DNA of 64,000 nt from Leptolyngbyaceae cyanobacterium (GTDB lineage: Bacteria; Cyanobacteriota; Cyanobacteriia; Phormidesmidales; Phormidesmidaceae), in contig CBDHHL010000025.1 in assembly GCA_965263355.1 (NCBI GenBank), positions 1-64,000 on the forward strand, given 5' to 3'. A program made the position numbers and the translations under genes. Under the pieces are notes generated by a model. The model was not told the DNA's origin. It saw only the letters and a list, made by a program, of their open reading frames with translations, and did not search any database. Every line of letters starts with the position of its first letter. The stretch's first letter is position 1. Positions 1 through 64,000 of this stretch are shown here, one piece after another.

Positions 1-268
1 TATGGATCTTGACTCAACTAAAATCAGCACCCATCGCTCCTTCCATCTGGGTGCGTAGCTGAGGGTTTAGAGAATTACCATCCCTGCGAGACTGCTTAAG
101 GTCCTGCTCAAATCCATCCGGTGCTTCACCACTCATCACAGCAGATTTCTGCACCATAGGTACCCGTTGAATAGAGTCTTCTTTGGTTACTGCAGGTGTA
201 ACAGGTGTCGTAGCATGAATGCGCTCCACTACAGCAGCAGCAACGTGATCAGCTTCTTGTTCATAGGG
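1..268 (-). pseudogene. Degenerate DUF4157 (eCIS core domain) gene fragment, runs off the window edge
   Basis: Reads PYEQEADHVAAAVVERIH...QMEGAMGADFS*VKIH, matching PYEQEADRVASQVVQKIH...QLESAMGADFSSVKIH of the 1304 aa gene. In-frame TGA at 14-16 and no N-terminal part. Confidence 0.8.
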
Positions 269-319
269 GATGAATAAGAATACCGATGAGAATATTTTGA
301 GACTTCTATGGGAGTATTC

Positions 320-1321
320 TTAAGCTTCTACCGTTGAAATCGCATTCTCAGGGGGTAGTTTCCCTGACATTACTGCTTCAAGCCCTGGTAAATATTTGTT
401 CATGATGGTCCAATTACCAGTCAATAGGTTATCCAACAGCGCAGGGCTAAAGCGATCTCCACCCACGTCAATGCTGGTGCGAAAACGCACTTCCCCATCA
501 TCTAAATCCAGTTCAAAGCAGCCCATGGGTAAGCCATAGTTAGCACGAGTAACAAAGATAGCCATGGCTTCCCGTTGATCTTCAGGGGTTAGATCGTTCA
601 CTCGAGAATAAATAATGCAGCGATGAATTTCTTCATGGGCCTGGACAATACATAGCCAGTCTCCCTGGTCGGCAGTGACCTCAATGCGTAGACTGGTCTG
701 GTCCCTAAATTCGGCAAAAGGGTAGTTGCGATCGCTACAATACTCAACCAACATATTGTAAATTGGACCAGTAAAGGTGGGCTGTTCGGACTCCTCTTGT
801 GCCGCTAGAGTATCCCCAAACCACTCAGTGGTGTATCCTTCTCGCAAGCTTCCACCTACCTCCGAGGGAACCGCCACTGATTGCGTCACCTTTGTGCCAT
901 ACCAATTCTCACTCGCCACCAGCGGATCCCCTGGGTTATTTTCATTTAGGGAAACTAGATGGGCCGCGACCTGATCAATATCTCCCAGGTTACTCTCACC
1001 CAGGGTATGCACCTGGTCTACCAAATATGCTAGTAAGGTATTATCCAACTTAGCCTCAATTTCTAGATCCCCTTGTCCCTCAAACGTTATTGTCTGTCGC
1101 CGCAAACTTTGTTTAAGATTGAACCATTCATTGTCATCGATTACCTTATAAACCTGTGGGGTAACTGTCATAAGTAAGCGACATTCTGTATAGATATTTT
1201 CTTCTCGGGCCAGGGTTAACTCGTCTACATGAACCATCAGAAAGCTGTTATCCGGAGTGGCAAGTCTCAGATCTTCGTCCACATTGAAGGAATGCACTGA
1301 CTGTACTGTTATAGGTTCCAT
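320..1321 (-). CDS. YbjN-domain protein with an uncharacterised N-terminal half
   Basis: C-terminal FVTRANYGLPMGCFELDLDDGEVRFRTSID is typical of YbjN domains; 333 aa ORF. Confidence 0.8.
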   Translation of the reverse strand: MEPITVQSVHSFNVDEDLRLATPDNSFLMVHVDELTLAREENIYTECRLLMTVTPQVYKVIDDNEWFNLKQSLRRQTITFEGQGDLEIEAKLDNTLLAYLVDQVHTLGESNLGDIDQVAAHLVSLNENNPGDPLVASENWYGTKVTQSVAVPSEVGGSLREGYTTEWFGDTLAAQEESEQPTFTGPIYNMLVEYCSDRNYPFAEFRDQTSLRIEVTADQGDWLCIVQAHEEIHRCIIYSRVNDLTPEDQREAMAIFVTRANYGLPMGCFELDLDDGEVRFRTSIDVGGDRFSPALLDNLLTGNWTIMNKYLPGLEAVMSGKLPPENAISTVEA

Positions 1322-1373
1322 AGGGGCTAAGTGTCTCCTTATTTTTTATTCAAAGTCTGTGGATGTTAGTACT

Positions 1374-4300
1374 TTACTTAATATCAGCATCTTCGGTTTC
1401 TGCAGCATTGATTATAACAACTACCTTTTGATGTTTTTTATCCAATTCGGCCTTCAGAGCATTTGATGCATCTACATTATCCCCTGATGCCTTACGGCCA
1501 ACTCCAACCATCGCGAGGGTCGCTGCTTGAGAATCCTTTAATGCCTTAGGATCTATGGCACGTGGTCGTGTTGGTAATTGTTGTAATTGTTGTAATTCTG
1601 CGGCATGCTGTTGTTGCATAAGCGCCTCGTCCTCTAATGCCTTAGCTTCCGCTTTTTTAGCTTTTTTCTTATCGTATTTTTTAGTGGTCTTACCCCCTAT
1701 TTCCGTAGAGGATTTCTCTACCTCTTTTCCTTTGTTTTTTCTAAGTGGTCCATGGCCCCCAAGACCATATACAGCATTGCCACTATCGTCTTTCAGAATG
1801 ATGGCTTTAATTTCTTTCTTATGCTGGAAAAGTCGCATACCTTTCTCTAATTTTATGTAAGAATCAAAGAAATAAAGCTGACTTTCCTGTTTGAGGTAGA
1901 TATTAAGCTCATGTTTCTGGGGTCTGTCTTTGATTAGGGATAAGGCACCTACATTCTTCGGATTATCAATTTCGTCAACCTTACCTTCTCGACCAGTTTT
2001 ATAGGTGACATTGAGACCAATTGATCCTTTAATTTCCTCACTTACTGCATTACCACCAGCATCTTTAAAGGAGTCATCATTCCCTTTCCCTTTGCCCAAT
2101 TGTGGTTTAATTGAGCTGAGCACCAGCGTTTCTGCTGTATTTTTAGCTTCGCTGGTTAAGGCATCACTAACCGCTGCTGACGCATGGGTCAAATCACTAC
2201 CGATTTGAGCACCTATTTTCGCTTTATCATCCTTGAGTTCTGCGGTACTCTTGCCAGACATCTCTTTCAAAGACGCTGCCAACGGCAAAATCACCTTTGT
2301 AAATAAATACTGTCCAAATCCTCCTTTGTCCTTCAGGAAGGAGGCAGGAACTGTCATCTGACCTTGGGTTTCAAGCTCCCATTTGATCAACTTTGCCTGA
2401 CCCAATTCAAATTTAATCCCCGCCTCCTGAGCGAAATCAAGCTTGAGTTTGACCGCTGCTTTAATTCCACCAAAGCTGACATCCCCCATTAGCCATAGTC
2501 GATGTATCCCTCGCCCCTTAGGACTTTGTTTATTGCCAAGCTTCCCCTTTGAGGCGGCTTTCACATCCTTACGTTTTTGGGGACTGCCAATCCCTTGTCC
2601 CTGAAAGTTGGGATCAGGACCATACTGACCTTTATTTTTCTGTTTGTCCCAATCTGCCTTGAACTTGGCATCTTTGGTACTGAGAGAGTTTGCAATGGAG
2701 GCTTTGTCGTAGCGTCGCCCTTCCATACCCTGAATCGCCGCTTTCCCAGAGGCTCCCTTTGAGGCACCAACCGTATAATCAGCTCTCCCTGCTACCAGTG
2801 CCCCTGTTTCAACGTAAGCTTTTTCAATGAGCTTTTTACGCTTATCCTTAGCTGAATCGCCTAAACCATCCGGCATACCCCAAATTTCTTTCTCAATTTG
2901 AGCGGCCCACTCCTCACTGGTGTTATATCTTCGCTCTGCCTTTTTATCAGCAAGACCGAGATCGCCCTTTGCCTGGTTGTAAGCTTGCTCATCGTCTCCA
3001 TTCGGTGCATCAACACTAACTAAGGCGTCAAGTTCATCTGCCTCAGATTTACCCCAAATAGCATTTGTCCACTTTTCGGGGAAACTGCCCTCCCGGCATC
3101 GGCGATACATGGCATAATCCAGTTCCTTACCAATTTCCTGGGGGCTTGAACCCTGAATTTCGGCATAGCCACCGAATTCAGCGCACAGTGCGGCAACTCC
3201 TGCTGTACCACCCAGTTGGAAGGTAAATTCAGCCCCTACTTTATACTCGTTATCAGCTTTATATTCAGCTGAACACATCAAACGCCCTCCCATAAACACG
3301 CCACTACCCCCTACGGGAATGCGAATTTGCATTTCAAACTTTGTTTTATCGCCTTTCTTCGGGACCTGAGCCGTAATAATGCCTGGTACAACAGTGTTGA
3401 ATAACTTAGAACGATTGCCATTGTATTCTTTTGCCTTGTGATAGCTCTCCTTTGCTCTCTTCTCATCCGGTGTTTGCACGCTAGATGGATCGTTTAGCTG
3501 TGGTCCAGCAGGCAAATCCGTAAAGGTTTCATTTAACCAATTAGCATGAACTTCTGCCTGCTTACAGAATTTTTTGATGTAACCATAAACTGCCCTGAAA
3601 TTGGCACACTCAGCCTGGGCAGCCTCAGTATAGTGAACAGAAGAGTCTGCTAGATCACTGGCTTTGGGAGCCGAAAGAACGTCTTTATTGACCGCTCGTT
3701 TCCTTGTTTTTGGATCGCCTCCCTGGCTAATTGCGTTTAACTGAGTTTGTGCCATTTGCTCTCGAATGAGCTGCTCTTCTGCCTCCTTTTGTTTTTGGGC
3801 CTGACTTATCTTCTTAATTCTGAGTGTTGCCTTTTCCGTCCATAGCTTGCACATGTCAATGACCCGCTGGAGGAGCATCTGACGCTGCGCTAAATCTTGT
3901 TGATTGAGGGGTTGAGACTTATATTTATGATAGAGGCGGAGGTTGTCTTTAAGAGATTGATAGGCAGGATCATCTGTAAAAGAGCCAAGCTTATCAACCT
4001 GTTTAATGCCAAGCTTAAATGCATCTACGTCCTTGAGGCTAACATCCTTTTCCACCTTTAAGCCATAAATGATCTTTACACCCTGAGCATCGGCATTCTG
4101 ATCGCTAGAACTTTCATCTACATCAGCGGCAATGTCAAAATACTGAAGTAACTGAGGCTTAATTTCCATCAGTTTGGCATATAGCTTAGCCGTATGACGG
4201 GTAGAGCGCTTTTCTGGCACCTTTGAACTTCTGTTGAGCTTGTCAACCATTAAGCGATCTGCCTGCATTTCGTTATAGGCCATGGTGTCGTCCATCAGCT

Positions 4301-5288
4301 GCTTTTTGTCAGCATGCTTTTTTAACCAAGTATTAATGTCGCTTAAAATTGACTGTTGGAGAAATGTTTTGGGATCAGCATCAGCGGAACTGGTAGTAAC
4401 AGCAGCCCCTTGCACACCAGCTTCATAGGCCTTCAACTTGCGAATGATTTCTTGAAGTTCTTGATCTTCTTTTCGTTTATGGCCTTTACAGTGACCAGTC
4501 CAATAATCATCTAACGCTGTTGCCAGCTGATCGGTTAGAGCACGCTGAATATAACCCGGTGAAACGGACGAGATTTGAATGGGCTTGAGTTGAACCTGGG
4601 GTGTTTCAAATGCAGGCTTTGTTTGTATCCTGGCGGCTCCGCCCTGCTGTACCACGTGGGTAAGCTCATGGGCAATTAGGGTTTGTCCACTTTTGCTACT
4701 GGGGTTGTATTCTCCTTGTTTAAAGAAAACATCATTTCCTGTCGTAAATGCTTTAGCCTGGATTGAGCGGCTGAGCTGATCCGCCTGGTTATCGTTATGA
4801 ATTTTAACGCTGCTAAAATCTGCCCCCATGGCAGATTCAAGCTGACCTTGAAGGGTTGGTTCTAGGGAGCTGCCACCACTGCGTGCTTGGTTAAGCTGGG
4901 ACTCAAATTGGTTACTTGCTGCCCCAGAGATAATACCGCCATCACGCTGCACAGGCCGAAAGCCAACGGTATTAACATTAAAAGCCCTACGCTGTACCGT
5001 ATCATCTCGGTCATCAGAAGTAGCCGCTTGAACAGTGTGAATCTTCTGTACTACCTGACTGGCAACTCGATCCGCTTCTTGCTCGTACGGATCATTGGGT
5101 TTACCAATGGTAAGCTTGGGCTGTAGTACGCTAATGTCGGCAAAATTAAAATTTGTCGATGGCTGCGTTAGATTACTTTGGAAAATATCTGCAGCTTTTG
5201 CCGGTGAAGAAGGCCGTAATTGACTATGGGTCATCTGCGTTTTAGATGCTTGATCGTCTCTTTTCTGAATGCGATCGAAATTACCCAT
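1374..5288 (-). CDS. DUF4157 (eCIS core) domain protein with a long unknown C-terminal region; candidate effector
   Basis: QPKLTIGKPNDPYEQEAD, GADFSSVKIH, AKAFTTGNDVFF and LIAHELTHVVQQ (HExxH) motifs; GGAGG RBS upstream. Confidence 0.9.
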   Translation of the reverse strand: MGNFDRIQKRDDQASKTQMTHSQLRPSSPAKAADIFQSNLTQPSTNFNFADISVLQPKLTIGKPNDPYEQEADRVASQVVQKIHTVQAATSDDRDDTVQRRAFNVNTVGFRPVQRDGGIISGAASNQFESQLNQARSGGSSLEPTLQGQLESAMGADFSSVKIHNDNQADQLSRSIQAKAFTTGNDVFFKQGEYNPSSKSGQTLIAHELTHVVQQGGAARIQTKPAFETPQVQLKPIQISSVSPGYIQRALTDQLATALDDYWTGHCKGHKRKEDQELQEIIRKLKAYEAGVQGAAVTTSSADADPKTFLQQSILSDINTWLKKHADKKQLMDDTMAYNEMQADRLMVDKLNRSSKVPEKRSTRHTAKLYAKLMEIKPQLLQYFDIAADVDESSSDQNADAQGVKIIYGLKVEKDVSLKDVDAFKLGIKQVDKLGSFTDDPAYQSLKDNLRLYHKYKSQPLNQQDLAQRQMLLQRVIDMCKLWTEKATLRIKKISQAQKQKEAEEQLIREQMAQTQLNAISQGGDPKTRKRAVNKDVLSAPKASDLADSSVHYTEAAQAECANFRAVYGYIKKFCKQAEVHANWLNETFTDLPAGPQLNDPSSVQTPDEKRAKESYHKAKEYNGNRSKLFNTVVPGIITAQVPKKGDKTKFEMQIRIPVGGSGVFMGGRLMCSAEYKADNEYKVGAEFTFQLGGTAGVAALCAEFGGYAEIQGSSPQEIGKELDYAMYRRCREGSFPEKWTNAIWGKSEADELDALVSVDAPNGDDEQAYNQAKGDLGLADKKAERRYNTSEEWAAQIEKEIWGMPDGLGDSAKDKRKKLIEKAYVETGALVAGRADYTVGASKGASGKAAIQGMEGRRYDKASIANSLSTKDAKFKADWDKQKNKGQYGPDPNFQGQGIGSPQKRKDVKAASKGKLGNKQSPKGRGIHRLWLMGDVSFGGIKAAVKLKLDFAQEAGIKFELGQAKLIKWELETQGQMTVPASFLKDKGGFGQYLFTKVILPLAASLKEMSGKSTAELKDDKAKIGAQIGSDLTHASAAVSDALTSEAKNTAETLVLSSIKPQLGKGKGNDDSFKDAGGNAVSEEIKGSIGLNVTYKTGREGKVDEIDNPKNVGALSLIKDRPQKHELNIYLKQESQLYFFDSYIKLEKGMRLFQHKKEIKAIILKDDSGNAVYGLGGHGPLRKNKGKEVEKSSTEIGGKTTKKYDKKKAKKAEAKALEDEALMQQQHAAELQQLQQLPTRPRAIDPKALKDSQAATLAMVGVGRKASGDNVDASNALKAELDKKHQKVVVIINAAETEDADIK

Positions 5289-5353
5289 CGTTAGCCTCCT
5301 GGCATGGTTGCTTCACCAACTGCAGCTATAGTGCCCGACGAATCTTATTGATA

Positions 5354-6406
5354 TCAGCGTGCTCTATTGCTCGGTGGTGGAAATGGTGGACGACCAGCTG
5401 GTCTTACATCTCCAGAGGGGCTACTATTTACAAATCGCCGTTGAAAACTTTGATCCGGTGTACCTTTCACACAGCGGGGGATAAAGGGAAACATCTCGGT
5501 GATGTGATAGTGGTAAATACCGTTTGGGTGCTCGGGTGTAACACCAAAGCGACCATTACATTCATCTAGATCACCGAGCCCCGCTACATACTCAAAATCT
5601 TGGACAAAGGTGCCATCGTAGGTGCCACCGGGACCATTGGGGCGCTGCCCTGCTTTAAGCCGATAGCTACTCTGCAGTGACGTCAGACCACTGGTTGAGT
5701 TATTGATATCCCTATAACCGTACTGACCATAGACGGGAAATCCATCGGCAGCATAGCCGACTAAAGTCATTGATGTACCCTGGAGCAAGCCTGTTGGTAG
5801 ACCGTGGTAGTGATAAGACCCACTGGGTTGCACATGGGCATTATGTTGATCTAACCCCAGATTGATCCTTCCAGATAGGGCATCGTAGTTCCAGCCGGAG
5901 GTGCGCTCTCGATTCCAATATTCAGCTGTCCCTGGTTCAAAGGGAACACCGTTGAGGGCAACACCAAAGGCAGGTCTGGTGGGGGTGCTTGTCTCAGTTA
6001 GTTGGGGGGTCAGAGTAACTCGAAACCTATGGTTTTGCGCAGAAATACTGTTGGGGTTACCGGCATTGGGAAAATTTCCTGGTGCATGGTCTGGAATACC
6101 ATTGGAAGAAATATAGCGATAGCCTCCACGCTCCTCAATACTGATCTGATTCATCAATTGACTCTGCTGACTGATTAGTATTTTGGTCTGAGGATGGTCC
6201 AGCGCCATCATCTGAAGCAAAGTTTGGCTAAACAAAGCGATTGGATTATTAATTTGACTGGTATTTGCTTTGTTATACCCGTAGTTGGGCTCAATCCAGG
6301 CACTGATATCATGGGCAAATGCTGCTGTCCCCGTTATGCTCCCAAGTAAGGCTAACGTTCCGGCTACATAGCAGCTTAGTTGGTCGCCTGAGGGCATAAT
6401 TTTCAT
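5354..6406 (-). CDS. YHYH-domain secreted protein
   Basis: GSYHYHG and GIYHYHI motifs, GVALNGVP, GYAADGFPVYG, LDECNG; hydrophobic N-terminal signal ending AFA. Confidence 0.9.
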   Translation of the reverse strand: MKIMPSGDQLSCYVAGTLALLGSITGTAAFAHDISAWIEPNYGYNKANTSQINNPIALFSQTLLQMMALDHPQTKILISQQSQLMNQISIEERGGYRYISSNGIPDHAPGNFPNAGNPNSISAQNHRFRVTLTPQLTETSTPTRPAFGVALNGVPFEPGTAEYWNRERTSGWNYDALSGRINLGLDQHNAHVQPSGSYHYHGLPTGLLQGTSMTLVGYAADGFPVYGQYGYRDINNSTSGLTSLQSSYRLKAGQRPNGPGGTYDGTFVQDFEYVAGLGDLDECNGRFGVTPEHPNGIYHYHITEMFPFIPRCVKGTPDQSFQRRFVNSSPSGDVRPAGRPPFPPPSNRAR

Positions 6407-6570
6407 ACAGTAACCTCATCAATTTTATTTAGTCAGATTTAGCGGCTTTAGTATGCCCATGGGGGATCTTCGTCAAACGCATGGGTTACAGTCAGTCACA
6501 CTGGTTAACTCATCTAAAAAACGGTCGAGATTCTAACAGCCTATATGGGCACGCTTAAAAACAAATAAAC

Positions 6571-8889
6571 TTGTTCTGTTTGCTGAGGATAGCTGTGATT
6601 ATAGGACAGATCTCTAAACGCTTTCTCCGAAGCTACTTACTAAGGCTACCCTACCAGGCCCGTGTTGCACGATATGGAGCCCTGGTGGATGTGGGATGGT
6701 TAAAGTCTATTTTAGAAGAGATCAAACCAGATGTTTTGCCAGACGCCTTACAAGAGGTCGGGGTGCAGCAGGCTCCTCCAGATGTGATTCAAGCGCCTGC
6801 ACCACACTATCATCAATATCGGTGTTTGCAAGGAAATCCCTTAAGCTGCCAGGAACCGACCGATCAAACCAGATGTGAACAGTGTTATTTTCCGGCGCTG
6901 CTGCCAGCCGGAGGGCAGTTAATAGGTAAACAAGGTGAATATAAAATTGGTTCAAACCTGGGCCGACGTGGTATTGGCAGGCTTTATGAAGGGGTTCGTC
7001 TTAGCTCTGAAGAGCCGATTATTATCCAAGAATATTTACTCCCTGAACGATACTTTAGCCCAGATGAACAACGGCAATGCCAGGAATTGTTCACTACTTT
7101 AGCAGGACTGGCATTAGCCGATGGTCGAGTGCAGGATGCAAGAACTGTACTGCCGCTAGAAGCGATCGCAGATTTATCGGGTGAGCGTTGCTATTTGGTG
7201 ACACCCGCCGTAGATGGCAGTCCCACCCTAAATCGTTACTGTGCACAATATGGTGCTTTTGACAGTAAAGCGGTGTTATCAATGCTCAATCAGGTACTAC
7301 AAACCCTGATCTGCTTGCACCAGCAAAAATTCACTCTGCCAGCCGGTCAGGTGGAGACGGGGATTGTCCATGGCAATATCGGTTTGGATAGTCTCCTATG
7401 GGTTACTGACCCCAAAAGAAAAGACGCATCGGGCTTTGTTTATCTTACCGATTTTGCATTGTGGGAGAGATTTTTTGATCCCGCTCGTGTAGATCGAGAA
7501 CAGCCGGATTTTCAAGATGATTTGGCAGCTTTGGGACGGGTAGCCTTTTTTCTATTAAATGGTGCCACCCTGGATAGTGAGGGACAGCTCTTAAAACCGC
7601 ATCTTGATAGCAATTGGCCTGATACTTATGCTCCGCTTAAGCGATTTATTCTGCGGTTGATTGGGATTGAACTCCCCTTTACCAGTGCAGAATCGGCTCG
7701 GATGGCGTTGTTGGCTATGCCCCCCGAGGAAGCGGAGAGCCAGTGGGAACACCGTCAGACGGAACAGGCGGCTGTTAAACGAACCGGGTGCAAACGATTG
7801 ATTCCTATTTTAGTGGCCGCAGTTATTTTAGCTACGCTGGGTGTGTTTGGTTGGTTGCTGCTGAGGTCTCAGCGGCCCAGCTATGCAGATCCTCTCTTAC
7901 CTGCTTGTTGTTTAGACGCTATTGATGCTGTTCCTGTTGGTGAGTATCGTTATTCGATGCCCGTATCAGCCTATTGGTATCCGTTATTTCGGGCGACAGC
8001 AGACCCCTCGGCTGAGTTACTGCCCACACTGTTTGACCGCCTGCAAACACTACATCCAGAATTGTCCCTGGTCCCCCATGTGACTGAGTCGGTGGAGACT
8101 GCGATCAAAGCCATCCAGTCAGGCCAAACCGACTTTGCCATTGTGCCCTTAACTACTCCCCTACCCGCTGACATTACCAGCACGATCATCGCCTATGACA
8201 GTTTGGTCCCCGTGGTTGCCTTTAACTATCCCGATCGCACCAAGGGATTACCCGATGCCCTCAATGGTGACATTGAGTTATCGCAATTGAAACAGCTATA
8301 CACCGATGAAATTAACAATTGGCAACAGCTGAGTTCCTTTGATTTATCAGTCAAACGCTATTGGCCCAGCGATCCGACGGCCCAGGCAATGTTTACCCAA
8401 CGGGTACTACAACCGCCGGAAATGCCTGATATCGCTGATCCTGAGTCAACCAATCCAACGTTTATCACGACGGATGAGAGAGACGCGTTGCCCACCTTGA
8501 CTATGCTGCGCTGGATTTTGCAGGATTTTGAGAATACGACCATTGGCAGCATTGGAATTGCCCCCTTGAGTCAGGTATTTGGTCAGTGCTCGGTGTATCC
8601 GTTGGCGTTGAAGCAGGGGCGGCAATCGGTTACCCCCTTTGTGTTTAAGAATGGTAAGGCGGTGGGACCTGAAGGGAATTTGTGCGATCGCAAAGGCAGC
8701 TACACCCCCAATGGTGAAGCCCTTCGCACAGGTACCTATCCCCTAGCTTATCCCCTGGCAGTCATCTATCCCTTTGACAACAGTCGTTCTCCCATTGGCA
8801 AAAAGCTAGCCAAGTTGTTACTGACCCAAGAGACTCAGACCTATTTGACGTCGTTAGGCATGGTATCTGCTTATCCGTTGCCGGAATAG
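6571..8889 (+). CDS. Membrane Ser/Thr kinase-like (pseudokinase) protein with 4-Cys prefix and C-terminal PstS-like substrate-binding domain; true start probably GTG at 6685 or 6691
   Basis: C..C..CEQC prefix, GRRGIG loop, HGNI and DFA, one TM helix, PBP features IAYDSL and GTYPLAYPL. Confidence 0.8.
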   Translation: MFCLLRIAVIIGQISKRFLRSYLLRLPYQARVARYGALVDVGWLKSILEEIKPDVLPDALQEVGVQQAPPDVIQAPAPHYHQYRCLQGNPLSCQEPTDQTRCEQCYFPALLPAGGQLIGKQGEYKIGSNLGRRGIGRLYEGVRLSSEEPIIIQEYLLPERYFSPDEQRQCQELFTTLAGLALADGRVQDARTVLPLEAIADLSGERCYLVTPAVDGSPTLNRYCAQYGAFDSKAVLSMLNQVLQTLICLHQQKFTLPAGQVETGIVHGNIGLDSLLWVTDPKRKDASGFVYLTDFALWERFFDPARVDREQPDFQDDLAALGRVAFFLLNGATLDSEGQLLKPHLDSNWPDTYAPLKRFILRLIGIELPFTSAESARMALLAMPPEEAESQWEHRQTEQAAVKRTGCKRLIPILVAAVILATLGVFGWLLLRSQRPSYADPLLPACCLDAIDAVPVGEYRYSMPVSAYWYPLFRATADPSAELLPTLFDRLQTLHPELSLVPHVTESVETAIKAIQSGQTDFAIVPLTTPLPADITSTIIAYDSLVPVVAFNYPDRTKGLPDALNGDIELSQLKQLYTDEINNWQQLSSFDLSVKRYWPSDPTAQAMFTQRVLQPPEMPDIADPESTNPTFITTDERDALPTLTMLRWILQDFENTTIGSIGIAPLSQVFGQCSVYPLALKQGRQSVTPFVFKNGKAVGPEGNLCDRKGSYTPNGEALRTGTYPLAYPLAVIYPFDNSRSPIGKKLAKLLLTQETQTYLTSLGMVSAYPLPE

Positions 8890-8949
8890 ATTAATGTTCA
8901 GATGATAACAGGTAGTTTTGAGATAACAGACAGCTTTGAACTTGAGATA

Positions 8950-8965
8950 TGTAGCGATTATTACA
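8950..8965. promoter_or_regulatory. Possible NtcA-type site TGTA-N8-TACA upstream of the Omp85 gene
   Basis: TGTAGCGATTATTACA; a TACATT hexamer lies 24 nt beyond the GTA-N8-TAC core, slightly longer than the usual spacing. Confidence 0.3.
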
Positions 8966-9191
8966 GAGCTTGACGTACTTAAATGCGGTACATTGAAAGC
9001 TAGTTAAATCAGGCTTGTGTAAGCAATAATTATCGTCCTATAAAGCTTTGAGGTATTTTCCTTAGCATGCATCGGCATGCATAATGGATCACGGACATAT
9101 TTTGCTAAGTTCACCTGATATTCCACTAAGAGCGGCTATAGGCTCTTAATGGCGATCAGACTTGAGTGGAGCCATCTGGAAAATAAAACCC

Positions 9192-10832
9192 ATGAAAATA
9201 GAACTTTTGCTCTTACTACGTCTTATACGGCAGCGCAGGCTGAGCTTATCAATACCCCTAGGCGTTGCCATTAGTTCCATGCTAGTTGCGCTTCCTAGTT
9301 GGGGACAGACCAGTAATTCAGTAACATCTCTATCTAATGGTGATGTAAAGTTTAATACCTCAAGTCTGGTAAGTCTGCAGGGTATTCAAGAATCTAACAA
9401 AGAGACCTCATTATCTGTGCCAGTTGCCGAATCGCACACTGGGGAGTTAACCGTGCCCCTAGGTAATAGCGAGGTGATTGCAGATATCCAAGTTCGCTTT
9501 GTTAACGAAGAGGGTGATCTGACTGAGGTAACTACCCAAGACAATATTATTGTCCGTGAGTTTGCTTTGCACCCAGGTGATAATTACGATCCGAAGCTGG
9601 CTCTAGAAGGCTTAACCCGAATTGCGGCTCTCTATGCTGTCAACCAGCAGGCAACGCTGACCCTTGAACCTGCAGCTGAACCTGAGCAGGTAGTTATGGC
9701 TGTGAATTTAGAAGAGCCAAATTCTTTTTTCTTTACCCTTGATTTAACGTTATCCCGACCGACCGCCCTACAGGGGGTATCACGGCCTGCTACGGTGCCT
9801 GCCCTATCAAATGGCAGCAGAGGATTTTCAGTTGGTGCTCGTTTTGGTTTGGCCAATATAGGCGGCAATAATCAAACACTATCCTTAGGCATTGAAGGAG
9901 GGGAAAATATTCTGGGTGTAGACCTAGACTTTAGGCAAGTTTTTGAAGATGAGTCAGGATATGGTATCAATTTTGCGAATCAGCGTGCTGTAGAGCCTGA
10001 ATTTACTGGTGATACTGAGATTGAAACCCCCAGTGGTGATGAACCTTGGGTACATCGCATTGGGGGTGGAGTTGAGTATTTTCGGCCCCTGGCTCCTGGT
10101 CTAGACGCAGCTTTGGGGGTTTCCTATCAGCAGATTTCTGTTCGAGAAGATGTTTTTTCTGATGATCTTGCCCCTAATGATGAGTTTGGCAATGATCTCA
10201 CAGTGAGCGATGATGGTGAAGATGACCTGTTGACTATCAACCTGGCAGGTATTCTAGACTATCGGAATGATACTAGAAACCCAACTAAGGGATCTAAATT
10301 ACTGTTTGGATTAGATCAATCTATTCCCATTGGTGATGCCGACATCTTATTTACTCGCCTCAGTGCAAACTACACTCAATTTTTACCCTTAAATCTTTTT
10401 GGCTTTACCGAGGGACCTCGTACTTTAGTTTTAAATCTGCAGGGAGGCACCATTTTGGGAGATTCACCACCCTATGATTCCTTTAGCTTGGGTGGTTCTA
10501 GTTCTGTGCGCGGCTATGGATCTGGAGAAGTTGGGACTGGGGAGAGTTTTGTTCAAGCCACTGCTGAATATCGCTTTCCCATTGTTTCCTTTAATGCATT
10601 TGACGATGATGTTGATCTTGGAGGCACCTTATTCTTTGATTACGCCACTGATTTAGGCACTGGTGATGAGGTTATTGGTCAACCTGCAGAGGTTCGCAAT
10701 AAACCGGGCGATGGTTTTGGCTATGGTGTAGGACTCAGGGCATTGACATCCCTTGGCCCCGTAAGGCTTGAGTTTGGCATCAGTGATGAAGGTGATACAA
10801 GAGTTATTTTTAACGTTGGTGATCGATTTTAA
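9192..10832 (+). CDS. BamA/TamA (Omp85) family outer-membrane protein
   Basis: Signal peptide, one POTRA-like segment, LGGSSSVRGY loop motif, GPVRLEFG, terminal Phe (FNVGDRF). ORF track starts at 9162. Confidence 0.9.
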   Translation: MKIELLLLLRLIRQRRLSLSIPLGVAISSMLVALPSWGQTSNSVTSLSNGDVKFNTSSLVSLQGIQESNKETSLSVPVAESHTGELTVPLGNSEVIADIQVRFVNEEGDLTEVTTQDNIIVREFALHPGDNYDPKLALEGLTRIAALYAVNQQATLTLEPAAEPEQVVMAVNLEEPNSFFFTLDLTLSRPTALQGVSRPATVPALSNGSRGFSVGARFGLANIGGNNQTLSLGIEGGENILGVDLDFRQVFEDESGYGINFANQRAVEPEFTGDTEIETPSGDEPWVHRIGGGVEYFRPLAPGLDAALGVSYQQISVREDVFSDDLAPNDEFGNDLTVSDDGEDDLLTINLAGILDYRNDTRNPTKGSKLLFGLDQSIPIGDADILFTRLSANYTQFLPLNLFGFTEGPRTLVLNLQGGTILGDSPPYDSFSLGGSSSVRGYGSGEVGTGESFVQATAEYRFPIVSFNAFDDDVDLGGTLFFDYATDLGTGDEVIGQPAEVRNKPGDGFGYGVGLRALTSLGPVRLEFGISDEGDTRVIFNVGDRF

Positions 10833-11151
10833 TAGCGTAGGTCATTGCAATCTTTTATAAGATGCGAATAAACGTTGAACCTCTTGGAATTTAACCGTTC
10901 GACTAAGCTCACATCGAAGTCCAAAGCCCAAATTCTGAGGGCATTGAATAGGGCAATTGTTGGGAAATGCAACTGTATGTTGCATTTCCCAATTATATCA
11001 AGCCAAAAATTAGCTAGTACCGAACATAATAAACAATGCAACATCACAAAAGCTGTAAACCTTTCCAGAATAAAGGCTTTGAATTCTAGTTATGTTTCGC
11101 TGTTTTATAATTGCTGTGCTAGTCTTGGCCTATGGGGCTCCTGTTGTTGTT

Positions 11152-13257
11152 TTATTCCAAAATCCTCGCTACTCCCTGGGAGTCTCCGTTTAGCACAAGG
11201 TATGAAACTAACTGTTGTTTTGCTGTCTCAGCTGTTAGCGGTGGTGAAAATAAATACCCTTGGCCAAACTCACAGCCTAGCTCTTGTAAATATTGCAGTT
11301 GTTCCTGGGTTTCAATGCCTTCCGCTACGGCTGTTAATCCTAGCTGTTTGCTCAAGGCCAAAATCGTGCTCACCACTTGATAGTTCCTATTGTTAGTATC
11401 CATCTGGCTAACAAACGTTCGGTCAATTTTCAGAGAATGAACCGGTAGACGATGGAGGTAATTGAGGGAGGAATACCCTGTACCAAAATCATCGATGCTA
11501 ATGCGAATCTGTTTCGCCGCTAATTGAACCAGCAAATCAGTCGTGCGCTCAATATCGTCAATCAGTATGCTTTCCGTAATTTCAATTGTGATGGCATCAC
11601 CGTTTAATCCAGTCTCTTTTAGGATTGCATCAATATCCTGAAGTAAGGTTGGCTTACGCAAATCCTGTGCAGAGAAGTTAATATTAATACTGAAAGTAGC
11701 TCTGTTGGCAAATTGTTGTTGCCAATGGGCAAGTTGTCGGCAGGCTTGATGAAAAACCCAATGGTCAATTGATGTAATTACGCCAGCTTCTTCAGCAACA
11801 GGAATAAATTTATCAGGGGAAATAAATCCGCTTAGGGGATGTTGCCAACGAACCAAGGCTTCAAATCCTGTCCATTGACCGTTCTTTAAATTAACAATGG
11901 GTTGGTAGCGTAGATTAAACTCTGCATTTTCAATAGCCTTGCGGAGATCTGTTTCCAAGGTGAGGCGATTCATTGCTTGGGTATGCATTGCCACATCGAA
12001 GAATTGGTAGGAATTGTTGCGTTGTTCCTTGGCTCGATACATGGCAATGTCTGCATCACGGATTAAATCAGCAGCTCGACAATAGTCGGGTGTACCCAAT
12101 ACAATGCCTATACTAAAACTAGTGAAAATTTCATAATCATCAATGTGAACAGGCATTTGGCTGTCTGCCAAAATGCGTTCAGTGACTTTCACCACCTCTT
12201 CAGTGTTGTTAATTTCTTCTAGCAAAATGACAAACTCATCCCCCCCTAAACGGGCAACCATGTCAATATCGCGTAAATGGTATGTTAACCGTTTGGCAGT
12301 CTCCACTAGCAATTGATCGCCCACTACATGGCCCAAGCTATCGTTGACTACTTTGAACCGATCCAGGTCCAGGAAAAGAACAGCATAGCGATAGTTTTGG
12401 AGTCGTTTAGCGCGGTTGATTGCCAACTCTAGGCGTTCGGTCAGTAATGCTCGGTTGGGTAAATTAGTGAGGTGATCGTGAAGGGCATTGTAGAGAAGCA
12501 AGTCTTGTGCTTTTTTGAGGTCACTGATGTCACGACAAACGCAGATTAATAAATCATCTTCAGTTAGGCTCAAGGATAGTCCCTGGGCAAACGTAGTGCC
12601 ATCCCGGCGGGTAGCAATGGCCTCTCCTTGCCAGGCGCGATCGCGTTCTAACTGGGGGAAAATCTCCTGCTCAAAGCGCTCGATTTGCTTTGGTGAATAA
12701 AGAGTCATCCAACTTTTCCCTAAAAATGCATTGGTTGACTCATAGCCAAACAGAGCGAGGTGAGAGCGGTTTGCATAGGTATATACTCCGTCCTGGACAA
12801 TACCGATCCCATCAATTGCTGTTTCAATGGCAGCTAGCTGACGGTTAATTGCAATTTCAGCTTGTTGGCGTTCAGCCCGAATTTTGGCATCCCGTAATTC
12901 TCTACGGACGGCTTCGGGTAACCGGGTCAGACTATCTTTCATCACATAGTCATGGGCCCCAGCCTTCATCATATCTACAGCGAGATATTCTCCAATGGAT
13001 CCTGCAACCACGATAAAGGGAATATTGGCACATATCTCATGAACTATTTTGAGGGCCGTAGGAGCATCAAACTTAGGTAAAGTGTAATCCGAAATAACTA
13101 CGTCCCATTTACGGGTTTCCAGCATTTTCCTGAGTTCCTCAGCGGTTTCTACCCGTTCCCAAATGGTCACCAAACCACTGCGCTGAAGTTCCCTAATGAC
13201 CAAGCGGGTATCATCCTCGGAATCTTCGATGATCAAAACATTGAGGGAATCACTCAT
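11152..13257 (-). CDS. REC-PAS-GGDEF-EAL c-di-GMP synthase/phosphodiesterase
   Basis: IIEDSEDD and ISDY receiver motifs, RDID I-site with GGDEF, FEAL, EITES, DDFGTGYSS, QGY all intact. Confidence 0.95.
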   Translation of the reverse strand: MSDSLNVLIIEDSEDDTRLVIRELQRSGLVTIWERVETAEELRKMLETRKWDVVISDYTLPKFDAPTALKIVHEICANIPFIVVAGSIGEYLAVDMMKAGAHDYVMKDSLTRLPEAVRRELRDAKIRAERQQAEIAINRQLAAIETAIDGIGIVQDGVYTYANRSHLALFGYESTNAFLGKSWMTLYSPKQIERFEQEIFPQLERDRAWQGEAIATRRDGTTFAQGLSLSLTEDDLLICVCRDISDLKKAQDLLLYNALHDHLTNLPNRALLTERLELAINRAKRLQNYRYAVLFLDLDRFKVVNDSLGHVVGDQLLVETAKRLTYHLRDIDMVARLGGDEFVILLEEINNTEEVVKVTERILADSQMPVHIDDYEIFTSFSIGIVLGTPDYCRAADLIRDADIAMYRAKEQRNNSYQFFDVAMHTQAMNRLTLETDLRKAIENAEFNLRYQPIVNLKNGQWTGFEALVRWQHPLSGFISPDKFIPVAEEAGVITSIDHWVFHQACRQLAHWQQQFANRATFSININFSAQDLRKPTLLQDIDAILKETGLNGDAITIEITESILIDDIERTTDLLVQLAAKQIRISIDDFGTGYSSLNYLHRLPVHSLKIDRTFVSQMDTNNRNYQVVSTILALSKQLGLTAVAEGIETQEQLQYLQELGCEFGQGYLFSPPLTAETAKQQLVSYLVLNGDSQGVARILE

Positions 13258-13334
13258 GAATACTTATCGCCTCTGACCAGCAGTTTGACTCATGCACCAA
13301 GAATAGCCCCAGTGAAAGCATAGTAGGGGTAGAG

Positions 13335-13754
13335 TCATAGAGCGTCTGGCAATGGTTCATTCAGGAGTGACCAGTATAAACCTAGTTGTGCAACTGCCTT
13401 TGCAAATTGCTCAAAATCAACTGGTTTTCGAACATAGCTATTAGCTCCTAGATTGTAACTTTCGATAATATCGCGCTGCTGGCTAGAGGAAGTAAGGATA
13501 ACAATTGGCAATAAGCGTATTCGTTCGTCCTCACGGACGCGCTGTAAAACGTCTAATCCATCCAATTTTGGGAGCTTGATATCTAGTAACACCACACAAG
13601 GTAATATCTCAGTTGAAAATAGAATTTCTAACGCTTCTTCTCCATCTCTTGCAACCTGAATAGGATTAGTTACATTCCCCCGTCGTAACCCCCGAATTGT
13701 TAATAGTTCATCGTCAGGGTTGTCTTCAACCAGCAAGATCGGACGAGTCATCAT
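13335..13754 (-). CDS. Single-domain response regulator (Rcp1-like)
   Basis: ILLVEDNPDD, LLDIKLP, ILTSS, GANSYVRKPVDF; ATG at 13754/13751. Confidence 0.95.
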   Translation of the reverse strand: MMTRPILLVEDNPDDELLTIRGLRRGNVTNPIQVARDGEEALEILFSTEILPCVVLLDIKLPKLDGLDVLQRVREDERIRLLPIVILTSSSQQRDIIESYNLGANSYVRKPVDFEQFAKAVAQLGLYWSLLNEPLPDAL

Positions 13755-13872
13755 AGGTTTAGAATAACGCTTACTACAGTCAAACAAACAACCTGGGTAG
13801 GTAGATAAACAACTCAATTTTAGAGCTGAAACCCCAGCAATTTTACGGAATTATTAGTTTAAATCGCAATCT

Positions 13873-16800
13873 TTATACGTTTCCTTGGTGGATTATGTTC
13901 CCTGCTTTAGCAGGCTGAGGTACCGTAAAATAAAAGGTAGCGCCTTGTTCAACAATAGCGTCTGCCCAAACTGTGCCACTATGGCGGTGAATGATTCTTT
14001 GAACTGTTGCTAAACCAATGCCGGTACCAGGAAACTGATTTTCTGTGTGTAATCGGTGGAATACGCCAAAAAGCTTATCGATGTATGCCATATTAAAGCC
14101 TGCGCCATCGTCTTGAACAAAATAGGTCGTTGGCTGTCCTTTATTAGTTTGCATGCCAAACTCAATACGGGCTGTAGAATGGTGACTGGTAAATTTCCAT
14201 GCATTCTGTAAAAGATTGGTGAGCATGATCCTCATCAGAGTTAAATCAGCAACAATAGTCATGTTTGGGGCAATTATGACCTTGACATGGCGAGCAGGAT
14301 CTGATTCTTGCAATTCACGGATTAACTCATAGGCTAAGCTAGTCAAATTGACATTAGAATAATGCAGCTCTACTTGCGATACCCTTGATAAGCTTAGTAA
14401 ATCATCAATTAACATCGACATCCGCGATATATTTTTGCGAATGCGGTCAAAATAGCTGTTTGCGACTTCATCAAAGGTGCCTCCATAGTCCTCGAGCAAT
14501 GCCTTACTAAACCCATCTATGGCGCGTAACGGTGCTCGTAAATCATGGGAAACGGAGTAGGCAAAGGATTCTAGCTCCTTATTAGAGACCTCCAGCTGGG
14601 TATTAGAGGCCTCTAGCTGAGCAGTAGTGTCTTTAAGGGCTGTAATATCTCGTCCAACAGCTTGAAATTCGATTGCCTTGCCACTAGCATCAAAGAAAGC
14701 ACGGTCAGTCCATTGTTGCCAACACAGGGTATTATCGGGGGCGATGACCTGGTATTCATAGACAATAACGGGGTTTTCAAACGATAGATTATTGAACGTT
14801 TGCTGAGTAGCTGCCCGATCTTTTTGAAGTAATAAATCCAGAAAATTAGAGCCAACTAACTCTTCGGATGAACGCTGAAAGTATTGACAGTAGGCATCGT
14901 TGACAAATGTTAGGGTACCATCAGGCAAAAAGCGGCAAATTAACTCAGTCTGGTCAGCAACGATACTTTGGTAATAGGCCTGACTCGCCTGCAGCTCTGC
15001 CGTTCGTTCTGTGACTTTGGTTTCTAAGCTGCGATTCAATTTCTCCAAGGCAGTTTGAGCCCGCTGGCGTTCAAGTTCGGCCGCAGATCGTGCCCCAAAA
15101 ACCCGCAAAATTTGTTCTGCCCGGTCAGGATCCCTCAAGGGTTGCTGGTTCAAGATGTAAAGGATACCAATCAATTTACCCTGGTTGCCATACAAGGCAA
15201 TTCCCAGAAAACACACGGCCTCTAATTCAGCCAGGGCTGGATCTTCGGGAAACGCTTCTTGAACGGAATCAGGGCAATAATAAAATCCCTCTTGTAATGC
15301 CCGTTTGCACGGGCCATTGATGGGGGTATAGGAGAAATTGGGTTGAAGCCTATCACTTGCCCATACAGCTAGGGCATGCACGTCACCTTCCATGTATTCT
15401 GCTACCAATACATAGGCTGCCTCCAATGCCCCGGCAATATGGTGTACCAGGGCTGGGAAAAAGTCTTGGCCAGTGGTGGCAGCAGTGCCCTCAATCAGGT
15501 TTTGGAGCGCCAGCTCGGTCTGTTTGCGATCGCTAATATCCGTAATAGTACCCACATAGCCCATCATTTGCCCTAAGGTATCCTGTTCGGCAACTGCCTG
15601 GGTATAGACCCATCGCACGGTACCGTCAGGCTGTTGAAACCGATATTCCAGCTGAAAGGTCGTCTGGGTCTGGAAGGCTTCTATCCAGGTGGTCATAACG
15701 AGCTCGCGGTCTTCAGGATGGAGGGCATTCTGCCATTGATTCCCCATCAGTACCTCACGGCTAAGCCCTGTGATCTCACAAGCGCGATAGTTAACGTAAA
15801 TACACTGACCGGCTGAATCATGGCGAAAAATACCCACAGGGGCGGCGGCGGCCAAAGAGATATACCGCTGTTCACTAGTCCTAAGGCGACTTTCTCGCTC
15901 CTGGAGTTCGGCAGTGCGCTCTGTGACTTTGATTTCTAAGGATTGATTTAGCTGTTCCAGGGCGGTCTTGGCCCATTGACGTTCTAGTTCGGCTCCGGCC
16001 CGAGCGGCAAAGACCCGTAAAATTTGCTCCGCTCGCTGTGGCTCTAGAATGGCTTTAGAGTCAAAAACGCAAAGATTGCCAATGGCTTCGCCTTGAGCGT
16101 TATAGATGGCTACCCCTAGATAGCTTTGAGCATTTAACTCTACTAAGAGATCATCTTCAGGAAACATCTCCTGGATGGAATGTTCGCAATAAAGTCGTCC
16201 CTCATCTAATATCCGTTGGCAGGGCATGGGGCGGGGATCGTAGGAACAGGTGGGCTGCAATGTGCCAGCACTCCAGAATGCCAGAATGTCCATCTCATAA
16301 TCTTTGACCTTAGCGGCCACAAAGACATAGGCAATATCTAAGGCGTCGCTAATGTGACGCACCAGAGCTGGAAAAAAGTCTTGGCCAGTGGTGGCAGCGG
16401 TACCCACAATCAGGTTTTCTAATGCTTGCTCAGCCCGTTTGCGAGCGGTAATATCCCGCCCCACTGCCTGGTATTCAATGAAATTGCCATCGGCATCAAA
16501 CAAGGCACGATCGCTCCACTGTTGCCAGTGAAGGCTGCCATCGGGGGCAAGGATTTGATGCTCGTAAGTAGAGACAGGGTTGTCAATGGACAAGTTGCTA
16601 AAGTTCTCTAAGTAGATGCACTGAGCCTCTGGAGGTAGCATTGGAATGAAGCGCTGTCCAATCAGCTCATCTGGCGATTTTTGGAAGAATTCACAGTAGG
16701 CCCTATTCACAAAGGTGAGGGTACTATCGGGTAAAAAGCGACAGATTAACTCAGTTTGATCGGAGATAATGCCCTGGTAATAGGCACGACTGGTTGAGAG

Positions 16801-19800
16801 TTCAGTGGTGCGTTCTTCCACTTTGGCTTCCAGGGCAGTATTGAGTTCTTCTAACTCGGTTTGTGCTCGCTGACGTTCTAGCTCAGCGGCTGCTCGAGCT
16901 GCAAACACCCGCATAATTTGCTCCGCATGTTGTGGGTTTGGAATTTCTTGATGATTCAGAATACACAAGTCACCAATGGCTCGTCCCTGGGCATCCTGCA
17001 AAGCAATTCCTAAATAACTATCAGCATTCATTTCAACCAAATCTGGATCATATGGAAACTGCTGCTGTAACGCATGGCCACAGTAAAATCGTCCTTCTCG
17101 TAAAGTCAATTCACAAGGTGTTTGGGAAGGATGATAGGTCAGATTAGTCTGCATCGCACCATTGGCCCAAAAGGCCAACGTGTTCAAGCTATCATCAACT
17201 AACTCAGACACAATGGCATAGGAAACATTGAGAACCATCGCCATGTAGCTAACCAAAACGGGAAAAAAGTCTTTACCTGTGGCAGTAGCAGTCCCTGCGA
17301 TCAAGTTTTGGAGGGCTTGTTCAGCCTGCTTGCGTTCGAGTTCAGCCGCTGCCCGAGCCGCAAAGACCCGGAGAATTTGTTGGGCTCTTTTGGGAGATGC
17401 GATTGGTTGTGGGTTCATAACGAATAGATGGCCGATACCCTGACCTTGGGTATTACTTAGCGCAATACCCAAATAGCTTTCGACATCAAGGTCAACAAGA
17501 TCTCGATCATGGGGAAATAGCTGCTGAACATTGGTATCGCAGTAAAACTCTCCTACCTGAAAGACTTGTTCACAAGGGGTATCCGCTATGGGGTAAATAT
17601 GACGTGGTCTCAAGGTGTCTTGGCCCCAAAAAGCCAGAGTATGTAGGGTATCGTCAATCTTTTCAGTGACAATGGCATAGGTCACATTCAAGGCTTTGGC
17701 AATATGGCACACTAAAGCCGGGAAAAAGTCTTGCCCAGTGGTGGCTGCAGTACCTGCAATCAGGTTTTGTAGGGCCAATTCCGCCTGTTTGCGCTTAGTA
17801 ATGTCAAGGACAGTACCAAATAACCGGGTGACTTGCCCTTGGCCATCCCGTTCTACTTCTGCGCGACATTCATGGTGACTCACAGTGTCATCTGGGCGTA
17901 CCATACTGTATTCAAACGTGTAGGGGGTGCCATCAGAGATCGCCCGCTCGATATATTGCTTTAACGTCTGACGATCATCTACCTGAAACATCTTTAAACA
18001 GTCTGGATAGGAGGGAGCTGTTTCAGCAGGCTCCAGGCCATATATACGAAACATTTCTGGGGACCAGATAACCGTCTGAGTAGCAACATTCAATTCCCAG
18101 TTACCCACATGAGCTACCCGCTGTGCTTTCAACAGATTGGCTTCACTGCGGCGTAGTTGCTCATCGGCCTGTCGACGCTCAATGGCAATTCCAGCAATAT
18201 GAGCCATTTGGGTAATAATACCCAGCTCGTTTGCTTGGGGTAATTTAATCTCTTGGTAATGAATCGTAAACGTCCCTAAAAGACTCTTATCATTGGCGAT
18301 GATGGGAACCGACCAACCAGCTTGAAAGCCATACTTGGCTGCCAATACTTTGTAGTCTGGTGATAACAATGGCGAGGTAGCAAAATCCTCAACAATAACT
18401 GTTTGCTTTGTGTAAGCGGCTCGCGTACAAAGACTTAGCTGTTCAACAATTTGAACGCAGTTGGCTGCTTCAGCATAGGCAGCTGGCAGACTGATGCCTG
18501 CACCATAACGTAGGCAGTTGTCGTTATCCCGCAGCATGAGTAAGCAAATGGCCCCCTCTACACATTGCTCCATCCGCTCAACCAGAACTCTGAGAACTTG
18601 GGATAACGGTTCACGACGGGCAATTTGCTCTAGCAACTCATATTGAGCCTTCAATTGAATTTCGGCCAGCTTGCGCTCATGAATATCAGTGTGGATTCCT
18701 AAAAAACGAGTGGGTTGCCTCGCCTCATCCCATTCAATAAACTGTCCCATGGCCAGGATCCATTTCCATTTCCCTTGCTGAGTCCATTGTCGAAACTCGG
18801 CTCTATACCGGGGTGTTTGACCTGCCGCATAGGCCCTGTAGGCTCGGTGGGTCGGTTCGCTATCCTCAGGGTGGAGACGCGATCGCCAAGTTTCGGCTGT
18901 TTCATGGAAGTTGGCCGGATCGTAGCCCAGCATCAGGGCATATTCGGGGCTAACGATCGCTTCATCTGTTCGCAGATTAATATCAAAAAAGCCTTGGTTG
19001 GCTGCTCTCATGGCTAATCGCAACCGTTCTTCATTTTCTTGCAGGGCTGCAGTACGTTCTGTAACTTGTGCTTCCAAAGATTGGTTGAGTTCTTCCAAAG
19101 CTAGGTTGACTCGTTGCCGCTCCAATTCGGCAGCGGCCCTGGCTGCGAAAACCGATAGAATTTGTTTCGATCTTTCTGGGTTAGGAATGGGGCCTTGGTT
19201 AAGGATGGACAACCCGCCAATGGTTTCCCCTTGACTATTCTTGAAGGCAATACCCAAATAACTATCTACCCCTAGGAGTTTGACCAAGGGCAAATCGTTT
19301 GGAAAATGCTGTTGTAATCTTGTTGAACAATAAAACTCTCCCTCGTGCATCACGGGTTCACACGGCGTTTGAATATAGTTATAGGTTAAATTAGGCTGTA
19401 GTTCATGGTTGAAGTAGAGGGCTAATGATGTGAGCTGGTCATCCTCATCATCCATACGTTGGGTAATCAGGACACAGGAGACATTTAAGGTTTTGGCAAT
19501 GTGAGTTGCAAGGGCTGGGAAAAAGTTCTGTCCGATGGTAGAAGCAGTACCTGCAATCAAATTATTAAGCTGTTGCTCAGCAGCTTTGCGATCGCTGATA
19601 TCGCGTACCAAACAATGAATGATTTCCTCACCACCGTAGGGAATGGTGGTCAACATAACTTCCGTCCAAAAGGTTTCACCATTACGCCGTTGATGGAGCC
19701 ATTCATAGCAGTGGCTCCCCTGTTCATAGGCGATTTGAATTATCGTATCGGCTTTGTCTCGCGACAGTTGTCCATCTGCTTGCAATTCTGGCGATAGTTG

Positions 19801-20421
19801 GCTCGGATGCAGGGAGCACAGTTGTGATTTGTGAGTGTACCCAAACAGGTTTAGGCAAGCCTGATTACAATCAATCACCCCTTGATTACTAAGCAGTAAA
19901 ATAGCATCTGCTGCTTTTTCAAATAAAAGAGCGAACCGCTTCTGAGATGACTGGGAAGCCGATAGGGCGACCTGAAGCTGTTTTGTTTGGTTCACTAGTT
20001 CCTGGGTTCGCTGAGTTACTTGCTGCTCCAAGAATTGGTTGACACGCTGCAACTGGAGATGGGTCTTCACCCGTGCCACCAGTTCAGTTGCTTGAAAAGG
20101 CTTAGAGATATAATCAACGGCACCCAAATCAAACGCCCTGACAATACTGTTGGCATCTGATTGAACTGCTAGAAAAATAATTGGAATTTGAGCTGTATCT
20201 GGATTGGCTTTGATCCGTTCACAAACTTCAAATCCATTCATTCCCGGCATTTGAATATCCAGCAAGATCAAATCCGGCTGGTAACGCTTGAGCTGTTTCA
20301 GAGCCTGCTCGCCATTGGTGAAGATGCTAATGGTGTAGCCTAGGGGGGCAAGAATCTTGGAGACGACGTCTAGATTGGTCGGTAAATCATCAATAATGAG
20401 AATATTAGCAAGATTCTCCAT
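13873..20421 (-). CDS. Hybrid sensor histidine kinase: REC, multiple PAS/PAC and GAF domains, HisKA, HATPase
   Basis: N-terminal receiver, repeated GAF modules ending VFAARAAAELER, H-box SVSHDLRAPL, NLLQNAWKF, DDGAGF, GTGIGLA. Confidence 0.95.
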   Translation of the reverse strand: MENLANILIIDDLPTNLDVVSKILAPLGYTISIFTNGEQALKQLKRYQPDLILLDIQMPGMNGFEVCERIKANPDTAQIPIIFLAVQSDANSIVRAFDLGAVDYISKPFQATELVARVKTHLQLQRVNQFLEQQVTQRTQELVNQTKQLQVALSASQSSQKRFALLFEKAADAILLLSNQGVIDCNQACLNLFGYTHKSQLCSLHPSQLSPELQADGQLSRDKADTIIQIAYEQGSHCYEWLHQRRNGETFWTEVMLTTIPYGGEEIIHCLVRDISDRKAAEQQLNNLIAGTASTIGQNFFPALATHIAKTLNVSCVLITQRMDDEDDQLTSLALYFNHELQPNLTYNYIQTPCEPVMHEGEFYCSTRLQQHFPNDLPLVKLLGVDSYLGIAFKNSQGETIGGLSILNQGPIPNPERSKQILSVFAARAAAELERQRVNLALEELNQSLEAQVTERTAALQENEERLRLAMRAANQGFFDINLRTDEAIVSPEYALMLGYDPANFHETAETWRSRLHPEDSEPTHRAYRAYAAGQTPRYRAEFRQWTQQGKWKWILAMGQFIEWDEARQPTRFLGIHTDIHERKLAEIQLKAQYELLEQIARREPLSQVLRVLVERMEQCVEGAICLLMLRDNDNCLRYGAGISLPAAYAEAANCVQIVEQLSLCTRAAYTKQTVIVEDFATSPLLSPDYKVLAAKYGFQAGWSVPIIANDKSLLGTFTIHYQEIKLPQANELGIITQMAHIAGIAIERRQADEQLRRSEANLLKAQRVAHVGNWELNVATQTVIWSPEMFRIYGLEPAETAPSYPDCLKMFQVDDRQTLKQYIERAISDGTPYTFEYSMVRPDDTVSHHECRAEVERDGQGQVTRLFGTVLDITKRKQAELALQNLIAGTAATTGQDFFPALVCHIAKALNVTYAIVTEKIDDTLHTLAFWGQDTLRPRHIYPIADTPCEQVFQVGEFYCDTNVQQLFPHDRDLVDLDVESYLGIALSNTQGQGIGHLFVMNPQPIASPKRAQQILRVFAARAAAELERKQAEQALQNLIAGTATATGKDFFPVLVSYMAMVLNVSYAIVSELVDDSLNTLAFWANGAMQTNLTYHPSQTPCELTLREGRFYCGHALQQQFPYDPDLVEMNADSYLGIALQDAQGRAIGDLCILNHQEIPNPQHAEQIMRVFAARAAAELERQRAQTELEELNTALEAKVEERTTELSTSRAYYQGIISDQTELICRFLPDSTLTFVNRAYCEFFQKSPDELIGQRFIPMLPPEAQCIYLENFSNLSIDNPVSTYEHQILAPDGSLHWQQWSDRALFDADGNFIEYQAVGRDITARKRAEQALENLIVGTAATTGQDFFPALVRHISDALDIAYVFVAAKVKDYEMDILAFWSAGTLQPTCSYDPRPMPCQRILDEGRLYCEHSIQEMFPEDDLLVELNAQSYLGVAIYNAQGEAIGNLCVFDSKAILEPQRAEQILRVFAARAGAELERQWAKTALEQLNQSLEIKVTERTAELQERESRLRTSEQRYISLAAAAPVGIFRHDSAGQCIYVNYRACEITGLSREVLMGNQWQNALHPEDRELVMTTWIEAFQTQTTFQLEYRFQQPDGTVRWVYTQAVAEQDTLGQMMGYVGTITDISDRKQTELALQNLIEGTAATTGQDFFPALVHHIAGALEAAYVLVAEYMEGDVHALAVWASDRLQPNFSYTPINGPCKRALQEGFYYCPDSVQEAFPEDPALAELEAVCFLGIALYGNQGKLIGILYILNQQPLRDPDRAEQILRVFGARSAAELERQRAQTALEKLNRSLETKVTERTAELQASQAYYQSIVADQTELICRFLPDGTLTFVNDAYCQYFQRSSEELVGSNFLDLLLQKDRAATQQTFNNLSFENPVIVYEYQVIAPDNTLCWQQWTDRAFFDASGKAIEFQAVGRDITALKDTTAQLEASNTQLEVSNKELESFAYSVSHDLRAPLRAIDGFSKALLEDYGGTFDEVANSYFDRIRKNISRMSMLIDDLLSLSRVSQVELHYSNVNLTSLAYELIRELQESDPARHVKVIIAPNMTIVADLTLMRIMLTNLLQNAWKFTSHHSTARIEFGMQTNKGQPTTYFVQDDGAGFNMAYIDKLFGVFHRLHTENQFPGTGIGLATVQRIIHRHSGTVWADAIVEQGATFYFTVPQPAKAGNIIHQGNV

Positions 20422-20695
20422 GGCTTGTGTGCTCAGTGAAATATGACTCTAATTTACCTTGGGACTAGGAATGCTCCAGGACTTGAGCATAGCCTAGAAC
20501 CTATAGGACTAGCCTTGTTCTATTGAATGTATATTTCTGAGGGGATTACGCCTAGGGGTTGATCAGGATTCATCTTTGAACGTGACGAATCATTAGGGCA
20601 CCTCTATTTATTCAGATCTCTTTAAAAATGACAACGAAGTTTCAATGGGTTTGACTTCTTAAAAGACACAATTAGGCAATTAATCGAGATGCCCA

Positions 20696-23600
20696 TTAGT
20701 CTGTCTCAAATGAAGTATCTCCTGGTTCAGCTGGAATTGTAAAGAAAACAGTTGTACCTTGCTCGACAGCAGCTTCGATCCAGACTTGTCCACCATGACG
20801 ATGAATGGCCCGTCGGACTGAGGCAAGACCAATGCCTGTGCCGGGAAATTCGCTAACACTGTGCAAGCGTTGAAACACGCCAAAAAGCTTGTGGCTATAG
20901 GCCATATCAAACCCAGCTCCGTCATCCTTAACAAAATAGATGGGGGCAGAGGATGTTGACGAGTCAGATGGTAAGACGCCAAACTCAATACGGGCGGTGG
21001 GATGATGGCTGGTAAATTTCCAGGCATTTTGTAGCAGGTTCATCATCACCACCTGCATTAGGGCAGTATCGGCAACAACTGTTGCTCCAGATTGGACGAT
21101 AATCTCCACCTGCCGCTCATCAGGCTCGGAGACCTGTAAATCACGTAGTACTTCCTGGGCAATGGAACTTAAATTAACCGTGGTATAGCGTAACTCCGAA
21201 CGAGATAACCGTGAGAGTTGTAGTAAATCATCAATGAGTTGGCTCATGCGATTAGTATTTGCTAGAATCCTGGCAAAATAGTCTTGTCCTGCTTCATTAA
21301 ACAGATGGCCATAATCTTCCAGCAATGCTTGGCTAAAGCCATTGATGGCTCGTAACGGTGCTCGTAGATCATGGGAGATAGAGTAGGCAAAGGATTCTAA
21401 TTCATTATTGGAGGCTTCTAATTGGGCCAGGGTCTGACGCAGTTGAGCGTCTGCTTGTTTGCGATCGCTAATATCAATAACTACGCCATCCCAAATTACG
21501 TCACCATTGTCCAACCGTTCTGGGCGAGAAAAAATTTGTATCCATCGAAGGCCCTTTTGAGGTAAAAGCAAGCGATGTTCACTTGTAAACGGTTGCAGTG
21601 TCTCAGCCGAATCTCGAACCTTGGCACTTACTTGAGGAATATCATCGGGGTGGACTCTTTCCCATAGGGAAATAACATTGTGAAGAGCAACTTCAGGTTC
21701 AACTTCAAAAATCTCTCTCACCTGGGAATCCACATAGGTCAGCCCATCACTGCCATCAGCATGCAGAACATAGCGATGAATCATACCAGGCACATTGTCA
21801 GTTATCCGTTGGAATCGAGCTTGACTATCTTGCAGAGCAATTTCTGCAACTTTGCGATCAGTAATATCAAGTGCCAGACCATCCCAAACAATATCACCAT
21901 TGTCTAGCTGCTCTGGTCGTGCTACAGCTTGTATCCATCGGATTCCCTTTTCAGGTAAGACTAGACGATGTTCAACTTTCAGCGGTTGTAGAGTTTCAGC
22001 AGATTCTTTAGAAATAGCTTCTGTATGAGCCCGATCATCGGGATGAATTCTCTCTTGTAGATAGGATACATCCTGAAGAACTTTCTCAGGTTCAAGTTCA
22101 TAAATTTCCCGAACCTGGGAACTGACATAGCTAAGCCCGTGGGTGCCATCAGGATGTAATACATAGCGATAAATCATCCCTGGGATATTTTCAGTCATAC
22201 GTTGGATTCGAGCCTGACTGTCACGTAAAGCTTGTTCTGAGGACTCAATTACCTTAGCTTTTAAAGCTAGGGATTCCTCAAAAACTTGGGCATTTTTAAG
22301 ACCAATTGCCACTTGGGAAAATAAGAAATTTAGGGTAACTATCCGATCAGAAGAGATTAATCTACAAGTTGTAGAGGAGTGAAGGTATACAATGCCAGTT
22401 AATTCATCTTGAGTGACTAGAGGGGCACAAAGAAAACTTTTAGGATGTTGTTCTAGTAAGTAGTCATCAATAGTTGGAAAATTAGTCTCTAATCTATCAG
22501 AATAAACAAGTTCTCTCGTATTTTTAACGTAATGGATTAGCTTAACGGGAACATCAGGATTATGTTCTAAAGGCTTTGTGCGTATATCAACCGCTTCGGG
22601 CGTGGCAGAATTCCTCACTTCCCAATCACCTTGAGTATTGGGTAGAACTAGAATTAGGCGATCGCACCCCGAGTTTTGTAAAATAACTTGGCTTAAGTTT
22701 TGTAAGAGTTCATCCAGATGGATGGTCTCTGTTAAGGTTTGGGCGGCTTTGAGAACTGAACTAAAGTCAAAGACCTGGTTAATAGTATCGGAGCGGCTGT
22801 TTGAAGTAAGCGAAGAGTAGTTAGAAATCTTAGAAGAAGCAATGCTAGACAGGGTTTCGAGTGGATTTATTGCCATTCCTGACGACTGAAAAAAAGTCTT
22901 TAGAAATTTAGGGTACCGTTGTTCTAAATCCTCCGTTTTTGCTTTAGCTCCCCACTCCGCGTAACAGGTATAGGCATCTTGCAGATACGTCGCGGCAATT
23001 TTCTCTTTACCCCAGTCTAGATAAAATTGGGCGGCCAACTCGTTCGTCAGTGCTTCATCTTGAAGATATCCATTTGCTTTTGCACCTGCTATGGCTTGAT
23101 CGTAGGCTTCTAGTGCAGCTAGTCGATCTCCATCTAATCGATGGCTTTCTGCACAAAGGAGAGCGTACTTGTGCTGATAGTAGTGAGGGTTATGGCTTGC
23201 CCAAAATCGGAGCTTTTCTTTGCCTAAGGTAATGGTCCGCTCCAGCTGTGACACATCAACATTTAGAGATTGGGGGTGTTGACGCAAAAGTATTAGACAA
23301 GTTAATACCCCCCAAAAAAAGACAGGAAATGTATTGATAGTCCCAATACCGCTTTCAACAAGCTTTTGTGCCTGTTGCTGACAGTTTAGTGCCTCACCAT
23401 ACTCTTGAAACAGGTAGCAAAGCATCAATTTATGGATATAAAAGCACAAGAGGCCTAACTGGTCTTGATTCTGCTCAAATTGATCAAAATCACTAATTTC
23501 ATTAAATGCCTTTCCGACCAATTGAACTGGGCTGATAGAGAGACCTAAAAGATTTAGAACTGCCTGATGCAACATTTGGTTATAGCATAGGGCGTTTTTT

Positions 23601-26600
23601 TGGTTAATAGCGATGATAGCCCGATTATAACGCTCAATCTCGCTTTCTAATGATGTAAGTTCCTGCCCAGCTAAGTAAGCATGGGTACAATAGGCGTAAG
23701 CTGCATATCCAGCACAGGCTAGCTCACCCGTTTCTAACCCCATAGTGTAGGCTTTCTGGAGGGGGGCTAATGTATTTTTCACAGGCTCCTTGTAGGGAAT
23801 AATAAAGTTATGGGCCAGCCAAATCGTATTCGCAGTATGGCCTGATGTGTCAAACTGCTCAATAAGTTGAAGCGCTGCTCGACCAAAACTATACCCAGTT
23901 TCGATATCGCCCAAGACACTGCAATTCAACATCCCATAGCGTAAGTAACCCAAGGTAGCTTCAGGCAAGTTCCCGTGAGTTAAAGTAAGCTGCACCATTT
24001 TGAGACTAATGAGTGAATAAAGACTTGGGTGGAGGTTATAAGCAGCTGTGCCAATTTTGACGAGAAGACGGAGTACCGCTCGATTATATAGAGATGTAAT
24101 TCTTGGTAGATTCAAAATCTCTATAGCTGAACGTCCTACCAATAACTGTTTAGTCTCCTGGAAATAATCCTTTAGATTCTTATCATCAATCTGTTCTGGA
24201 AATTCAACACCTAATGAGGCTAAAATTCTCAAACCAAGACTGATTGCCTCTGAAAACTTTCCTTGAATTGTTCTAGCCTCTATTTTGAATTCATAGGCTT
24301 TAGCAACATCTACAATATTTTGCACTTGTTGTTCTATCAGCAGAGTTAATGTTTCCATCTCCTCCCAAAACCCTTGGAGATAGGCGACTTCGACAGACGT
24401 GTTATAGATATCCAGGGTGAGATCATAGTGATTTTGCCAACGCTGAGTTGACAACAACTCACGACAGACTTGCAAACAATTACTGGCTGCAGCATAGGCA
24501 GTATTAGCAATGGCTTGCTTTGCCGCTTTGAGATTTAGCTGGATCAGAGTTTGTCGTTCAGTATTGTCAGTGATAAGCTGACGGCCCAGATTCAATTGGC
24601 CGATAATGTCAAAAAGGTGGTCAGCTTGAAGTTCTGAGGGAACATCCTGAAACCAATGTCTACCAATGGCAAGGTGAACTTGTTGAATTTGATTTTCGGG
24701 GATGAGCCTATAAGCTGCTTGCTGCACCCGATCATGCAAAAAATGATAGCGAATAGTGAGACTTGCTAAATCTGTTGCTTTTAGATATGGTTCCAAAAAT
24801 TTCTGAAAACTCCTACCAACAGAGATTTCTGAAATCTGCTCAATGTGGGTTTGAGAATTCCACTGAAAGAATTTATACGTATTACCTTCTGGAATCACTA
24901 ATCCATCTTGAAGGGCTGACCAGAGAGTAGTGGAAACTTGTTCTTGATTCATACCACACACCATTGCAAGGGTGGCTAAATCAAACTGATTCCCAATACA
25001 GGCAGCTGTTTGTAAGATACCCTGAGTGGTCATTGGCAACGTCTGTAAACGTTCTATCATGTAGTCCACCACATCCTCCGTCAGGGCTAATTGTTGCACC
25101 TGAGCTAAATTACACTGCCAATGCCCTTGGTCTGAATTAAAGAGAATATAACCATTGCTGTCTAATCCTATTAAAAACTGAATGGTAAAAAATGGATTGC
25201 CCTGAGCCTTTTGATATACTAACTGCGCCAGCGGCTCTGCAATATCCAAGGAACATATCAGCGTATCAGCAACTAACTGGTTAATATCAGCTTGTGTTAG
25301 TGGGTTTAATGTCAACCTATTAACCGGTGCATCCTGTTGAATCATCTCATCCAGGGTTAGCGTCAATGGATGAGATGATAAGATTTCATTATCTCGATAA
25401 GCTCCAATCACCAGGAAGTAGCGACTTGCTACGTTTTTTTTGGTAATTAGCAATTTGAGTAGGTTTAGGGATGCCGGGTCAACCCATTGCAAGTCATCCA
25501 GAAAAATGACCAGGGGATGCTCTGGGGCTGTAAACACTTGCACAAATTGGCTGAATACTAAATCAAAGCGATGTTGGGCAGCCGTTCCCGATAGTTCAGG
25601 AGCAAGAGGTTGCTCTCCAATAATGTGCTTTAATTCTGGGATAACATCTAAAACAACCTGGCTGTTCCTACCCACAGCCTTCAGAATCTTGGCTTTCCAG
25701 AGGGTCAGCACCTGAGCCGATTCCCCTAGCAACTGTCCGACTAAACTCCGAAAGGCCTGCACAAAAGCTGAAAAGGGGATATTGCGGTTAAATTGATCAA
25801 ATTTCCCCTGAATAAAGTAGCCGTGTCGTTGGGTAATGGGTTTGTGGATTTCATTTACAACGGCTGTTTTACCAATACCTGAAAAGCCTGAAACGAGCAT
25901 TAGTTCTGAACTACCCTGAGCAACCCGGTCAAAGGCATCTAGCAATAGCTGAACTTCTGTTTCCCGTCCATAGAGTTTTTCTGAGATAAAGAAGCGAAGT
26001 TCAAATGTAGGGATGCTTGCTGTTGTTTCCCATTGTTGTTGACAATATTCTAAATCATGTTTAAGGCCCTGGGCACTTTGATAGCCATCTTCGGCATTCT
26101 TCGCCATCAGTTTGACGATAATGGCTTGTATCATTTTTGGAACAGTGTGACAACTTTCTGCCGGAAATACAACGGGATTGGCAAGATGACAATGTACCAA
26201 TTCCATTGGATCTGTGGTCGGGAAGGGCAGTTCCCCGACCAGTAACTCGTACAGAGTTACCCCCAGGGAATAATAGTCTGTTCGATAATCAATTCCCCGG
26301 TTCATCCGTCCAGTTTGTTCAGGAGACATATAGGCCAATGTACCTTCCAGGACATTGGGATTTACCAATTGTGCTTGTTCTTTAGGCAACAAACTGGCAA
26401 TACCAAAGTTGGTTAGCTTAACTTGCTTAGTTTCAGGATGAATGAGAATATTGGCAGGTTTGACGTCCTTATGGATGACTCGTTGTTGACTGAGATAGTG
26501 AAGGGCATCTGTAAGCTGGAGGGCAATTGCTAATACCTCAGACAGTGTATGTTCCTGGGTCTGCTGCCAATAGTCTGTCAGGGAAATCAAATTCTCATCT

Positions 26601-26917
26601 GGAAAGATAAGGGCATAACCGCCGTTATATCGCTCTAGGGCAAGGGGCTGGGCTATGGCTGAATGGTTGAATTGATGTGCGATCGCATAATGATTACGAA
26701 ACTGAACCAATTCAGTAATGCTGGGCTGAGGCGAGCGTAACACCTTAATCACTACCGGATAGTCAGCCGTACCAGGTTCTGAAACGTTGGTTTCTATCAA
26801 GCGGGTTTCTCCTATAGCCATTGCTCGATAACCAACCGTACGACTGCCTATATAGAGTTGTTCAGTGAGGATATAACCTGGTATTGACGGCAGACGGTGA
26901 CTAAGAGAATCTGACAT
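20696..26917 (-). CDS. Ser/Thr kinase - AAA ATPase - GAF - 2 PAS - histidine kinase (HstK-like)
   Basis: HKDVKPAN, YMSPEQTGR, Walker A GFSGIGKT, Walker B IFLDD, FLHDRVQQAAY, SISHDLRAPL. Confidence 0.95.
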   Translation of the reverse strand: MSDSLSHRLPSIPGYILTEQLYIGSRTVGYRAMAIGETRLIETNVSEPGTADYPVVIKVLRSPQPSITELVQFRNHYAIAHQFNHSAIAQPLALERYNGGYALIFPDENLISLTDYWQQTQEHTLSEVLAIALQLTDALHYLSQQRVIHKDVKPANILIHPETKQVKLTNFGIASLLPKEQAQLVNPNVLEGTLAYMSPEQTGRMNRGIDYRTDYYSLGVTLYELLVGELPFPTTDPMELVHCHLANPVVFPAESCHTVPKMIQAIIVKLMAKNAEDGYQSAQGLKHDLEYCQQQWETTASIPTFELRFFISEKLYGRETEVQLLLDAFDRVAQGSSELMLVSGFSGIGKTAVVNEIHKPITQRHGYFIQGKFDQFNRNIPFSAFVQAFRSLVGQLLGESAQVLTLWKAKILKAVGRNSQVVLDVIPELKHIIGEQPLAPELSGTAAQHRFDLVFSQFVQVFTAPEHPLVIFLDDLQWVDPASLNLLKLLITKKNVASRYFLVIGAYRDNEILSSHPLTLTLDEMIQQDAPVNRLTLNPLTQADINQLVADTLICSLDIAEPLAQLVYQKAQGNPFFTIQFLIGLDSNGYILFNSDQGHWQCNLAQVQQLALTEDVVDYMIERLQTLPMTTQGILQTAACIGNQFDLATLAMVCGMNQEQVSTTLWSALQDGLVIPEGNTYKFFQWNSQTHIEQISEISVGRSFQKFLEPYLKATDLASLTIRYHFLHDRVQQAAYRLIPENQIQQVHLAIGRHWFQDVPSELQADHLFDIIGQLNLGRQLITDNTERQTLIQLNLKAAKQAIANTAYAAASNCLQVCRELLSTQRWQNHYDLTLDIYNTSVEVAYLQGFWEEMETLTLLIEQQVQNIVDVAKAYEFKIEARTIQGKFSEAISLGLRILASLGVEFPEQIDDKNLKDYFQETKQLLVGRSAIEILNLPRITSLYNRAVLRLLVKIGTAAYNLHPSLYSLISLKMVQLTLTHGNLPEATLGYLRYGMLNCSVLGDIETGYSFGRAALQLIEQFDTSGHTANTIWLAHNFIIPYKEPVKNTLAPLQKAYTMGLETGELACAGYAAYAYCTHAYLAGQELTSLESEIERYNRAIIAINQKNALCYNQMLHQAVLNLLGLSISPVQLVGKAFNEISDFDQFEQNQDQLGLLCFYIHKLMLCYLFQEYGEALNCQQQAQKLVESGIGTINTFPVFFWGVLTCLILLRQHPQSLNVDVSQLERTITLGKEKLRFWASHNPHYYQHKYALLCAESHRLDGDRLAALEAYDQAIAGAKANGYLQDEALTNELAAQFYLDWGKEKIAATYLQDAYTCYAEWGAKAKTEDLEQRYPKFLKTFFQSSGMAINPLETLSSIASSKISNYSSLTSNSRSDTINQVFDFSSVLKAAQTLTETIHLDELLQNLSQVILQNSGCDRLILVLPNTQGDWEVRNSATPEAVDIRTKPLEHNPDVPVKLIHYVKNTRELVYSDRLETNFPTIDDYLLEQHPKSFLCAPLVTQDELTGIVYLHSSTTCRLISSDRIVTLNFLFSQVAIGLKNAQVFEESLALKAKVIESSEQALRDSQARIQRMTENIPGMIYRYVLHPDGTHGLSYVSSQVREIYELEPEKVLQDVSYLQERIHPDDRAHTEAISKESAETLQPLKVEHRLVLPEKGIRWIQAVARPEQLDNGDIVWDGLALDITDRKVAEIALQDSQARFQRITDNVPGMIHRYVLHADGSDGLTYVDSQVREIFEVEPEVALHNVISLWERVHPDDIPQVSAKVRDSAETLQPFTSEHRLLLPQKGLRWIQIFSRPERLDNGDVIWDGVVIDISDRKQADAQLRQTLAQLEASNNELESFAYSISHDLRAPLRAINGFSQALLEDYGHLFNEAGQDYFARILANTNRMSQLIDDLLQLSRLSRSELRYTTVNLSSIAQEVLRDLQVSEPDERQVEIIVQSGATVVADTALMQVVMMNLLQNAWKFTSHHPTARIEFGVLPSDSSTSSAPIYFVKDDGAGFDMAYSHKLFGVFQRLHSVSEFPGTGIGLASVRRAIHRHGGQVWIEAAVEQGTTVFFTIPAEPGDTSFETD
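20739..21475. repeat. Direct repeat copy 1 (~737 bp) encoding the HisKA-HATPase module
   Basis: Matches 27175..27911 at offset 6436; 20748..21361 appears identical by eye. Confidence 0.95.
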
Positions 26918-27155
26918 AACAGTAAACCACTTAGAAGATGTTCAGAAGACTACTCTAGAAATATCAACGGAGTTCATAATTTGGGAATATGGGATATTAT
27001 ACGAAATTCTGACTGATAGCGCCCGGTATCGAAGAGCATCCACAAGCGAGTGCCCCTACAGGATTGTTCATTTATAATCGAGTTTAATGAATTCAGATTT
27101 GGTATTACATGCTCTGCAATTAAGGGCTGGCAAATTCTGCCTGACAAAGGACAAC

Positions 27156-30100
27156 TTAGGGTAGCATGGGGATCGTAAAGAAGACAGTTGTACCTTGCTC
27201 GACAGCAGCTTCGATCCAGACTTGTCCACCATGACGATGAATGGCCCGTCGGACTGAGGCAAGACCAATGCCTGTGCCGGGAAATTCGCTAACACTGTGC
27301 AAGCGTTGAAACACGCCAAAAAGCTTGTGGCTATAGGCCATATCAAACCCAGCTCCGTCATCCTTAACAAAATAGATGGGGGCAGAGGATGTTGACGAGT
27401 CAGATGGTAAGACGCCAAACTCAATACGGGCGGTGGGATGATGGCTGGTAAATTTCCAGGCATTTTGTAGCAGGTTCATCATCACCACCTGCATTAGGGC
27501 AGTATCGGCAACAACTGTTGCTCCAGATTGGACGATAATCTCCACCTGCCGCTCATCAGGCTCGGAGACCTGTAAATCACGTAGTACTTCCTGGGCAATG
27601 GAACTTAAATTAACCGTGGTATAGCGTAACTCCGAACGAGATAACCGTGAGAGTTGTAGTAAATCATCAATGAGTTGGCTCATGCGATTAGTATTTGCTA
27701 GAATCCTGGCAAAATAGTCTTGTCCTGCTTCATTAAACAGATGGCCATAATCTTCCAGCAATGCTTGGCTAAAGCCATTGATGGCTCGTAACGGTGCCCG
27801 TAGATCATGGGAGATAGAGTAGGCAAAAGATTCTAATTCATTATTGGAGGCTTCTAATTGGGTCAGGGTCTGACGCAGTTGGGTGTCAGCTTGCTTGCGA
27901 TCGCTAATATCCTGAATAACGGCCAAACAACGAGGGGAGTCTTCTGCTGGGTTTTGGATAAGGGTAACCGCTGTGGTTGCCCAAAAACTAGATCCATCCT
28001 TGCGAAGATAGCGTTTTTCAATGGTGAAACTATCTATTTTCCCTGTATATAATTCCTTGACTTTATGTTGAGAGTCAGATAGATCTTCAGGATGGGTTAA
28101 ATCAGTAGCTGTTAGAGACTCAAGCTCTTGGGTTGTATAACCGGTCATTTGGCAAAAATAATTGTTGGTGCGGGTGATTTTGCCATCGGTCATATTGCTT
28201 TCAGCAATACCTACGGCAGCTTGCTCAAAGGCTGCATTAGCACGAGCTTCACTCAGTTGTAGGGCACCTGCAGTACGTTGACGCTCTGCTTCAAGCTGTT
28301 TTTTCTCGCTAATATCCTGGATCAGAGCCACGCTATAAATAGCCTCACCGCCATGGGGTTGGATCATGTAGCATGTGGTTTCAGCCCAAAATGTGGAACC
28401 ATCTTTACGGATATAGCGTTTCTCAAGGTTAAAGTTATCAATTTCACCCTTGTGAAGTTGTCTCATTGCTTCTACAGAAGCGGGTATATCCTCTGGGTGA
28501 GTAATCTCTTTAACCGCCATCTCCGCAAGTTCAGCACCAGTGTAACCTAACATGTCACAAAAACAGTTATTGACTCGAACACATTTTTTTGTTTTTATGT
28601 CCACTTCAACAAAGCCTACAGCCGCCTGGGTAAAGGTAGCTTGGGCACGGGCTTTACTCAGTTTCAAGGCAGCCTCAGTACGCTTAATAGTGCGAATATC
28701 CCGCATAATGGTGGAGAAATTCTCCATTTCACCGGAGGTAGATTTATGCGCAATAATCACTTGCGAGACTGGAATTTCAGTCCCTTCTCTATCCAACAAT
28801 GCTAATTCTCCCGACCAGCTGCCCTGCTGAATTGCAGTGGGTAATGCTTCGTCACGAATAATTTTGTTGACCCAATCTGGATAACAATTTTCAATTAAGC
28901 GATGGTCCTCAGGGTTGCCTAAATCTTGACGTATTTCTCGAAGAGGTTTATTCTGCCATAGAATTTCGCCTTGGGCATTAGCAATACCAATAAAGTCAGG
29001 TGTGGCTTCTAGAACAGCAATAAGTTGGAATTGCTCCTGTTCTAGCTGTTTGCGATCGCTAATATCTCTGGCCATACAGTGGAATATTATTTCTTCCTGA
29101 TATCTGATGGGGGTTAGGGTAATTTCTGCCCAAAAAAGTGCTTTATCGGCACGCTGATGGACCCACTCAAATCGCAAACTACACCGTTGTAACGCTTCCT
29201 GAGTTAGGCATTGAGCCTTAACAGCAGAAAGTTGACCATCTGGTTGTCTTTCCGGTGAGATTTGGTGAGGCTGGAGTGCTAATAATTCGGTTTTGCTGGG
29301 GTATTGGAGGAGGTCAACAGCGGCCTGGTTACAATCGATAAATCCTTGTTCGCTCATCAAGAAAACGGCATCGGCGGCCTGATTAAACAGGGTTTGGAGA
29401 CGTTCTTCTGAGGCTGTTAGTTGGGCGGTGCGATCGCGAACGCGTCTCTCCAATTCACAATTAAGTTGCTCCATGGCTTGCTTAGCGCGTTGACGTTCCA
29501 GTTCCGCAGAAGCTCGGGCCGCAAACACTTGCAGGATTTGCGTTGCGTGTTCAGGGTCAGCGATAGGCTGACGTAAAAAAATACAGAGAGTTCCAATTGC
29601 CTGTCCTACTTGATTCTTCAGCGCCACCCCCATGTAACTTTCCACTCCCATAGGAGCAAGTCTAGGATTCTCAGGAAAACGGGTTATGACATCACGCTCA
29701 CAGTAGTAAGTCCCTTGCTCAAGCGCAAGCAAGCACGTCGTACCTTCTGCATTAACAGTGTCATTCGGCAAATGGTGACCATCCGCCCAGGCTGCCAAAA
29801 AATGGAGGCGAGAGCCATCCTCTACAACTTCAGTCACAAAGGCATGGGAAGCACCTAGCGCTGTGGCAATGTGTTGAACCAGTGCAGGGAAGAAGGCTGG
29901 CCCCGTTAAAGCCGCTGTGCCTTCAATCAGATTTTGCAGGGCATTTTCCGTTCTTTGACGTTCCAGCTCAGTTGCTGCTCGGGCTGCAAATACTCGCATG
30001 ATTTGTTCCGCCCGGATCGGATCGGGCAAAACCTTTCGATGGAAAATAGAAAGCAGGCCAATTACATTGCCCTGCCGATCATTTAGAGCAATCCCCAAAT

Positions 30101-33100
30101 AGCTCCGTGATTTCATTTTATTGAGTTCTGCACAGGTGGTTTGGCCCGGTTCCAAGTTGCAGTAGTAGACTCCCCGCTCATACACTTCTTCGCAGGGAGT
30201 ATTGAGAAACGAAAATGATTGCACAGGCAGCAATTGACCATCCCCAAAATAAGCAAGGACGATTTCTTCATTGCCGACCCGCTCTGCCATCAGGGCATGG
30301 GATACTCCCAGCGCTTCGGTAAGATAGCGGACTAGGACAGGGAAGAAGTTGGACCGTGTCGTAATCGCTGTACCTGCAATGAGGTTTTCTAACGCTTTCT
30401 CCGTGCGCTGACGCTCTAGCTCAGTGGCAGCCCGACTGCCAAAAACATTCAGAATCTGTCGGGCTCGTTCGAGTTCTTGCAACGGTTGCCGATCAAAAAT
30501 ACACAAGCTGCCCAATACCTGACCCTGGCGATTTCGTAAAGCGACCCCCAGATAACTATCCACACCCCTTGCTCGATGAGGGTGATTTGGAAAGTGTTTA
30601 GAGAGATCACTAGGACAGTGGTAGCTATAGTCAACTAACAGATCTCGACACGGAGTATCTGGTAGGTTGTAAGTGAAGTTGGGCTGTAATTTGCCATCAA
30701 CGATAAAGGCTAAACTTTGCAGTTCTTGATCCACAAATTGGGTCACCAAGGCAATGGGAACGTCAAGGGCAGCACTAATATGATGGACAAGGGCTGAGAA
30801 GAAGTCCTCACCAGTAGTGGCAGCTGTTCCTGCAACTAGGGTTTGAAGAGCAAGTTCACTTTTTTGTAGTGCTTGAGTCCGTTCTTCAACTTGTTGTTCT
30901 AGTTCGTGATTGTAGTCAGTCAGTAATTGTTCAGCTTGTTTTCGATCAGTAATGTCTGCTGCGATCCCAACGGTGCCGGCTAGTCGTCCTTGAGCATCCC
31001 GGAATGGCGTTTTCGTAGTCTCTAACCATCTCCAACTACCATCTCCTCGTCGCACTCTTTCTTCAACAACTTTACGTTGCCCAGAAGTTAGAACATGGAA
31101 GTCATCGTCTTGATAACCACAAGCAATCTCTATTGGTGAAAAGTCATAGTCTGTCTTGCCAAGCATATCGGCTGGGTTACAGTTTAGTAACTGCGCCAAT
31201 GCTTTATTCACAGCAATAAATCGACCTTCTGAATCTTTGACCCAGGCAATGTGAGGAATATTATTCAGTAGTGCTTCTAGGTGATTTTGTTTTAAGACAA
31301 GTGCTTGTTCAGTAGCTTTGCGATCGCTAACATCCATGAGCACTCCATCCCAGATAATTGCCCCATCTAACTGCTGGCTAGGGCGAGAAATCGCCTGTAT
31401 CCATTTCAGTTCACCTGAATGTGTAACGATACGAAATGTTTGGTCAAACGGTTGTAACAGTTGGGCGCTTTCGGCTACGCTTTGTTCAATGGTAGGGCGA
31501 TCTTCCTGATGCACAAAATCGCGAAAGCGATATTGGCCAGCCATGATCGCTTCAGCAGTCACCCCATACAACGTATCGCAATCGGGGCTAACATAAAGGA
31601 CTGAGGTTACTCCATCAGGGGCAATACGGAGTTGATAAATGATCCCCGGAATATTGGCGGCCATATTTCGAAAGCGGGTTTCATGCACCTGAAGTTGACT
31701 TAAGGAATGTTCTAACTGTTGAGCGTTGGTTTGAGATTGCTCGTAAAGCTGAGCATGTTCCAGGGAAATAGCAGCTTGGGTGGAAAGGAGGTTGAGTATG
31801 GTGATGCGATCGCGGCTAAAAACCCCTGCAATCGACTGATTCTGCAGATACAGCAGACCGGTTAGATTACCTTGATGCAGAAGCGGTAAACAAAGAACAC
31901 TTTTGGGTTGCTGCTGTTGAAGATAGGCGTCAATAATCGGTAGCTCGGTATCCAGATTATCAATGACGACAATGTCTTGGGTATTTTTAACATACTGAAT
32001 TAGCTGAATAGGCAGGTTTGAATACTCAGTGAGTGGTTCTGCCAAAAGTTTTGTTGTTTCTGGAGTGGCCTTAGCACGCACTTGCCAGGAGCCATCATCC
32101 CCTGGGAAAACAATCGCTAACCGATCGGCTCCAGAATTTTGCAACATTAGCTTAACGAGCTGAGCCAATAACTCATCCAGTTGAATCTTCTCGGAGAGAA
32201 GCTGGGCAGATTTCAAGACAGTCGAAAAGTCCAGATGAGTATTGCTGCTTATATCAGAGAAGAGCGATGACGATAAAGCGTGACCAGGAAGATTGGGGTT
32301 AGCAACACTGGCCAAAGCCTCTAGAGGATCTGACCCTCGTCGTTGGTCAAGTATCGGTTGTAGTAACTGGGAATATCGTTGTTCGAGATCGTCGGTTTTG
32401 GCCTTAGCGCCCCAACGATCATAACAACAGTATGCGTCTTGCATATAAACGGCGGCAATTTTCTGCTTACCCCAATCCAGGTAAAACTTAGCCGTCAGTT
32501 CATTGGCAAGGGCTTCCTCCAGACAATATTGATTTTCTTTAGCACTTGAGATCGCTTGATCATACTGATCAATAGCCTCAGCCCGTTGTCCCATTAGGTG
32601 ACTTTTTTCAGCAGCAATTAAATCGACTTTATGCTGATAATTCATCGGGGCATGGTTTGCCCAATCATGCTGCAACTGCTTTTGGTTTTCGTTCACCTGT
32701 TGCAACAGGTCACGATAGTCTTGTGAGTCCGGTTCTAGGGTTACCAGCTCCTTTAAAGCAGAGAGCGCATCATAGTAATAGAAAATAGGCATACCCACTG
32801 TACCCCCACCCACAATCAAATAGTTTCTTGCATCAACTGCATGGGTGCGAGCCGAGGAATTATCCCCAAATAAATAACACAGGATTATTTTATATAGGTG
32901 GAAATAAAATAATCCCAAAAAATCTTGATTAGCCGTGATCCCAGCAAAAAAGTCTTCTTCTTGAAATAGTTCCCCTGAAAGAGTGGCAGGATTTTTGGAC
33001 TGCCCCATCAAATTCAGAGCAGACTGCCAATAAATCTGACACCAATTTGCTGATGTTATCTGATTTAACTGAGTGACTCCGTTGCAGTAGGTTTGAATCT

Positions 33101-36100
33101 CTTGGGCTAACACAGCAAGATTTTGACTACAGGCGAAGGCATTGGCACAAAATGAGTAAGCACCATATCCTACCCACTCATAGTTACCCACCTCTAGGGC
33201 AGCCCCATAGCCTTGTCTCAGCAGTGGTAAGGTTTCTCGAATATATGATTTTCGATGTAATGTGTATAGCCCAGACATAATAAACACATGGGGCTTTACC
33301 GATTTTGCATCGAGATCATCCACTAACTGTAGCGCCAACTGCCCAAATGCGTCCCCCGTATCTACGGCCTGGAAATAATGACAGAGTATATAACTATAGT
33401 TGATATATATAAAGGCAGAGGCTGGGATATTCCCAAATTGAATGGATAATTTGGTCGCCAGAGCAACCCATAGTGGAAAGAAAGGAGAGCCTGAAATATA
33501 GGCAGCCGGGATAACACTACTGATCACTCGAATAATGGCAATCACTGTCTCATCCGTCATCATTGGCAAACAAGATAGCTGTGATATCTCTCTGTCACTA
33601 ATCAGTTGCTCAATCTCTAAAACTAATTGCCAAGTACCCTCTTGGGTGGGAGATTCGGGTAGAAAAATTCCCAAGCGTTGTAGGAGCTGCTGAGTGGTTG
33701 TAATCGCCTCTGCTAAATTCGTTTGGGCAACATCTATCTGAATTTTAAGGCAATATATATTAATTTGGTCGAGCAATGACCGAGTCTGTTGGATAATGGT
33801 TTCACTGTACTGTTGACTACTATTGAAGTCACCACAGAGAAATGCTAGCTCAGCCGCTAATTCATAGAGTTGTAAACTTGTCTCATACTGACACTGCCAA
33901 GCAGTATCTCCAAGTAAAGAGATGCCCACCCTCACGTATTCAAGACCTGCTTGATATGCGGTTGACTTTCTAGCTTTTTGAGCAGCCTTAAGGTTTAACT
34001 GGGCAATGTTCTCTCGACTTGATTGGGATGTAATAAACTCAACGCCATAGTTTAAATGACTCACTAATTCAAAAATGCGATCTTCCTCGGTATCTTGGGA
34101 AATTCTCTGAATTAGTAGCTGGCCAATAGTATAATGTACCTGTGTTCTTTGGTTTTCAGGAATTAAACGATAGGCAGCTTGTTGAACACGGTCATGGAGA
34201 AAACGATACTGTACTGTAGTTGTTTTTAGGTCAATGACTCGAATGTCATCTTGAAAAAACTTATATGCATTATCAATGGGCAATAAGATACCTTCTTGCA
34301 GAGCATCCCAAAGATATTTCGTAATAGTCTGTTGAGGCTTTTGACAGATAATGGATAATGTTTCTAGGTCAAATCGATATCCAATACATGCTCCTAATTT
34401 CAATATATCCTGAATATCTCGTGATAACTGATGTAAGCGACTAGTAATAAATTCAACAACATCATCCGAAATAACAGATTGGTAAATCTCTTCCAGATTA
34501 GATTCCCAATACCTCAAATTAGTATTGAATGTAATCAGCCCCTCCTCATACAGCCCTTGTAGTAACTGGCGGATAAAAAATGGATTTCCGTTAGTCTTTT
34601 GATGAATTAGTTGGGCTAAAGAATAGGCATAATCCTGACTACAGTTTAGAGTCTCTGCAACTAATTGATTAATGCAATCAAATTCTATTGCGCCAAGAGT
34701 CAGAGTCGAAACAGCTGGACTATTTTTTAGTTCAGCTAAACTCAGCATTAAGGGATGGGATGCAGTAACCTCATTATTTCGATAGGCTCCTAGCATTAAT
34801 AAACACCCTGTATGGGCTTTATCCATTAACAACGTCAATAGGTTTAAAGAAGCGGAATCAATCCATTGCAGATCATCGAGAAAGATAACTAAGGGATGGT
34901 CTGGGGTGGCAAATACCTGGATAAACTTGCTAAACAATAGATTAAACCGATTCTGAGCCGCCGTTCCTGACAAGTCTGGAACGGCAGGTTGTGGTCCAAT
35001 AATCTGTTCTAACTCTGGAATAACCTCAATCAACATCTGGCCAGTTTCTCCAACGGCTGCCAGAATTTTTGTTTTCCAGTCCGCTAAGGCTGCATCCGAT
35101 TCCCCCAATAACTGTCCCATCAAACTACGGAATGCCTGGACAAATGCGGAGAAGGGAACAGTCCGATTAAGCTGGTCAAACTTTCCTTTGATAAAGTAAC
35201 CTTTTTGCCGGGTAATGGGTCTGTGGACTTCATTTACCACAGCTGTTTTGCCAATACCCGAGAAACCGGTTACCAGCATTAGCTCTGACCTGCCCTGAGA
35301 AACTCGCTCAAAGGCATCCAGTAACATTTGAACTGCTGCATCCCGTCCGTAGAGTTTTTCAGGAATTAAAAAGCGATCGCACCGATCCTCCTGCCCCAGC
35401 TCAAACGATTCAATCCGCCTAGATGCCTCCCACTGGTTCAAACATTGCTGTAAATCATGCTTTAGCCCCAACGCACTCTGGTAACGATCCTCGGCATTCT
35501 TCGCCATCAGCTTGAGGACGATATCAGAGAGGGGTTTAGGGATAGGGGGGGGATGGGGGGATGGAGAATTCTGCTTTCCGTCTGCCGTCTGCCGCCTTTT
35601 ATCAATCTCACACGGTGGCACAGGAACCTTCGCAAGGTGGCAATGGACGAGGTCCATGGGGTCATCGCTTTGAAAGGGGAGTTCACCTGTTAGCAATTCA
35701 TAGAGGACGACTCCGAGACTATAAAAATCCGCTCGATAGTCAATGCTCCGGTTCATGCGCCCAGTTTGCTCCGGAGCAATATAGGCCAGGTTACCTTCCA
35801 AGACATGGGGACTTTGCAACTCCTGGCATTCCTTAGGCAGCAACGAGGCCAAACTAAAGTCCGTCAGCCAGATTTGATCGGTTTCAGGGTCAATCAGAAT
35901 ATTGGCTGGATTGATATCCTTGTGTAGTACTTGATGCTGACTCAGATGGTGGAGGTTATCCGCCATTTGGAGGGCAATGGCCATCACTTGCTCTATGGTA
36001 AGGCGGTCGTAGGTCCGCATGTATTCCCATAGAGCGATTCCACTCACATCCTCCATCACCAGGGCATAGCTATGGTTCCAGAAGACCAAGGCCAAGGGGG

Positions 36101-36338
36101 TGACAATACCGGGACAGGCCAGTTTTTTGGCAATGATGTACTGATTGCGAAAGCGAACTAATTCGTTGATGGAGGGGGAAGGCGATCGCAATATCTTAAT
36201 CACTAATGGCTTAGCCTGCTTTCCTTCTCCAGCTAAGGCTCGATAAACCGCTGTGCGACTGCCTACATAGATCGGTTCAGTCAGGGTATAGCCTGGGATA
36301 GATGGTAGGCGTCGATTCAAGGAATTAGACATAGCCAT
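27156..36338 (-). CDS. Ser/Thr kinase - AAA ATPase - multi GAF/PAS - histidine kinase (HstK-like), 3060 aa
   Basis: HKDINPAN, YIAPEQTGR, GFSGIGKT, IFLDD, several GAF and PAS/PAC modules, SISHDLRAPL. Confidence 0.95.
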   Translation of the reverse strand: MAMSNSLNRRLPSIPGYTLTEPIYVGSRTAVYRALAGEGKQAKPLVIKILRSPSPSINELVRFRNQYIIAKKLACPGIVTPLALVFWNHSYALVMEDVSGIALWEYMRTYDRLTIEQVMAIALQMADNLHHLSQHQVLHKDINPANILIDPETDQIWLTDFSLASLLPKECQELQSPHVLEGNLAYIAPEQTGRMNRSIDYRADFYSLGVVLYELLTGELPFQSDDPMDLVHCHLAKVPVPPCEIDKRRQTADGKQNSPSPHPPPIPKPLSDIVLKLMAKNAEDRYQSALGLKHDLQQCLNQWEASRRIESFELGQEDRCDRFLIPEKLYGRDAAVQMLLDAFERVSQGRSELMLVTGFSGIGKTAVVNEVHRPITRQKGYFIKGKFDQLNRTVPFSAFVQAFRSLMGQLLGESDAALADWKTKILAAVGETGQMLIEVIPELEQIIGPQPAVPDLSGTAAQNRFNLLFSKFIQVFATPDHPLVIFLDDLQWIDSASLNLLTLLMDKAHTGCLLMLGAYRNNEVTASHPLMLSLAELKNSPAVSTLTLGAIEFDCINQLVAETLNCSQDYAYSLAQLIHQKTNGNPFFIRQLLQGLYEEGLITFNTNLRYWESNLEEIYQSVISDDVVEFITSRLHQLSRDIQDILKLGACIGYRFDLETLSIICQKPQQTITKYLWDALQEGILLPIDNAYKFFQDDIRVIDLKTTTVQYRFLHDRVQQAAYRLIPENQRTQVHYTIGQLLIQRISQDTEEDRIFELVSHLNYGVEFITSQSSRENIAQLNLKAAQKARKSTAYQAGLEYVRVGISLLGDTAWQCQYETSLQLYELAAELAFLCGDFNSSQQYSETIIQQTRSLLDQINIYCLKIQIDVAQTNLAEAITTTQQLLQRLGIFLPESPTQEGTWQLVLEIEQLISDREISQLSCLPMMTDETVIAIIRVISSVIPAAYISGSPFFPLWVALATKLSIQFGNIPASAFIYINYSYILCHYFQAVDTGDAFGQLALQLVDDLDAKSVKPHVFIMSGLYTLHRKSYIRETLPLLRQGYGAALEVGNYEWVGYGAYSFCANAFACSQNLAVLAQEIQTYCNGVTQLNQITSANWCQIYWQSALNLMGQSKNPATLSGELFQEEDFFAGITANQDFLGLFYFHLYKIILCYLFGDNSSARTHAVDARNYLIVGGGTVGMPIFYYYDALSALKELVTLEPDSQDYRDLLQQVNENQKQLQHDWANHAPMNYQHKVDLIAAEKSHLMGQRAEAIDQYDQAISSAKENQYCLEEALANELTAKFYLDWGKQKIAAVYMQDAYCCYDRWGAKAKTDDLEQRYSQLLQPILDQRRGSDPLEALASVANPNLPGHALSSSLFSDISSNTHLDFSTVLKSAQLLSEKIQLDELLAQLVKLMLQNSGADRLAIVFPGDDGSWQVRAKATPETTKLLAEPLTEYSNLPIQLIQYVKNTQDIVVIDNLDTELPIIDAYLQQQQPKSVLCLPLLHQGNLTGLLYLQNQSIAGVFSRDRITILNLLSTQAAISLEHAQLYEQSQTNAQQLEHSLSQLQVHETRFRNMAANIPGIIYQLRIAPDGVTSVLYVSPDCDTLYGVTAEAIMAGQYRFRDFVHQEDRPTIEQSVAESAQLLQPFDQTFRIVTHSGELKWIQAISRPSQQLDGAIIWDGVLMDVSDRKATEQALVLKQNHLEALLNNIPHIAWVKDSEGRFIAVNKALAQLLNCNPADMLGKTDYDFSPIEIACGYQDDDFHVLTSGQRKVVEERVRRGDGSWRWLETTKTPFRDAQGRLAGTVGIAADITDRKQAEQLLTDYNHELEQQVEERTQALQKSELALQTLVAGTAATTGEDFFSALVHHISAALDVPIALVTQFVDQELQSLAFIVDGKLQPNFTYNLPDTPCRDLLVDYSYHCPSDLSKHFPNHPHRARGVDSYLGVALRNRQGQVLGSLCIFDRQPLQELERARQILNVFGSRAATELERQRTEKALENLIAGTAITTRSNFFPVLVRYLTEALGVSHALMAERVGNEEIVLAYFGDGQLLPVQSFSFLNTPCEEVYERGVYYCNLEPGQTTCAELNKMKSRSYLGIALNDRQGNVIGLLSIFHRKVLPDPIRAEQIMRVFAARAATELERQRTENALQNLIEGTAALTGPAFFPALVQHIATALGASHAFVTEVVEDGSRLHFLAAWADGHHLPNDTVNAEGTTCLLALEQGTYYCERDVITRFPENPRLAPMGVESYMGVALKNQVGQAIGTLCIFLRQPIADPEHATQILQVFAARASAELERQRAKQAMEQLNCELERRVRDRTAQLTASEERLQTLFNQAADAVFLMSEQGFIDCNQAAVDLLQYPSKTELLALQPHQISPERQPDGQLSAVKAQCLTQEALQRCSLRFEWVHQRADKALFWAEITLTPIRYQEEIIFHCMARDISDRKQLEQEQFQLIAVLEATPDFIGIANAQGEILWQNKPLREIRQDLGNPEDHRLIENCYPDWVNKIIRDEALPTAIQQGSWSGELALLDREGTEIPVSQVIIAHKSTSGEMENFSTIMRDIRTIKRTEAALKLSKARAQATFTQAAVGFVEVDIKTKKCVRVNNCFCDMLGYTGAELAEMAVKEITHPEDIPASVEAMRQLHKGEIDNFNLEKRYIRKDGSTFWAETTCYMIQPHGGEAIYSVALIQDISEKKQLEAERQRTAGALQLSEARANAAFEQAAVGIAESNMTDGKITRTNNYFCQMTGYTTQELESLTATDLTHPEDLSDSQHKVKELYTGKIDSFTIEKRYLRKDGSSFWATTAVTLIQNPAEDSPRCLAVIQDISDRKQADTQLRQTLTQLEASNNELESFAYSISHDLRAPLRAINGFSQALLEDYGHLFNEAGQDYFARILANTNRMSQLIDDLLQLSRLSRSELRYTTVNLSSIAQEVLRDLQVSEPDERQVEIIVQSGATVVADTALMQVVMMNLLQNAWKFTSHHPTARIEFGVLPSDSSTSSAPIYFVKDDGAGFDMAYSHKLFGVFQRLHSVSEFPGTGIGLASVRRAIHRHGGQVWIEAAVEQGTTVFFTIPMLP
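27175..27911. repeat. Direct repeat copy 2 (~737 bp) encoding the HisKA-HATPase module
   Basis: Matches 20739..21475; translated kinase cores are identical in the ORF track. Confidence 0.95.
28696..29420. repeat. Diverged PAS-PAS module repeat shared with 37906..38630
   Basis: Colinear at offset 9210; ASEERLQTLFNQAADAVFL vs ASEDRLQTLFDQAADAVFL through ENFSTIMRDI. Confidence 0.85.
35537..35600. repeat. Short heptamer-type tandem repeats inside the kinase CDS
   Basis: Minus strand GGCGGCAGACGGCAGACGG then CCATCCCCCCATCCCCCCCCTATCCC; absent from the two paralogues. Confidence 0.6.
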
Positions 36339-36623
36339 GGGGCATTAAGCAGTGCTTTGGAACAATCAACAAGGCTGACTAGCTGGAACCAGACTGGTAA
36401 GTAAGTCACAAGCATACCTGTGTCTGCCACTGCTATGGCTACTTAAGCCACGGCTAACTCAAAACCAGCAATTTTGGCTTAACGGAACCGCTTATTTTGA
36501 ATAAGGCCTGCTATTACCTGGACCTTCTGGGGAACATGGTTTCCTCTGGTTGATTTCAGGGATGACTTACACCTTGCTGCATTGTTGAATATTTTATTAT
36601 TGCTCACAAAGTAGGACAGACTG

Positions 36624-39600
36624 TCATTGTTGCTGCAGGGGTAGGCGAATGCAAAATTCAGTGCCCTGACCAATTTCAGATTGCACATCCAAACGACCCC
36701 CATGGGTATCCACTACGATTTGATGGGCGATCGCAAGTCCTAACCCAGTCCCTTTACCAACATCTTTAGTCGTAAATAAAGAGTCAAATACCTTGGATCT
36801 AAGGGCTTCAGGAATGCCAGGCCCGTTATCAGCTATGGCAATCATTATCTGTTGATTATCCACCTCAGTCCGAATTGTAATGCATGGGGAAAAGGCGTCT
36901 AGGTCGGCAAAGCTAAGCGTTTGACTGGTTTCGTCTAAGGCATCAATGGCATTGGCCAGAATATTCATAAACACCTGGTTTAGCTGCCCTGGGAAACAAG
37001 TAATTTCAGGAATATCACCATAGTCCTTGACTACTTCAATGGCGGGCCGCTGCTCATTTGCTTTGAGACGATGTCGTAAAATTAATACTGTACTTTCCAA
37101 CCCCTTATGCAGGTCAAAAACCTGTCGAGTTTCAGTATCAGCCCGAGAGAAGGTGCGTAGGCTCCTGCTGATGCTGACAATGCGCTTTCCACTGTCCTTC
37201 ATGGCCTGAATCAACTGGGGCAGATCATCTCGCACATAGGTTAGATCAATAGCATCTAATTCGTTTTCAATGTCAGGACCAGGGTTAGGAAACTGTTGGG
37301 CATAGAGATCCAGTAACCCTAATAAATCACTAAAGTAATCCTGAGCTGCAGCTACATTGCCAACAATGCAACCGACCGGATTATTAATCTCATGGGCTAT
37401 ACCTGTTACTAAACCACCCAAGGCCGACATCTTTTCACTTTTTACCAGCTGCAATTGGCTTTGTTGTAGCTGGGTTAGGGCCATTTTCAATGCCTGATTT
37501 TTTTTATGGATCTGCGCTTCAGCTTGTTTGCGATCGCGAATATCTCTGACAATTTTAGAGGCTCCGATCACATTCCCATGGCTATCGATTAATGGAGAAA
37601 TAGTGACTGAAATATCAATGGGCGACCCATCCTTGTGAAGTCGAATGGTTTCAAAATGCTTGACTCGTTTTTTATTTTTAATACGTGCAATAATTTGGGC
37701 TTCTTCCTGGAGTCGATCGGCTGGGAAAAGCATTGTAATGGGCTGTCCCATGGCCTCTGCTTCTGTATAGCCGAATAAATCAACGGCAGCATGATTCCAA
37801 CTGGTGATGATACTATCTAGGTTTTTGGTAATAATTGCGTCATCCGATGATTCAACCACCGATGCTAATAAACGAGAGTTCGCCTCAGCCTGTTTGCGAT
37901 CGCTAATATCGCGCATAATTGTCGAGAAATTCTCAACGGCACCTGACCCATCCTTGTGGGCAATGATCACTTGTGAGACAGGAATTTCACGGCCTGCTTC
38001 ATCCAATAGGACTAATTCTCCTGACCAGCTGCCATTTTGAACAGCACTAGGCAAGGCTTCATTAACAATGATTTCATTCACCCAATCTGGATGACAGTCA
38101 GAAATTAAGTGGTGCTCATCAGACTCAACTAAATCTTTACGTAGATTCCGAAGGGGTTTGTTGTGCCATAGGATTTCACCTTGGGTAGTAGCGACCCCGA
38201 TAAAGTCAGGGGTGGCTTCAAGCACAGCGGTTAATCTTGCCTGTTCTTTTTCTAGCTTTTTGCGATCGCTAATGTCTCTAGCTATACAATGAAAAATGAT
38301 TTTCCCCTGATATTTAATCGGGGTTAGGGTAATCTCTGCCCAAAAATCTTCTCCATTATGGCATTGGCAAACCCACTTAAATCGGAAACTACACCGTTGC
38401 GACGCTTCCAACAACATAAATTCAATCTTAACTGCAGAAAGTTGGCCATCTGGCTGTCTTTCAGGCGAAAATTGATGGATCTGAAGAGCTAATAGCGCTG
38501 CTTTGTTGGGGTAACGAAAAAGACTAACCGCAGCTTGATTACAATCAATAATTTTTTGTTCTCTTAGTAAAAAAACTGCATCCGCAGCCTGATCGAAGAG
38601 GGTTTGAAGACGATCTTCAGAGGCGGCTAATTGATCGGCTCTACGTTTTTCTAGCTGATAAAGACGAGCGTTCTCCAGGGAAATTGCAGTTTGGGTACAT
38701 AGGAAATTGAGTATAGTGATGCGATCGCTTGTGAATACGCCATCTGTTAGTCTATTACTGAGATACAAAATGCCAACCAGGTGCCCCTGATTAAACAGTG
38801 GTAAGCATAACAAACTCTTGGGCTGATGCTCCATAAGATAGTCATCAAGTATGGGCAAGTCTGTTTCTAAGTTGTCGATAACAACAACTTTCTGGGTGTT
38901 TTTAACATATTGAATCAGTTTGACCGGAATGTTGGGATTGTTTGTCAGGGGTTCTGTGTAGAGCTGGGTTTTGTCCGATGTTGCTACGGCTCGGACCTGC
39001 CAAACTCCTGTTTCATCGGGAAGTATCAGAGCACAGTGGTCCCCCCCCGAGTTTTGCAAAATAATCTGGGTAAGTTGATACAGCAGCTCATCCAACTTAA
39101 TGGCGCTGGAAAGGGCTTGGGATGCTTTTAGAATGCTGGCAAAATCAAACGCCTGATTGAGGTTTGCCCTGTTAGCTGCTTTGTGATGGGTGCTGAAATG
39201 AGCTGATATTGTCGATTTAGAAAGTCTTGTCAAGGTGTTGAGTACGTCAACTGACGGTGTTGTTAGTTGTTGTAAAATAGGGCGTAGTAGCTTTGGATAG
39301 CGGCTTTCCAGATCAGCAACTTTAGCACTGGCTCCCCAACGAGAATAACAATAGTAAGCCTCTTGCATGTAGACGGCTGCAATTTTCTCCTTGCCCCAAT
39401 CCAGATAAAATCTAGCAGCCAGTTCGTTAGCCATGGCTTCTTCCTGGATGTAACCATTGACCTTAGCACCTGAAATAGCAGAATCATACACATCAATGGC
39501 GGCAGCCATCTCTCCTAAACAATGATACTGTTCTGCCAAAACTAAGTCATATTTATGTTGAAAGTTCATGGGTGCATGGTCTGCCCAATGCTTTATTTTT

Positions 39601-42600
39601 ACCTGATTCTCAGAAATTTTTGCCAATATAGAGTTCTGCTCTGAGTTTGAAACGGTTGCATATTGCGCTAATCTTGCCAGAGAATCATAAAAGTAAAGAA
39701 GGGGACCGGTTGCCTGGGCCGTACTCCCTGCTAAATGCTTAGCAGCTTCAGTTGCATAGCCCACAGAGTCATTCCATTCACCAAACCAGTAGCAAAGCAT
39801 CGCTTTGTGCAAGTATAGGCAAAATAATCCTAAAACGTTGCTGGACCTATGATACAGAGGCAACATTGTCTCTTCATTAAAGGCATTACCTACGAGCTGA
39901 TAAGGATTTTGAGAATTGCCTGTCAAATTTAAAATTACTTGGTGTATAAGTTCATTGTTGTTAAAGTGTAATTCTTGCTTAATCTCGCGAATCTGTTGAC
40001 TATAGGTTGCGACTTTATGGGCTAATTCCTGCAGCTGTTCACCTACAATGTAAGACGATTGACTTTCGTAGTAATGGCTCAGGGCAGCACCATCTAAATT
40101 GCCGGACTCTAACCCATTTAGATAGGCTGTTTTCAACAGGGGAATACTCTCCTTGAGGTGAACTTTCCAGGGTAAGGTAAGAGCCCCAACCATCAATAAC
40201 ACACGAGTACTAATGGCTTTGTTATTAAATTTCTCCGATAGTTTTAGGGCTAGACATCCAAACTCGTACCCCAACTCAATATCATTGACTTTACTACATA
40301 GTAAAAAGCTATAGCGGGCATACGCTCCAGCAGACACAGGAGTATTTCCATGTAAGAGTGATAGCTTAACTTGGGCAAGGACAATGAGTGGAAATAGCTG
40401 TGGTTGCGTCAAATATACGGTCGCTGCCATACTATTAAGAATTCGTAGTGCAGCTAATGCATAATCATCTGTCATGGATGGCAGATCGAGTAAAGATTGA
40501 ATCTTTGTTTGAAGAATAAGATCGCCAACGTCTGTCCAGAACTTTTCAATATCATCCTGGGTGGGTGGATTTGGAATTGAAATACCTAGTTTTTCTAGGG
40601 TCTGTAGCCCCAACTCAGTCGCTTCTAAGGTTTTTTTCTGTGCCGTACACGCTAACAGATTGATTTCATGCACTTTGACCTCATCTAAAATAGCCTTTGC
40701 ATGATGTAGTAATATCTTGGCCCAATGCTGTGATTTGGCAAAATCGCCCTTGAGATATGCTAACTCAGCGACCAATTCATAAAGTGCCAGCGTGAGGCTG
40801 TACTGATTTGACCAACTATCTGAGGAGAGTAGATCGATAGCGGTGGTAGCGTACTGATGGGCGGCCTCATAGGCGATCGCCCCCTTTGCCTTATAGGCCG
40901 CCTTGAAATTGAGCTGGCGTAGCTGAGTCTGCTTATAGGCGTCCGTAACCAGTGCTGCCCCTATATTCCAGTGATTTACAATATTGAAGAGTTTATTGTC
41001 AAGTTCTACCTCTGAAACACTGTCGAGGAGTAATTGTCCAATCTTTAGATGAGTAATTTGTTTCTGGGTATCTGGAATCAAACAGTAAGCGGCTTGTTGA
41101 ACACGGTCATGTAAGAATTGATAGGTGGGATTAACAGTTCTTTGCCAATTATCGTCTTCTGACTGAAAGAATTTATAGATTTGGCTTGTGGGTAACACGA
41201 AACCTTCTTGTAATGCTTGCCATAAAAATTGAGCAGTATTATCAGAAGATTCTTCCAACACAATTGCTAACGTGTTCAAATCAAATTGGTTGCCGATGCA
41301 AGCGGCTAACTTTAGTACTTGTTGTGTCTCAACTGACAGTTTCCGTAACTGCACAACCATAAACTCCACCACATCATCTGTGAGGGCCATGGCCTTGATT
41401 TGGGTAATATCACACGCCCAGTAGCGCTGCTCAAGATCAAAGCTAAGTAGCCCATCTTCGTGCAATGCTTTGAGAAACTGTGTTGTGAAAAAAGGATTGC
41501 CTTTGGTTTTACGGTTGACCAATTCGGTTAGGGGTTGGGCAAGCTTTGTTGAACAATTCAACGTATCGGCAATTAAATGATTAGTATCTTCAAATGATAA
41601 CGGTGTTAGGGTAATCGTATTAACAATAGATTGAGCTTGTTTAAGTTCCCCTAGGGTCAGAGTTAAGGGGTGAGTAGAGGAGACTTCATTATCTCGATAC
41701 GCGCCTATTAATAGCAAATAGCGATTGTTTTCTGCCAGCAGTTTAATTAACTGCAAAGACGTTGAATCGGCCCATTGCAAATCGTCTAAAAAAATCACCA
41801 ATGGGTGTTCTGCAATCGAAAAGAGTTCAATAAAATTTTGAAACAACCGATTAAAACGATTTTGAGCAGCGCTACCTGAGAGTTCAATCACAGAAGGTTG
41901 ATTGCCAATAATCTGGGCCAGTTCTGGAATAACGTCGACTAGCACCTTGCCGTTTTCACCTACCGCATCCAAAATACGGGTTTTCCAAGTCTTCAGTTGG
42001 GCATCAGATTCTGACAGTAGCTGACCCATTAAATCCCGCAAGGCTTGCAAAAAGGCTGATAGCGGAATATTTCGATTAAATTGGTCAAATTTACCTTTGA
42101 TGAAGTATCCTTTCTGCCGGGTAATCGGCTTATGTACTTCGTTTACCACGGCAGTTTTACCAATTCCTGAAAAACCGGTTACCAGCATTAGCTCCGAGGA
42201 ACTTTGGGCAACTCGGTCAAAGGCATTTAGCAAAACTTTAACTTCCGTTTCCCGACCATAGAGTTTTTCGGGAATGAGGAAGCGATCGCTTAAATCTTGC
42301 TGTCCTAAACTAAATTCAGCAATTTCTCCTTGTTGTTGCCACTGAGTTAGACACCGCTCAAAATCATATTTAAGGCCAAAGGCACTTTGGTAGCGGTCTT
42401 CTGCATTTTTGGCCATCAGTTTGGCAATGATCGCTGTCACCATTGCTGGTACATCCGGATTGATCTGATCCACAGCAGCTGGCAGCTGGGCCATGTGACA
42501 ATGGATCAATTCCAGCGGGTCTTTACTGGTGAAGGGAAGTTGACCGGTAAGTAGTTGATACAGTGTTACACCGAGGGAATAAAAGTCCGTTCGATAGTCA

Positions 42601-43190
42601 ATGGCCCGGTTCATGCGTCCGGTCTGCTCTGGGGCTAGATAGGCTAGCGTGCCTTCTAAACTATTATGGCCTTTGATAGCCTCGGTTTCTTTGGGTAGCA
42701 GCGAAGCAAGGCTAAAGTCGCTCAGCTTAACTTGCTTTGAGTCTGGATGAATCAGAATGTTGGCGGGTTTAATGTCCTTGTGGATCACCCGATGCTGGTG
42801 GAGATCGTGCAGAATAGTAGCTAGCTGGATGGCAATTGTGAGGATATCAATAAGACTGAGCTGATTTCCCTGGGCATATTGCCCCAGATCAATTCCCCCA
42901 AAATCCTCCATAATTAGTGCATAGCCATTGCCCCAGGTCTCCAGACTAAGCGGACGGATAATTCCCTCAATAGGTAAGTTTTTCGCAACCGTATATTGAT
43001 TGCGAAACTGAACCAGTTCACTAAAGTTCGGATATTCCTGAGCTAGGATTTTAACCACGACAGATTGCTGGGTTGCTGTCCCCACAGCTCGATAAACCGT
43101 TGTACGAGTGCCCTGATAAATACACTCAACCAAGGTATAGCCAGACAGATGTAGATTTGTCAGGGGGGATGATTCGGCCACATTAGTCAT
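36624..43190 (-). CDS. Ser/Thr kinase - AAA ATPase - GAF - 3 PAS - histidine kinase (HEINNP-type H-box)
   Basis: HKDIKPAN, YLAPEQTGR, GFSGIGKT, IAHEINNP, NILANAIDA, GKGTGLGL. ATG at 43190; ORF track starts at 43235. Confidence 0.95.
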   Translation of the reverse strand: MTNVAESSPLTNLHLSGYTLVECIYQGTRTTVYRAVGTATQQSVVVKILAQEYPNFSELVQFRNQYTVAKNLPIEGIIRPLSLETWGNGYALIMEDFGGIDLGQYAQGNQLSLIDILTIAIQLATILHDLHQHRVIHKDIKPANILIHPDSKQVKLSDFSLASLLPKETEAIKGHNSLEGTLAYLAPEQTGRMNRAIDYRTDFYSLGVTLYQLLTGQLPFTSKDPLELIHCHMAQLPAAVDQINPDVPAMVTAIIAKLMAKNAEDRYQSAFGLKYDFERCLTQWQQQGEIAEFSLGQQDLSDRFLIPEKLYGRETEVKVLLNAFDRVAQSSSELMLVTGFSGIGKTAVVNEVHKPITRQKGYFIKGKFDQFNRNIPLSAFLQALRDLMGQLLSESDAQLKTWKTRILDAVGENGKVLVDVIPELAQIIGNQPSVIELSGSAAQNRFNRLFQNFIELFSIAEHPLVIFLDDLQWADSTSLQLIKLLAENNRYLLLIGAYRDNEVSSTHPLTLTLGELKQAQSIVNTITLTPLSFEDTNHLIADTLNCSTKLAQPLTELVNRKTKGNPFFTTQFLKALHEDGLLSFDLEQRYWACDITQIKAMALTDDVVEFMVVQLRKLSVETQQVLKLAACIGNQFDLNTLAIVLEESSDNTAQFLWQALQEGFVLPTSQIYKFFQSEDDNWQRTVNPTYQFLHDRVQQAAYCLIPDTQKQITHLKIGQLLLDSVSEVELDNKLFNIVNHWNIGAALVTDAYKQTQLRQLNFKAAYKAKGAIAYEAAHQYATTAIDLLSSDSWSNQYSLTLALYELVAELAYLKGDFAKSQHWAKILLHHAKAILDEVKVHEINLLACTAQKKTLEATELGLQTLEKLGISIPNPPTQDDIEKFWTDVGDLILQTKIQSLLDLPSMTDDYALAALRILNSMAATVYLTQPQLFPLIVLAQVKLSLLHGNTPVSAGAYARYSFLLCSKVNDIELGYEFGCLALKLSEKFNNKAISTRVLLMVGALTLPWKVHLKESIPLLKTAYLNGLESGNLDGAALSHYYESQSSYIVGEQLQELAHKVATYSQQIREIKQELHFNNNELIHQVILNLTGNSQNPYQLVGNAFNEETMLPLYHRSSNVLGLFCLYLHKAMLCYWFGEWNDSVGYATEAAKHLAGSTAQATGPLLYFYDSLARLAQYATVSNSEQNSILAKISENQVKIKHWADHAPMNFQHKYDLVLAEQYHCLGEMAAAIDVYDSAISGAKVNGYIQEEAMANELAARFYLDWGKEKIAAVYMQEAYYCYSRWGASAKVADLESRYPKLLRPILQQLTTPSVDVLNTLTRLSKSTISAHFSTHHKAANRANLNQAFDFASILKASQALSSAIKLDELLYQLTQIILQNSGGDHCALILPDETGVWQVRAVATSDKTQLYTEPLTNNPNIPVKLIQYVKNTQKVVVIDNLETDLPILDDYLMEHQPKSLLCLPLFNQGHLVGILYLSNRLTDGVFTSDRITILNFLCTQTAISLENARLYQLEKRRADQLAASEDRLQTLFDQAADAVFLLREQKIIDCNQAAVSLFRYPNKAALLALQIHQFSPERQPDGQLSAVKIEFMLLEASQRCSFRFKWVCQCHNGEDFWAEITLTPIKYQGKIIFHCIARDISDRKKLEKEQARLTAVLEATPDFIGVATTQGEILWHNKPLRNLRKDLVESDEHHLISDCHPDWVNEIIVNEALPSAVQNGSWSGELVLLDEAGREIPVSQVIIAHKDGSGAVENFSTIMRDISDRKQAEANSRLLASVVESSDDAIITKNLDSIITSWNHAAVDLFGYTEAEAMGQPITMLFPADRLQEEAQIIARIKNKKRVKHFETIRLHKDGSPIDISVTISPLIDSHGNVIGASKIVRDIRDRKQAEAQIHKKNQALKMALTQLQQSQLQLVKSEKMSALGGLVTGIAHEINNPVGCIVGNVAAAQDYFSDLLGLLDLYAQQFPNPGPDIENELDAIDLTYVRDDLPQLIQAMKDSGKRIVSISRSLRTFSRADTETRQVFDLHKGLESTVLILRHRLKANEQRPAIEVVKDYGDIPEITCFPGQLNQVFMNILANAIDALDETSQTLSFADLDAFSPCITIRTEVDNQQIMIAIADNGPGIPEALRSKVFDSLFTTKDVGKGTGLGLAIAHQIVVDTHGGRLDVQSEIGQGTEFCIRLPLQQQ
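37906..38630. repeat. Diverged PAS-PAS module repeat shared with 28696..29420
   Basis: Colinear nucleotide and protein similarity at offset 9210. Confidence 0.85.
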
Positions 43191-43276
43191 GTGCTTAGTC
43201 GTCAAGAAAGCAGAGTTTATCCTAAAAGTACCCAAGATGGTTGCGATCGCGCCTATCTACAGTATCTCCACTGAAC

Positions 43277-44311
43277 TTAAGCCTGACTCGAAAGCCTAAT
43301 TAAAAATTCAGTTCCTTGTCCCAGCTCCGATTGAATTTCCACATATCCGCCATGCTGATCTACTATAATTCGGTGCGCAATTGTCAACCCTAATCCTATC
43401 CCTTGTCCAGCCTCTTGTGTTGTAAAGAAAGGGTCAAATATTTTATCAAGGATCTCAGACGAGATGCCAATGCCATTGTCTTTGATACTGACAACAACTT
43501 GTTGATTAGATTGATATGCGGTTGTAATGGTAATGATACCAGGGTCAGACGGTTGGTTCCTTGCCTGAACCTTTTTTACGATAATTGCATCAATTGCATT
43601 GTTCAAAATATTAATTAATGCTTGATTGAAGTCTCCAGCAGAACAAGCCACAAACGGAAGTTCACCATAGTTTCTAATAACTTGAATATCAGACAGTTTT
43701 TGTTGAAGAAGCATCAAGATATTATCAATACTTTCGTGGATATTAACCGCCTTATAGCCAGCTTCATGCAGACGGGAAAAGTTGCGAAGGGCTAGGACAA
43801 TATCTCGAATCCGCTGCGTTCCTCGATTCATAGAATGTAAAATTTTTGGAATATCGTCTTCAATTAATGAAATATCGATATCCTCACTGTCTACATAAAA
43901 CTCTGCTGGAGGGGATGGGAAATAGCGATGATATAAATGGATTAACTTAAATAAGTCTTGAACATATTCGTCCAAATGTTCAATGTTACTGTAAATAAAT
44001 CCAATCGGGTTATTAATCTCATGGGCAATACCTGCAGTGGTTTGCCCTAATACAGACATTTTAGCACTTTGCACCAGTTGTACCTGCATCAGCTGCATGG
44101 CATCTAGAGCATTTTGTAAATCTTGGCTCTTTTGTTCGAGAGTTTCTTTAGATAGTTGCAGTTGACGGATAACATTCTTAAGCAATGCTTCTTTAGCCGC
44201 TATATCAGATTCTATTTGTTTGCGCTCCTTTTCAGATCGCTCCAATTTCTTTCGCAAAACGCGAATGGTTTTCTCTAATTCTTCAACCTTTCCGTGCTGC
44301 TGTTCTCCCAT
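43277..44311 (-). CDS. Soluble coiled-coil histidine kinase, partner of the FIST protein
   Basis: IAHEINNP, NILNNAIDA, DNGIGI, GIGLGL; ATG at 44311 lies 7 nt after the FIST stop. Confidence 0.9.
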   Translation of the reverse strand: MGEQQHGKVEELEKTIRVLRKKLERSEKERKQIESDIAAKEALLKNVIRQLQLSKETLEQKSQDLQNALDAMQLMQVQLVQSAKMSVLGQTTAGIAHEINNPIGFIYSNIEHLDEYVQDLFKLIHLYHRYFPSPPAEFYVDSEDIDISLIEDDIPKILHSMNRGTQRIRDIVLALRNFSRLHEAGYKAVNIHESIDNILMLLQQKLSDIQVIRNYGELPFVACSAGDFNQALINILNNAIDAIIVKKVQARNQPSDPGIITITTAYQSNQQVVVSIKDNGIGISSEILDKIFDPFFTTQEAGQGIGLGLTIAHRIIVDQHGGYVEIQSELGQGTEFLIRLSSQA

Positions 44312-44318
44312 AAAGCTT

Positions 44319-45476
44319 CTAGGTATCTCCCAAAAGTAGGGTAACAAAGGTTTTGTTATGAAATTTTGATTGGCTGTGCTGTTGCAGTGGTGCAATTTCG
44401 CCATAGGCATAAAAGCCACAGCATGGCAGATTCTGCGGCAAATAAGTTGCCGCTAGCTGATACTCTTGATATGTTAACGTTCCTAAAATACGTCGACGAG
44501 CTGCACAGGAAACTAATAAAAGTGCTGCTGGATTAGCCCCTGGATAGTGGGTGATTGCCTCTTGCAATGAGGTCTCAGAGGCCCTTAAAATGTCTTCACG
44601 CGATGCATCAGTAATCTGGACAATAGCCTGTTCTGGTATATCTGCAAAGAAGGTGACACTGCCAAGGTCTGGATCGTAGCTATTGGGTGCTCGCATATAA
44701 AAGCGATCTTGCTCTTCAAAGACTGCTAAGGCATGGATAGCATAATTTGCAGCAAATGTTTCTGCTCCCAGATATTGTTGGTAAAAATCGAGTGCCCGCT
44801 GATTTTCAATCTCGTATACAACATTATTTTTTGCTTTGGTAATACGACTTTTAGGACTAATCGGTGTCCAGCCACTGGCAACACCATGGGAAACTAGTAA
44901 ATCTCCTGAAAATAACAGTATAGGGATTGAATCGCTTAAAACTTGGTCTTGGAAAAATTGATATGTTTTCTCAAATGTATAATCATCGGCGGTCATACCG
45001 CCTACAATCGGGACATTGTCACCTAAGTTACGTTTGAGGCTTTCCAGAATAACGACGCCACTACTGGTTAAACTTTCGGGAAAGGTCAGACATAACTTAG
45101 GTTGAGCAGAGCTATTTGCCATTGCTTGGGAGATCGCCTGTTGGACTGCCTGGTCAGGATCCTCAGACGCATTACGGCCTAATCCAGCCCACATCTCTAC
45201 GGTATCTGAAGCAAATAACATGAGTGTTAGAGAATCTTGCTGAAATTCTAGTAATGAGGAAATTTCACCATTGGTAGTGCCACCAATCAAAGCAATGTTA
45301 GGAAAGACCTGTTGAATTTTTTCGAGAATTAGTTTGTGATCAAAATCAATTGCTGTGAAGAGCATACCAGCTTGGGGCACTATGCCAGCCAAGGAGTGGG
45401 TACATTCATTGATAACCTCAGTGATTGCCATCAGCGAATCAGGATCATTACTATGACCAATTACACTCTTAAACAT
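44319..45476 (-). CDS. FIST_N/FIST_C domain sensor protein (NosP-like)
   Basis: IGGTTNGEI, IVGGMTAD, SGWTP, VSCAARR, GFYAYGEI, FHNKT motifs. Confidence 0.9.
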   Translation of the reverse strand: MFKSVIGHSNDPDSLMAITEVINECTHSLAGIVPQAGMLFTAIDFDHKLILEKIQQVFPNIALIGGTTNGEISSLLEFQQDSLTLMLFASDTVEMWAGLGRNASEDPDQAVQQAISQAMANSSAQPKLCLTFPESLTSSGVVILESLKRNLGDNVPIVGGMTADDYTFEKTYQFFQDQVLSDSIPILLFSGDLLVSHGVASGWTPISPKSRITKAKNNVVYEIENQRALDFYQQYLGAETFAANYAIHALAVFEEQDRFYMRAPNSYDPDLGSVTFFADIPEQAIVQITDASREDILRASETSLQEAITHYPGANPAALLLVSCAARRRILGTLTYQEYQLAATYLPQNLPCCGFYAYGEIAPLQQHSQSKFHNKTFVTLLLGDT

Positions 45477-45699
45477 CAGTTTGAATGGGCAGCAAGCCCC
45501 TAATCTGGCTACATCACTGCTAGTATTCCCTGCGATATGCGCAATTTCACTGTGAATTTTTACATACCCATTAAACGGCTAAAGCTCCATATCTCAGTTT
45601 CAGCAATGCTATCGCCTATATAGACTTGGCCGCCCTTGAGCCGATAGACAACATAGGGGTGGTCCCTTGACAACTCAAGTTTTGACGACAGATGGTTTG

Positions 45700-48600
45700 T
45701 TAATCAGATGGGCTGATACGATAGCAGGTTGATTTGGCTAATGTCATCGGTATATCTGCTATGGCGACTAGTTCTACCTGGCCTTGGTCATTGATTTGCA
45801 ATCCCTGGGCCTCGGTTAACTCCGAGAATTCTGAATCTGTCATTGCTCTCTGATTGACTGTTTCGTTGTTACCAGACACTGTTTCCCGAAGATCGGTCCA
45901 AATTAGTGTCTGATTGAGTAACTCTCCTGAGTTAAGGGGAATCCCTCCTTGACCGGTTACGACAAAACTGGCATCTTCATCTAGTAAACACCCTACTGTT
46001 AATCGATCTTCGGCTCTGACTAACTCTTCAGGCAACTGAACTGGGTCGGATTCAACTTCATCGACAAATTGTTCAATCACAACGGTGCCGTCTAGCCCCA
46101 TTGTGGAACTCGCTGTAATATCACTCAACGGGGTGAGATTATCTCGAAAGGCAATACCCAATAAGGCATTGGTACTAATGGTAACATTCCCCCCTGATCC
46201 TAAAAAGGCATTGGCGGTAATGTCGCTATTTTCGGCAGCAGGTCCTACCACAAAGCCTGCCTCAATATTAATGTTGCCGCCATCACCTCCAGTGCCAATC
46301 ACACCTGCTGTCGCTGAAATAGTTCCCTGCTGTCGCAGAAGTAAAACTTCGTCTAATCCTAGGAAAATATCTCCTCCATTTCCCTGTAAGGATTGAGTGC
46401 TGATAGTTGCTTGATCCCTTATAGTGAGTTGGTCAGCTTCCAGATGAATGTTACCAGCATCTCCTATTCCTGTCGATTGAGCTTCGATAGTGCTGGGAGC
46501 ATTGTTGGGGCTGGTGCCACTAACGGTCACTTGGTCAGCGATAATATTAAGATTGCCAGCATTTTCAGAACCTTGAGTACTGGCACGAATTTGACCCCCG
46601 TTGAGTACCTCTAGGGTATTGGTTTGGATATTGAGGGAACCGCCAGGACCTGTGGATGTGGGAGAGACATCGGTCAGAAGGCTGGAGGAGAAACTATTAT
46701 CTACGGAAGTACCGTCTACAAGAATAGATTGGGCTTGAATATCTAAGAGACCGCTACTGCCACCACCCAACGAGTTGGCAGCGATCGCACTTCCCCCAGC
46801 CACCACCAAATCATTGGTTCTGATAATTAGCTCCCCCGCATTCCCAGTACCAAATACGCTACTGACACCAATACCGGCACCATCGTCCAAACGGATGCGA
46901 TCGCTATTGATTTCTAACCGCCCTCCATCGAGACTGCCAACTGTCCCAGTGGCTAAAATCGAAAACCCACTTAGGTAAAGATCGTTGACATTGATAGTGA
47001 CATCTCCTGGTTCACCTTCATTGTTAAACAGACTCGCGGCATTTGCTATGAGGGCCCCGTCTCGTATGGTTAGTTGATCTGCATTTACCTCAATTGTGCC
47101 TGATAAACCAGAGCCAAAAGCTGTTGCTTGAATGGTTGTTTCACCAAATCCTAGTTCAATCACACGGGAGAACCCTAATTGTTGTGGGTCAAAAATGATA
47201 AACGGACCCGGCTCATCACCAATTAACTCAACCGAGTCAGTCGCACTCAAGGTAATATCGCCTGCATCACCCATACTAAATAATTGGGTATCTGCTGCAA
47301 GTAATGATTGACCTAATGTTCCATCCAAAAGAATTTGGCGGGCCATAAGGTTAATGTTCCCTGCACTACCTGTAGATTGGGTTTGCAAAAAGCCCGACTG
47401 TACGAGGATAATATCCCCAACCTGAATGTCGATATTGCCCGTTGTTTGAACAACAGCACCCATAGACGGTACAGAATTGATAGTACTTTCTAACAGTTTT
47501 ACAGATTGCCCTGCCTGTATCTGAATATTACCAGCAGTCTGACCAAACCCTGCACGGGTGCCAATCGCACTTGCCCCTAATATGAGATCTTGGTTCACTG
47601 TGATATCAATATTTGGACCCTGTTCACCACTGGAGAACGTTAAAACATTTCCTACCTCCGATGCAGTGAGACTATTAGCCTGGATCAGTAGCCTCCCTCC
47701 GTCACCAGTGAATTCAATAATTCCAAAGCTAGGACCAGGGGGCAACCTATCGGGTTGGAAAATGATATCGCCAACCGCTTGAATCGTAAATTGAGGAATA
47801 CCTTCGGCAACAGACACAAACAGGGGATTTGTAATATGAATGTCATTATCACTTTGCAAAGTCACATTGGCACTTACTGTGGATACAGTTCCAGTGCCAT
47901 CGTCTAAAAGACTTAGATTGTTATCTGAGCTTAAACTCAGGGGCGCGAGAGCATTACTAATGATAGGACCAATCAGGGTGAGGTTGCGATCGCTCTCCAC
48001 AACGACCTCATTATTTTGCAGTGCCTGATTAATGGCCTGGTTGGTCAATGGTGCAGTGACAGCAATGGTTAAATCCGTAGGTGAACTTAACTGCAACAGT
48101 CCAAGCTGGTTATCAGCGGTACGGGTATTAATCTCTCCTGTGAGACTTATTGTGCTACCCCGTAACTCAACAGTTCCTCCAGGGATCGTAATTTGGCCTG
48201 CTTGTTGGATAGTCCCACCATCAAAGGTGAGTTGTTGTTTTGGGGCCAAGGTGAGATCAGCCTGGTTCTGGATTAGCCGTTCTGGGGCATTGGCACCCAA
48301 CTGGATACCTGGTAAAACATTGATAGATAGCAAAGGAACAGGTTCAGGGGCTATGGCACTAAAGCTAATATCGCCCACTTGTAACCCATCTGCAGTGCTG
48401 GCAATAAAATTGCCAGAGAGGTCTAGCTGAGCGTTAGGCCCCAAGAAAATACCGTTGGGGTTGAGTAAAAATAAATCGGCGGGTCCTAAAACCCCCAGGG
48501 TACCATCAAGGTTAGATGGGGTATCCCCTGTAACGCGACTGAGGATAGTGTCAATGCCTTGGGGATTGACAAAGACGACCTGCTGACCATCGACTACATT

Positions 48601-48795
48601 AAACTGGTCAAAACTATGGAAAAGGGCCACACCACGATTAGCCCCCCCCTCAATGGTGATCTGATTTCCCTGGAGTTGCAATTGGGAGGAGTCTGAACTT
48701 AGAGTTGTATCAGGGACTATTTGCGCCAGGCTGAAAGAGGCGTCACCCAGCCATAGTAGTAGGGACCACAAACCTATAAAGTGCTTTGCATTCAT
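45700..48795 (-). CDS. Filamentous haemagglutinin family (TpsA) exoprotein
   Basis: Signal peptide, LFHSFDQF, LSRVTG, LLNPNGI secretion domain, GGNI/AGNI repeats, ENSDITANAF, FVVTGQGGIP. ORF track starts at 48840. Confidence 0.92.
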   Translation of the reverse strand: MNAKHFIGLWSLLLWLGDASFSLAQIVPDTTLSSDSSQLQLQGNQITIEGGANRGVALFHSFDQFNVVDGQQVVFVNPQGIDTILSRVTGDTPSNLDGTLGVLGPADLFLLNPNGIFLGPNAQLDLSGNFIASTADGLQVGDISFSAIAPEPVPLLSINVLPGIQLGANAPERLIQNQADLTLAPKQQLTFDGGTIQQAGQITIPGGTVELRGSTISLTGEINTRTADNQLGLLQLSSPTDLTIAVTAPLTNQAINQALQNNEVVVESDRNLTLIGPIISNALAPLSLSSDNNLSLLDDGTGTVSTVSANVTLQSDNDIHITNPLFVSVAEGIPQFTIQAVGDIIFQPDRLPPGPSFGIIEFTGDGGRLLIQANSLTASEVGNVLTFSSGEQGPNIDITVNQDLILGASAIGTRAGFGQTAGNIQIQAGQSVKLLESTINSVPSMGAVVQTTGNIDIQVGDIILVQSGFLQTQSTGSAGNINLMARQILLDGTLGQSLLAADTQLFSMGDAGDITLSATDSVELIGDEPGPFIIFDPQQLGFSRVIELGFGETTIQATAFGSGLSGTIEVNADQLTIRDGALIANAASLFNNEGEPGDVTINVNDLYLSGFSILATGTVGSLDGGRLEINSDRIRLDDGAGIGVSSVFGTGNAGELIIRTNDLVVAGGSAIAANSLGGGSSGLLDIQAQSILVDGTSVDNSFSSSLLTDVSPTSTGPGGSLNIQTNTLEVLNGGQIRASTQGSENAGNLNIIADQVTVSGTSPNNAPSTIEAQSTGIGDAGNIHLEADQLTIRDQATISTQSLQGNGGDIFLGLDEVLLLRQQGTISATAGVIGTGGDGGNINIEAGFVVGPAAENSDITANAFLGSGGNVTISTNALLGIAFRDNLTPLSDITASSTMGLDGTVVIEQFVDEVESDPVQLPEELVRAEDRLTVGCLLDEDASFVVTGQGGIPLNSGELLNQTLIWTDLRETVSGNNETVNQRAMTDSEFSELTEAQGLQINDQGQVELVAIADIPMTLAKSTCYRISPSD

Positions 48796-48868
48796 CCCCA
48801 GACAGCCTGACTCCACAACCGCTAAAACCAATGAAGTCACTGTATCATAGGCTGCCTATTTCACTACC

Positions 48869-49180
48869 TCATCCTCGAATCACAGTAATCTAGCGACCAT
48901 TAGCTGTTTTAGTAGATTCTGTCTCCCATGGGTAACACCCCTTCGCATCGATCAAGAATTGCTAGCCAGCTAGCCCCTAACCTTAACCCTGCTAAATATT
49001 TATCCAACTACCAGACCAGCCTTCAACGGATTCGGTCGTTCCGGTCGCCATACCTTAAGTTCAATGCTCAGGGTAACTGTCGCCCATAGCGCGAAATAGA
49101 CCGATCCGATCCGTACCAATGACATATATTCTCTCTAACGCCCCACCACCATTGACCACCCGATACAAAAACGCCATCAT
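48869..49180 (-). pseudogene. Frameshifted 3' remnant of a cyanobacterial ATP-binding protein with a PD-(D/E)XK-like C-terminus
   Basis: Across frames: MAFLYRVVNGGGALERIYVIG / VTLSIELKVWRPERPNPL / LDKYLAGLRLGASWLAILDR / GR*ITVIRG*, matching my recollection of this family's C-terminus. Not in the ORF track. Confidence 0.7.
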
Positions 49181-49433
49181 CTCCACAGAGAGGTTAGAAA
49201 AAGAAACTCATAAATCCGTAAAAATCCTGATTAATAAGGCAGCAAATGATGTTCAGAGACTCTCCACTAGACTTCAGTTGTTCTCATAGAAGATTGAATT
49301 TGTCTTAACATTGCAAAATGTTACCCTTGTGAGGATTTTACCTGGATTTTACTTTTTGGTATTTAGATAATGTTTGTTGTCAACTATGGCAGTAGGCGCA
49401 AATTGTGAACATTTAGTTAGCGGAAAAAGCATA

Positions 49434-49739
49434 ATGTTTAAAAAAGTTGCTAAGAGTCTGATCCTGGGAATTCTATTCTATTCTCTGTTGTTTGTATCTC
49501 CGATGCTGCCAACAACTAGTCCAGCTGCAGCCCAAACCTTTGGGCAAGCTAATACTATCATTCTGGAAATGAGTGGCAGTTCGGATGATATTAAGGATCT
49601 AAGATATGGAGAAGGTAAGATCTACAATAAGATTTCAAAGGCTATTAATAGCCTACAGGCTGACGGTGAGGTTAGTGAGAATGCTCAGCCTATTATTGTG
49701 GTAGTGAAACAGAAAAAAAAGAGGTCAATGGATTGGTAG
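49434..49739 (+). CDS. Small hypothetical secreted protein (~101 aa)
   Basis: MFKKVAK, hydrophobic core and SPAAA/Q signal cleavage site; followed by a hairpin. Confidence 0.7.
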   Translation: MFKKVAKSLILGILFYSLLFVSPMLPTTSPAAAQTFGQANTIILEMSGSSDDIKDLRYGEGKIYNKISKAINSLQADGEVSENAQPIIVVVKQKKKRSMDW

Positions 49740-49782
49740 AGATGATGCCTATTAAAGGCAATTAGGCATAGTAGTTTTGTAA

Positions 49783-49822
49783 AAAGCAGCGCTCGTGACA
49801 ACCTGAAACGAGCGTTTGCTTT
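49783..49822 (+). terminator. Stem-loop, likely intrinsic terminator
   Basis: AAAGCAGCGCTCGT ... ACGAGCGTTTGCTTT, about 45 nt after the stop at 49739. Confidence 0.6.
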
Positions 49823-49909
49823 ATTCTTATCTTGAGGGGTCGGCTGCGACACAAACTCAGCTCACCTCTGCAAGGGATTACGTCTGCAGCATTGCCCTTG
49901 TCTTATGCA

Positions 49910-50050
49910 GAGAGGAAGTTCCTAATGCCATCTCTTTCACCAACATTCACCGCTGTGGCGAACACTTGCAAGACTAAGCCCAACGTATCTACCGCTAGAA
50001 ATCGTTTTTGTCCTTTGATGAGCTTGCCCCATCAAAGCTGACGACTTTAT
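49910..50050 (-). mobile_element. IS5-family transposase remnant (frameshifted internal fragment)
   Basis: FDG(frameshift)KLIKGQKRFLAVDTLGLVLQVFATAVNVGERDG matches the IS5 KGRKR..VDTLG motif. Confidence 0.8.
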
Positions 50051-50679
50051 TCATCTGAACAATTTCCAAAGTATAGCTGATTGTGAGTACATGATGAGTG
50101 AATAAAATAATCTCAATATTTCTGAAAATTTCACTTCAATATTTTACCAATATTTTACCTTTGGCTGCTTTAATGGAAGTAGATAAGCTTTGAAGTAAGA
50201 GTTGTCTAATATGATTTAGACTTCTTATTTATAGAAGACTTATCTGACTGGTAAGTTGTGGCGTAAATTGTTTGATTATTGCTGATTGTGAGCATATTAT
50301 GGATAGATAAGATAGTTTTGGTGTTGTCACCAAAATGCACCAGCAATTTAAGGCAATAAATTAGTGATGAGTGTCTTGGTTAAAGAGGCTGTACCAGCCT
50401 GCAATATTAAATGTTAATCAAGCCTCCACTTGCTGTATGGCATGTCAGAACGTGAGGTTTTGCGCTCTTTTCTATAAGTGTTTCGAGTTGTTGTGTGCTT
50501 GTAGTCAACGTAATTGTCTTAAGAAGTAATTTGGCAGAAAAACTGACCGCTATTGTTGAAATCATTGAGCAATTGTGGGTTTCGTCTATTGTCCTAAGTT
50601 GATTATTCACCTTATCGCTCAAGTTGATAGTTGATATTGCTTTTAATTCAACGTCTACGTAATTTTAGTGATTTTGTTC

Positions 50680-51891
50680 ATGGATAGCGTTCGCATGATG
50701 ATGATGAATCATATAGTCCAATCTAACCTAACTCAATATGAAGCCGAGGCTTTAGGGCAACAGTTCAATTATACCAATGCGTTTAATCAACAATCTCAAC
50801 CAGCTTGTCAGCGAAGAGTTATCGATAAACTTCCGGACATCTGGATGGAAACAGAGGAATTAAAGCAGAATGTTTTTGAAAATCGCTTTCTTGAAATCTT
50901 TTATGGCGTTCGTGGCATCGAGAATGGGCTTAGCTCAAGCAATGTAATGTTGCACTACTCTGCCTCCATTGCAATTGTTCATGTCGCAAACTATTTATCG
51001 AAAAAGAATCTAAGTGTTAGCCTGATCGAACCGTGCTTTGATAGTCTTTTTCAGGTGCTGGAACATCAAAATATTCAGATTTCTCCCCTTCAAGAAGAGC
51101 TACTGCATGACAGTGACAGTATTTATGAAAATCTGGTGCGACATGTCCAAGCAGATGCCCTTTTTCTTGTAGATCCAAATAATCCTACAGGATTTACAAC
51201 ATTGGGGGAAAAAAACAGAAAGTCATTTGAGGAAATCATAAGGTTCTGCAAAGATTATGATAAAATCCTAATTTTTGATCACTGTTTTGCATCTTTTTTG
51301 GCTTTCGATAATCGAGTGAAGTTGTACGATACTTATCATCTTCTGGAAAAGTCTGGAGTCAATTATATGGTAATTGAAGACACTGGAAAGTTCTGGCCAA
51401 TTCAAAGTACTAAGGTAGGAGTTTTAAAAGTTGCTAAAACTTTGTATCAAGAGATGCATGACATTTATACATCTTATCTTCTTAATGTCTCTCCATTTGT
51501 CCTGAACTTCTTAAGTGCGTACATCTTGGAGTCGTATCATGATAATTTTTACTCTATTAGAAGCTTACTAGCAAGGAATAGAGAGGTTCTAAAAGAAAGC
51601 CTTAAAGGCCAAATCTTGAAAGTCCTTGATAGTGATGCTAATACAAGTGTAGCGTGGTGTAAGATTCAGGATTCTAGCTTTAAATCAACTGATCTACAAA
51701 GATTTTTAATTGAAGAAAAAGGAGTGCATGTTCTGCCTGGAACATTTTTCTACTGGAATGAACCCTATCGAGGCGAGAAATATATCAGGATTGCATTAGC
51801 AAGGGATACCGAAAATTTCATACAAGGAATAACTCTTTTGAAACAGGGTCTCGAAGAATTCACTAAAAAGTGTTGTTTTTCTAATAAATAA
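50680..51891 (+). CDS. Fold-type I PLP enzyme of the MppP/RohP/Ind4 arginine-oxidase-like family (GntC-like activity possible)
   Basis: NLTQYE N-terminus, PCFD, PNNPTG, IEDTGKFWP (PLP Lys), VSPF, RIALAR align with recalled MppP motifs NLTQWE, IEDTGKLWP and RIALSR. Start uncertain (50668-50704). Confidence 0.8.
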   Translation: MDSVRMMMMNHIVQSNLTQYEAEALGQQFNYTNAFNQQSQPACQRRVIDKLPDIWMETEELKQNVFENRFLEIFYGVRGIENGLSSSNVMLHYSASIAIVHVANYLSKKNLSVSLIEPCFDSLFQVLEHQNIQISPLQEELLHDSDSIYENLVRHVQADALFLVDPNNPTGFTTLGEKNRKSFEEIIRFCKDYDKILIFDHCFASFLAFDNRVKLYDTYHLLEKSGVNYMVIEDTGKFWPIQSTKVGVLKVAKTLYQEMHDIYTSYLLNVSPFVLNFLSAYILESYHDNFYSIRSLLARNREVLKESLKGQILKVLDSDANTSVAWCKIQDSSFKSTDLQRFLIEEKGVHVLPGTFFYWNEPYRGEKYIRIALARDTENFIQGITLLKQGLEEFTKKCCFSNK

Positions 51892-51971
51892 TTTTTAGGT
51901 AACATTCTGAAGAATTACTACCAGTTCAAGGTGTAGTGAATTGGACAAAACCGCTTAGAAAGGTTAAAGCT

Positions 51972-53183
51972 ATGCAGTTAAATGACTTAGTGCACAACTG
52001 GAATAATTTTTCTCAAAGTGTTTCGAAGAACATTCACCTATGTGATGAAACATTGCGTGATGGGTTAGAAGGTGGTGTGAACCGGCTCCCTTCCCTGGAG
52101 GAAAAGCTAGATCTATTGAGTCTGGCAGATGCCTCGGGCATTGGCGACGTCATGGTCGGTTTTCCGGGGCAAGAGGTGACCTATCAGAATGCTCTTGCTA
52201 TTTGCAAAGGTGTGAAGCGTAAGGGACTGGAGACTCGACTTGGTCTACTAGGACGTATGGTTGAGGCAGATATCCAAGCCATTGATAATATTCGTCAAAG
52301 TAGTGGCTGCTCTGTGGTTGCTCATCTATTTATACCCTGTTCTCCGATTCGTCGTTATGTAGAACAGTGGGATATTGATGAATTAGAGAAACTAACTCGT
52401 TTTGGTGTTGGATTAGCGGTAAAACTTGGCTTACCCGTTAATTTCTCACCTGAGGATACGTCAAGAGCCGAGCCGAAGGTTGTTGAGCGTTTAAGTCGAC
52501 TTGCCGTTGAAGAAGGTGCGACAGAAATTACTATCTGTGACACGGTCGGTTGTCTTAATCCTGTAGGGACACAGCACCTCGTTCAGTTTTTTCGAGACTT
52601 TTTGGGTAAGGACAAGGAGCGAGTCCGATTAGACTTTCATGGTCATAATGATCGAGGATTAGCATTAGCTAATTCCTTAGCCGCAATTGCTGCAGGAGCT
52701 GATTGCATTCAAGGCACTATGCTTGGTATTGGTGAACGAGCAGGCAATGCTCCTCTTGACCTGATTATGGTCAATCTTCAGATGCAGGGATTGTGGAATC
52801 GTAACCCCCTGATAAATTTAAGAAAATACTGTACAGAGGTGGCCAGACTGTGTGACGTAAAAATCCCTGATAAATATCCAGTTTTTGGTAATCAGAGTTT
52901 CACAACGCAGATGGGGGTTCACGCATCTGCTATCCTTAAAGCAAAACTTCGTCAAAATGAGGATATAGCTGCCTGTATTTACTCTGGAGTTAATCCAAGC
53001 TTAGTTGGATTAAATTACAATATTCAGGTTGGGCCTTACAGTGGTCGTTCAAATGTCGAATATATTATGAATCAACATGGTATGCAGCTAACTGATGAAA
53101 CCATTGGTAATATTTTGGCAACAGCTCGTACTGAAAATCGAGTCCTAACAGAAACGGAAGTTCTTACATTAGCAAAACAATAA
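51972..53183 (+). CDS. LeuA/homocitrate-synthase-like DRE-TIM acetyl-CoA:2-oxoacid condensing enzyme without a regulatory domain
   Basis: DETLRDG, ICDTVG, HGHNDRGLALAN, GIGERAGNA, GVHA; only ~403 aa. ORF track starts at 51936. Confidence 0.9.
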   Translation: MQLNDLVHNWNNFSQSVSKNIHLCDETLRDGLEGGVNRLPSLEEKLDLLSLADASGIGDVMVGFPGQEVTYQNALAICKGVKRKGLETRLGLLGRMVEADIQAIDNIRQSSGCSVVAHLFIPCSPIRRYVEQWDIDELEKLTRFGVGLAVKLGLPVNFSPEDTSRAEPKVVERLSRLAVEEGATEITICDTVGCLNPVGTQHLVQFFRDFLGKDKERVRLDFHGHNDRGLALANSLAAIAAGADCIQGTMLGIGERAGNAPLDLIMVNLQMQGLWNRNPLINLRKYCTEVARLCDVKIPDKYPVFGNQSFTTQMGVHASAILKAKLRQNEDIAACIYSGVNPSLVGLNYNIQVGPYSGRSNVEYIMNQHGMQLTDETIGNILATARTENRVLTETEVLTLAKQ

Positions 53184-53209
53184 ATGATCTAACCTAGAAC
53201 ATTAGGGCC

Positions 53210-53357
53210 TGTTAATTATTAACTTGATTGGTTTGATGTTCTCCTTTTTTTAAGGGGGCTAGGGATATCTTTAAGTCCTCCTCATAGGTTTTGATGAGCC
53301 CCCTTATTCCCCCTAGAAAGGGAGAAGCCAGAGAAAACATGAAGTTAATAATTAACA
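53210..53357. mobile_element. MITE/REP-like element with 16 bp perfect terminal inverted repeats
   Basis: TGTTAATTATTAACTT ... AAGTTAATAATTAACA enclosing CTCCTT..AAGGGG and CCCCCT..AGGGAG cyanobacterial-type palindromes. Confidence 0.65.
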
Positions 53358-53412
53358 CCTTCTTAGATTAGTCAAAATTATGGAATAGAATCATCAAGAG
53401 AACTACCTTTTT

Positions 53413-54189
53413 ATGCACTACTTGTCTTTGTTTTTATACCCACTGCTGATAATTTCAGTATCAGGAGTAATTTTCTGGTCTTGGGAACTTCAACAGCCAT
53501 TGCGCAAAATTCCACACTTGCCAACATTCCTTCAGGATCTGAAAGAACTACCTATTATTCTTCTATTTATTGTTCTTTCTGCAAAGATTTATGCATATTT
53601 AGAAAGTTTATATATTCTGCCATTTTTTGAGGTTCTAGGTCAGAAACATAACTGGATTCTGATTCTATCAAGCCCTTTATGGATAAGAGTTGTTGTTGCA
53701 ATTTTACTCAAAGATTTAATTGCATACTGGTATCATTGGATGATGCATCATAATCTTGTTCTTTGGCATGCTCATAAGTGGCATCATATGCAGCAGCAAA
53801 TGTATTGGTTGAAAGGAAATAAAAATTCTTTGCTAGCTAAATTTATTGCTAAGTGGGACTTCATTGGATTCGCACTTCTAGGAATTCCCTTAGATTTAAC
53901 GTTGTTTTTTATCACACTCTACTCATTTTTTACCTTTTTTGTTCATAGCAATGTTGAGTGGCGACCTTGGATGAAGTATGTTGAGTATGTGTTTGTAACT
54001 CCTCGCTATCATCTAGTTCATCACTCCAGTAATATTGAACTTCAACAAAAGAACTTGGGGGATGTGTTCACATTTTGCGATCGCATATTTGGCACTTATA
54101 TTTGTCCAACAACTTTTGATATCGAACATGAAGATTTTGGCCTTGACGAGGAAGAGCCCTTAACCCTAAGAGTCATCTTAGGACTCTAG
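53413..54189 (+). CDS. Sterol desaturase / fatty-acid hydroxylase family membrane di-iron enzyme
   Basis: His boxes YWYHWMMHH, HKWHH, HSN, HLVHH; DRIFGT; TM helices. Confidence 0.92.
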   Translation: MHYLSLFLYPLLIISVSGVIFWSWELQQPLRKIPHLPTFLQDLKELPIILLFIVLSAKIYAYLESLYILPFFEVLGQKHNWILILSSPLWIRVVVAILLKDLIAYWYHWMMHHNLVLWHAHKWHHMQQQMYWLKGNKNSLLAKFIAKWDFIGFALLGIPLDLTLFFITLYSFFTFFVHSNVEWRPWMKYVEYVFVTPRYHLVHHSSNIELQQKNLGDVFTFCDRIFGTYICPTTFDIEHEDFGLDEEEPLTLRVILGL

Positions 54190-54195
54190 AAGACA

Positions 54196-55659
54196 ATGAC
54201 ATCTTATTTACTTACTAACTCTCAAAAAAGATGGGCTATTGCCGGAATTGGCACAAGTGCCTTAATGATTTCGACAGAGTTCTATATTGTCGGAGCTATT
54301 ATTCCTGTACTGATGGAGTATTTCCATGCAAGTTTTATGACAGTGCAGTGGATTATTCTAATTTATACGCTTGTCCTAACAGCCATGGTTCTTGGCGTAG
54401 CAAGGTTAGGAGACATCTACGATAAAAAACAGTTATTCTTGATTGGACTACTACTATTTACAGTTAGTTCATTGCTCTGTGGACTTGCATCTAGCATTAC
54501 GGCTCTAATTGTTTTCCGAGGATTACAGGGACTGGGAGCCGTGTTGATATGGGCGCTACGTAACGCAATTGTAACAGAAATATTTCCTGAAGACGAGAGG
54601 GGACAAGCAATCGGTTGGGTGACAGGACTTTCCTCTCTAGGGTTAGCGATTGGTCCAGGAATTGGTGGTTTGTTAATAGGTATTGGTGGTTGGCGTCTTT
54701 TATTTTGGATCAACCTTCCATTGGGGCTACTTGCCGGTTTAATTGTCGCTCGATATATTCCGAATTGCTTAGAGAACGGTCATTATAAAAAGTTTGATAC
54801 GATTGGGTTACTGCTGATGTTCATAACGTTGTCTTGTTTCGTCTTAGGAACATCGCGGTTACAAGATCTAAGCTCTATTGGGTTTCCTGAAATTGTGTTG
54901 ATGACTTTAAGTTTGGTCGGTTTCATATGTTTTTGGTACATTGAATCTCAGGTTGAAGAACCAATACTTGACTTAGAACTATTCCAGCTGCCTAAAATCA
55001 ATACAAATTTGCTGCTGTTTTTTGCAGTTTATATAATTGTTGGCCTTATTCAACTGGCATTTCCACTGTTCCTTGAATTGGGATTACACTACCCTACTAA
55101 TAAGGTGGGCTTTTTGCTAACGGTTTTACCATTGATGTCTGTTATTGTTTCACCTGTTTCAGGGTCACTTTCTGATCAATTTGGCGGTCGTAATGTTAGT
55201 TCTATTGGGCTTTTACTCATTATAATTGGATGCTTAGCATGCAGTACCTTAAATCAAGATTCAACAGTTATAGGTTTCTGCCTGCGGGGAATTCTTGTGG
55301 AATTGGGCCTGATTATTTCAGTAATACCAATCAGCAAAGTTGTTATGGATACAGTTCAACAGGAACAATTCGGAATTGCTTCAGGTTTACTGGCTCTCTC
55401 AAGAATGATTGGCATAGTCATGGGCACATGCTTATTTGGTATTTTCTTCTATATGTTTACTGTTTCTAATAGTAAATTACTGCCAAACCTTGAAAATAGT
55501 AGCAGTATGGCGAACCCATTGGATATGATGAGCTTACCGGTTATTACACTAATCCACAGTATAGACAGTATATTTCTTGCGATGGCTTTAATTGCCTCTG
55601 CTGCTGTTCTAATTCTTGTCTGGGAGTTACTCAGCATTAGCTGTAAAGAGAAGGCGTAA
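54196..55659 (+). CDS. MFS exporter, DHA2 (EmrB/QacA-like)
   Basis: ARLGDIYDKK, FRGLQGLG, GPGIGGLL, WRLLFWINLP; many TM segments. Confidence 0.92.
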   Translation: MTSYLLTNSQKRWAIAGIGTSALMISTEFYIVGAIIPVLMEYFHASFMTVQWIILIYTLVLTAMVLGVARLGDIYDKKQLFLIGLLLFTVSSLLCGLASSITALIVFRGLQGLGAVLIWALRNAIVTEIFPEDERGQAIGWVTGLSSLGLAIGPGIGGLLIGIGGWRLLFWINLPLGLLAGLIVARYIPNCLENGHYKKFDTIGLLLMFITLSCFVLGTSRLQDLSSIGFPEIVLMTLSLVGFICFWYIESQVEEPILDLELFQLPKINTNLLLFFAVYIIVGLIQLAFPLFLELGLHYPTNKVGFLLTVLPLMSVIVSPVSGSLSDQFGGRNVSSIGLLLIIIGCLACSTLNQDSTVIGFCLRGILVELGLIISVIPISKVVMDTVQQEQFGIASGLLALSRMIGIVMGTCLFGIFFYMFTVSNSKLLPNLENSSSMANPLDMMSLPVITLIHSIDSIFLAMALIASAAVLILVWELLSISCKEKA

Positions 55660-55713
55660 GAGTATATTACGAATATCACATTACTAAACTTAGCTATCTT
55701 TTGAAGTAGAGCT

Positions 55714-56460
55714 ATGCAACATCACAAGTTATTTGATGATAAAGCTGATTTGTATGCAAGCTCCAGGCCAACGTACCCCAAAGAAATATATAACTATCTA
55801 TCTAGTTTATGCAGTTCAACGCTGACAGCATGGGACTGTGCCTGTGGAAGTGGTCAAGTAGCAATAGGTTTGATTGATAAATTTGAGCGGGTTTACGCAA
55901 CAGACATTAGCGAAAATCAGCTAACTAATGCCAAACTACACCCAAACATCACTTATAAAATATCCTCTGCTGAAAACACCAATTTTGGTGATGATTTTTT
56001 TGATCTTGTTTGTGTTGCCCAAGCTCTTCATTGGTTCAATTTAGAAAGCTATTGGAATGAAGTGCACAGAGTTCTTAAGCCCAATGGTGTGTTTTCAGCT
56101 TGGGGTTATCTTTGGTCACCTGTGGATGAGTCTATAGAATCAGTAATTCAAGAATATATCTGGGATATAGTTGAACCTTACTGGACACCGCAGCATAGTC
56201 TTTTATGGAATCGTTATCGCAACATAGACTTTCCTTTTCGCAAAATCGAATCACCAGTCTTCAAAATGAACATGCTTTTATCTATCGATGAGCTTTTCAA
56301 CTTAATTCATACAACTTCTGCTGCTCGTCGGTATATGGATGACCATGGGGATGATTTTTTCCGAGAAGCCTATACTGCTGTCAGTGAGATTTGGGGTAGT
56401 CTGATACAGAAGAGAAAGATAGCTTTTAGTCTCATATTTTATGCTGGCCGTAGCAGATGA
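55714..56460 (+). CDS. Class I SAM-dependent methyltransferase (Tmt1/Crg1-like small-molecule type)
   Basis: YASSRPTYP, WDCACGSGQ, VAQALHWF, RVLKPNG. Confidence 0.9.
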   Translation: MQHHKLFDDKADLYASSRPTYPKEIYNYLSSLCSSTLTAWDCACGSGQVAIGLIDKFERVYATDISENQLTNAKLHPNITYKISSAENTNFGDDFFDLVCVAQALHWFNLESYWNEVHRVLKPNGVFSAWGYLWSPVDESIESVIQEYIWDIVEPYWTPQHSLLWNRYRNIDFPFRKIESPVFKMNMLLSIDELFNLIHTTSAARRYMDDHGDDFFREAYTAVSEIWGSLIQKRKIAFSLIFYAGRSR

Positions 56461-56715
56461 TTCAACATTGATACTATTAGCTAGTCTGACTTAGAAACTA
56501 AAATAAATTGGGTGCTATTTTTTGATGCCCAGACGTTACATGCAATGCCTCCTCAGAGTTAATTTTTGGGACGGATAAAATCAGTAGAACTGGGCGAGGT
56601 TGACGCCATATTAAATGGAGTTTGACAAGATCTACCCTACTTTTCCACCATAGATCTATAACACCACAGCGGTAGCAAAACCTTTCAATCGGGACCGTCG
56701 TAATAGTATGATTGC

Positions 56716-56781
56716 TCCGACCATCATCCTTGAGCAGAGTCAAAGAAAAGGATGACCGGAGATGATCGAAAATGACCGGAG
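56716..56781 (-). terminator. Hairpin and short repeat downstream of the DUF4231 gene
   Basis: CTCCG..TCATCCTT / AAGGATGA.CGGAG stem plus a second ATGACCGGAG copy. Confidence 0.35.
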
Positions 56782-56794
56782 TAGTGATTAATCC

Positions 56795-57670
56795 TTATCT
56801 TTCTTTGGGTGTTGACTTCAGCTGAGCACTGACTTCATTAGCCACAGCTTCCTTAGCTTTAGCCACTTCCATATCGGTCGATTCTTGAAGAAACTGCTTC
56901 AGATGAACTTGATTCACTTTAGCAATAAAACTCTCAACCGACTCCTGCACTTTGCGCTTTCGCTCTTTCTCATCGGGTAGATCAAAAAATCGATAGGATG
57001 GGGTTACACCCAAAATAAATTTCTCTTGCTCAGCTTCTAGCAGCTCTACAGCCCTGTTGGCAGCCATCCAGTTTTCTTGAAATGGAAAAGACGTCGCTAA
57101 GCTGGTGACGATGGAGGCAATGGCTGGGAAAATGACGGGTAACCACTTAATCCAGGATACTTGAATATCAACCTTGTCTAATAGAACAAGAATAGGAGTG
57201 ACACCAGACAAAATAATGGTCGAAATTTGGAACAAGTAGTAAATATTTCGAGAATTGGCGCGAGTATTTTTATAGTCATCAATCAGTTCTTGAGAGTACT
57301 GGATCGCGCGACCTCGCATCAGGTTCATTGATTCATCAGCAATGGCATTACCGAACAGACGACTATAAAGTTCTGCTTTAATCTGATTTTGTTTTTGCTG
57401 AGAAAAGCGGCGATAGTCACTCAGAGATTGACGATTTAAGAGCAAAAGTAGGAGTAAAATAATCGTTGCTGCCACGACTAAGATGATAATTTCTCGACGC
57501 TCCAGTAGCAGTAGTGCCAGGGCACCGAGGCCAACACAGATGGCGATCAGCAAAAATTCGATCAGGCTAAACCGTAAAGGAGTTTTGGGCTCTACGTCTA
57601 ATTCATTTTTGCTAGCCGTCGGATTGGCAATGTTGTTCTTTGTAATCGATTGCTTACTTGCTGGACTCAT
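56795..57670 (-). CDS. DUF4231 (SLATT-like) membrane protein with two extra N-terminal TM helices
   Basis: YYLFQISTIILSGVTPILV, second TM, then FQENW...ELLEAEQEKF; AAGGAG upstream. Confidence 0.8.
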   Translation of the reverse strand: MSPASKQSITKNNIANPTASKNELDVEPKTPLRFSLIEFLLIAICVGLGALALLLLERREIIILVVAATIILLLLLLLNRQSLSDYRRFSQQKQNQIKAELYSRLFGNAIADESMNLMRGRAIQYSQELIDDYKNTRANSRNIYYLFQISTIILSGVTPILVLLDKVDIQVSWIKWLPVIFPAIASIVTSLATSFPFQENWMAANRAVELLEAEQEKFILGVTPSYRFFDLPDEKERKRKVQESVESFIAKVNQVHLKQFLQESTDMEVAKAKEAVANEVSAQLKSTPKER

Positions 57671-57861
57671 GCTTACGGTGACTCCTTAAACGTTAGAAGG
57701 CAATTAATGTTTTTATCAGTAAAAAGTAAAATCCAAGTAAAATCTTGTTATTAATTTGCTAATGGTTGAATGTATCAGCTTGCAAGCGTAACAATTTATA
57801 CTTCAAAAAACCGTTACGTTTGTTTGCAGCTTCGCTTTCATGCTCCTTACTGTGATAAGCA

Positions 57862-58000
57862 GGGTATCCACTCAAGCCGGGAAATTTTGGTTAAGTAGGA
57901 ATCTAGAATCCAGGAGCCAGAATTTAGAAGGGATATGGCTTCTGGCTCCTGACTTCTGATGTCTATCCTGAGGAAAACTTCCCGCTTTAAGTTGGTACCC
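57862..58000. mobile_element. 139 bp MITE-like insertion with 8 bp target-site duplication
   Basis: Flanking direct repeat GATAAGCA (57854-57861, 58001-58008); imperfect 27 bp TIR GGGTATCCACTCAAGCCGGGAAATTTT / AAAACTTCCCGCTTTAAGTTGGTACCC; internal IR CAGGAGCCAGAA / TTCTGGCTCCTG. Confidence 0.8.
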
Positions 58001-58181
58001 GATAAGCAAACCTTTGTAAGGTATTCTTGGAGATTATTTCGGGTATTTAAGAACGCTATATAGGGGCATACAACGATTTTTTGGGCAGTGCAGATTTTAC
58101 CCGTGTTTTACATTTGTCTGCTTATATACCGGGGGCTCTACCCCTATCATCACCGAGTTGGCCTCAGGCTAAGATGCTCCT

Positions 58182-60524
58182 ATGCATTGGTTGTTTACCC
58201 TTTACCACTGGCGATTCTGGTACCATCGTTCAATTCGATGGCGAGCGTGCATATTAGGTGCGTTGGCTTGTGGTTTGGTGGTTATATTCCAGTTGCGATC
58301 GCCAATAATTGCTGCCCCCAATAGCCCACTTCAACAGGCCCAAACGTTTAACGCCCAAGGTCAACAGGCCCTCACCTCAGGTCAGCCCGAAGCTGCCCTA
58401 AAGTATTGGCAACAGGCCGAAGAACAATACCAAAATGCTAACGATCAGCAGGGTCTGTGGGGGAGTCAGCTTAACCAGGCCAAAGCCCTGCAAAGCCTAG
58501 GATTTTATCGTCGTGCCCAGGCCCAACTGTTACAGCTGAGTACAGCCCTCACAGCCGCCCCCTCGTCCCTACTCAAAGTCAATGTCTGGCTCACCCACGG
58601 TCAGGGATTACGTCTTCTAGGAGAACTATCTGACTCCCAAACCTATCTAAAGCAAGGGTTGGCTATAGCCCAACAGCTAGGGGATAGTTCCTATGAGCAA
58701 GTGGCCCATCTGTATCTAGGCAATACCCTGGCCGCCCAACAGCAATGGTCAGCAGCCAGAACCCAGTATGACCAAGCTGTGGCCCTGGCTGGTTCTCAAC
58801 AGCTTACAGCTCAGCTACGACAGTTACAAACCCTGCCCCATCTGGGTCGAGTTGCAGAGATACGTCCCCAAGCCCAGGCCCTGGTTCAACGGATTTCCCA
58901 GGAGCCATCCAGCGCTACCAAGATGCATCTGATAATAGACTTGACTCAATGGCTATTGCAGTATTCTCCAAAAACGTTGTCTGCTCTTTCACCTGAAGCA
59001 CTGCTGCAAACCGCTATTCAACAAGCCCAAAGCCTGGAGGATCGTCGGTCTGAGTCCTATGGATGGGGCTATCTGGGCCGCTGGCATGAACACCAACAGC
59101 AGTGGTCAATAGCAGCCCAAGAAACACAAACCGCGCTTTCCCTGGCTCAAACCCTGGATGCCGATGAGCTACTCTATCAATGGCATTGGCAGCAGGGACG
59201 GATTGCACGAGTTCAAGGAAAATGGCAACAGGCTATTGGTTACTATACTGCTGCCGTGGATAGTCTGCAAAACCTACGTCAAGAGATTGTTGCGATTACT
59301 CGGGATGTTCAGTTTTCATTTCGCGATCAAATCGAACCGGTTTATCGTGATTTGGTCAGTCTATTGCTCACTCCAGCCTCGTTAGACAATGGGTCAGAAA
59401 AGGACTCTCAAGCTGCTCTAGAACAAGTTCGTCAGGTACTGGAAAACCTACAGCTAGCCGAACTGAATAATTTTTTTAGTGAACCTTGTATTGAATCGAT
59501 TTCTCAATCTCTCGATACCCTAGATCCCACTGCTGCCATCTTATATCCCATCATTTTGCCCGACCAGCTAGCGATAATCTTATCTATCCCTGGTCAACCT
59601 CTATACTATGCGTCCACTGACTTACCCCAAGCCACCATCGAGGCGGGTATTCAACAGATGTTGGACTCTATGCGGGCCACTTCGTTTCTCCAAGAGCGAT
59701 TAACTGCGGCTCAGCAACTCTATCAGTGGTTGATCGAGCCAATTGAAAATGTTCTCCAAGTAAATGGTATTCAAACTCTAGCGTTTGTTTTAGATGATGC
59801 CTTGCGTAATCTGCCTATTGCAGCTCTCTATGATGGTGAACATTACTTAGTTGAAAACTATCAGCTTGCTATTTCACCAGGTCTACAGTTGCTCCAAATT
59901 AATGATGCTCAAACCCAGTATGCAGAGTTAACAGCTTTGGTGGGTGGCCTCAGTGTTGGAAAAGATAACCGTCCGCCACTAGTGGGTGTTAAACAAGAAG
60001 TTACTCACATTGAGCAACTACTCGATGCCCAGATATTGTTGGATGAAGCATTTACTAATGTGGCCTTAATTGACCAAGCCCAGCAACGGTCGTTTGATAT
60101 TGTGCATTTAGCTACCCATGCTCAATTTGGAGAGACGGATGCAGAGACGTTTATTGAAACCTGGGATGGAACAATCCAGATTAATCAGTTACGACAATTG
60201 CTTAGACAACAGGAGATCCGTGGATTGCCACCAACGTTATTAGTTTTGAGTGCCTGTGATACAGCCCAAGGGAATAATCAGGCTGTTTTAGGCATGGCTG
60301 GTTTGGCGGTACGCTCAGGAGCACAGGCGACATTGGCGACACTGTGGAGTGTTAATGATCAGGCGACGGCTATGTTTATCCAACAGTTTTATGATGGTCT
60401 GGTTAATCAAGGGATGACTAAAGCAGGGGCGATCCAGGCTGCCCAACAGCAGCTGATCCAGACACCCTCATTTCAACATCCCTTCTATTGGGCTCCGTTT
60501 GTTCTTGTGGGCGATTGGCTTTAG
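58182..60524 (+). CDS. TPR + CHAT (caspase-like peptidase) domain protein
   Basis: TPR-like helices, VHLATHAQF, LVLSACDT (His/Cys dyad), ATLWSVND, HPFYWAPFVLVGDW. Confidence 0.95.
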   Translation: MHWLFTLYHWRFWYHRSIRWRACILGALACGLVVIFQLRSPIIAAPNSPLQQAQTFNAQGQQALTSGQPEAALKYWQQAEEQYQNANDQQGLWGSQLNQAKALQSLGFYRRAQAQLLQLSTALTAAPSSLLKVNVWLTHGQGLRLLGELSDSQTYLKQGLAIAQQLGDSSYEQVAHLYLGNTLAAQQQWSAARTQYDQAVALAGSQQLTAQLRQLQTLPHLGRVAEIRPQAQALVQRISQEPSSATKMHLIIDLTQWLLQYSPKTLSALSPEALLQTAIQQAQSLEDRRSESYGWGYLGRWHEHQQQWSIAAQETQTALSLAQTLDADELLYQWHWQQGRIARVQGKWQQAIGYYTAAVDSLQNLRQEIVAITRDVQFSFRDQIEPVYRDLVSLLLTPASLDNGSEKDSQAALEQVRQVLENLQLAELNNFFSEPCIESISQSLDTLDPTAAILYPIILPDQLAIILSIPGQPLYYASTDLPQATIEAGIQQMLDSMRATSFLQERLTAAQQLYQWLIEPIENVLQVNGIQTLAFVLDDALRNLPIAALYDGEHYLVENYQLAISPGLQLLQINDAQTQYAELTALVGGLSVGKDNRPPLVGVKQEVTHIEQLLDAQILLDEAFTNVALIDQAQQRSFDIVHLATHAQFGETDAETFIETWDGTIQINQLRQLLRQQEIRGLPPTLLVLSACDTAQGNNQAVLGMAGLAVRSGAQATLATLWSVNDQATAMFIQQFYDGLVNQGMTKAGAIQAAQQQLIQTPSFQHPFYWAPFVLVGDWL

Positions 60525-60817
60525 AGAGTATTAATACGTCTTATCACTAGACCAACTAAACCTCGTTTATGCCAAGAGGTCAGTTGTTCCAACTTACAAA
60601 TCTCTTGGGTGATTCGATCCAGGACAATGGCGAGAACAACAATTCCCAGCCCACCAACCGCTGAGAGACCCACATCCAGTCGGCCTACGCCTTGGAGAAC
60701 CATTAATCCTAGCCCTGGCACTGCAATCATGGCCGTAATCACCGACATGCCCAAAGCAAAAAGAACCGTTTGATTGATCCCAGCTAAGATACTAGGCATA
60801 GCCAAGGGCAACTGAAT
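60521..60817 (-). pseudogene. proW: 3' fragment of a glycine betaine/proline ABC permease
   Basis: IQLPLAMPSILAGINQT...GLG..VLQGVGRLDVG...IVLDRITQ; N-terminal part missing. Confidence 0.85.
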
Positions 60818-61041
60818 TACGACAACAGCTGTGGACTCAGTTGAAGGAAATCGGCGGGGTTCATATCAATGGTCATCCCACGTCCTCCCATGTGCTCTTG
60901 GCCATGGGGCGTCCAAAGCCCCTGGCGAGTGCTTCGATTCGATTTGGCTTAGGCCGAGCCACAACAGCAGTGGACATTGAACAGGTTGTGAAACACACCA
61001 CACAAACCATTTAGACTCTGCGCACCCGGCAGCATGGGTGA
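60811..61041 (+). pseudogene. iscS: 3' remnant of an IscS/NifS-type cysteine desulfurase with an internal deletion
   Basis: LRQQLWTQLKEIGGVHINGHPT joined directly to SSHVLLAMGRPKPLASASIRFGLGR; SGSAC loop absent; TAG at 61012-61014. Not in the ORF track. Confidence 0.8.
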
Positions 61042-61062
61042 TGGATCGGGCTCCATGTCAAA

Positions 61063-61689
61063 TTAACAAACCCGATAGGTCCAAATTTGCAAATAAATAT
61101 CAGGCTCAGTTTCAGGATGATTCTGAAAGGGGTCTCCAGTTTCAACTAATGTCCATTTTTCTGCTGCCTCAAGCGCTGGGAGCTTGTCCTTGAAGTCGCT
61201 TTTTTCATAATAGTCAGGACGAATTGTAAAGATGATATGACCTCCAGGTTTCGTAATGCGAATCAGCTCATCAAAACCACTACTAGGCGCGTGACCAATG
61301 GTGAATGTTCCCACACTGACAACAGCGTCAAATGAATCCGAAGAGAAATTTAGGGGAGTGCCTAATATCCCCTGATGGAGGCCTGTATAAACATTCTTTT
61401 TGCGGGCTTCCTCTAACATACCGATGGACAAATCCATCGCTTCCAAATTGGTATAGCCACGCTGATGCAGAACCTGTCCCACAAGTCCCGTCCCCGCTCC
61501 AGCATCCAAAATTTTAGATTCTTGAGAAACGTATTTAGCCAAGGTGTCGACGGTTAATTCTGGACAGAGATAATTCTCAGGTGGTAGATCACTATCGTAT
61601 TTCTTCGCCCAATCATCATAGCGTTCAGCTAATTCTTGAGCATTTTTGGAACTGTAAACCCAATGGACATTATCTGTTTTTGTAGTCAT
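61063..61689 (-). CDS. Class I SAM-dependent methyltransferase downstream of the PKS
   Basis: YDDWAKKYD, ILDAGAGTG, DLSIGML, RITKPGG. Confidence 0.92.
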   Translation of the reverse strand: MTTKTDNVHWVYSSKNAQELAERYDDWAKKYDSDLPPENYLCPELTVDTLAKYVSQESKILDAGAGTGLVGQVLHQRGYTNLEAMDLSIGMLEEARKKNVYTGLHQGILGTPLNFSSDSFDAVVSVGTFTIGHAPSSGFDELIRITKPGGHIIFTIRPDYYEKSDFKDKLPALEAAEKWTLVETGDPFQNHPETEPDIYLQIWTYRVC

Positions 61690-61755
61690 GACTCTTGACT
61701 CGTGTAAAAGTTACCAAAGTTATCTTGTACAAATTACCGCCCTTGGGGCAGGTGT

Positions 61756-64000
61756 TTATACTTTTCTAACCAAATCAACCGTGAATTGTTGAGCTAAGAC
61801 ACCTACATGAGGTGCTTTCAACAGGGTAAAATGATCGCCTGGAACTGTCTGAACCGTCAGGGAATCAGACAGTGATTGCCAGCCCCAAGTAGGATCCGTC
61901 AGTGTTTGGATGGCGTTAGGCAAATAATCACCTAAAATTCCTATCTCCTGGGCGCGGATAAAGGTCATAGGAATTCCTTCGAGCTGCTGAGGCTGGTAAC
62001 AGGCGCTGGCTTGAGTATTTGCCTTATACACGGCCAAAGACCGCCTTAAGTCAATTGTAGTGATGTTCTGTCCTGCTGTTTGCAACGCCGCTAGTAAAAC
62101 CTTGATCGGATCGTTTGTGACGCTAAATTCAGTCGGTGAGAGTGCTAGCGGTTGATCCACTAACCCTTGATAAAACTTGGCGAGTTCAATGACGTATTGG
62201 GTATCTGACCACTGATCAGAGGTTTGCTCAATATCAGGAACTTCCCGCTGGATATCTATCAGAACTAATCGAGAAATCTGGTCGCCCTGAGCTTGCAATT
62301 GCTGTGCAATCTCAAATGCCACTTTGCCACCGAAGGAGTATCCACCTAGATAATAGGGGCCTTTGGGTTGCACTGCTTTTATAGCTCGAATATGGTGGGC
62401 CGCTATATCCTTCATATTAGTGTACGGAACAATATTCTCATCTAACCCAAGGGAACGAAGCCCATAAAAGGGTTGATCTGTTCCCAATGCCTGAGATAAG
62501 GGCTGAAGATCTAGAACTGTTCCTAAAATGCCAGAGGCACAGAAGATAGGTGGCTGAGAACCCTGGGGTTGAATCGGTACTATGGTCGAAGAGAAAGACG
62601 GTGAACTGTTGCCATTATGTTGGGGCACCGCTGATTGAGGAGAATTTTGCCTAAGACTGGTGCCTTCAGTCTCAGGAACAATCAGCTCCATCAGTCGATC
62701 AACCAGGGCTGTAATGGTGGGATAGTCGAACACTAGGGTTGTGCGCAGGTTGCACCCTAAACTTGCTTGAAGGTCGTTCCTCAATTCAACTGCTGCTAAG
62801 GAATCTAACCCCAAGTCTACCAATCGTTGATCCAGATCAAGTTCCTCAGCTGTTTTCAAGCCTAGAGTTTTTGTGACTAACTTATAAACATGCTTTAATA
62901 CCAGGTCTCGGCGCTGATCAGCAGGCGTAGTCTGTAAAATAACTCGGATATTCTGAGTAGCCGATTGAACGGTGACCACTGAGGCGACCTGCTCATAAAA
63001 TCGGGGACGTTGTGAGAACTGTTGCACCCACTTTGACCATTCAACGGGCATTACTCCAATTTGACCTGCAGCCTGCGGCAATAGTTGACCAAGGATAGAC
63101 AATCCAGCAGTCGGTGCAATGTTAGCCAACCCCCAGTCTGCTAAGCGGTCCTGCTGGTCTTGATTAAGGCGAGCACTCATACCGACTTCCCCCCAAGGCC
63201 CCCAGTTGATACTGACCATAGGCAACCCTAGGGACTGGCGATGATAGGCCAAGGTATCCATAAAGGCATTGGCCGCTGCATAGCTGGCTAACCCATGGGA
63301 CCCTAACAGCGAGGTTAAAGATGAGAAGCAGACGAAGAACTCCAAAGGCTGTTGTTGCGTCAGTTGTTGTGTTAGCTGATGTAGGTTCCAAGTTCCTTGG
63401 ACTTTTGCCGCTAATCCTTGGGCAAACCGAGGCCAATCTTGTTGCCATAGGCCACCAAACTCAACCACGCCTGCTGCATGGATAATCCCCAGCAGCGAGC
63501 GCTCAGACGCTTTCAATGCATCCAAAATTGCTCTAACCTGCTGGGCATCGGCAATATCTGCCTGGACAATAGTAATATCAGCACCTGCCTGTTCAAGCCT
63601 CTGAAGCTGTTGTTGCATATGGGGCTGAGCCTGACTCCGACCGACTAAAACCAACTGCCGAGCACCGTGGGCAACCAGCCATTCTGCCACCTGCAAGCCT
63701 AGGGCTCCCAATCCCCCTGTAATCAGATAAGACCCATCTGCATGGCAGGTGAACGATTGACCTGATAAAGCATCGTTGCGGCGTTTGAGTCGGGCAACAT
63801 ATCGGGTTTGGTTGCGCCAGATGACTTGCTCTTCGCCGTCCTGCGATCGCAATTCTGCCAGTAGAGAGGAGACCAGGGTTTCATCATGGGCTTGAGGCAA
63901 TACATCAACCCGAACACAATGCAGATCTGGATGTTCTAGGGCAATGACTTTGCCCATGCCCCAGAGAGGAGATTGAGCCAATCCAGGAACAGTTGTTGAT
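61756..64000 (-). CDS. Type I polyketide synthase terminal part (KR-ACP-TE); 5' end beyond the window
   Basis: ITGGLGALG, HAAGV, SYAAAN (KR); LGLDSL (ACP); GYSFG and GDHF (thioesterase). Confidence 0.95.
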   Translation of the reverse strand, partial: STTVPGLAQSPLWGMGKVIALEHPDLHCVRVDVLPQAHDETLVSSLLAELRSQDGEEQVIWRNQTRYVARLKRRNDALSGQSFTCHADGSYLITGGLGALGLQVAEWLVAHGARQLVLVGRSQAQPHMQQQLQRLEQAGADITIVQADIADAQQVRAILDALKASERSLLGIIHAAGVVEFGGLWQQDWPRFAQGLAAKVQGTWNLHQLTQQLTQQQPLEFFVCFSSLTSLLGSHGLASYAAANAFMDTLAYHRQSLGLPMVSINWGPWGEVGMSARLNQDQQDRLADWGLANIAPTAGLSILGQLLPQAAGQIGVMPVEWSKWVQQFSQRPRFYEQVASVVTVQSATQNIRVILQTTPADQRRDLVLKHVYKLVTKTLGLKTAEELDLDQRLVDLGLDSLAAVELRNDLQASLGCNLRTTLVFDYPTITALVDRLMELIVPETEGTSLRQNSPQSAVPQHNGNSSPSFSSTIVPIQPQGSQPPIFCASGILGTVLDLQPLSQALGTDQPFYGLRSLGLDENIVPYTNMKDIAAHHIRAIKAVQPKGPYYLGGYSFGGKVAFEIAQQLQAQGDQISRLVLIDIQREVPDIEQTSDQWSDTQYVIELAKFYQGLVDQPLALSPTEFSVTNDPIKVLLAALQTAGQNITTIDLRRSLAVYKANTQASACYQPQQLEGIPMTFIRAQEIGILGDYLPNAIQTLTDPTWGWQSLSDSLTVQTVPGDHFTLLKAPHVGVLAQQFTVDLVRKV

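Follow-up and report, generated by a model that had tools for sequence, protein, structure and literature searches.

The locus examined here raises the question of what a compact run of five genes, lying in a 64,000-nt stretch of DNA from a Leptolyngbyaceae cyanobacterium (the window), makes, and which of the genes belong together. The original prediction described a five-gene unit for an arginine-derived small molecule. The five co-oriented reading frames are intact (Table 1) and are separated, in gene order, by 80, 229, 6 and 54 nt, and the families named in that prediction agree with the domain matches for all five genes: Aminotran_1_2, HMGL-like/LeuA, FA_hydroxylase PF04116, MFS_1 (EmrB-like) and Methyltransf_11.

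Table 1. Genes and one repeat-bounded element of the locus, in window coordinates.
Feature	Coordinates	Strand	Remarks
PLP enzyme gene	50680..51891	+	403 aa product; shorter starts possible
LeuA-like synthase gene	51972..53183	+	403 aa product
Element of ~150 nt with a 19-nt inverted repeat at both ends, MITE-like or hairpin	53210..53357	.	between synthase and hydroxylase genes
PF04116 hydroxylase gene	53413..54189	+	258 aa product
MFS exporter gene	54196..55659	+	487 aa product
Methyltransferase gene	55714..56460	+	248 aa product

The conserved unit and its surroundings

The order PLP enzyme, LeuA-like synthase, PF04116 hydroxylase and MFS exporter recurs at nine other loci and at one more that is truncated by a contig end, and the expectation that the genes co-occur in other genomes was borne out. 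The conserved unit is four genes, not five, and this four-gene cassette is scattered among cyanobacteria. Synthase, hydroxylase and MFS genes lie within 5 kb of the PLP gene with the Asn-x-Phe motif described below at 9/9 other loci, and 75 other PLP loci had a LeuA-like neighbor in three cases and a cassette hydroxylase in none; because most cassette loci were recovered with synthase or hydroxylase queries, this co-occurrence is partly by construction. The product of the fifth gene is a class I SAM methyltransferase with weak likeness to yeast trans-aconitate methyltransferase and HvrF (E 3e-11 and 2e-5). No such gene was found near the other cassette loci, and a search of five cassette genomes, run without a positive control, returned no homolog. 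Since it occurs at the window locus only, the predicted five-gene unit is not confirmed, methylation is not a core step, and the methyltransferase is accessory; its candidacy as a core gene was rejected.

The predicted freedom from NRPS and PKS genes holds inside the cluster but not beyond it, as 5.3 kb downstream the opposite strand carries the end of a PKS (KR-ACP-TE). A link between this PKS and the cassette was rejected, the PKS resembling PKS genes from loci without the cassette only at a generic 27–28%. Near the other copies of the cassette, no NRPS or PKS frames were seen among the listed ORFs, whose translations were read by eye rather than scanned. The inverted-repeat element occurs only once in the window and not at all in the compared loci, a 960-nt leader has no counterpart among the compared loci, and a promoter and terminator scan showed no enrichment relative to shuffles (15 vs. 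21.6 and 6 vs. 5.1). A plasmid search returned two records at 30–32% identity.

A RohP relative without the catalytic histidine

The PLP protein falls among the arginine oxidases and not among the aspartate aminotransferases, as predicted. RohP was matched at E 1.8e-110 in the sequence search, in which ordinary aminotransferases reached 3.4e-8 at best, and in the fold comparison at a TM of 0.92, an rmsd of 1.4 Å and 44% identity; an ordinary aminotransferase lineage is ruled out by sequence and fold together. The fold match to GntC shows 15% identity, and the best NCBIfam models both score far below their cut-offs (MppP TIGR04462, 158.8 vs. 450 bits; GntC NF041364, 74.6 vs. 415 bits). Judged by sequence and fold, the PLP enzyme is an offshoot of RohP, not a GntC.

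With the O2/PLP-dependent arginine oxidases RohP (azomycin), MppP, MilM, Ind4 and Plu4, the enzyme shares the fold, the PLP lysine, the PLP-binding residues and the N-terminal Thr/Glu; it differs in having Phe for the catalytic His34 of RohP and in having lost Asp32, Asn121 and Asp241. The claim of intact catalytic motifs stands for the PLP lysine and PLP-binding residues and falls for the Asp-x-His motif of RohP/MppP, which is now Asn33-x-Phe35. Retained residues are T18, E21, Y93, S96, F120, N168, D200, K237, K245 and R370, and N33/F35/S122/S243 occupy the positions of D/H/N/D in RohP-type enzymes. This change is not confined to the window. The Asn-x-Phe proteins form a sub-clade of 11 among 120 homologs with a branch support of 100, in a tree built by a quick method on 62 of the 120. 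Phe stands at the His34 site in 11/11 members and His in 107/109 other homologs; position 122 is S or G in all 11, and the PLP lysine and PLP/carboxylate-binding residues (K237, K245, D200, N168, F120, S96, Y93 and R370) are unchanged in all. Among more distant representatives, 152 aligned segments gave 122 His, four other residues and no Phe, with 26 not covering the site. The sub-clade gene is under purifying selection, with dN/dS of 0.10–0.16 in four of six gene pairs, the remaining pairs being saturated, and the motif codons have the same letters in two public assemblies, which are possibly the window's own source. The clade-wide change, the purifying selection and the identical letters together rule out both a sequencing error and decay of the His codon.

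Published variants suggest what this loss may mean. RohP H34A and MilM N118A give 2-ketoarginine as sole product, and a MilM preprint reports that Ala variants of His31 and Asn118 lose hydroxylation and yield only the oxo product. That preprint assigns 14 residues to PLP, substrate or catalysis. When these are placed on the window protein by their spacing, through RohP and not by aligning to MilM, 12 prove identical, and the exceptions are precisely His31 and Asn118. With His34, Asp32 and Asn121 absent, the enzyme would bind PLP and L-Arg, halt after the first step and release 2-ketoarginine only, most likely by O2-dependent oxidative deamination, although transamination is possible. With the hydroxylation residues lost, plain 2-ketoarginine is a likelier product than the oxidized or cyclized keto acid originally predicted. 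His loss is not always benign, as MilM H31A lost PLP and kept ~10% of its oxo-product activity. The PLP gene may also be dispensable, as it is broken in two of the nine other loci, by a frameshift (L103) and by a 129-codon gap (L175), while the remaining three genes are whole.

Asn118/121 has been proposed as the residue that holds the guanidine tail, and its loss plus the His-to-Phe change could mean a different substrate. The His-to-Phe, Asn-to-Ser and nearby changes would then fit the pocket to Lys, Orn, citrulline or a hydrophobic amino acid, leading to another alkylmalate or a lipid-like product. The sub-clade departs from the 109 canonical homologs at twelve positions that at least 90% of them conserve, several of which lie in the active site, and the PF04116 family usually acts on lipids. 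T18 and E21 are nevertheless held in 11/11 members and T264 in 9/11, the sister synthase adjoins two genes from families that make or modify 2-ketoarginine, and hydroxylases outside the cassette adjoin amidinotransferases. We consider a changed substrate rather unlikely.

The synthase and its proposed substrate

The PLP enzyme is partnered by a LeuA-like synthase, where canonical cyanobacterial copies (L082, L083, L164, L166 and L182) have a DHDPS-like aldolase beside them. The cassette synthase is a short-form LeuA/homocitrate-synthase-like DRE-TIM enzyme with intact metal motifs and no regulatory domain; a TIM barrel, Asp-Arg helix, His-x-His metal site and post-barrel subdomain place it among the alkylmalate synthases (LeuA/HCS/MAM/HphA), and its top fold match is MAM. 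All its NCBIfam scores are under cut-off. Its pocket residues, L93/N157/S159/T187/Q247, agree with the signatures of IPMS (L/E/S/N/E) at two of five positions and with those of HCS (H/R/T/S/H) and HphA (A/D/A/M/S) at none (PMC12961565). This excludes the IPMS, HCS and HphA substrates without naming one.

A clade-specific Glu33 replaces the usual Gln, and Glu33 synthases form a single branch with a support of 99 (quick-method tree of 67 rows). The sister lineage within this branch is L182, whose operon encodes a canonical RohP, an aldolase, a 2-ketoarginine methyltransferase (465.7 vs. a curated cut-off of 425 bits) and a LeuD-LeuC fusion. The context of this sister synthase favors an arginine-derived 2-oxoacid as substrate, in line with the original prediction. 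A PLP-oxidase neighbor was found at none of three Gln-type cyanobacterial synthase loci and at none of 78 distant synthase loci.

HphABCD of Nostoc punctiforme and the plant MAM synthases likewise rely on a short DRE-TIM synthase that adds acetyl-CoA to an amino-acid-derived 2-oxoacid, and arginine homologation is an alternative: the PLP enzyme would now be an aminotransferase, the synthase would start an HphA-like extension, host LeuCD and LeuB would finish homoarginine, and hydroxy-homoarginine formed by the di-iron enzyme would be exported. The catalytic His of arginine oxidases is reportedly missing from aminotransferases, as it is from the sub-clade, related synthases of L178, L179 and L182 adjoin LeuD-LeuC fusions and hphA/hphB-like genes, and the nearest hydroxylase outside the cassette adjoins a gene for an AGAT-like amidinotransferase. 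AGAT-like amidinotransferases can make homoarginine. Homoarginine is found in microcystins, where its origin has been called unclear (PMC6562525). However, the characterized cyanobacterial route uses dedicated HphB and HphCD, and no HphCD or HphB-type genes were found in 11 cassette loci; the cassette lacks an isomerase and a dehydrogenase and has an exporter, which is more in keeping with a small molecule in its final form than with a building block for peptides, and the ORFs listed around the cassettes showed no NRPS frame. The cassette genomes tested gave housekeeping-level matches only: LeuB-level matches numbered one per genome in four genomes, and no LeuD-LeuC fusion was found in seven, a search that gave no match at all in four of the seven and is thus not sensitive to housekeeping LeuC. 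A long branch also separates the synthase from the HphA-like protein found in L179, and its pocket residues are different. We regard homologation as unlikely, though it is the strongest of the alternatives.

Proposed later steps and product

The third protein belongs to the membrane di-iron hydroxylase/desaturase family (PF04116, 88.9 vs. a cut-off of 31 bits), with all His boxes present and aligned across 13 sequences. Cassette hydroxylases form a small cassette-linked subfamily, and the relatives found outside the cassette, L192 (56%) and L193 (37–38%), both lie in amidinotransferase gene clusters. The window hydroxylase matches a single named model, that of the ornithine-lipid hydroxylase OlsE, scoring 63 vs. 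475 bits. An ESM Atlas search returned generic PF04116 clusters only. The MFS protein is of the DHA2/EmrB-like exporter family, with 56–64% identity in every other cassette locus.

The cyanobacterial pairing of a membrane hydroxylase with a fold-type I PLP enzyme recalls GntB/GntC of guanitoxin biosynthesis, the parallel drawn in the original prediction. By that logic the di-iron enzyme would form 4-hydroxyarginine, which the His-less PLP enzyme would cyclize or deaminate before the synthase acts; GntC is indeed an O2-independent PLP cyclodehydratase supplied by a transmembrane hydroxylase, and an upstream hydroxylase could offset the loss of the oxidase His. But the GntB model NF041365 matched none of three cassette hydroxylases at E 0.01, its matches in two cassette genomes (G100 and G704) being other genes, the GntC score and fold identity given above are low, and the remaining gnt genes are absent, as was originally stated. 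The parallel did not survive, and we judge this route highly improbable.

The cassette probably makes an exported arginine-derived acid, in our preferred reading a small guanidino-dicarboxylic one. Our preferred route, to which we assign a probability of about 0.5, would run from Arg through 2-ketoarginine to 2-(3-guanidinopropyl)malate, followed by oxidation and export. The LeuA-like enzyme would join 2-ketoarginine and acetyl-CoA, and Glu33 may pair with the guanidinium. As the cassette encodes neither a dedicated isomerase nor a dehydrogenase, the di-iron enzyme would hydroxylate or desaturate the malate product, replacing the oxygenation lost by the PLP enzyme, and the MFS pump would export the result. 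At the window locus only, the methyltransferase may cap a carboxylate.

Pantaphos (hvr) biosynthesis in Pantoea ananatis follows a similar logic: a LeuA homolog joins a 2-oxoacid and acetyl-CoA, oxygenation and export by an MFS protein come next, and a trans-aconitate-type methyltransferase is an accessory (PMC7858074). The cassette differs in that it has no phosphonate genes and no dehydratase, its oxygenase is a di-iron and not a flavin enzyme, and its entry enzyme is of the arginine type. In mildiomycin biosynthesis (MilM/MilN), an arginine-oxidase keto acid is likewise C-C joined at C2, and mildiomycin D is proposed to incorporate 2-ketoarginine itself (PMC12464687); there a nucleoside is the coupling partner, MilN is the coupling enzyme, and MilM keeps its His. 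Our literature search, whose coverage left key primary papers and MIBiG outside, turned up neither a paper in which an arginine oxidase is linked to a LeuA-like enzyme nor such a pathway.

A more speculative extension, which we hold only tentatively, is that an offshoot of the O2/PLP-dependent arginine oxidases, naturally confined to two-electron oxidation much like RohP H34A, and a guanidinium-adapted alkylmalate synthase may together yield an oxidized 2-(3-guanidinopropyl)malate, an uncatalogued metabolite of cyanobacteria, exported as an anti-grazer or anti-competitor agent without NRPS or PKS. Such a compound would resemble guanidinoalkyl-succinate inhibitors of basic carboxypeptidases, among them GEMSA and guanidinopropylsuccinate; on the latter, the literature search found nothing.

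If the preferred route is correct, a natural, selected arginine-oxidase variant would split the first oxidation from hydroxylation and offer a direct test of the role proposed for His34. The synthase would be a DRE-TIM enzyme for a cationic 2-oxoacid, relevant to amino-acid homologation, in which HphA selectivity is a stated bottleneck (PMC12961565), and a PF04116 enzyme would be working on a soluble guanidino compound. The whole would be a cyanobacterial pathway of four genes, free of NRPS and PKS and compact enough to be expressed in one piece. The L182 sister operon is a lead on possible cyanobacterial arginine extension, given the unclear origin of homoarginine in microcystins (PMC6562525). 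In a separate lineage (L139/L140), an arginine-oxidase homolog that keeps its His is also paired with a LeuA-like gene.

The cassette and its occurrence

Gene content and the names of homologues both mark the window as cyanobacterial. Five open frames occupy positions 50680-56460 on its plus strand, with intergenic gaps of 80, 229, 6 and 54 nt, and family searches bore out the families first assigned to them: a PLP enzyme, a LeuA-like synthase, a PF04116 hydroxylase with complete His boxes, an MFS exporter and a methyltransferase. The check on gene co-occurrence elsewhere was positive for the first four, whose order recurs in nine loci from other genomes (L001, L103, L162, L174, L175, L176, L177, L180 and L191) with flanks that vary between loci; L190 has the synthase, hydroxylase and MFS genes with a contig end just upstream. 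The methyltransferase, counted as a cluster member in the original prediction, adjoins no other cassette copy and was not found in five cassette genomes by a search run without a positive control.

Among PLP-bearing loci (n=84 once 22 small regions duplicating wider ones had been removed), the gene has all three partners beside it in 9/9 loci with Asn-x-Phe in place of Asp-x-His. The remaining 75, including five with the motif uncovered and many on short contigs, have a LeuA-like neighbour in three cases and the cassette hydroxylase in none. Since the majority of cassette loci were reached via synthase or hydroxylase queries, a PLP-driven search is the cleaner test of co-occurrence; in 401 genomes it gave four matches, two Phe-type with the cassette and two His-type with a DHDPS-like aldolase. 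The cassette is rare, with synthase matches in 2/401, 8/389 (six of these cassettes) and 2/144 genomes and hydroxylase matches in 6/401.

A PLP enzyme without the catalytic His, and its hydroxylase partner

By sequence search the closest solved structure to the window PLP enzyme is the arginine oxidase RohP (E 1.8e-110), followed by Plu4 and MppP (about 1e-46 to 1e-43), whereas ordinary aminotransferases reach 3.4e-8 at best; the protein does not group with aspartate aminotransferases, an outcome considered at the start. Its predicted fold also matches RohP (TM 0.92, 1.4 A). Window Asn33 and Phe35 align to RohP Asp32 and His34 (RohP numbering after subtracting an inferred 20-residue tag; MppP D27/H29 were read directly). 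Phe occupies the catalytic His site in 11 of the best 120 homologues and His in 107 of the other 109. In a quick tree of 62 of these homologues, the 11 Phe proteins group on a single branch (support 100) that lies among cyanobacterial proteins with the His; the His-to-Phe change is a clade trait. Twelve positions at least 90% conserved outside this branch are altered within it; among them, Asn121 becomes Ser or Gly and Asp241 becomes Ser, Asn or Gly. None of 152 segments from distant 50%-cluster representatives had Phe at the site (122 His, four other, 26 not covering it), and two public assemblies, possibly the window's own source, had no alternative letter at the Asn33 and Phe35 codons. PLP-enzyme dN/dS was 0.10-0.16 in the four unsaturated of six pairs, similar to the other three cassette genes. 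A frameshift disrupts the PLP gene of L103, and a 129-codon gap that of L175.

The available part of 10.64898/2026.02.25.707955 reports that RohP H34A loses hydroxylation and keeps full oxo-product activity (citing Hedges 2018), that MilM N118A yields oxo product only, and that MilM H31A fails to keep PLP, with oxo product at about 10%. The window protein shares 12 of the 14 MilM residues named there for PLP, substrate and catalysis, as mapped by spacing through RohP, the exceptions being His31 and Asn118. The simplest reading is that the enzyme would convert Arg to 2-ketoarginine and go no further. Its substrate may instead have changed, or it may be a plain transaminase.

The hydroxylase subfamily is tight, with 14 other clusters at 55-72% identity and the remainder of 46 matches at or below 39%. 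The original prediction drew parallels with the guanitoxin enzymes GntB and GntC, and neither held: a GntB model matches other genes of two cassette-bearing genomes (G100 and G704) and not the cassette hydroxylase, and the PLP enzyme fits GntC with TM 0.74 at 15% identity. GntB is described as transmembrane and as alpha-ketoglutarate-dependent in the available parts of PMC10367076 and PMC12371840, respectively. We regard a GntB/GntC-like reaction order as very unlikely. Two relatives found outside cassettes, in L192 (56% identity) and L193 (37-38%), both lie in amidinotransferase clusters, a context that again points to guanidino substrates; a different amino acid as the cassette substrate appears unlikely. 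The L193 cluster is likely an uncharacterised guanidino-compound pathway.

The synthase and the predicted route

The window synthase is a short DRE-TIM enzyme, with MAM and homocitrate synthase as nearest folds, that scores under all curated cut-offs. The available part of PMC12961565 tabulates five pocket positions; the window synthase has L/N/S/T/Q there, matching IPMS at 2/5 and HCS and HphA at 0/5. Glu33 is present in every cassette synthase and Gln in the 44 other alignment rows, and the 23 Glu rows form a single branch of the synthase tree (support 99). Gln at this site usually stabilises the enolate; Glu33 may contact the guanidinium of the substrate. The L182 synthase is a sister lineage inside this branch, in an operon with a canonical RohP and a 2-ketoarginine methyltransferase (TIGR04543, 465.7 vs a cut-off of 425 bits); the operon is a candidate for a separate (methyl)arginine chain-extension pathway. 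An arginine-oxidase-family gene was near 8/8 Glu-type loci from synthase searches, 0/3 Gln-type cyanobacterial loci (L002, L178, L179) and 0/78 distant synthase loci. The L178 and L179 synthases adjoin LeuD-LeuC fusions, the latter with hphA/hphB-like genes as well. L179 has two different synthases and a LeuB-like gene adjoining an NRPS/PKS-like frame, and the L178 MFS is 43% identical to that of the cassette. In L139 and L140 an unrelated synthase lineage stands beside a His-keeping oxidase homologue, a pairing independent of the cassette's. In L083, a canonical RohP locus, an NRPS-like frame comes next after the listed run.

Coordinates of related clusters and other window features
Feature	Location	Strand	Remarks
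AGAT-like amidinotransferase (E 9e-139 to human reference structure), EamA transporter, hydroxylase relative (56%)	L192:5065-8507		One operon
Amidinotransferase (E 6e-55 to AGAT), sulfotransferase, two PF04116 hydroxylases, two TauD dioxygenases, O-methyltransferase, P450, EamA	L193:1399-15235		
RohP homologue, DHDPS-like aldolase, methyltransferase, Glu-type synthase, LeuD-LeuC fusion	L182:5820-12154		MATE gene on opposite strand
Gln-type synthase relatives, LeuD-LeuC fusions	L179:9564-14759; L178:168-4313		
Butyrobetaine-dioxygenase-like, fumarylacetoacetate-hydrolase-family, His-keeping arginine-oxidase homologue, distant LeuA-like, PurC-like ligase, in a row	L140:528-6178		Also in L139
Canonical cyanobacterial RohP homologue, DHDPS-like aldolase, PhyH/ectoine-hydroxylase-like dioxygenase, in this order	L083:9989-21143; L164:10675-14339; L166:3143-6250		
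PKS end (KR-ACP-thioesterase), methyltransferase, short ABC-permease-like frame	window 60521-63981	-	
Four very large sensor genes in series (2073-3060 aa)	window 13873-43235	-	Read from translations
1304-aa protein, long tail of unknown family	window 1374-5288	-	

Isomerase and dehydrogenase genes are absent from every cassette locus. Of seven cassette genomes queried with a LeuD-LeuC fusion, three gave only 36-41% matches and four gave none (67-100% in three control genomes), and an hphB-like query gave a single 39-43% match per genome in five genomes, four of them cassette-bearing. Together these results favour a pathway ending at a tailored malate, much as the pantaphos pathway ends at a hydroxylated maleate in the available part of PMC7858074. 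Homologation of Arg to hydroxy-homoarginine, which would use host enzymes, is doubtful. The window methyltransferase is weakly similar to trans-aconitate methyltransferase and the pantaphos enzyme HvrF, a likeness that would fit capping of a carboxylate. Our main reading, with a probability of about 0.5, is that Arg would be converted to 2-ketoarginine and then to 2-(3-guanidinopropyl)malate, which would be oxidised and the product exported.

Arginine analogues of the GEMSA type are similar to the product predicted here; guanidinopropylsuccinate, a closer analogue of that product, was not found in the literature searched. GEMSA-type compounds inhibit basic carboxypeptidases according to the available parts of PMC7830380 and PMC5434747, and a similar role for the cassette product is speculation. 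All enzyme families of the cassette are already known. Neither the sub-clade lacking the His, nor the Glu-type synthase, nor the two in combination turned up in the literature searched, which covered papers but not MIBiG; similarity networks or supplements of Hedges 2018, Han 2015/2018, Lima 2022 and Hoffarth 2021 may mention the group.

Composition and surroundings of the window locus

The five genes form a block with a slightly higher AT content than the DNA around it (GC3 0.33-0.35, against 0.35-0.46 in ten other window genes), with one HIP1 site in 5.8 kb vs 28 in the 49.7 kb on its left; together these lend weak support to horizontal arrival. A MITE-like inverted repeat (19 nt, 95% complementary, enclosing 110 nt) lies between the synthase and hydroxylase genes at 53210-53357. 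Upstream of the cassette, in its 940-nt leader, is an imperfect 38-nt direct repeat (76%; 50072-50109 and 50277-50314), which may be a site for a regulator or may have arisen by chance. A DUF4231 gene borders the cassette downstream in the window (56795-57670) and upstream in L175 (6955-7833), at 53% identity.

Elsewhere in the window, the short ABC-permease-like frame has a 68% match near a PKS in L165, and the N-terminal part of the 1304-aa protein presumably resembles DUF4157/eCIS-core proteins. Three of the four large sensor genes start with a kinase/ATPase-like region, and two have near-identical histidine-kinase tails.
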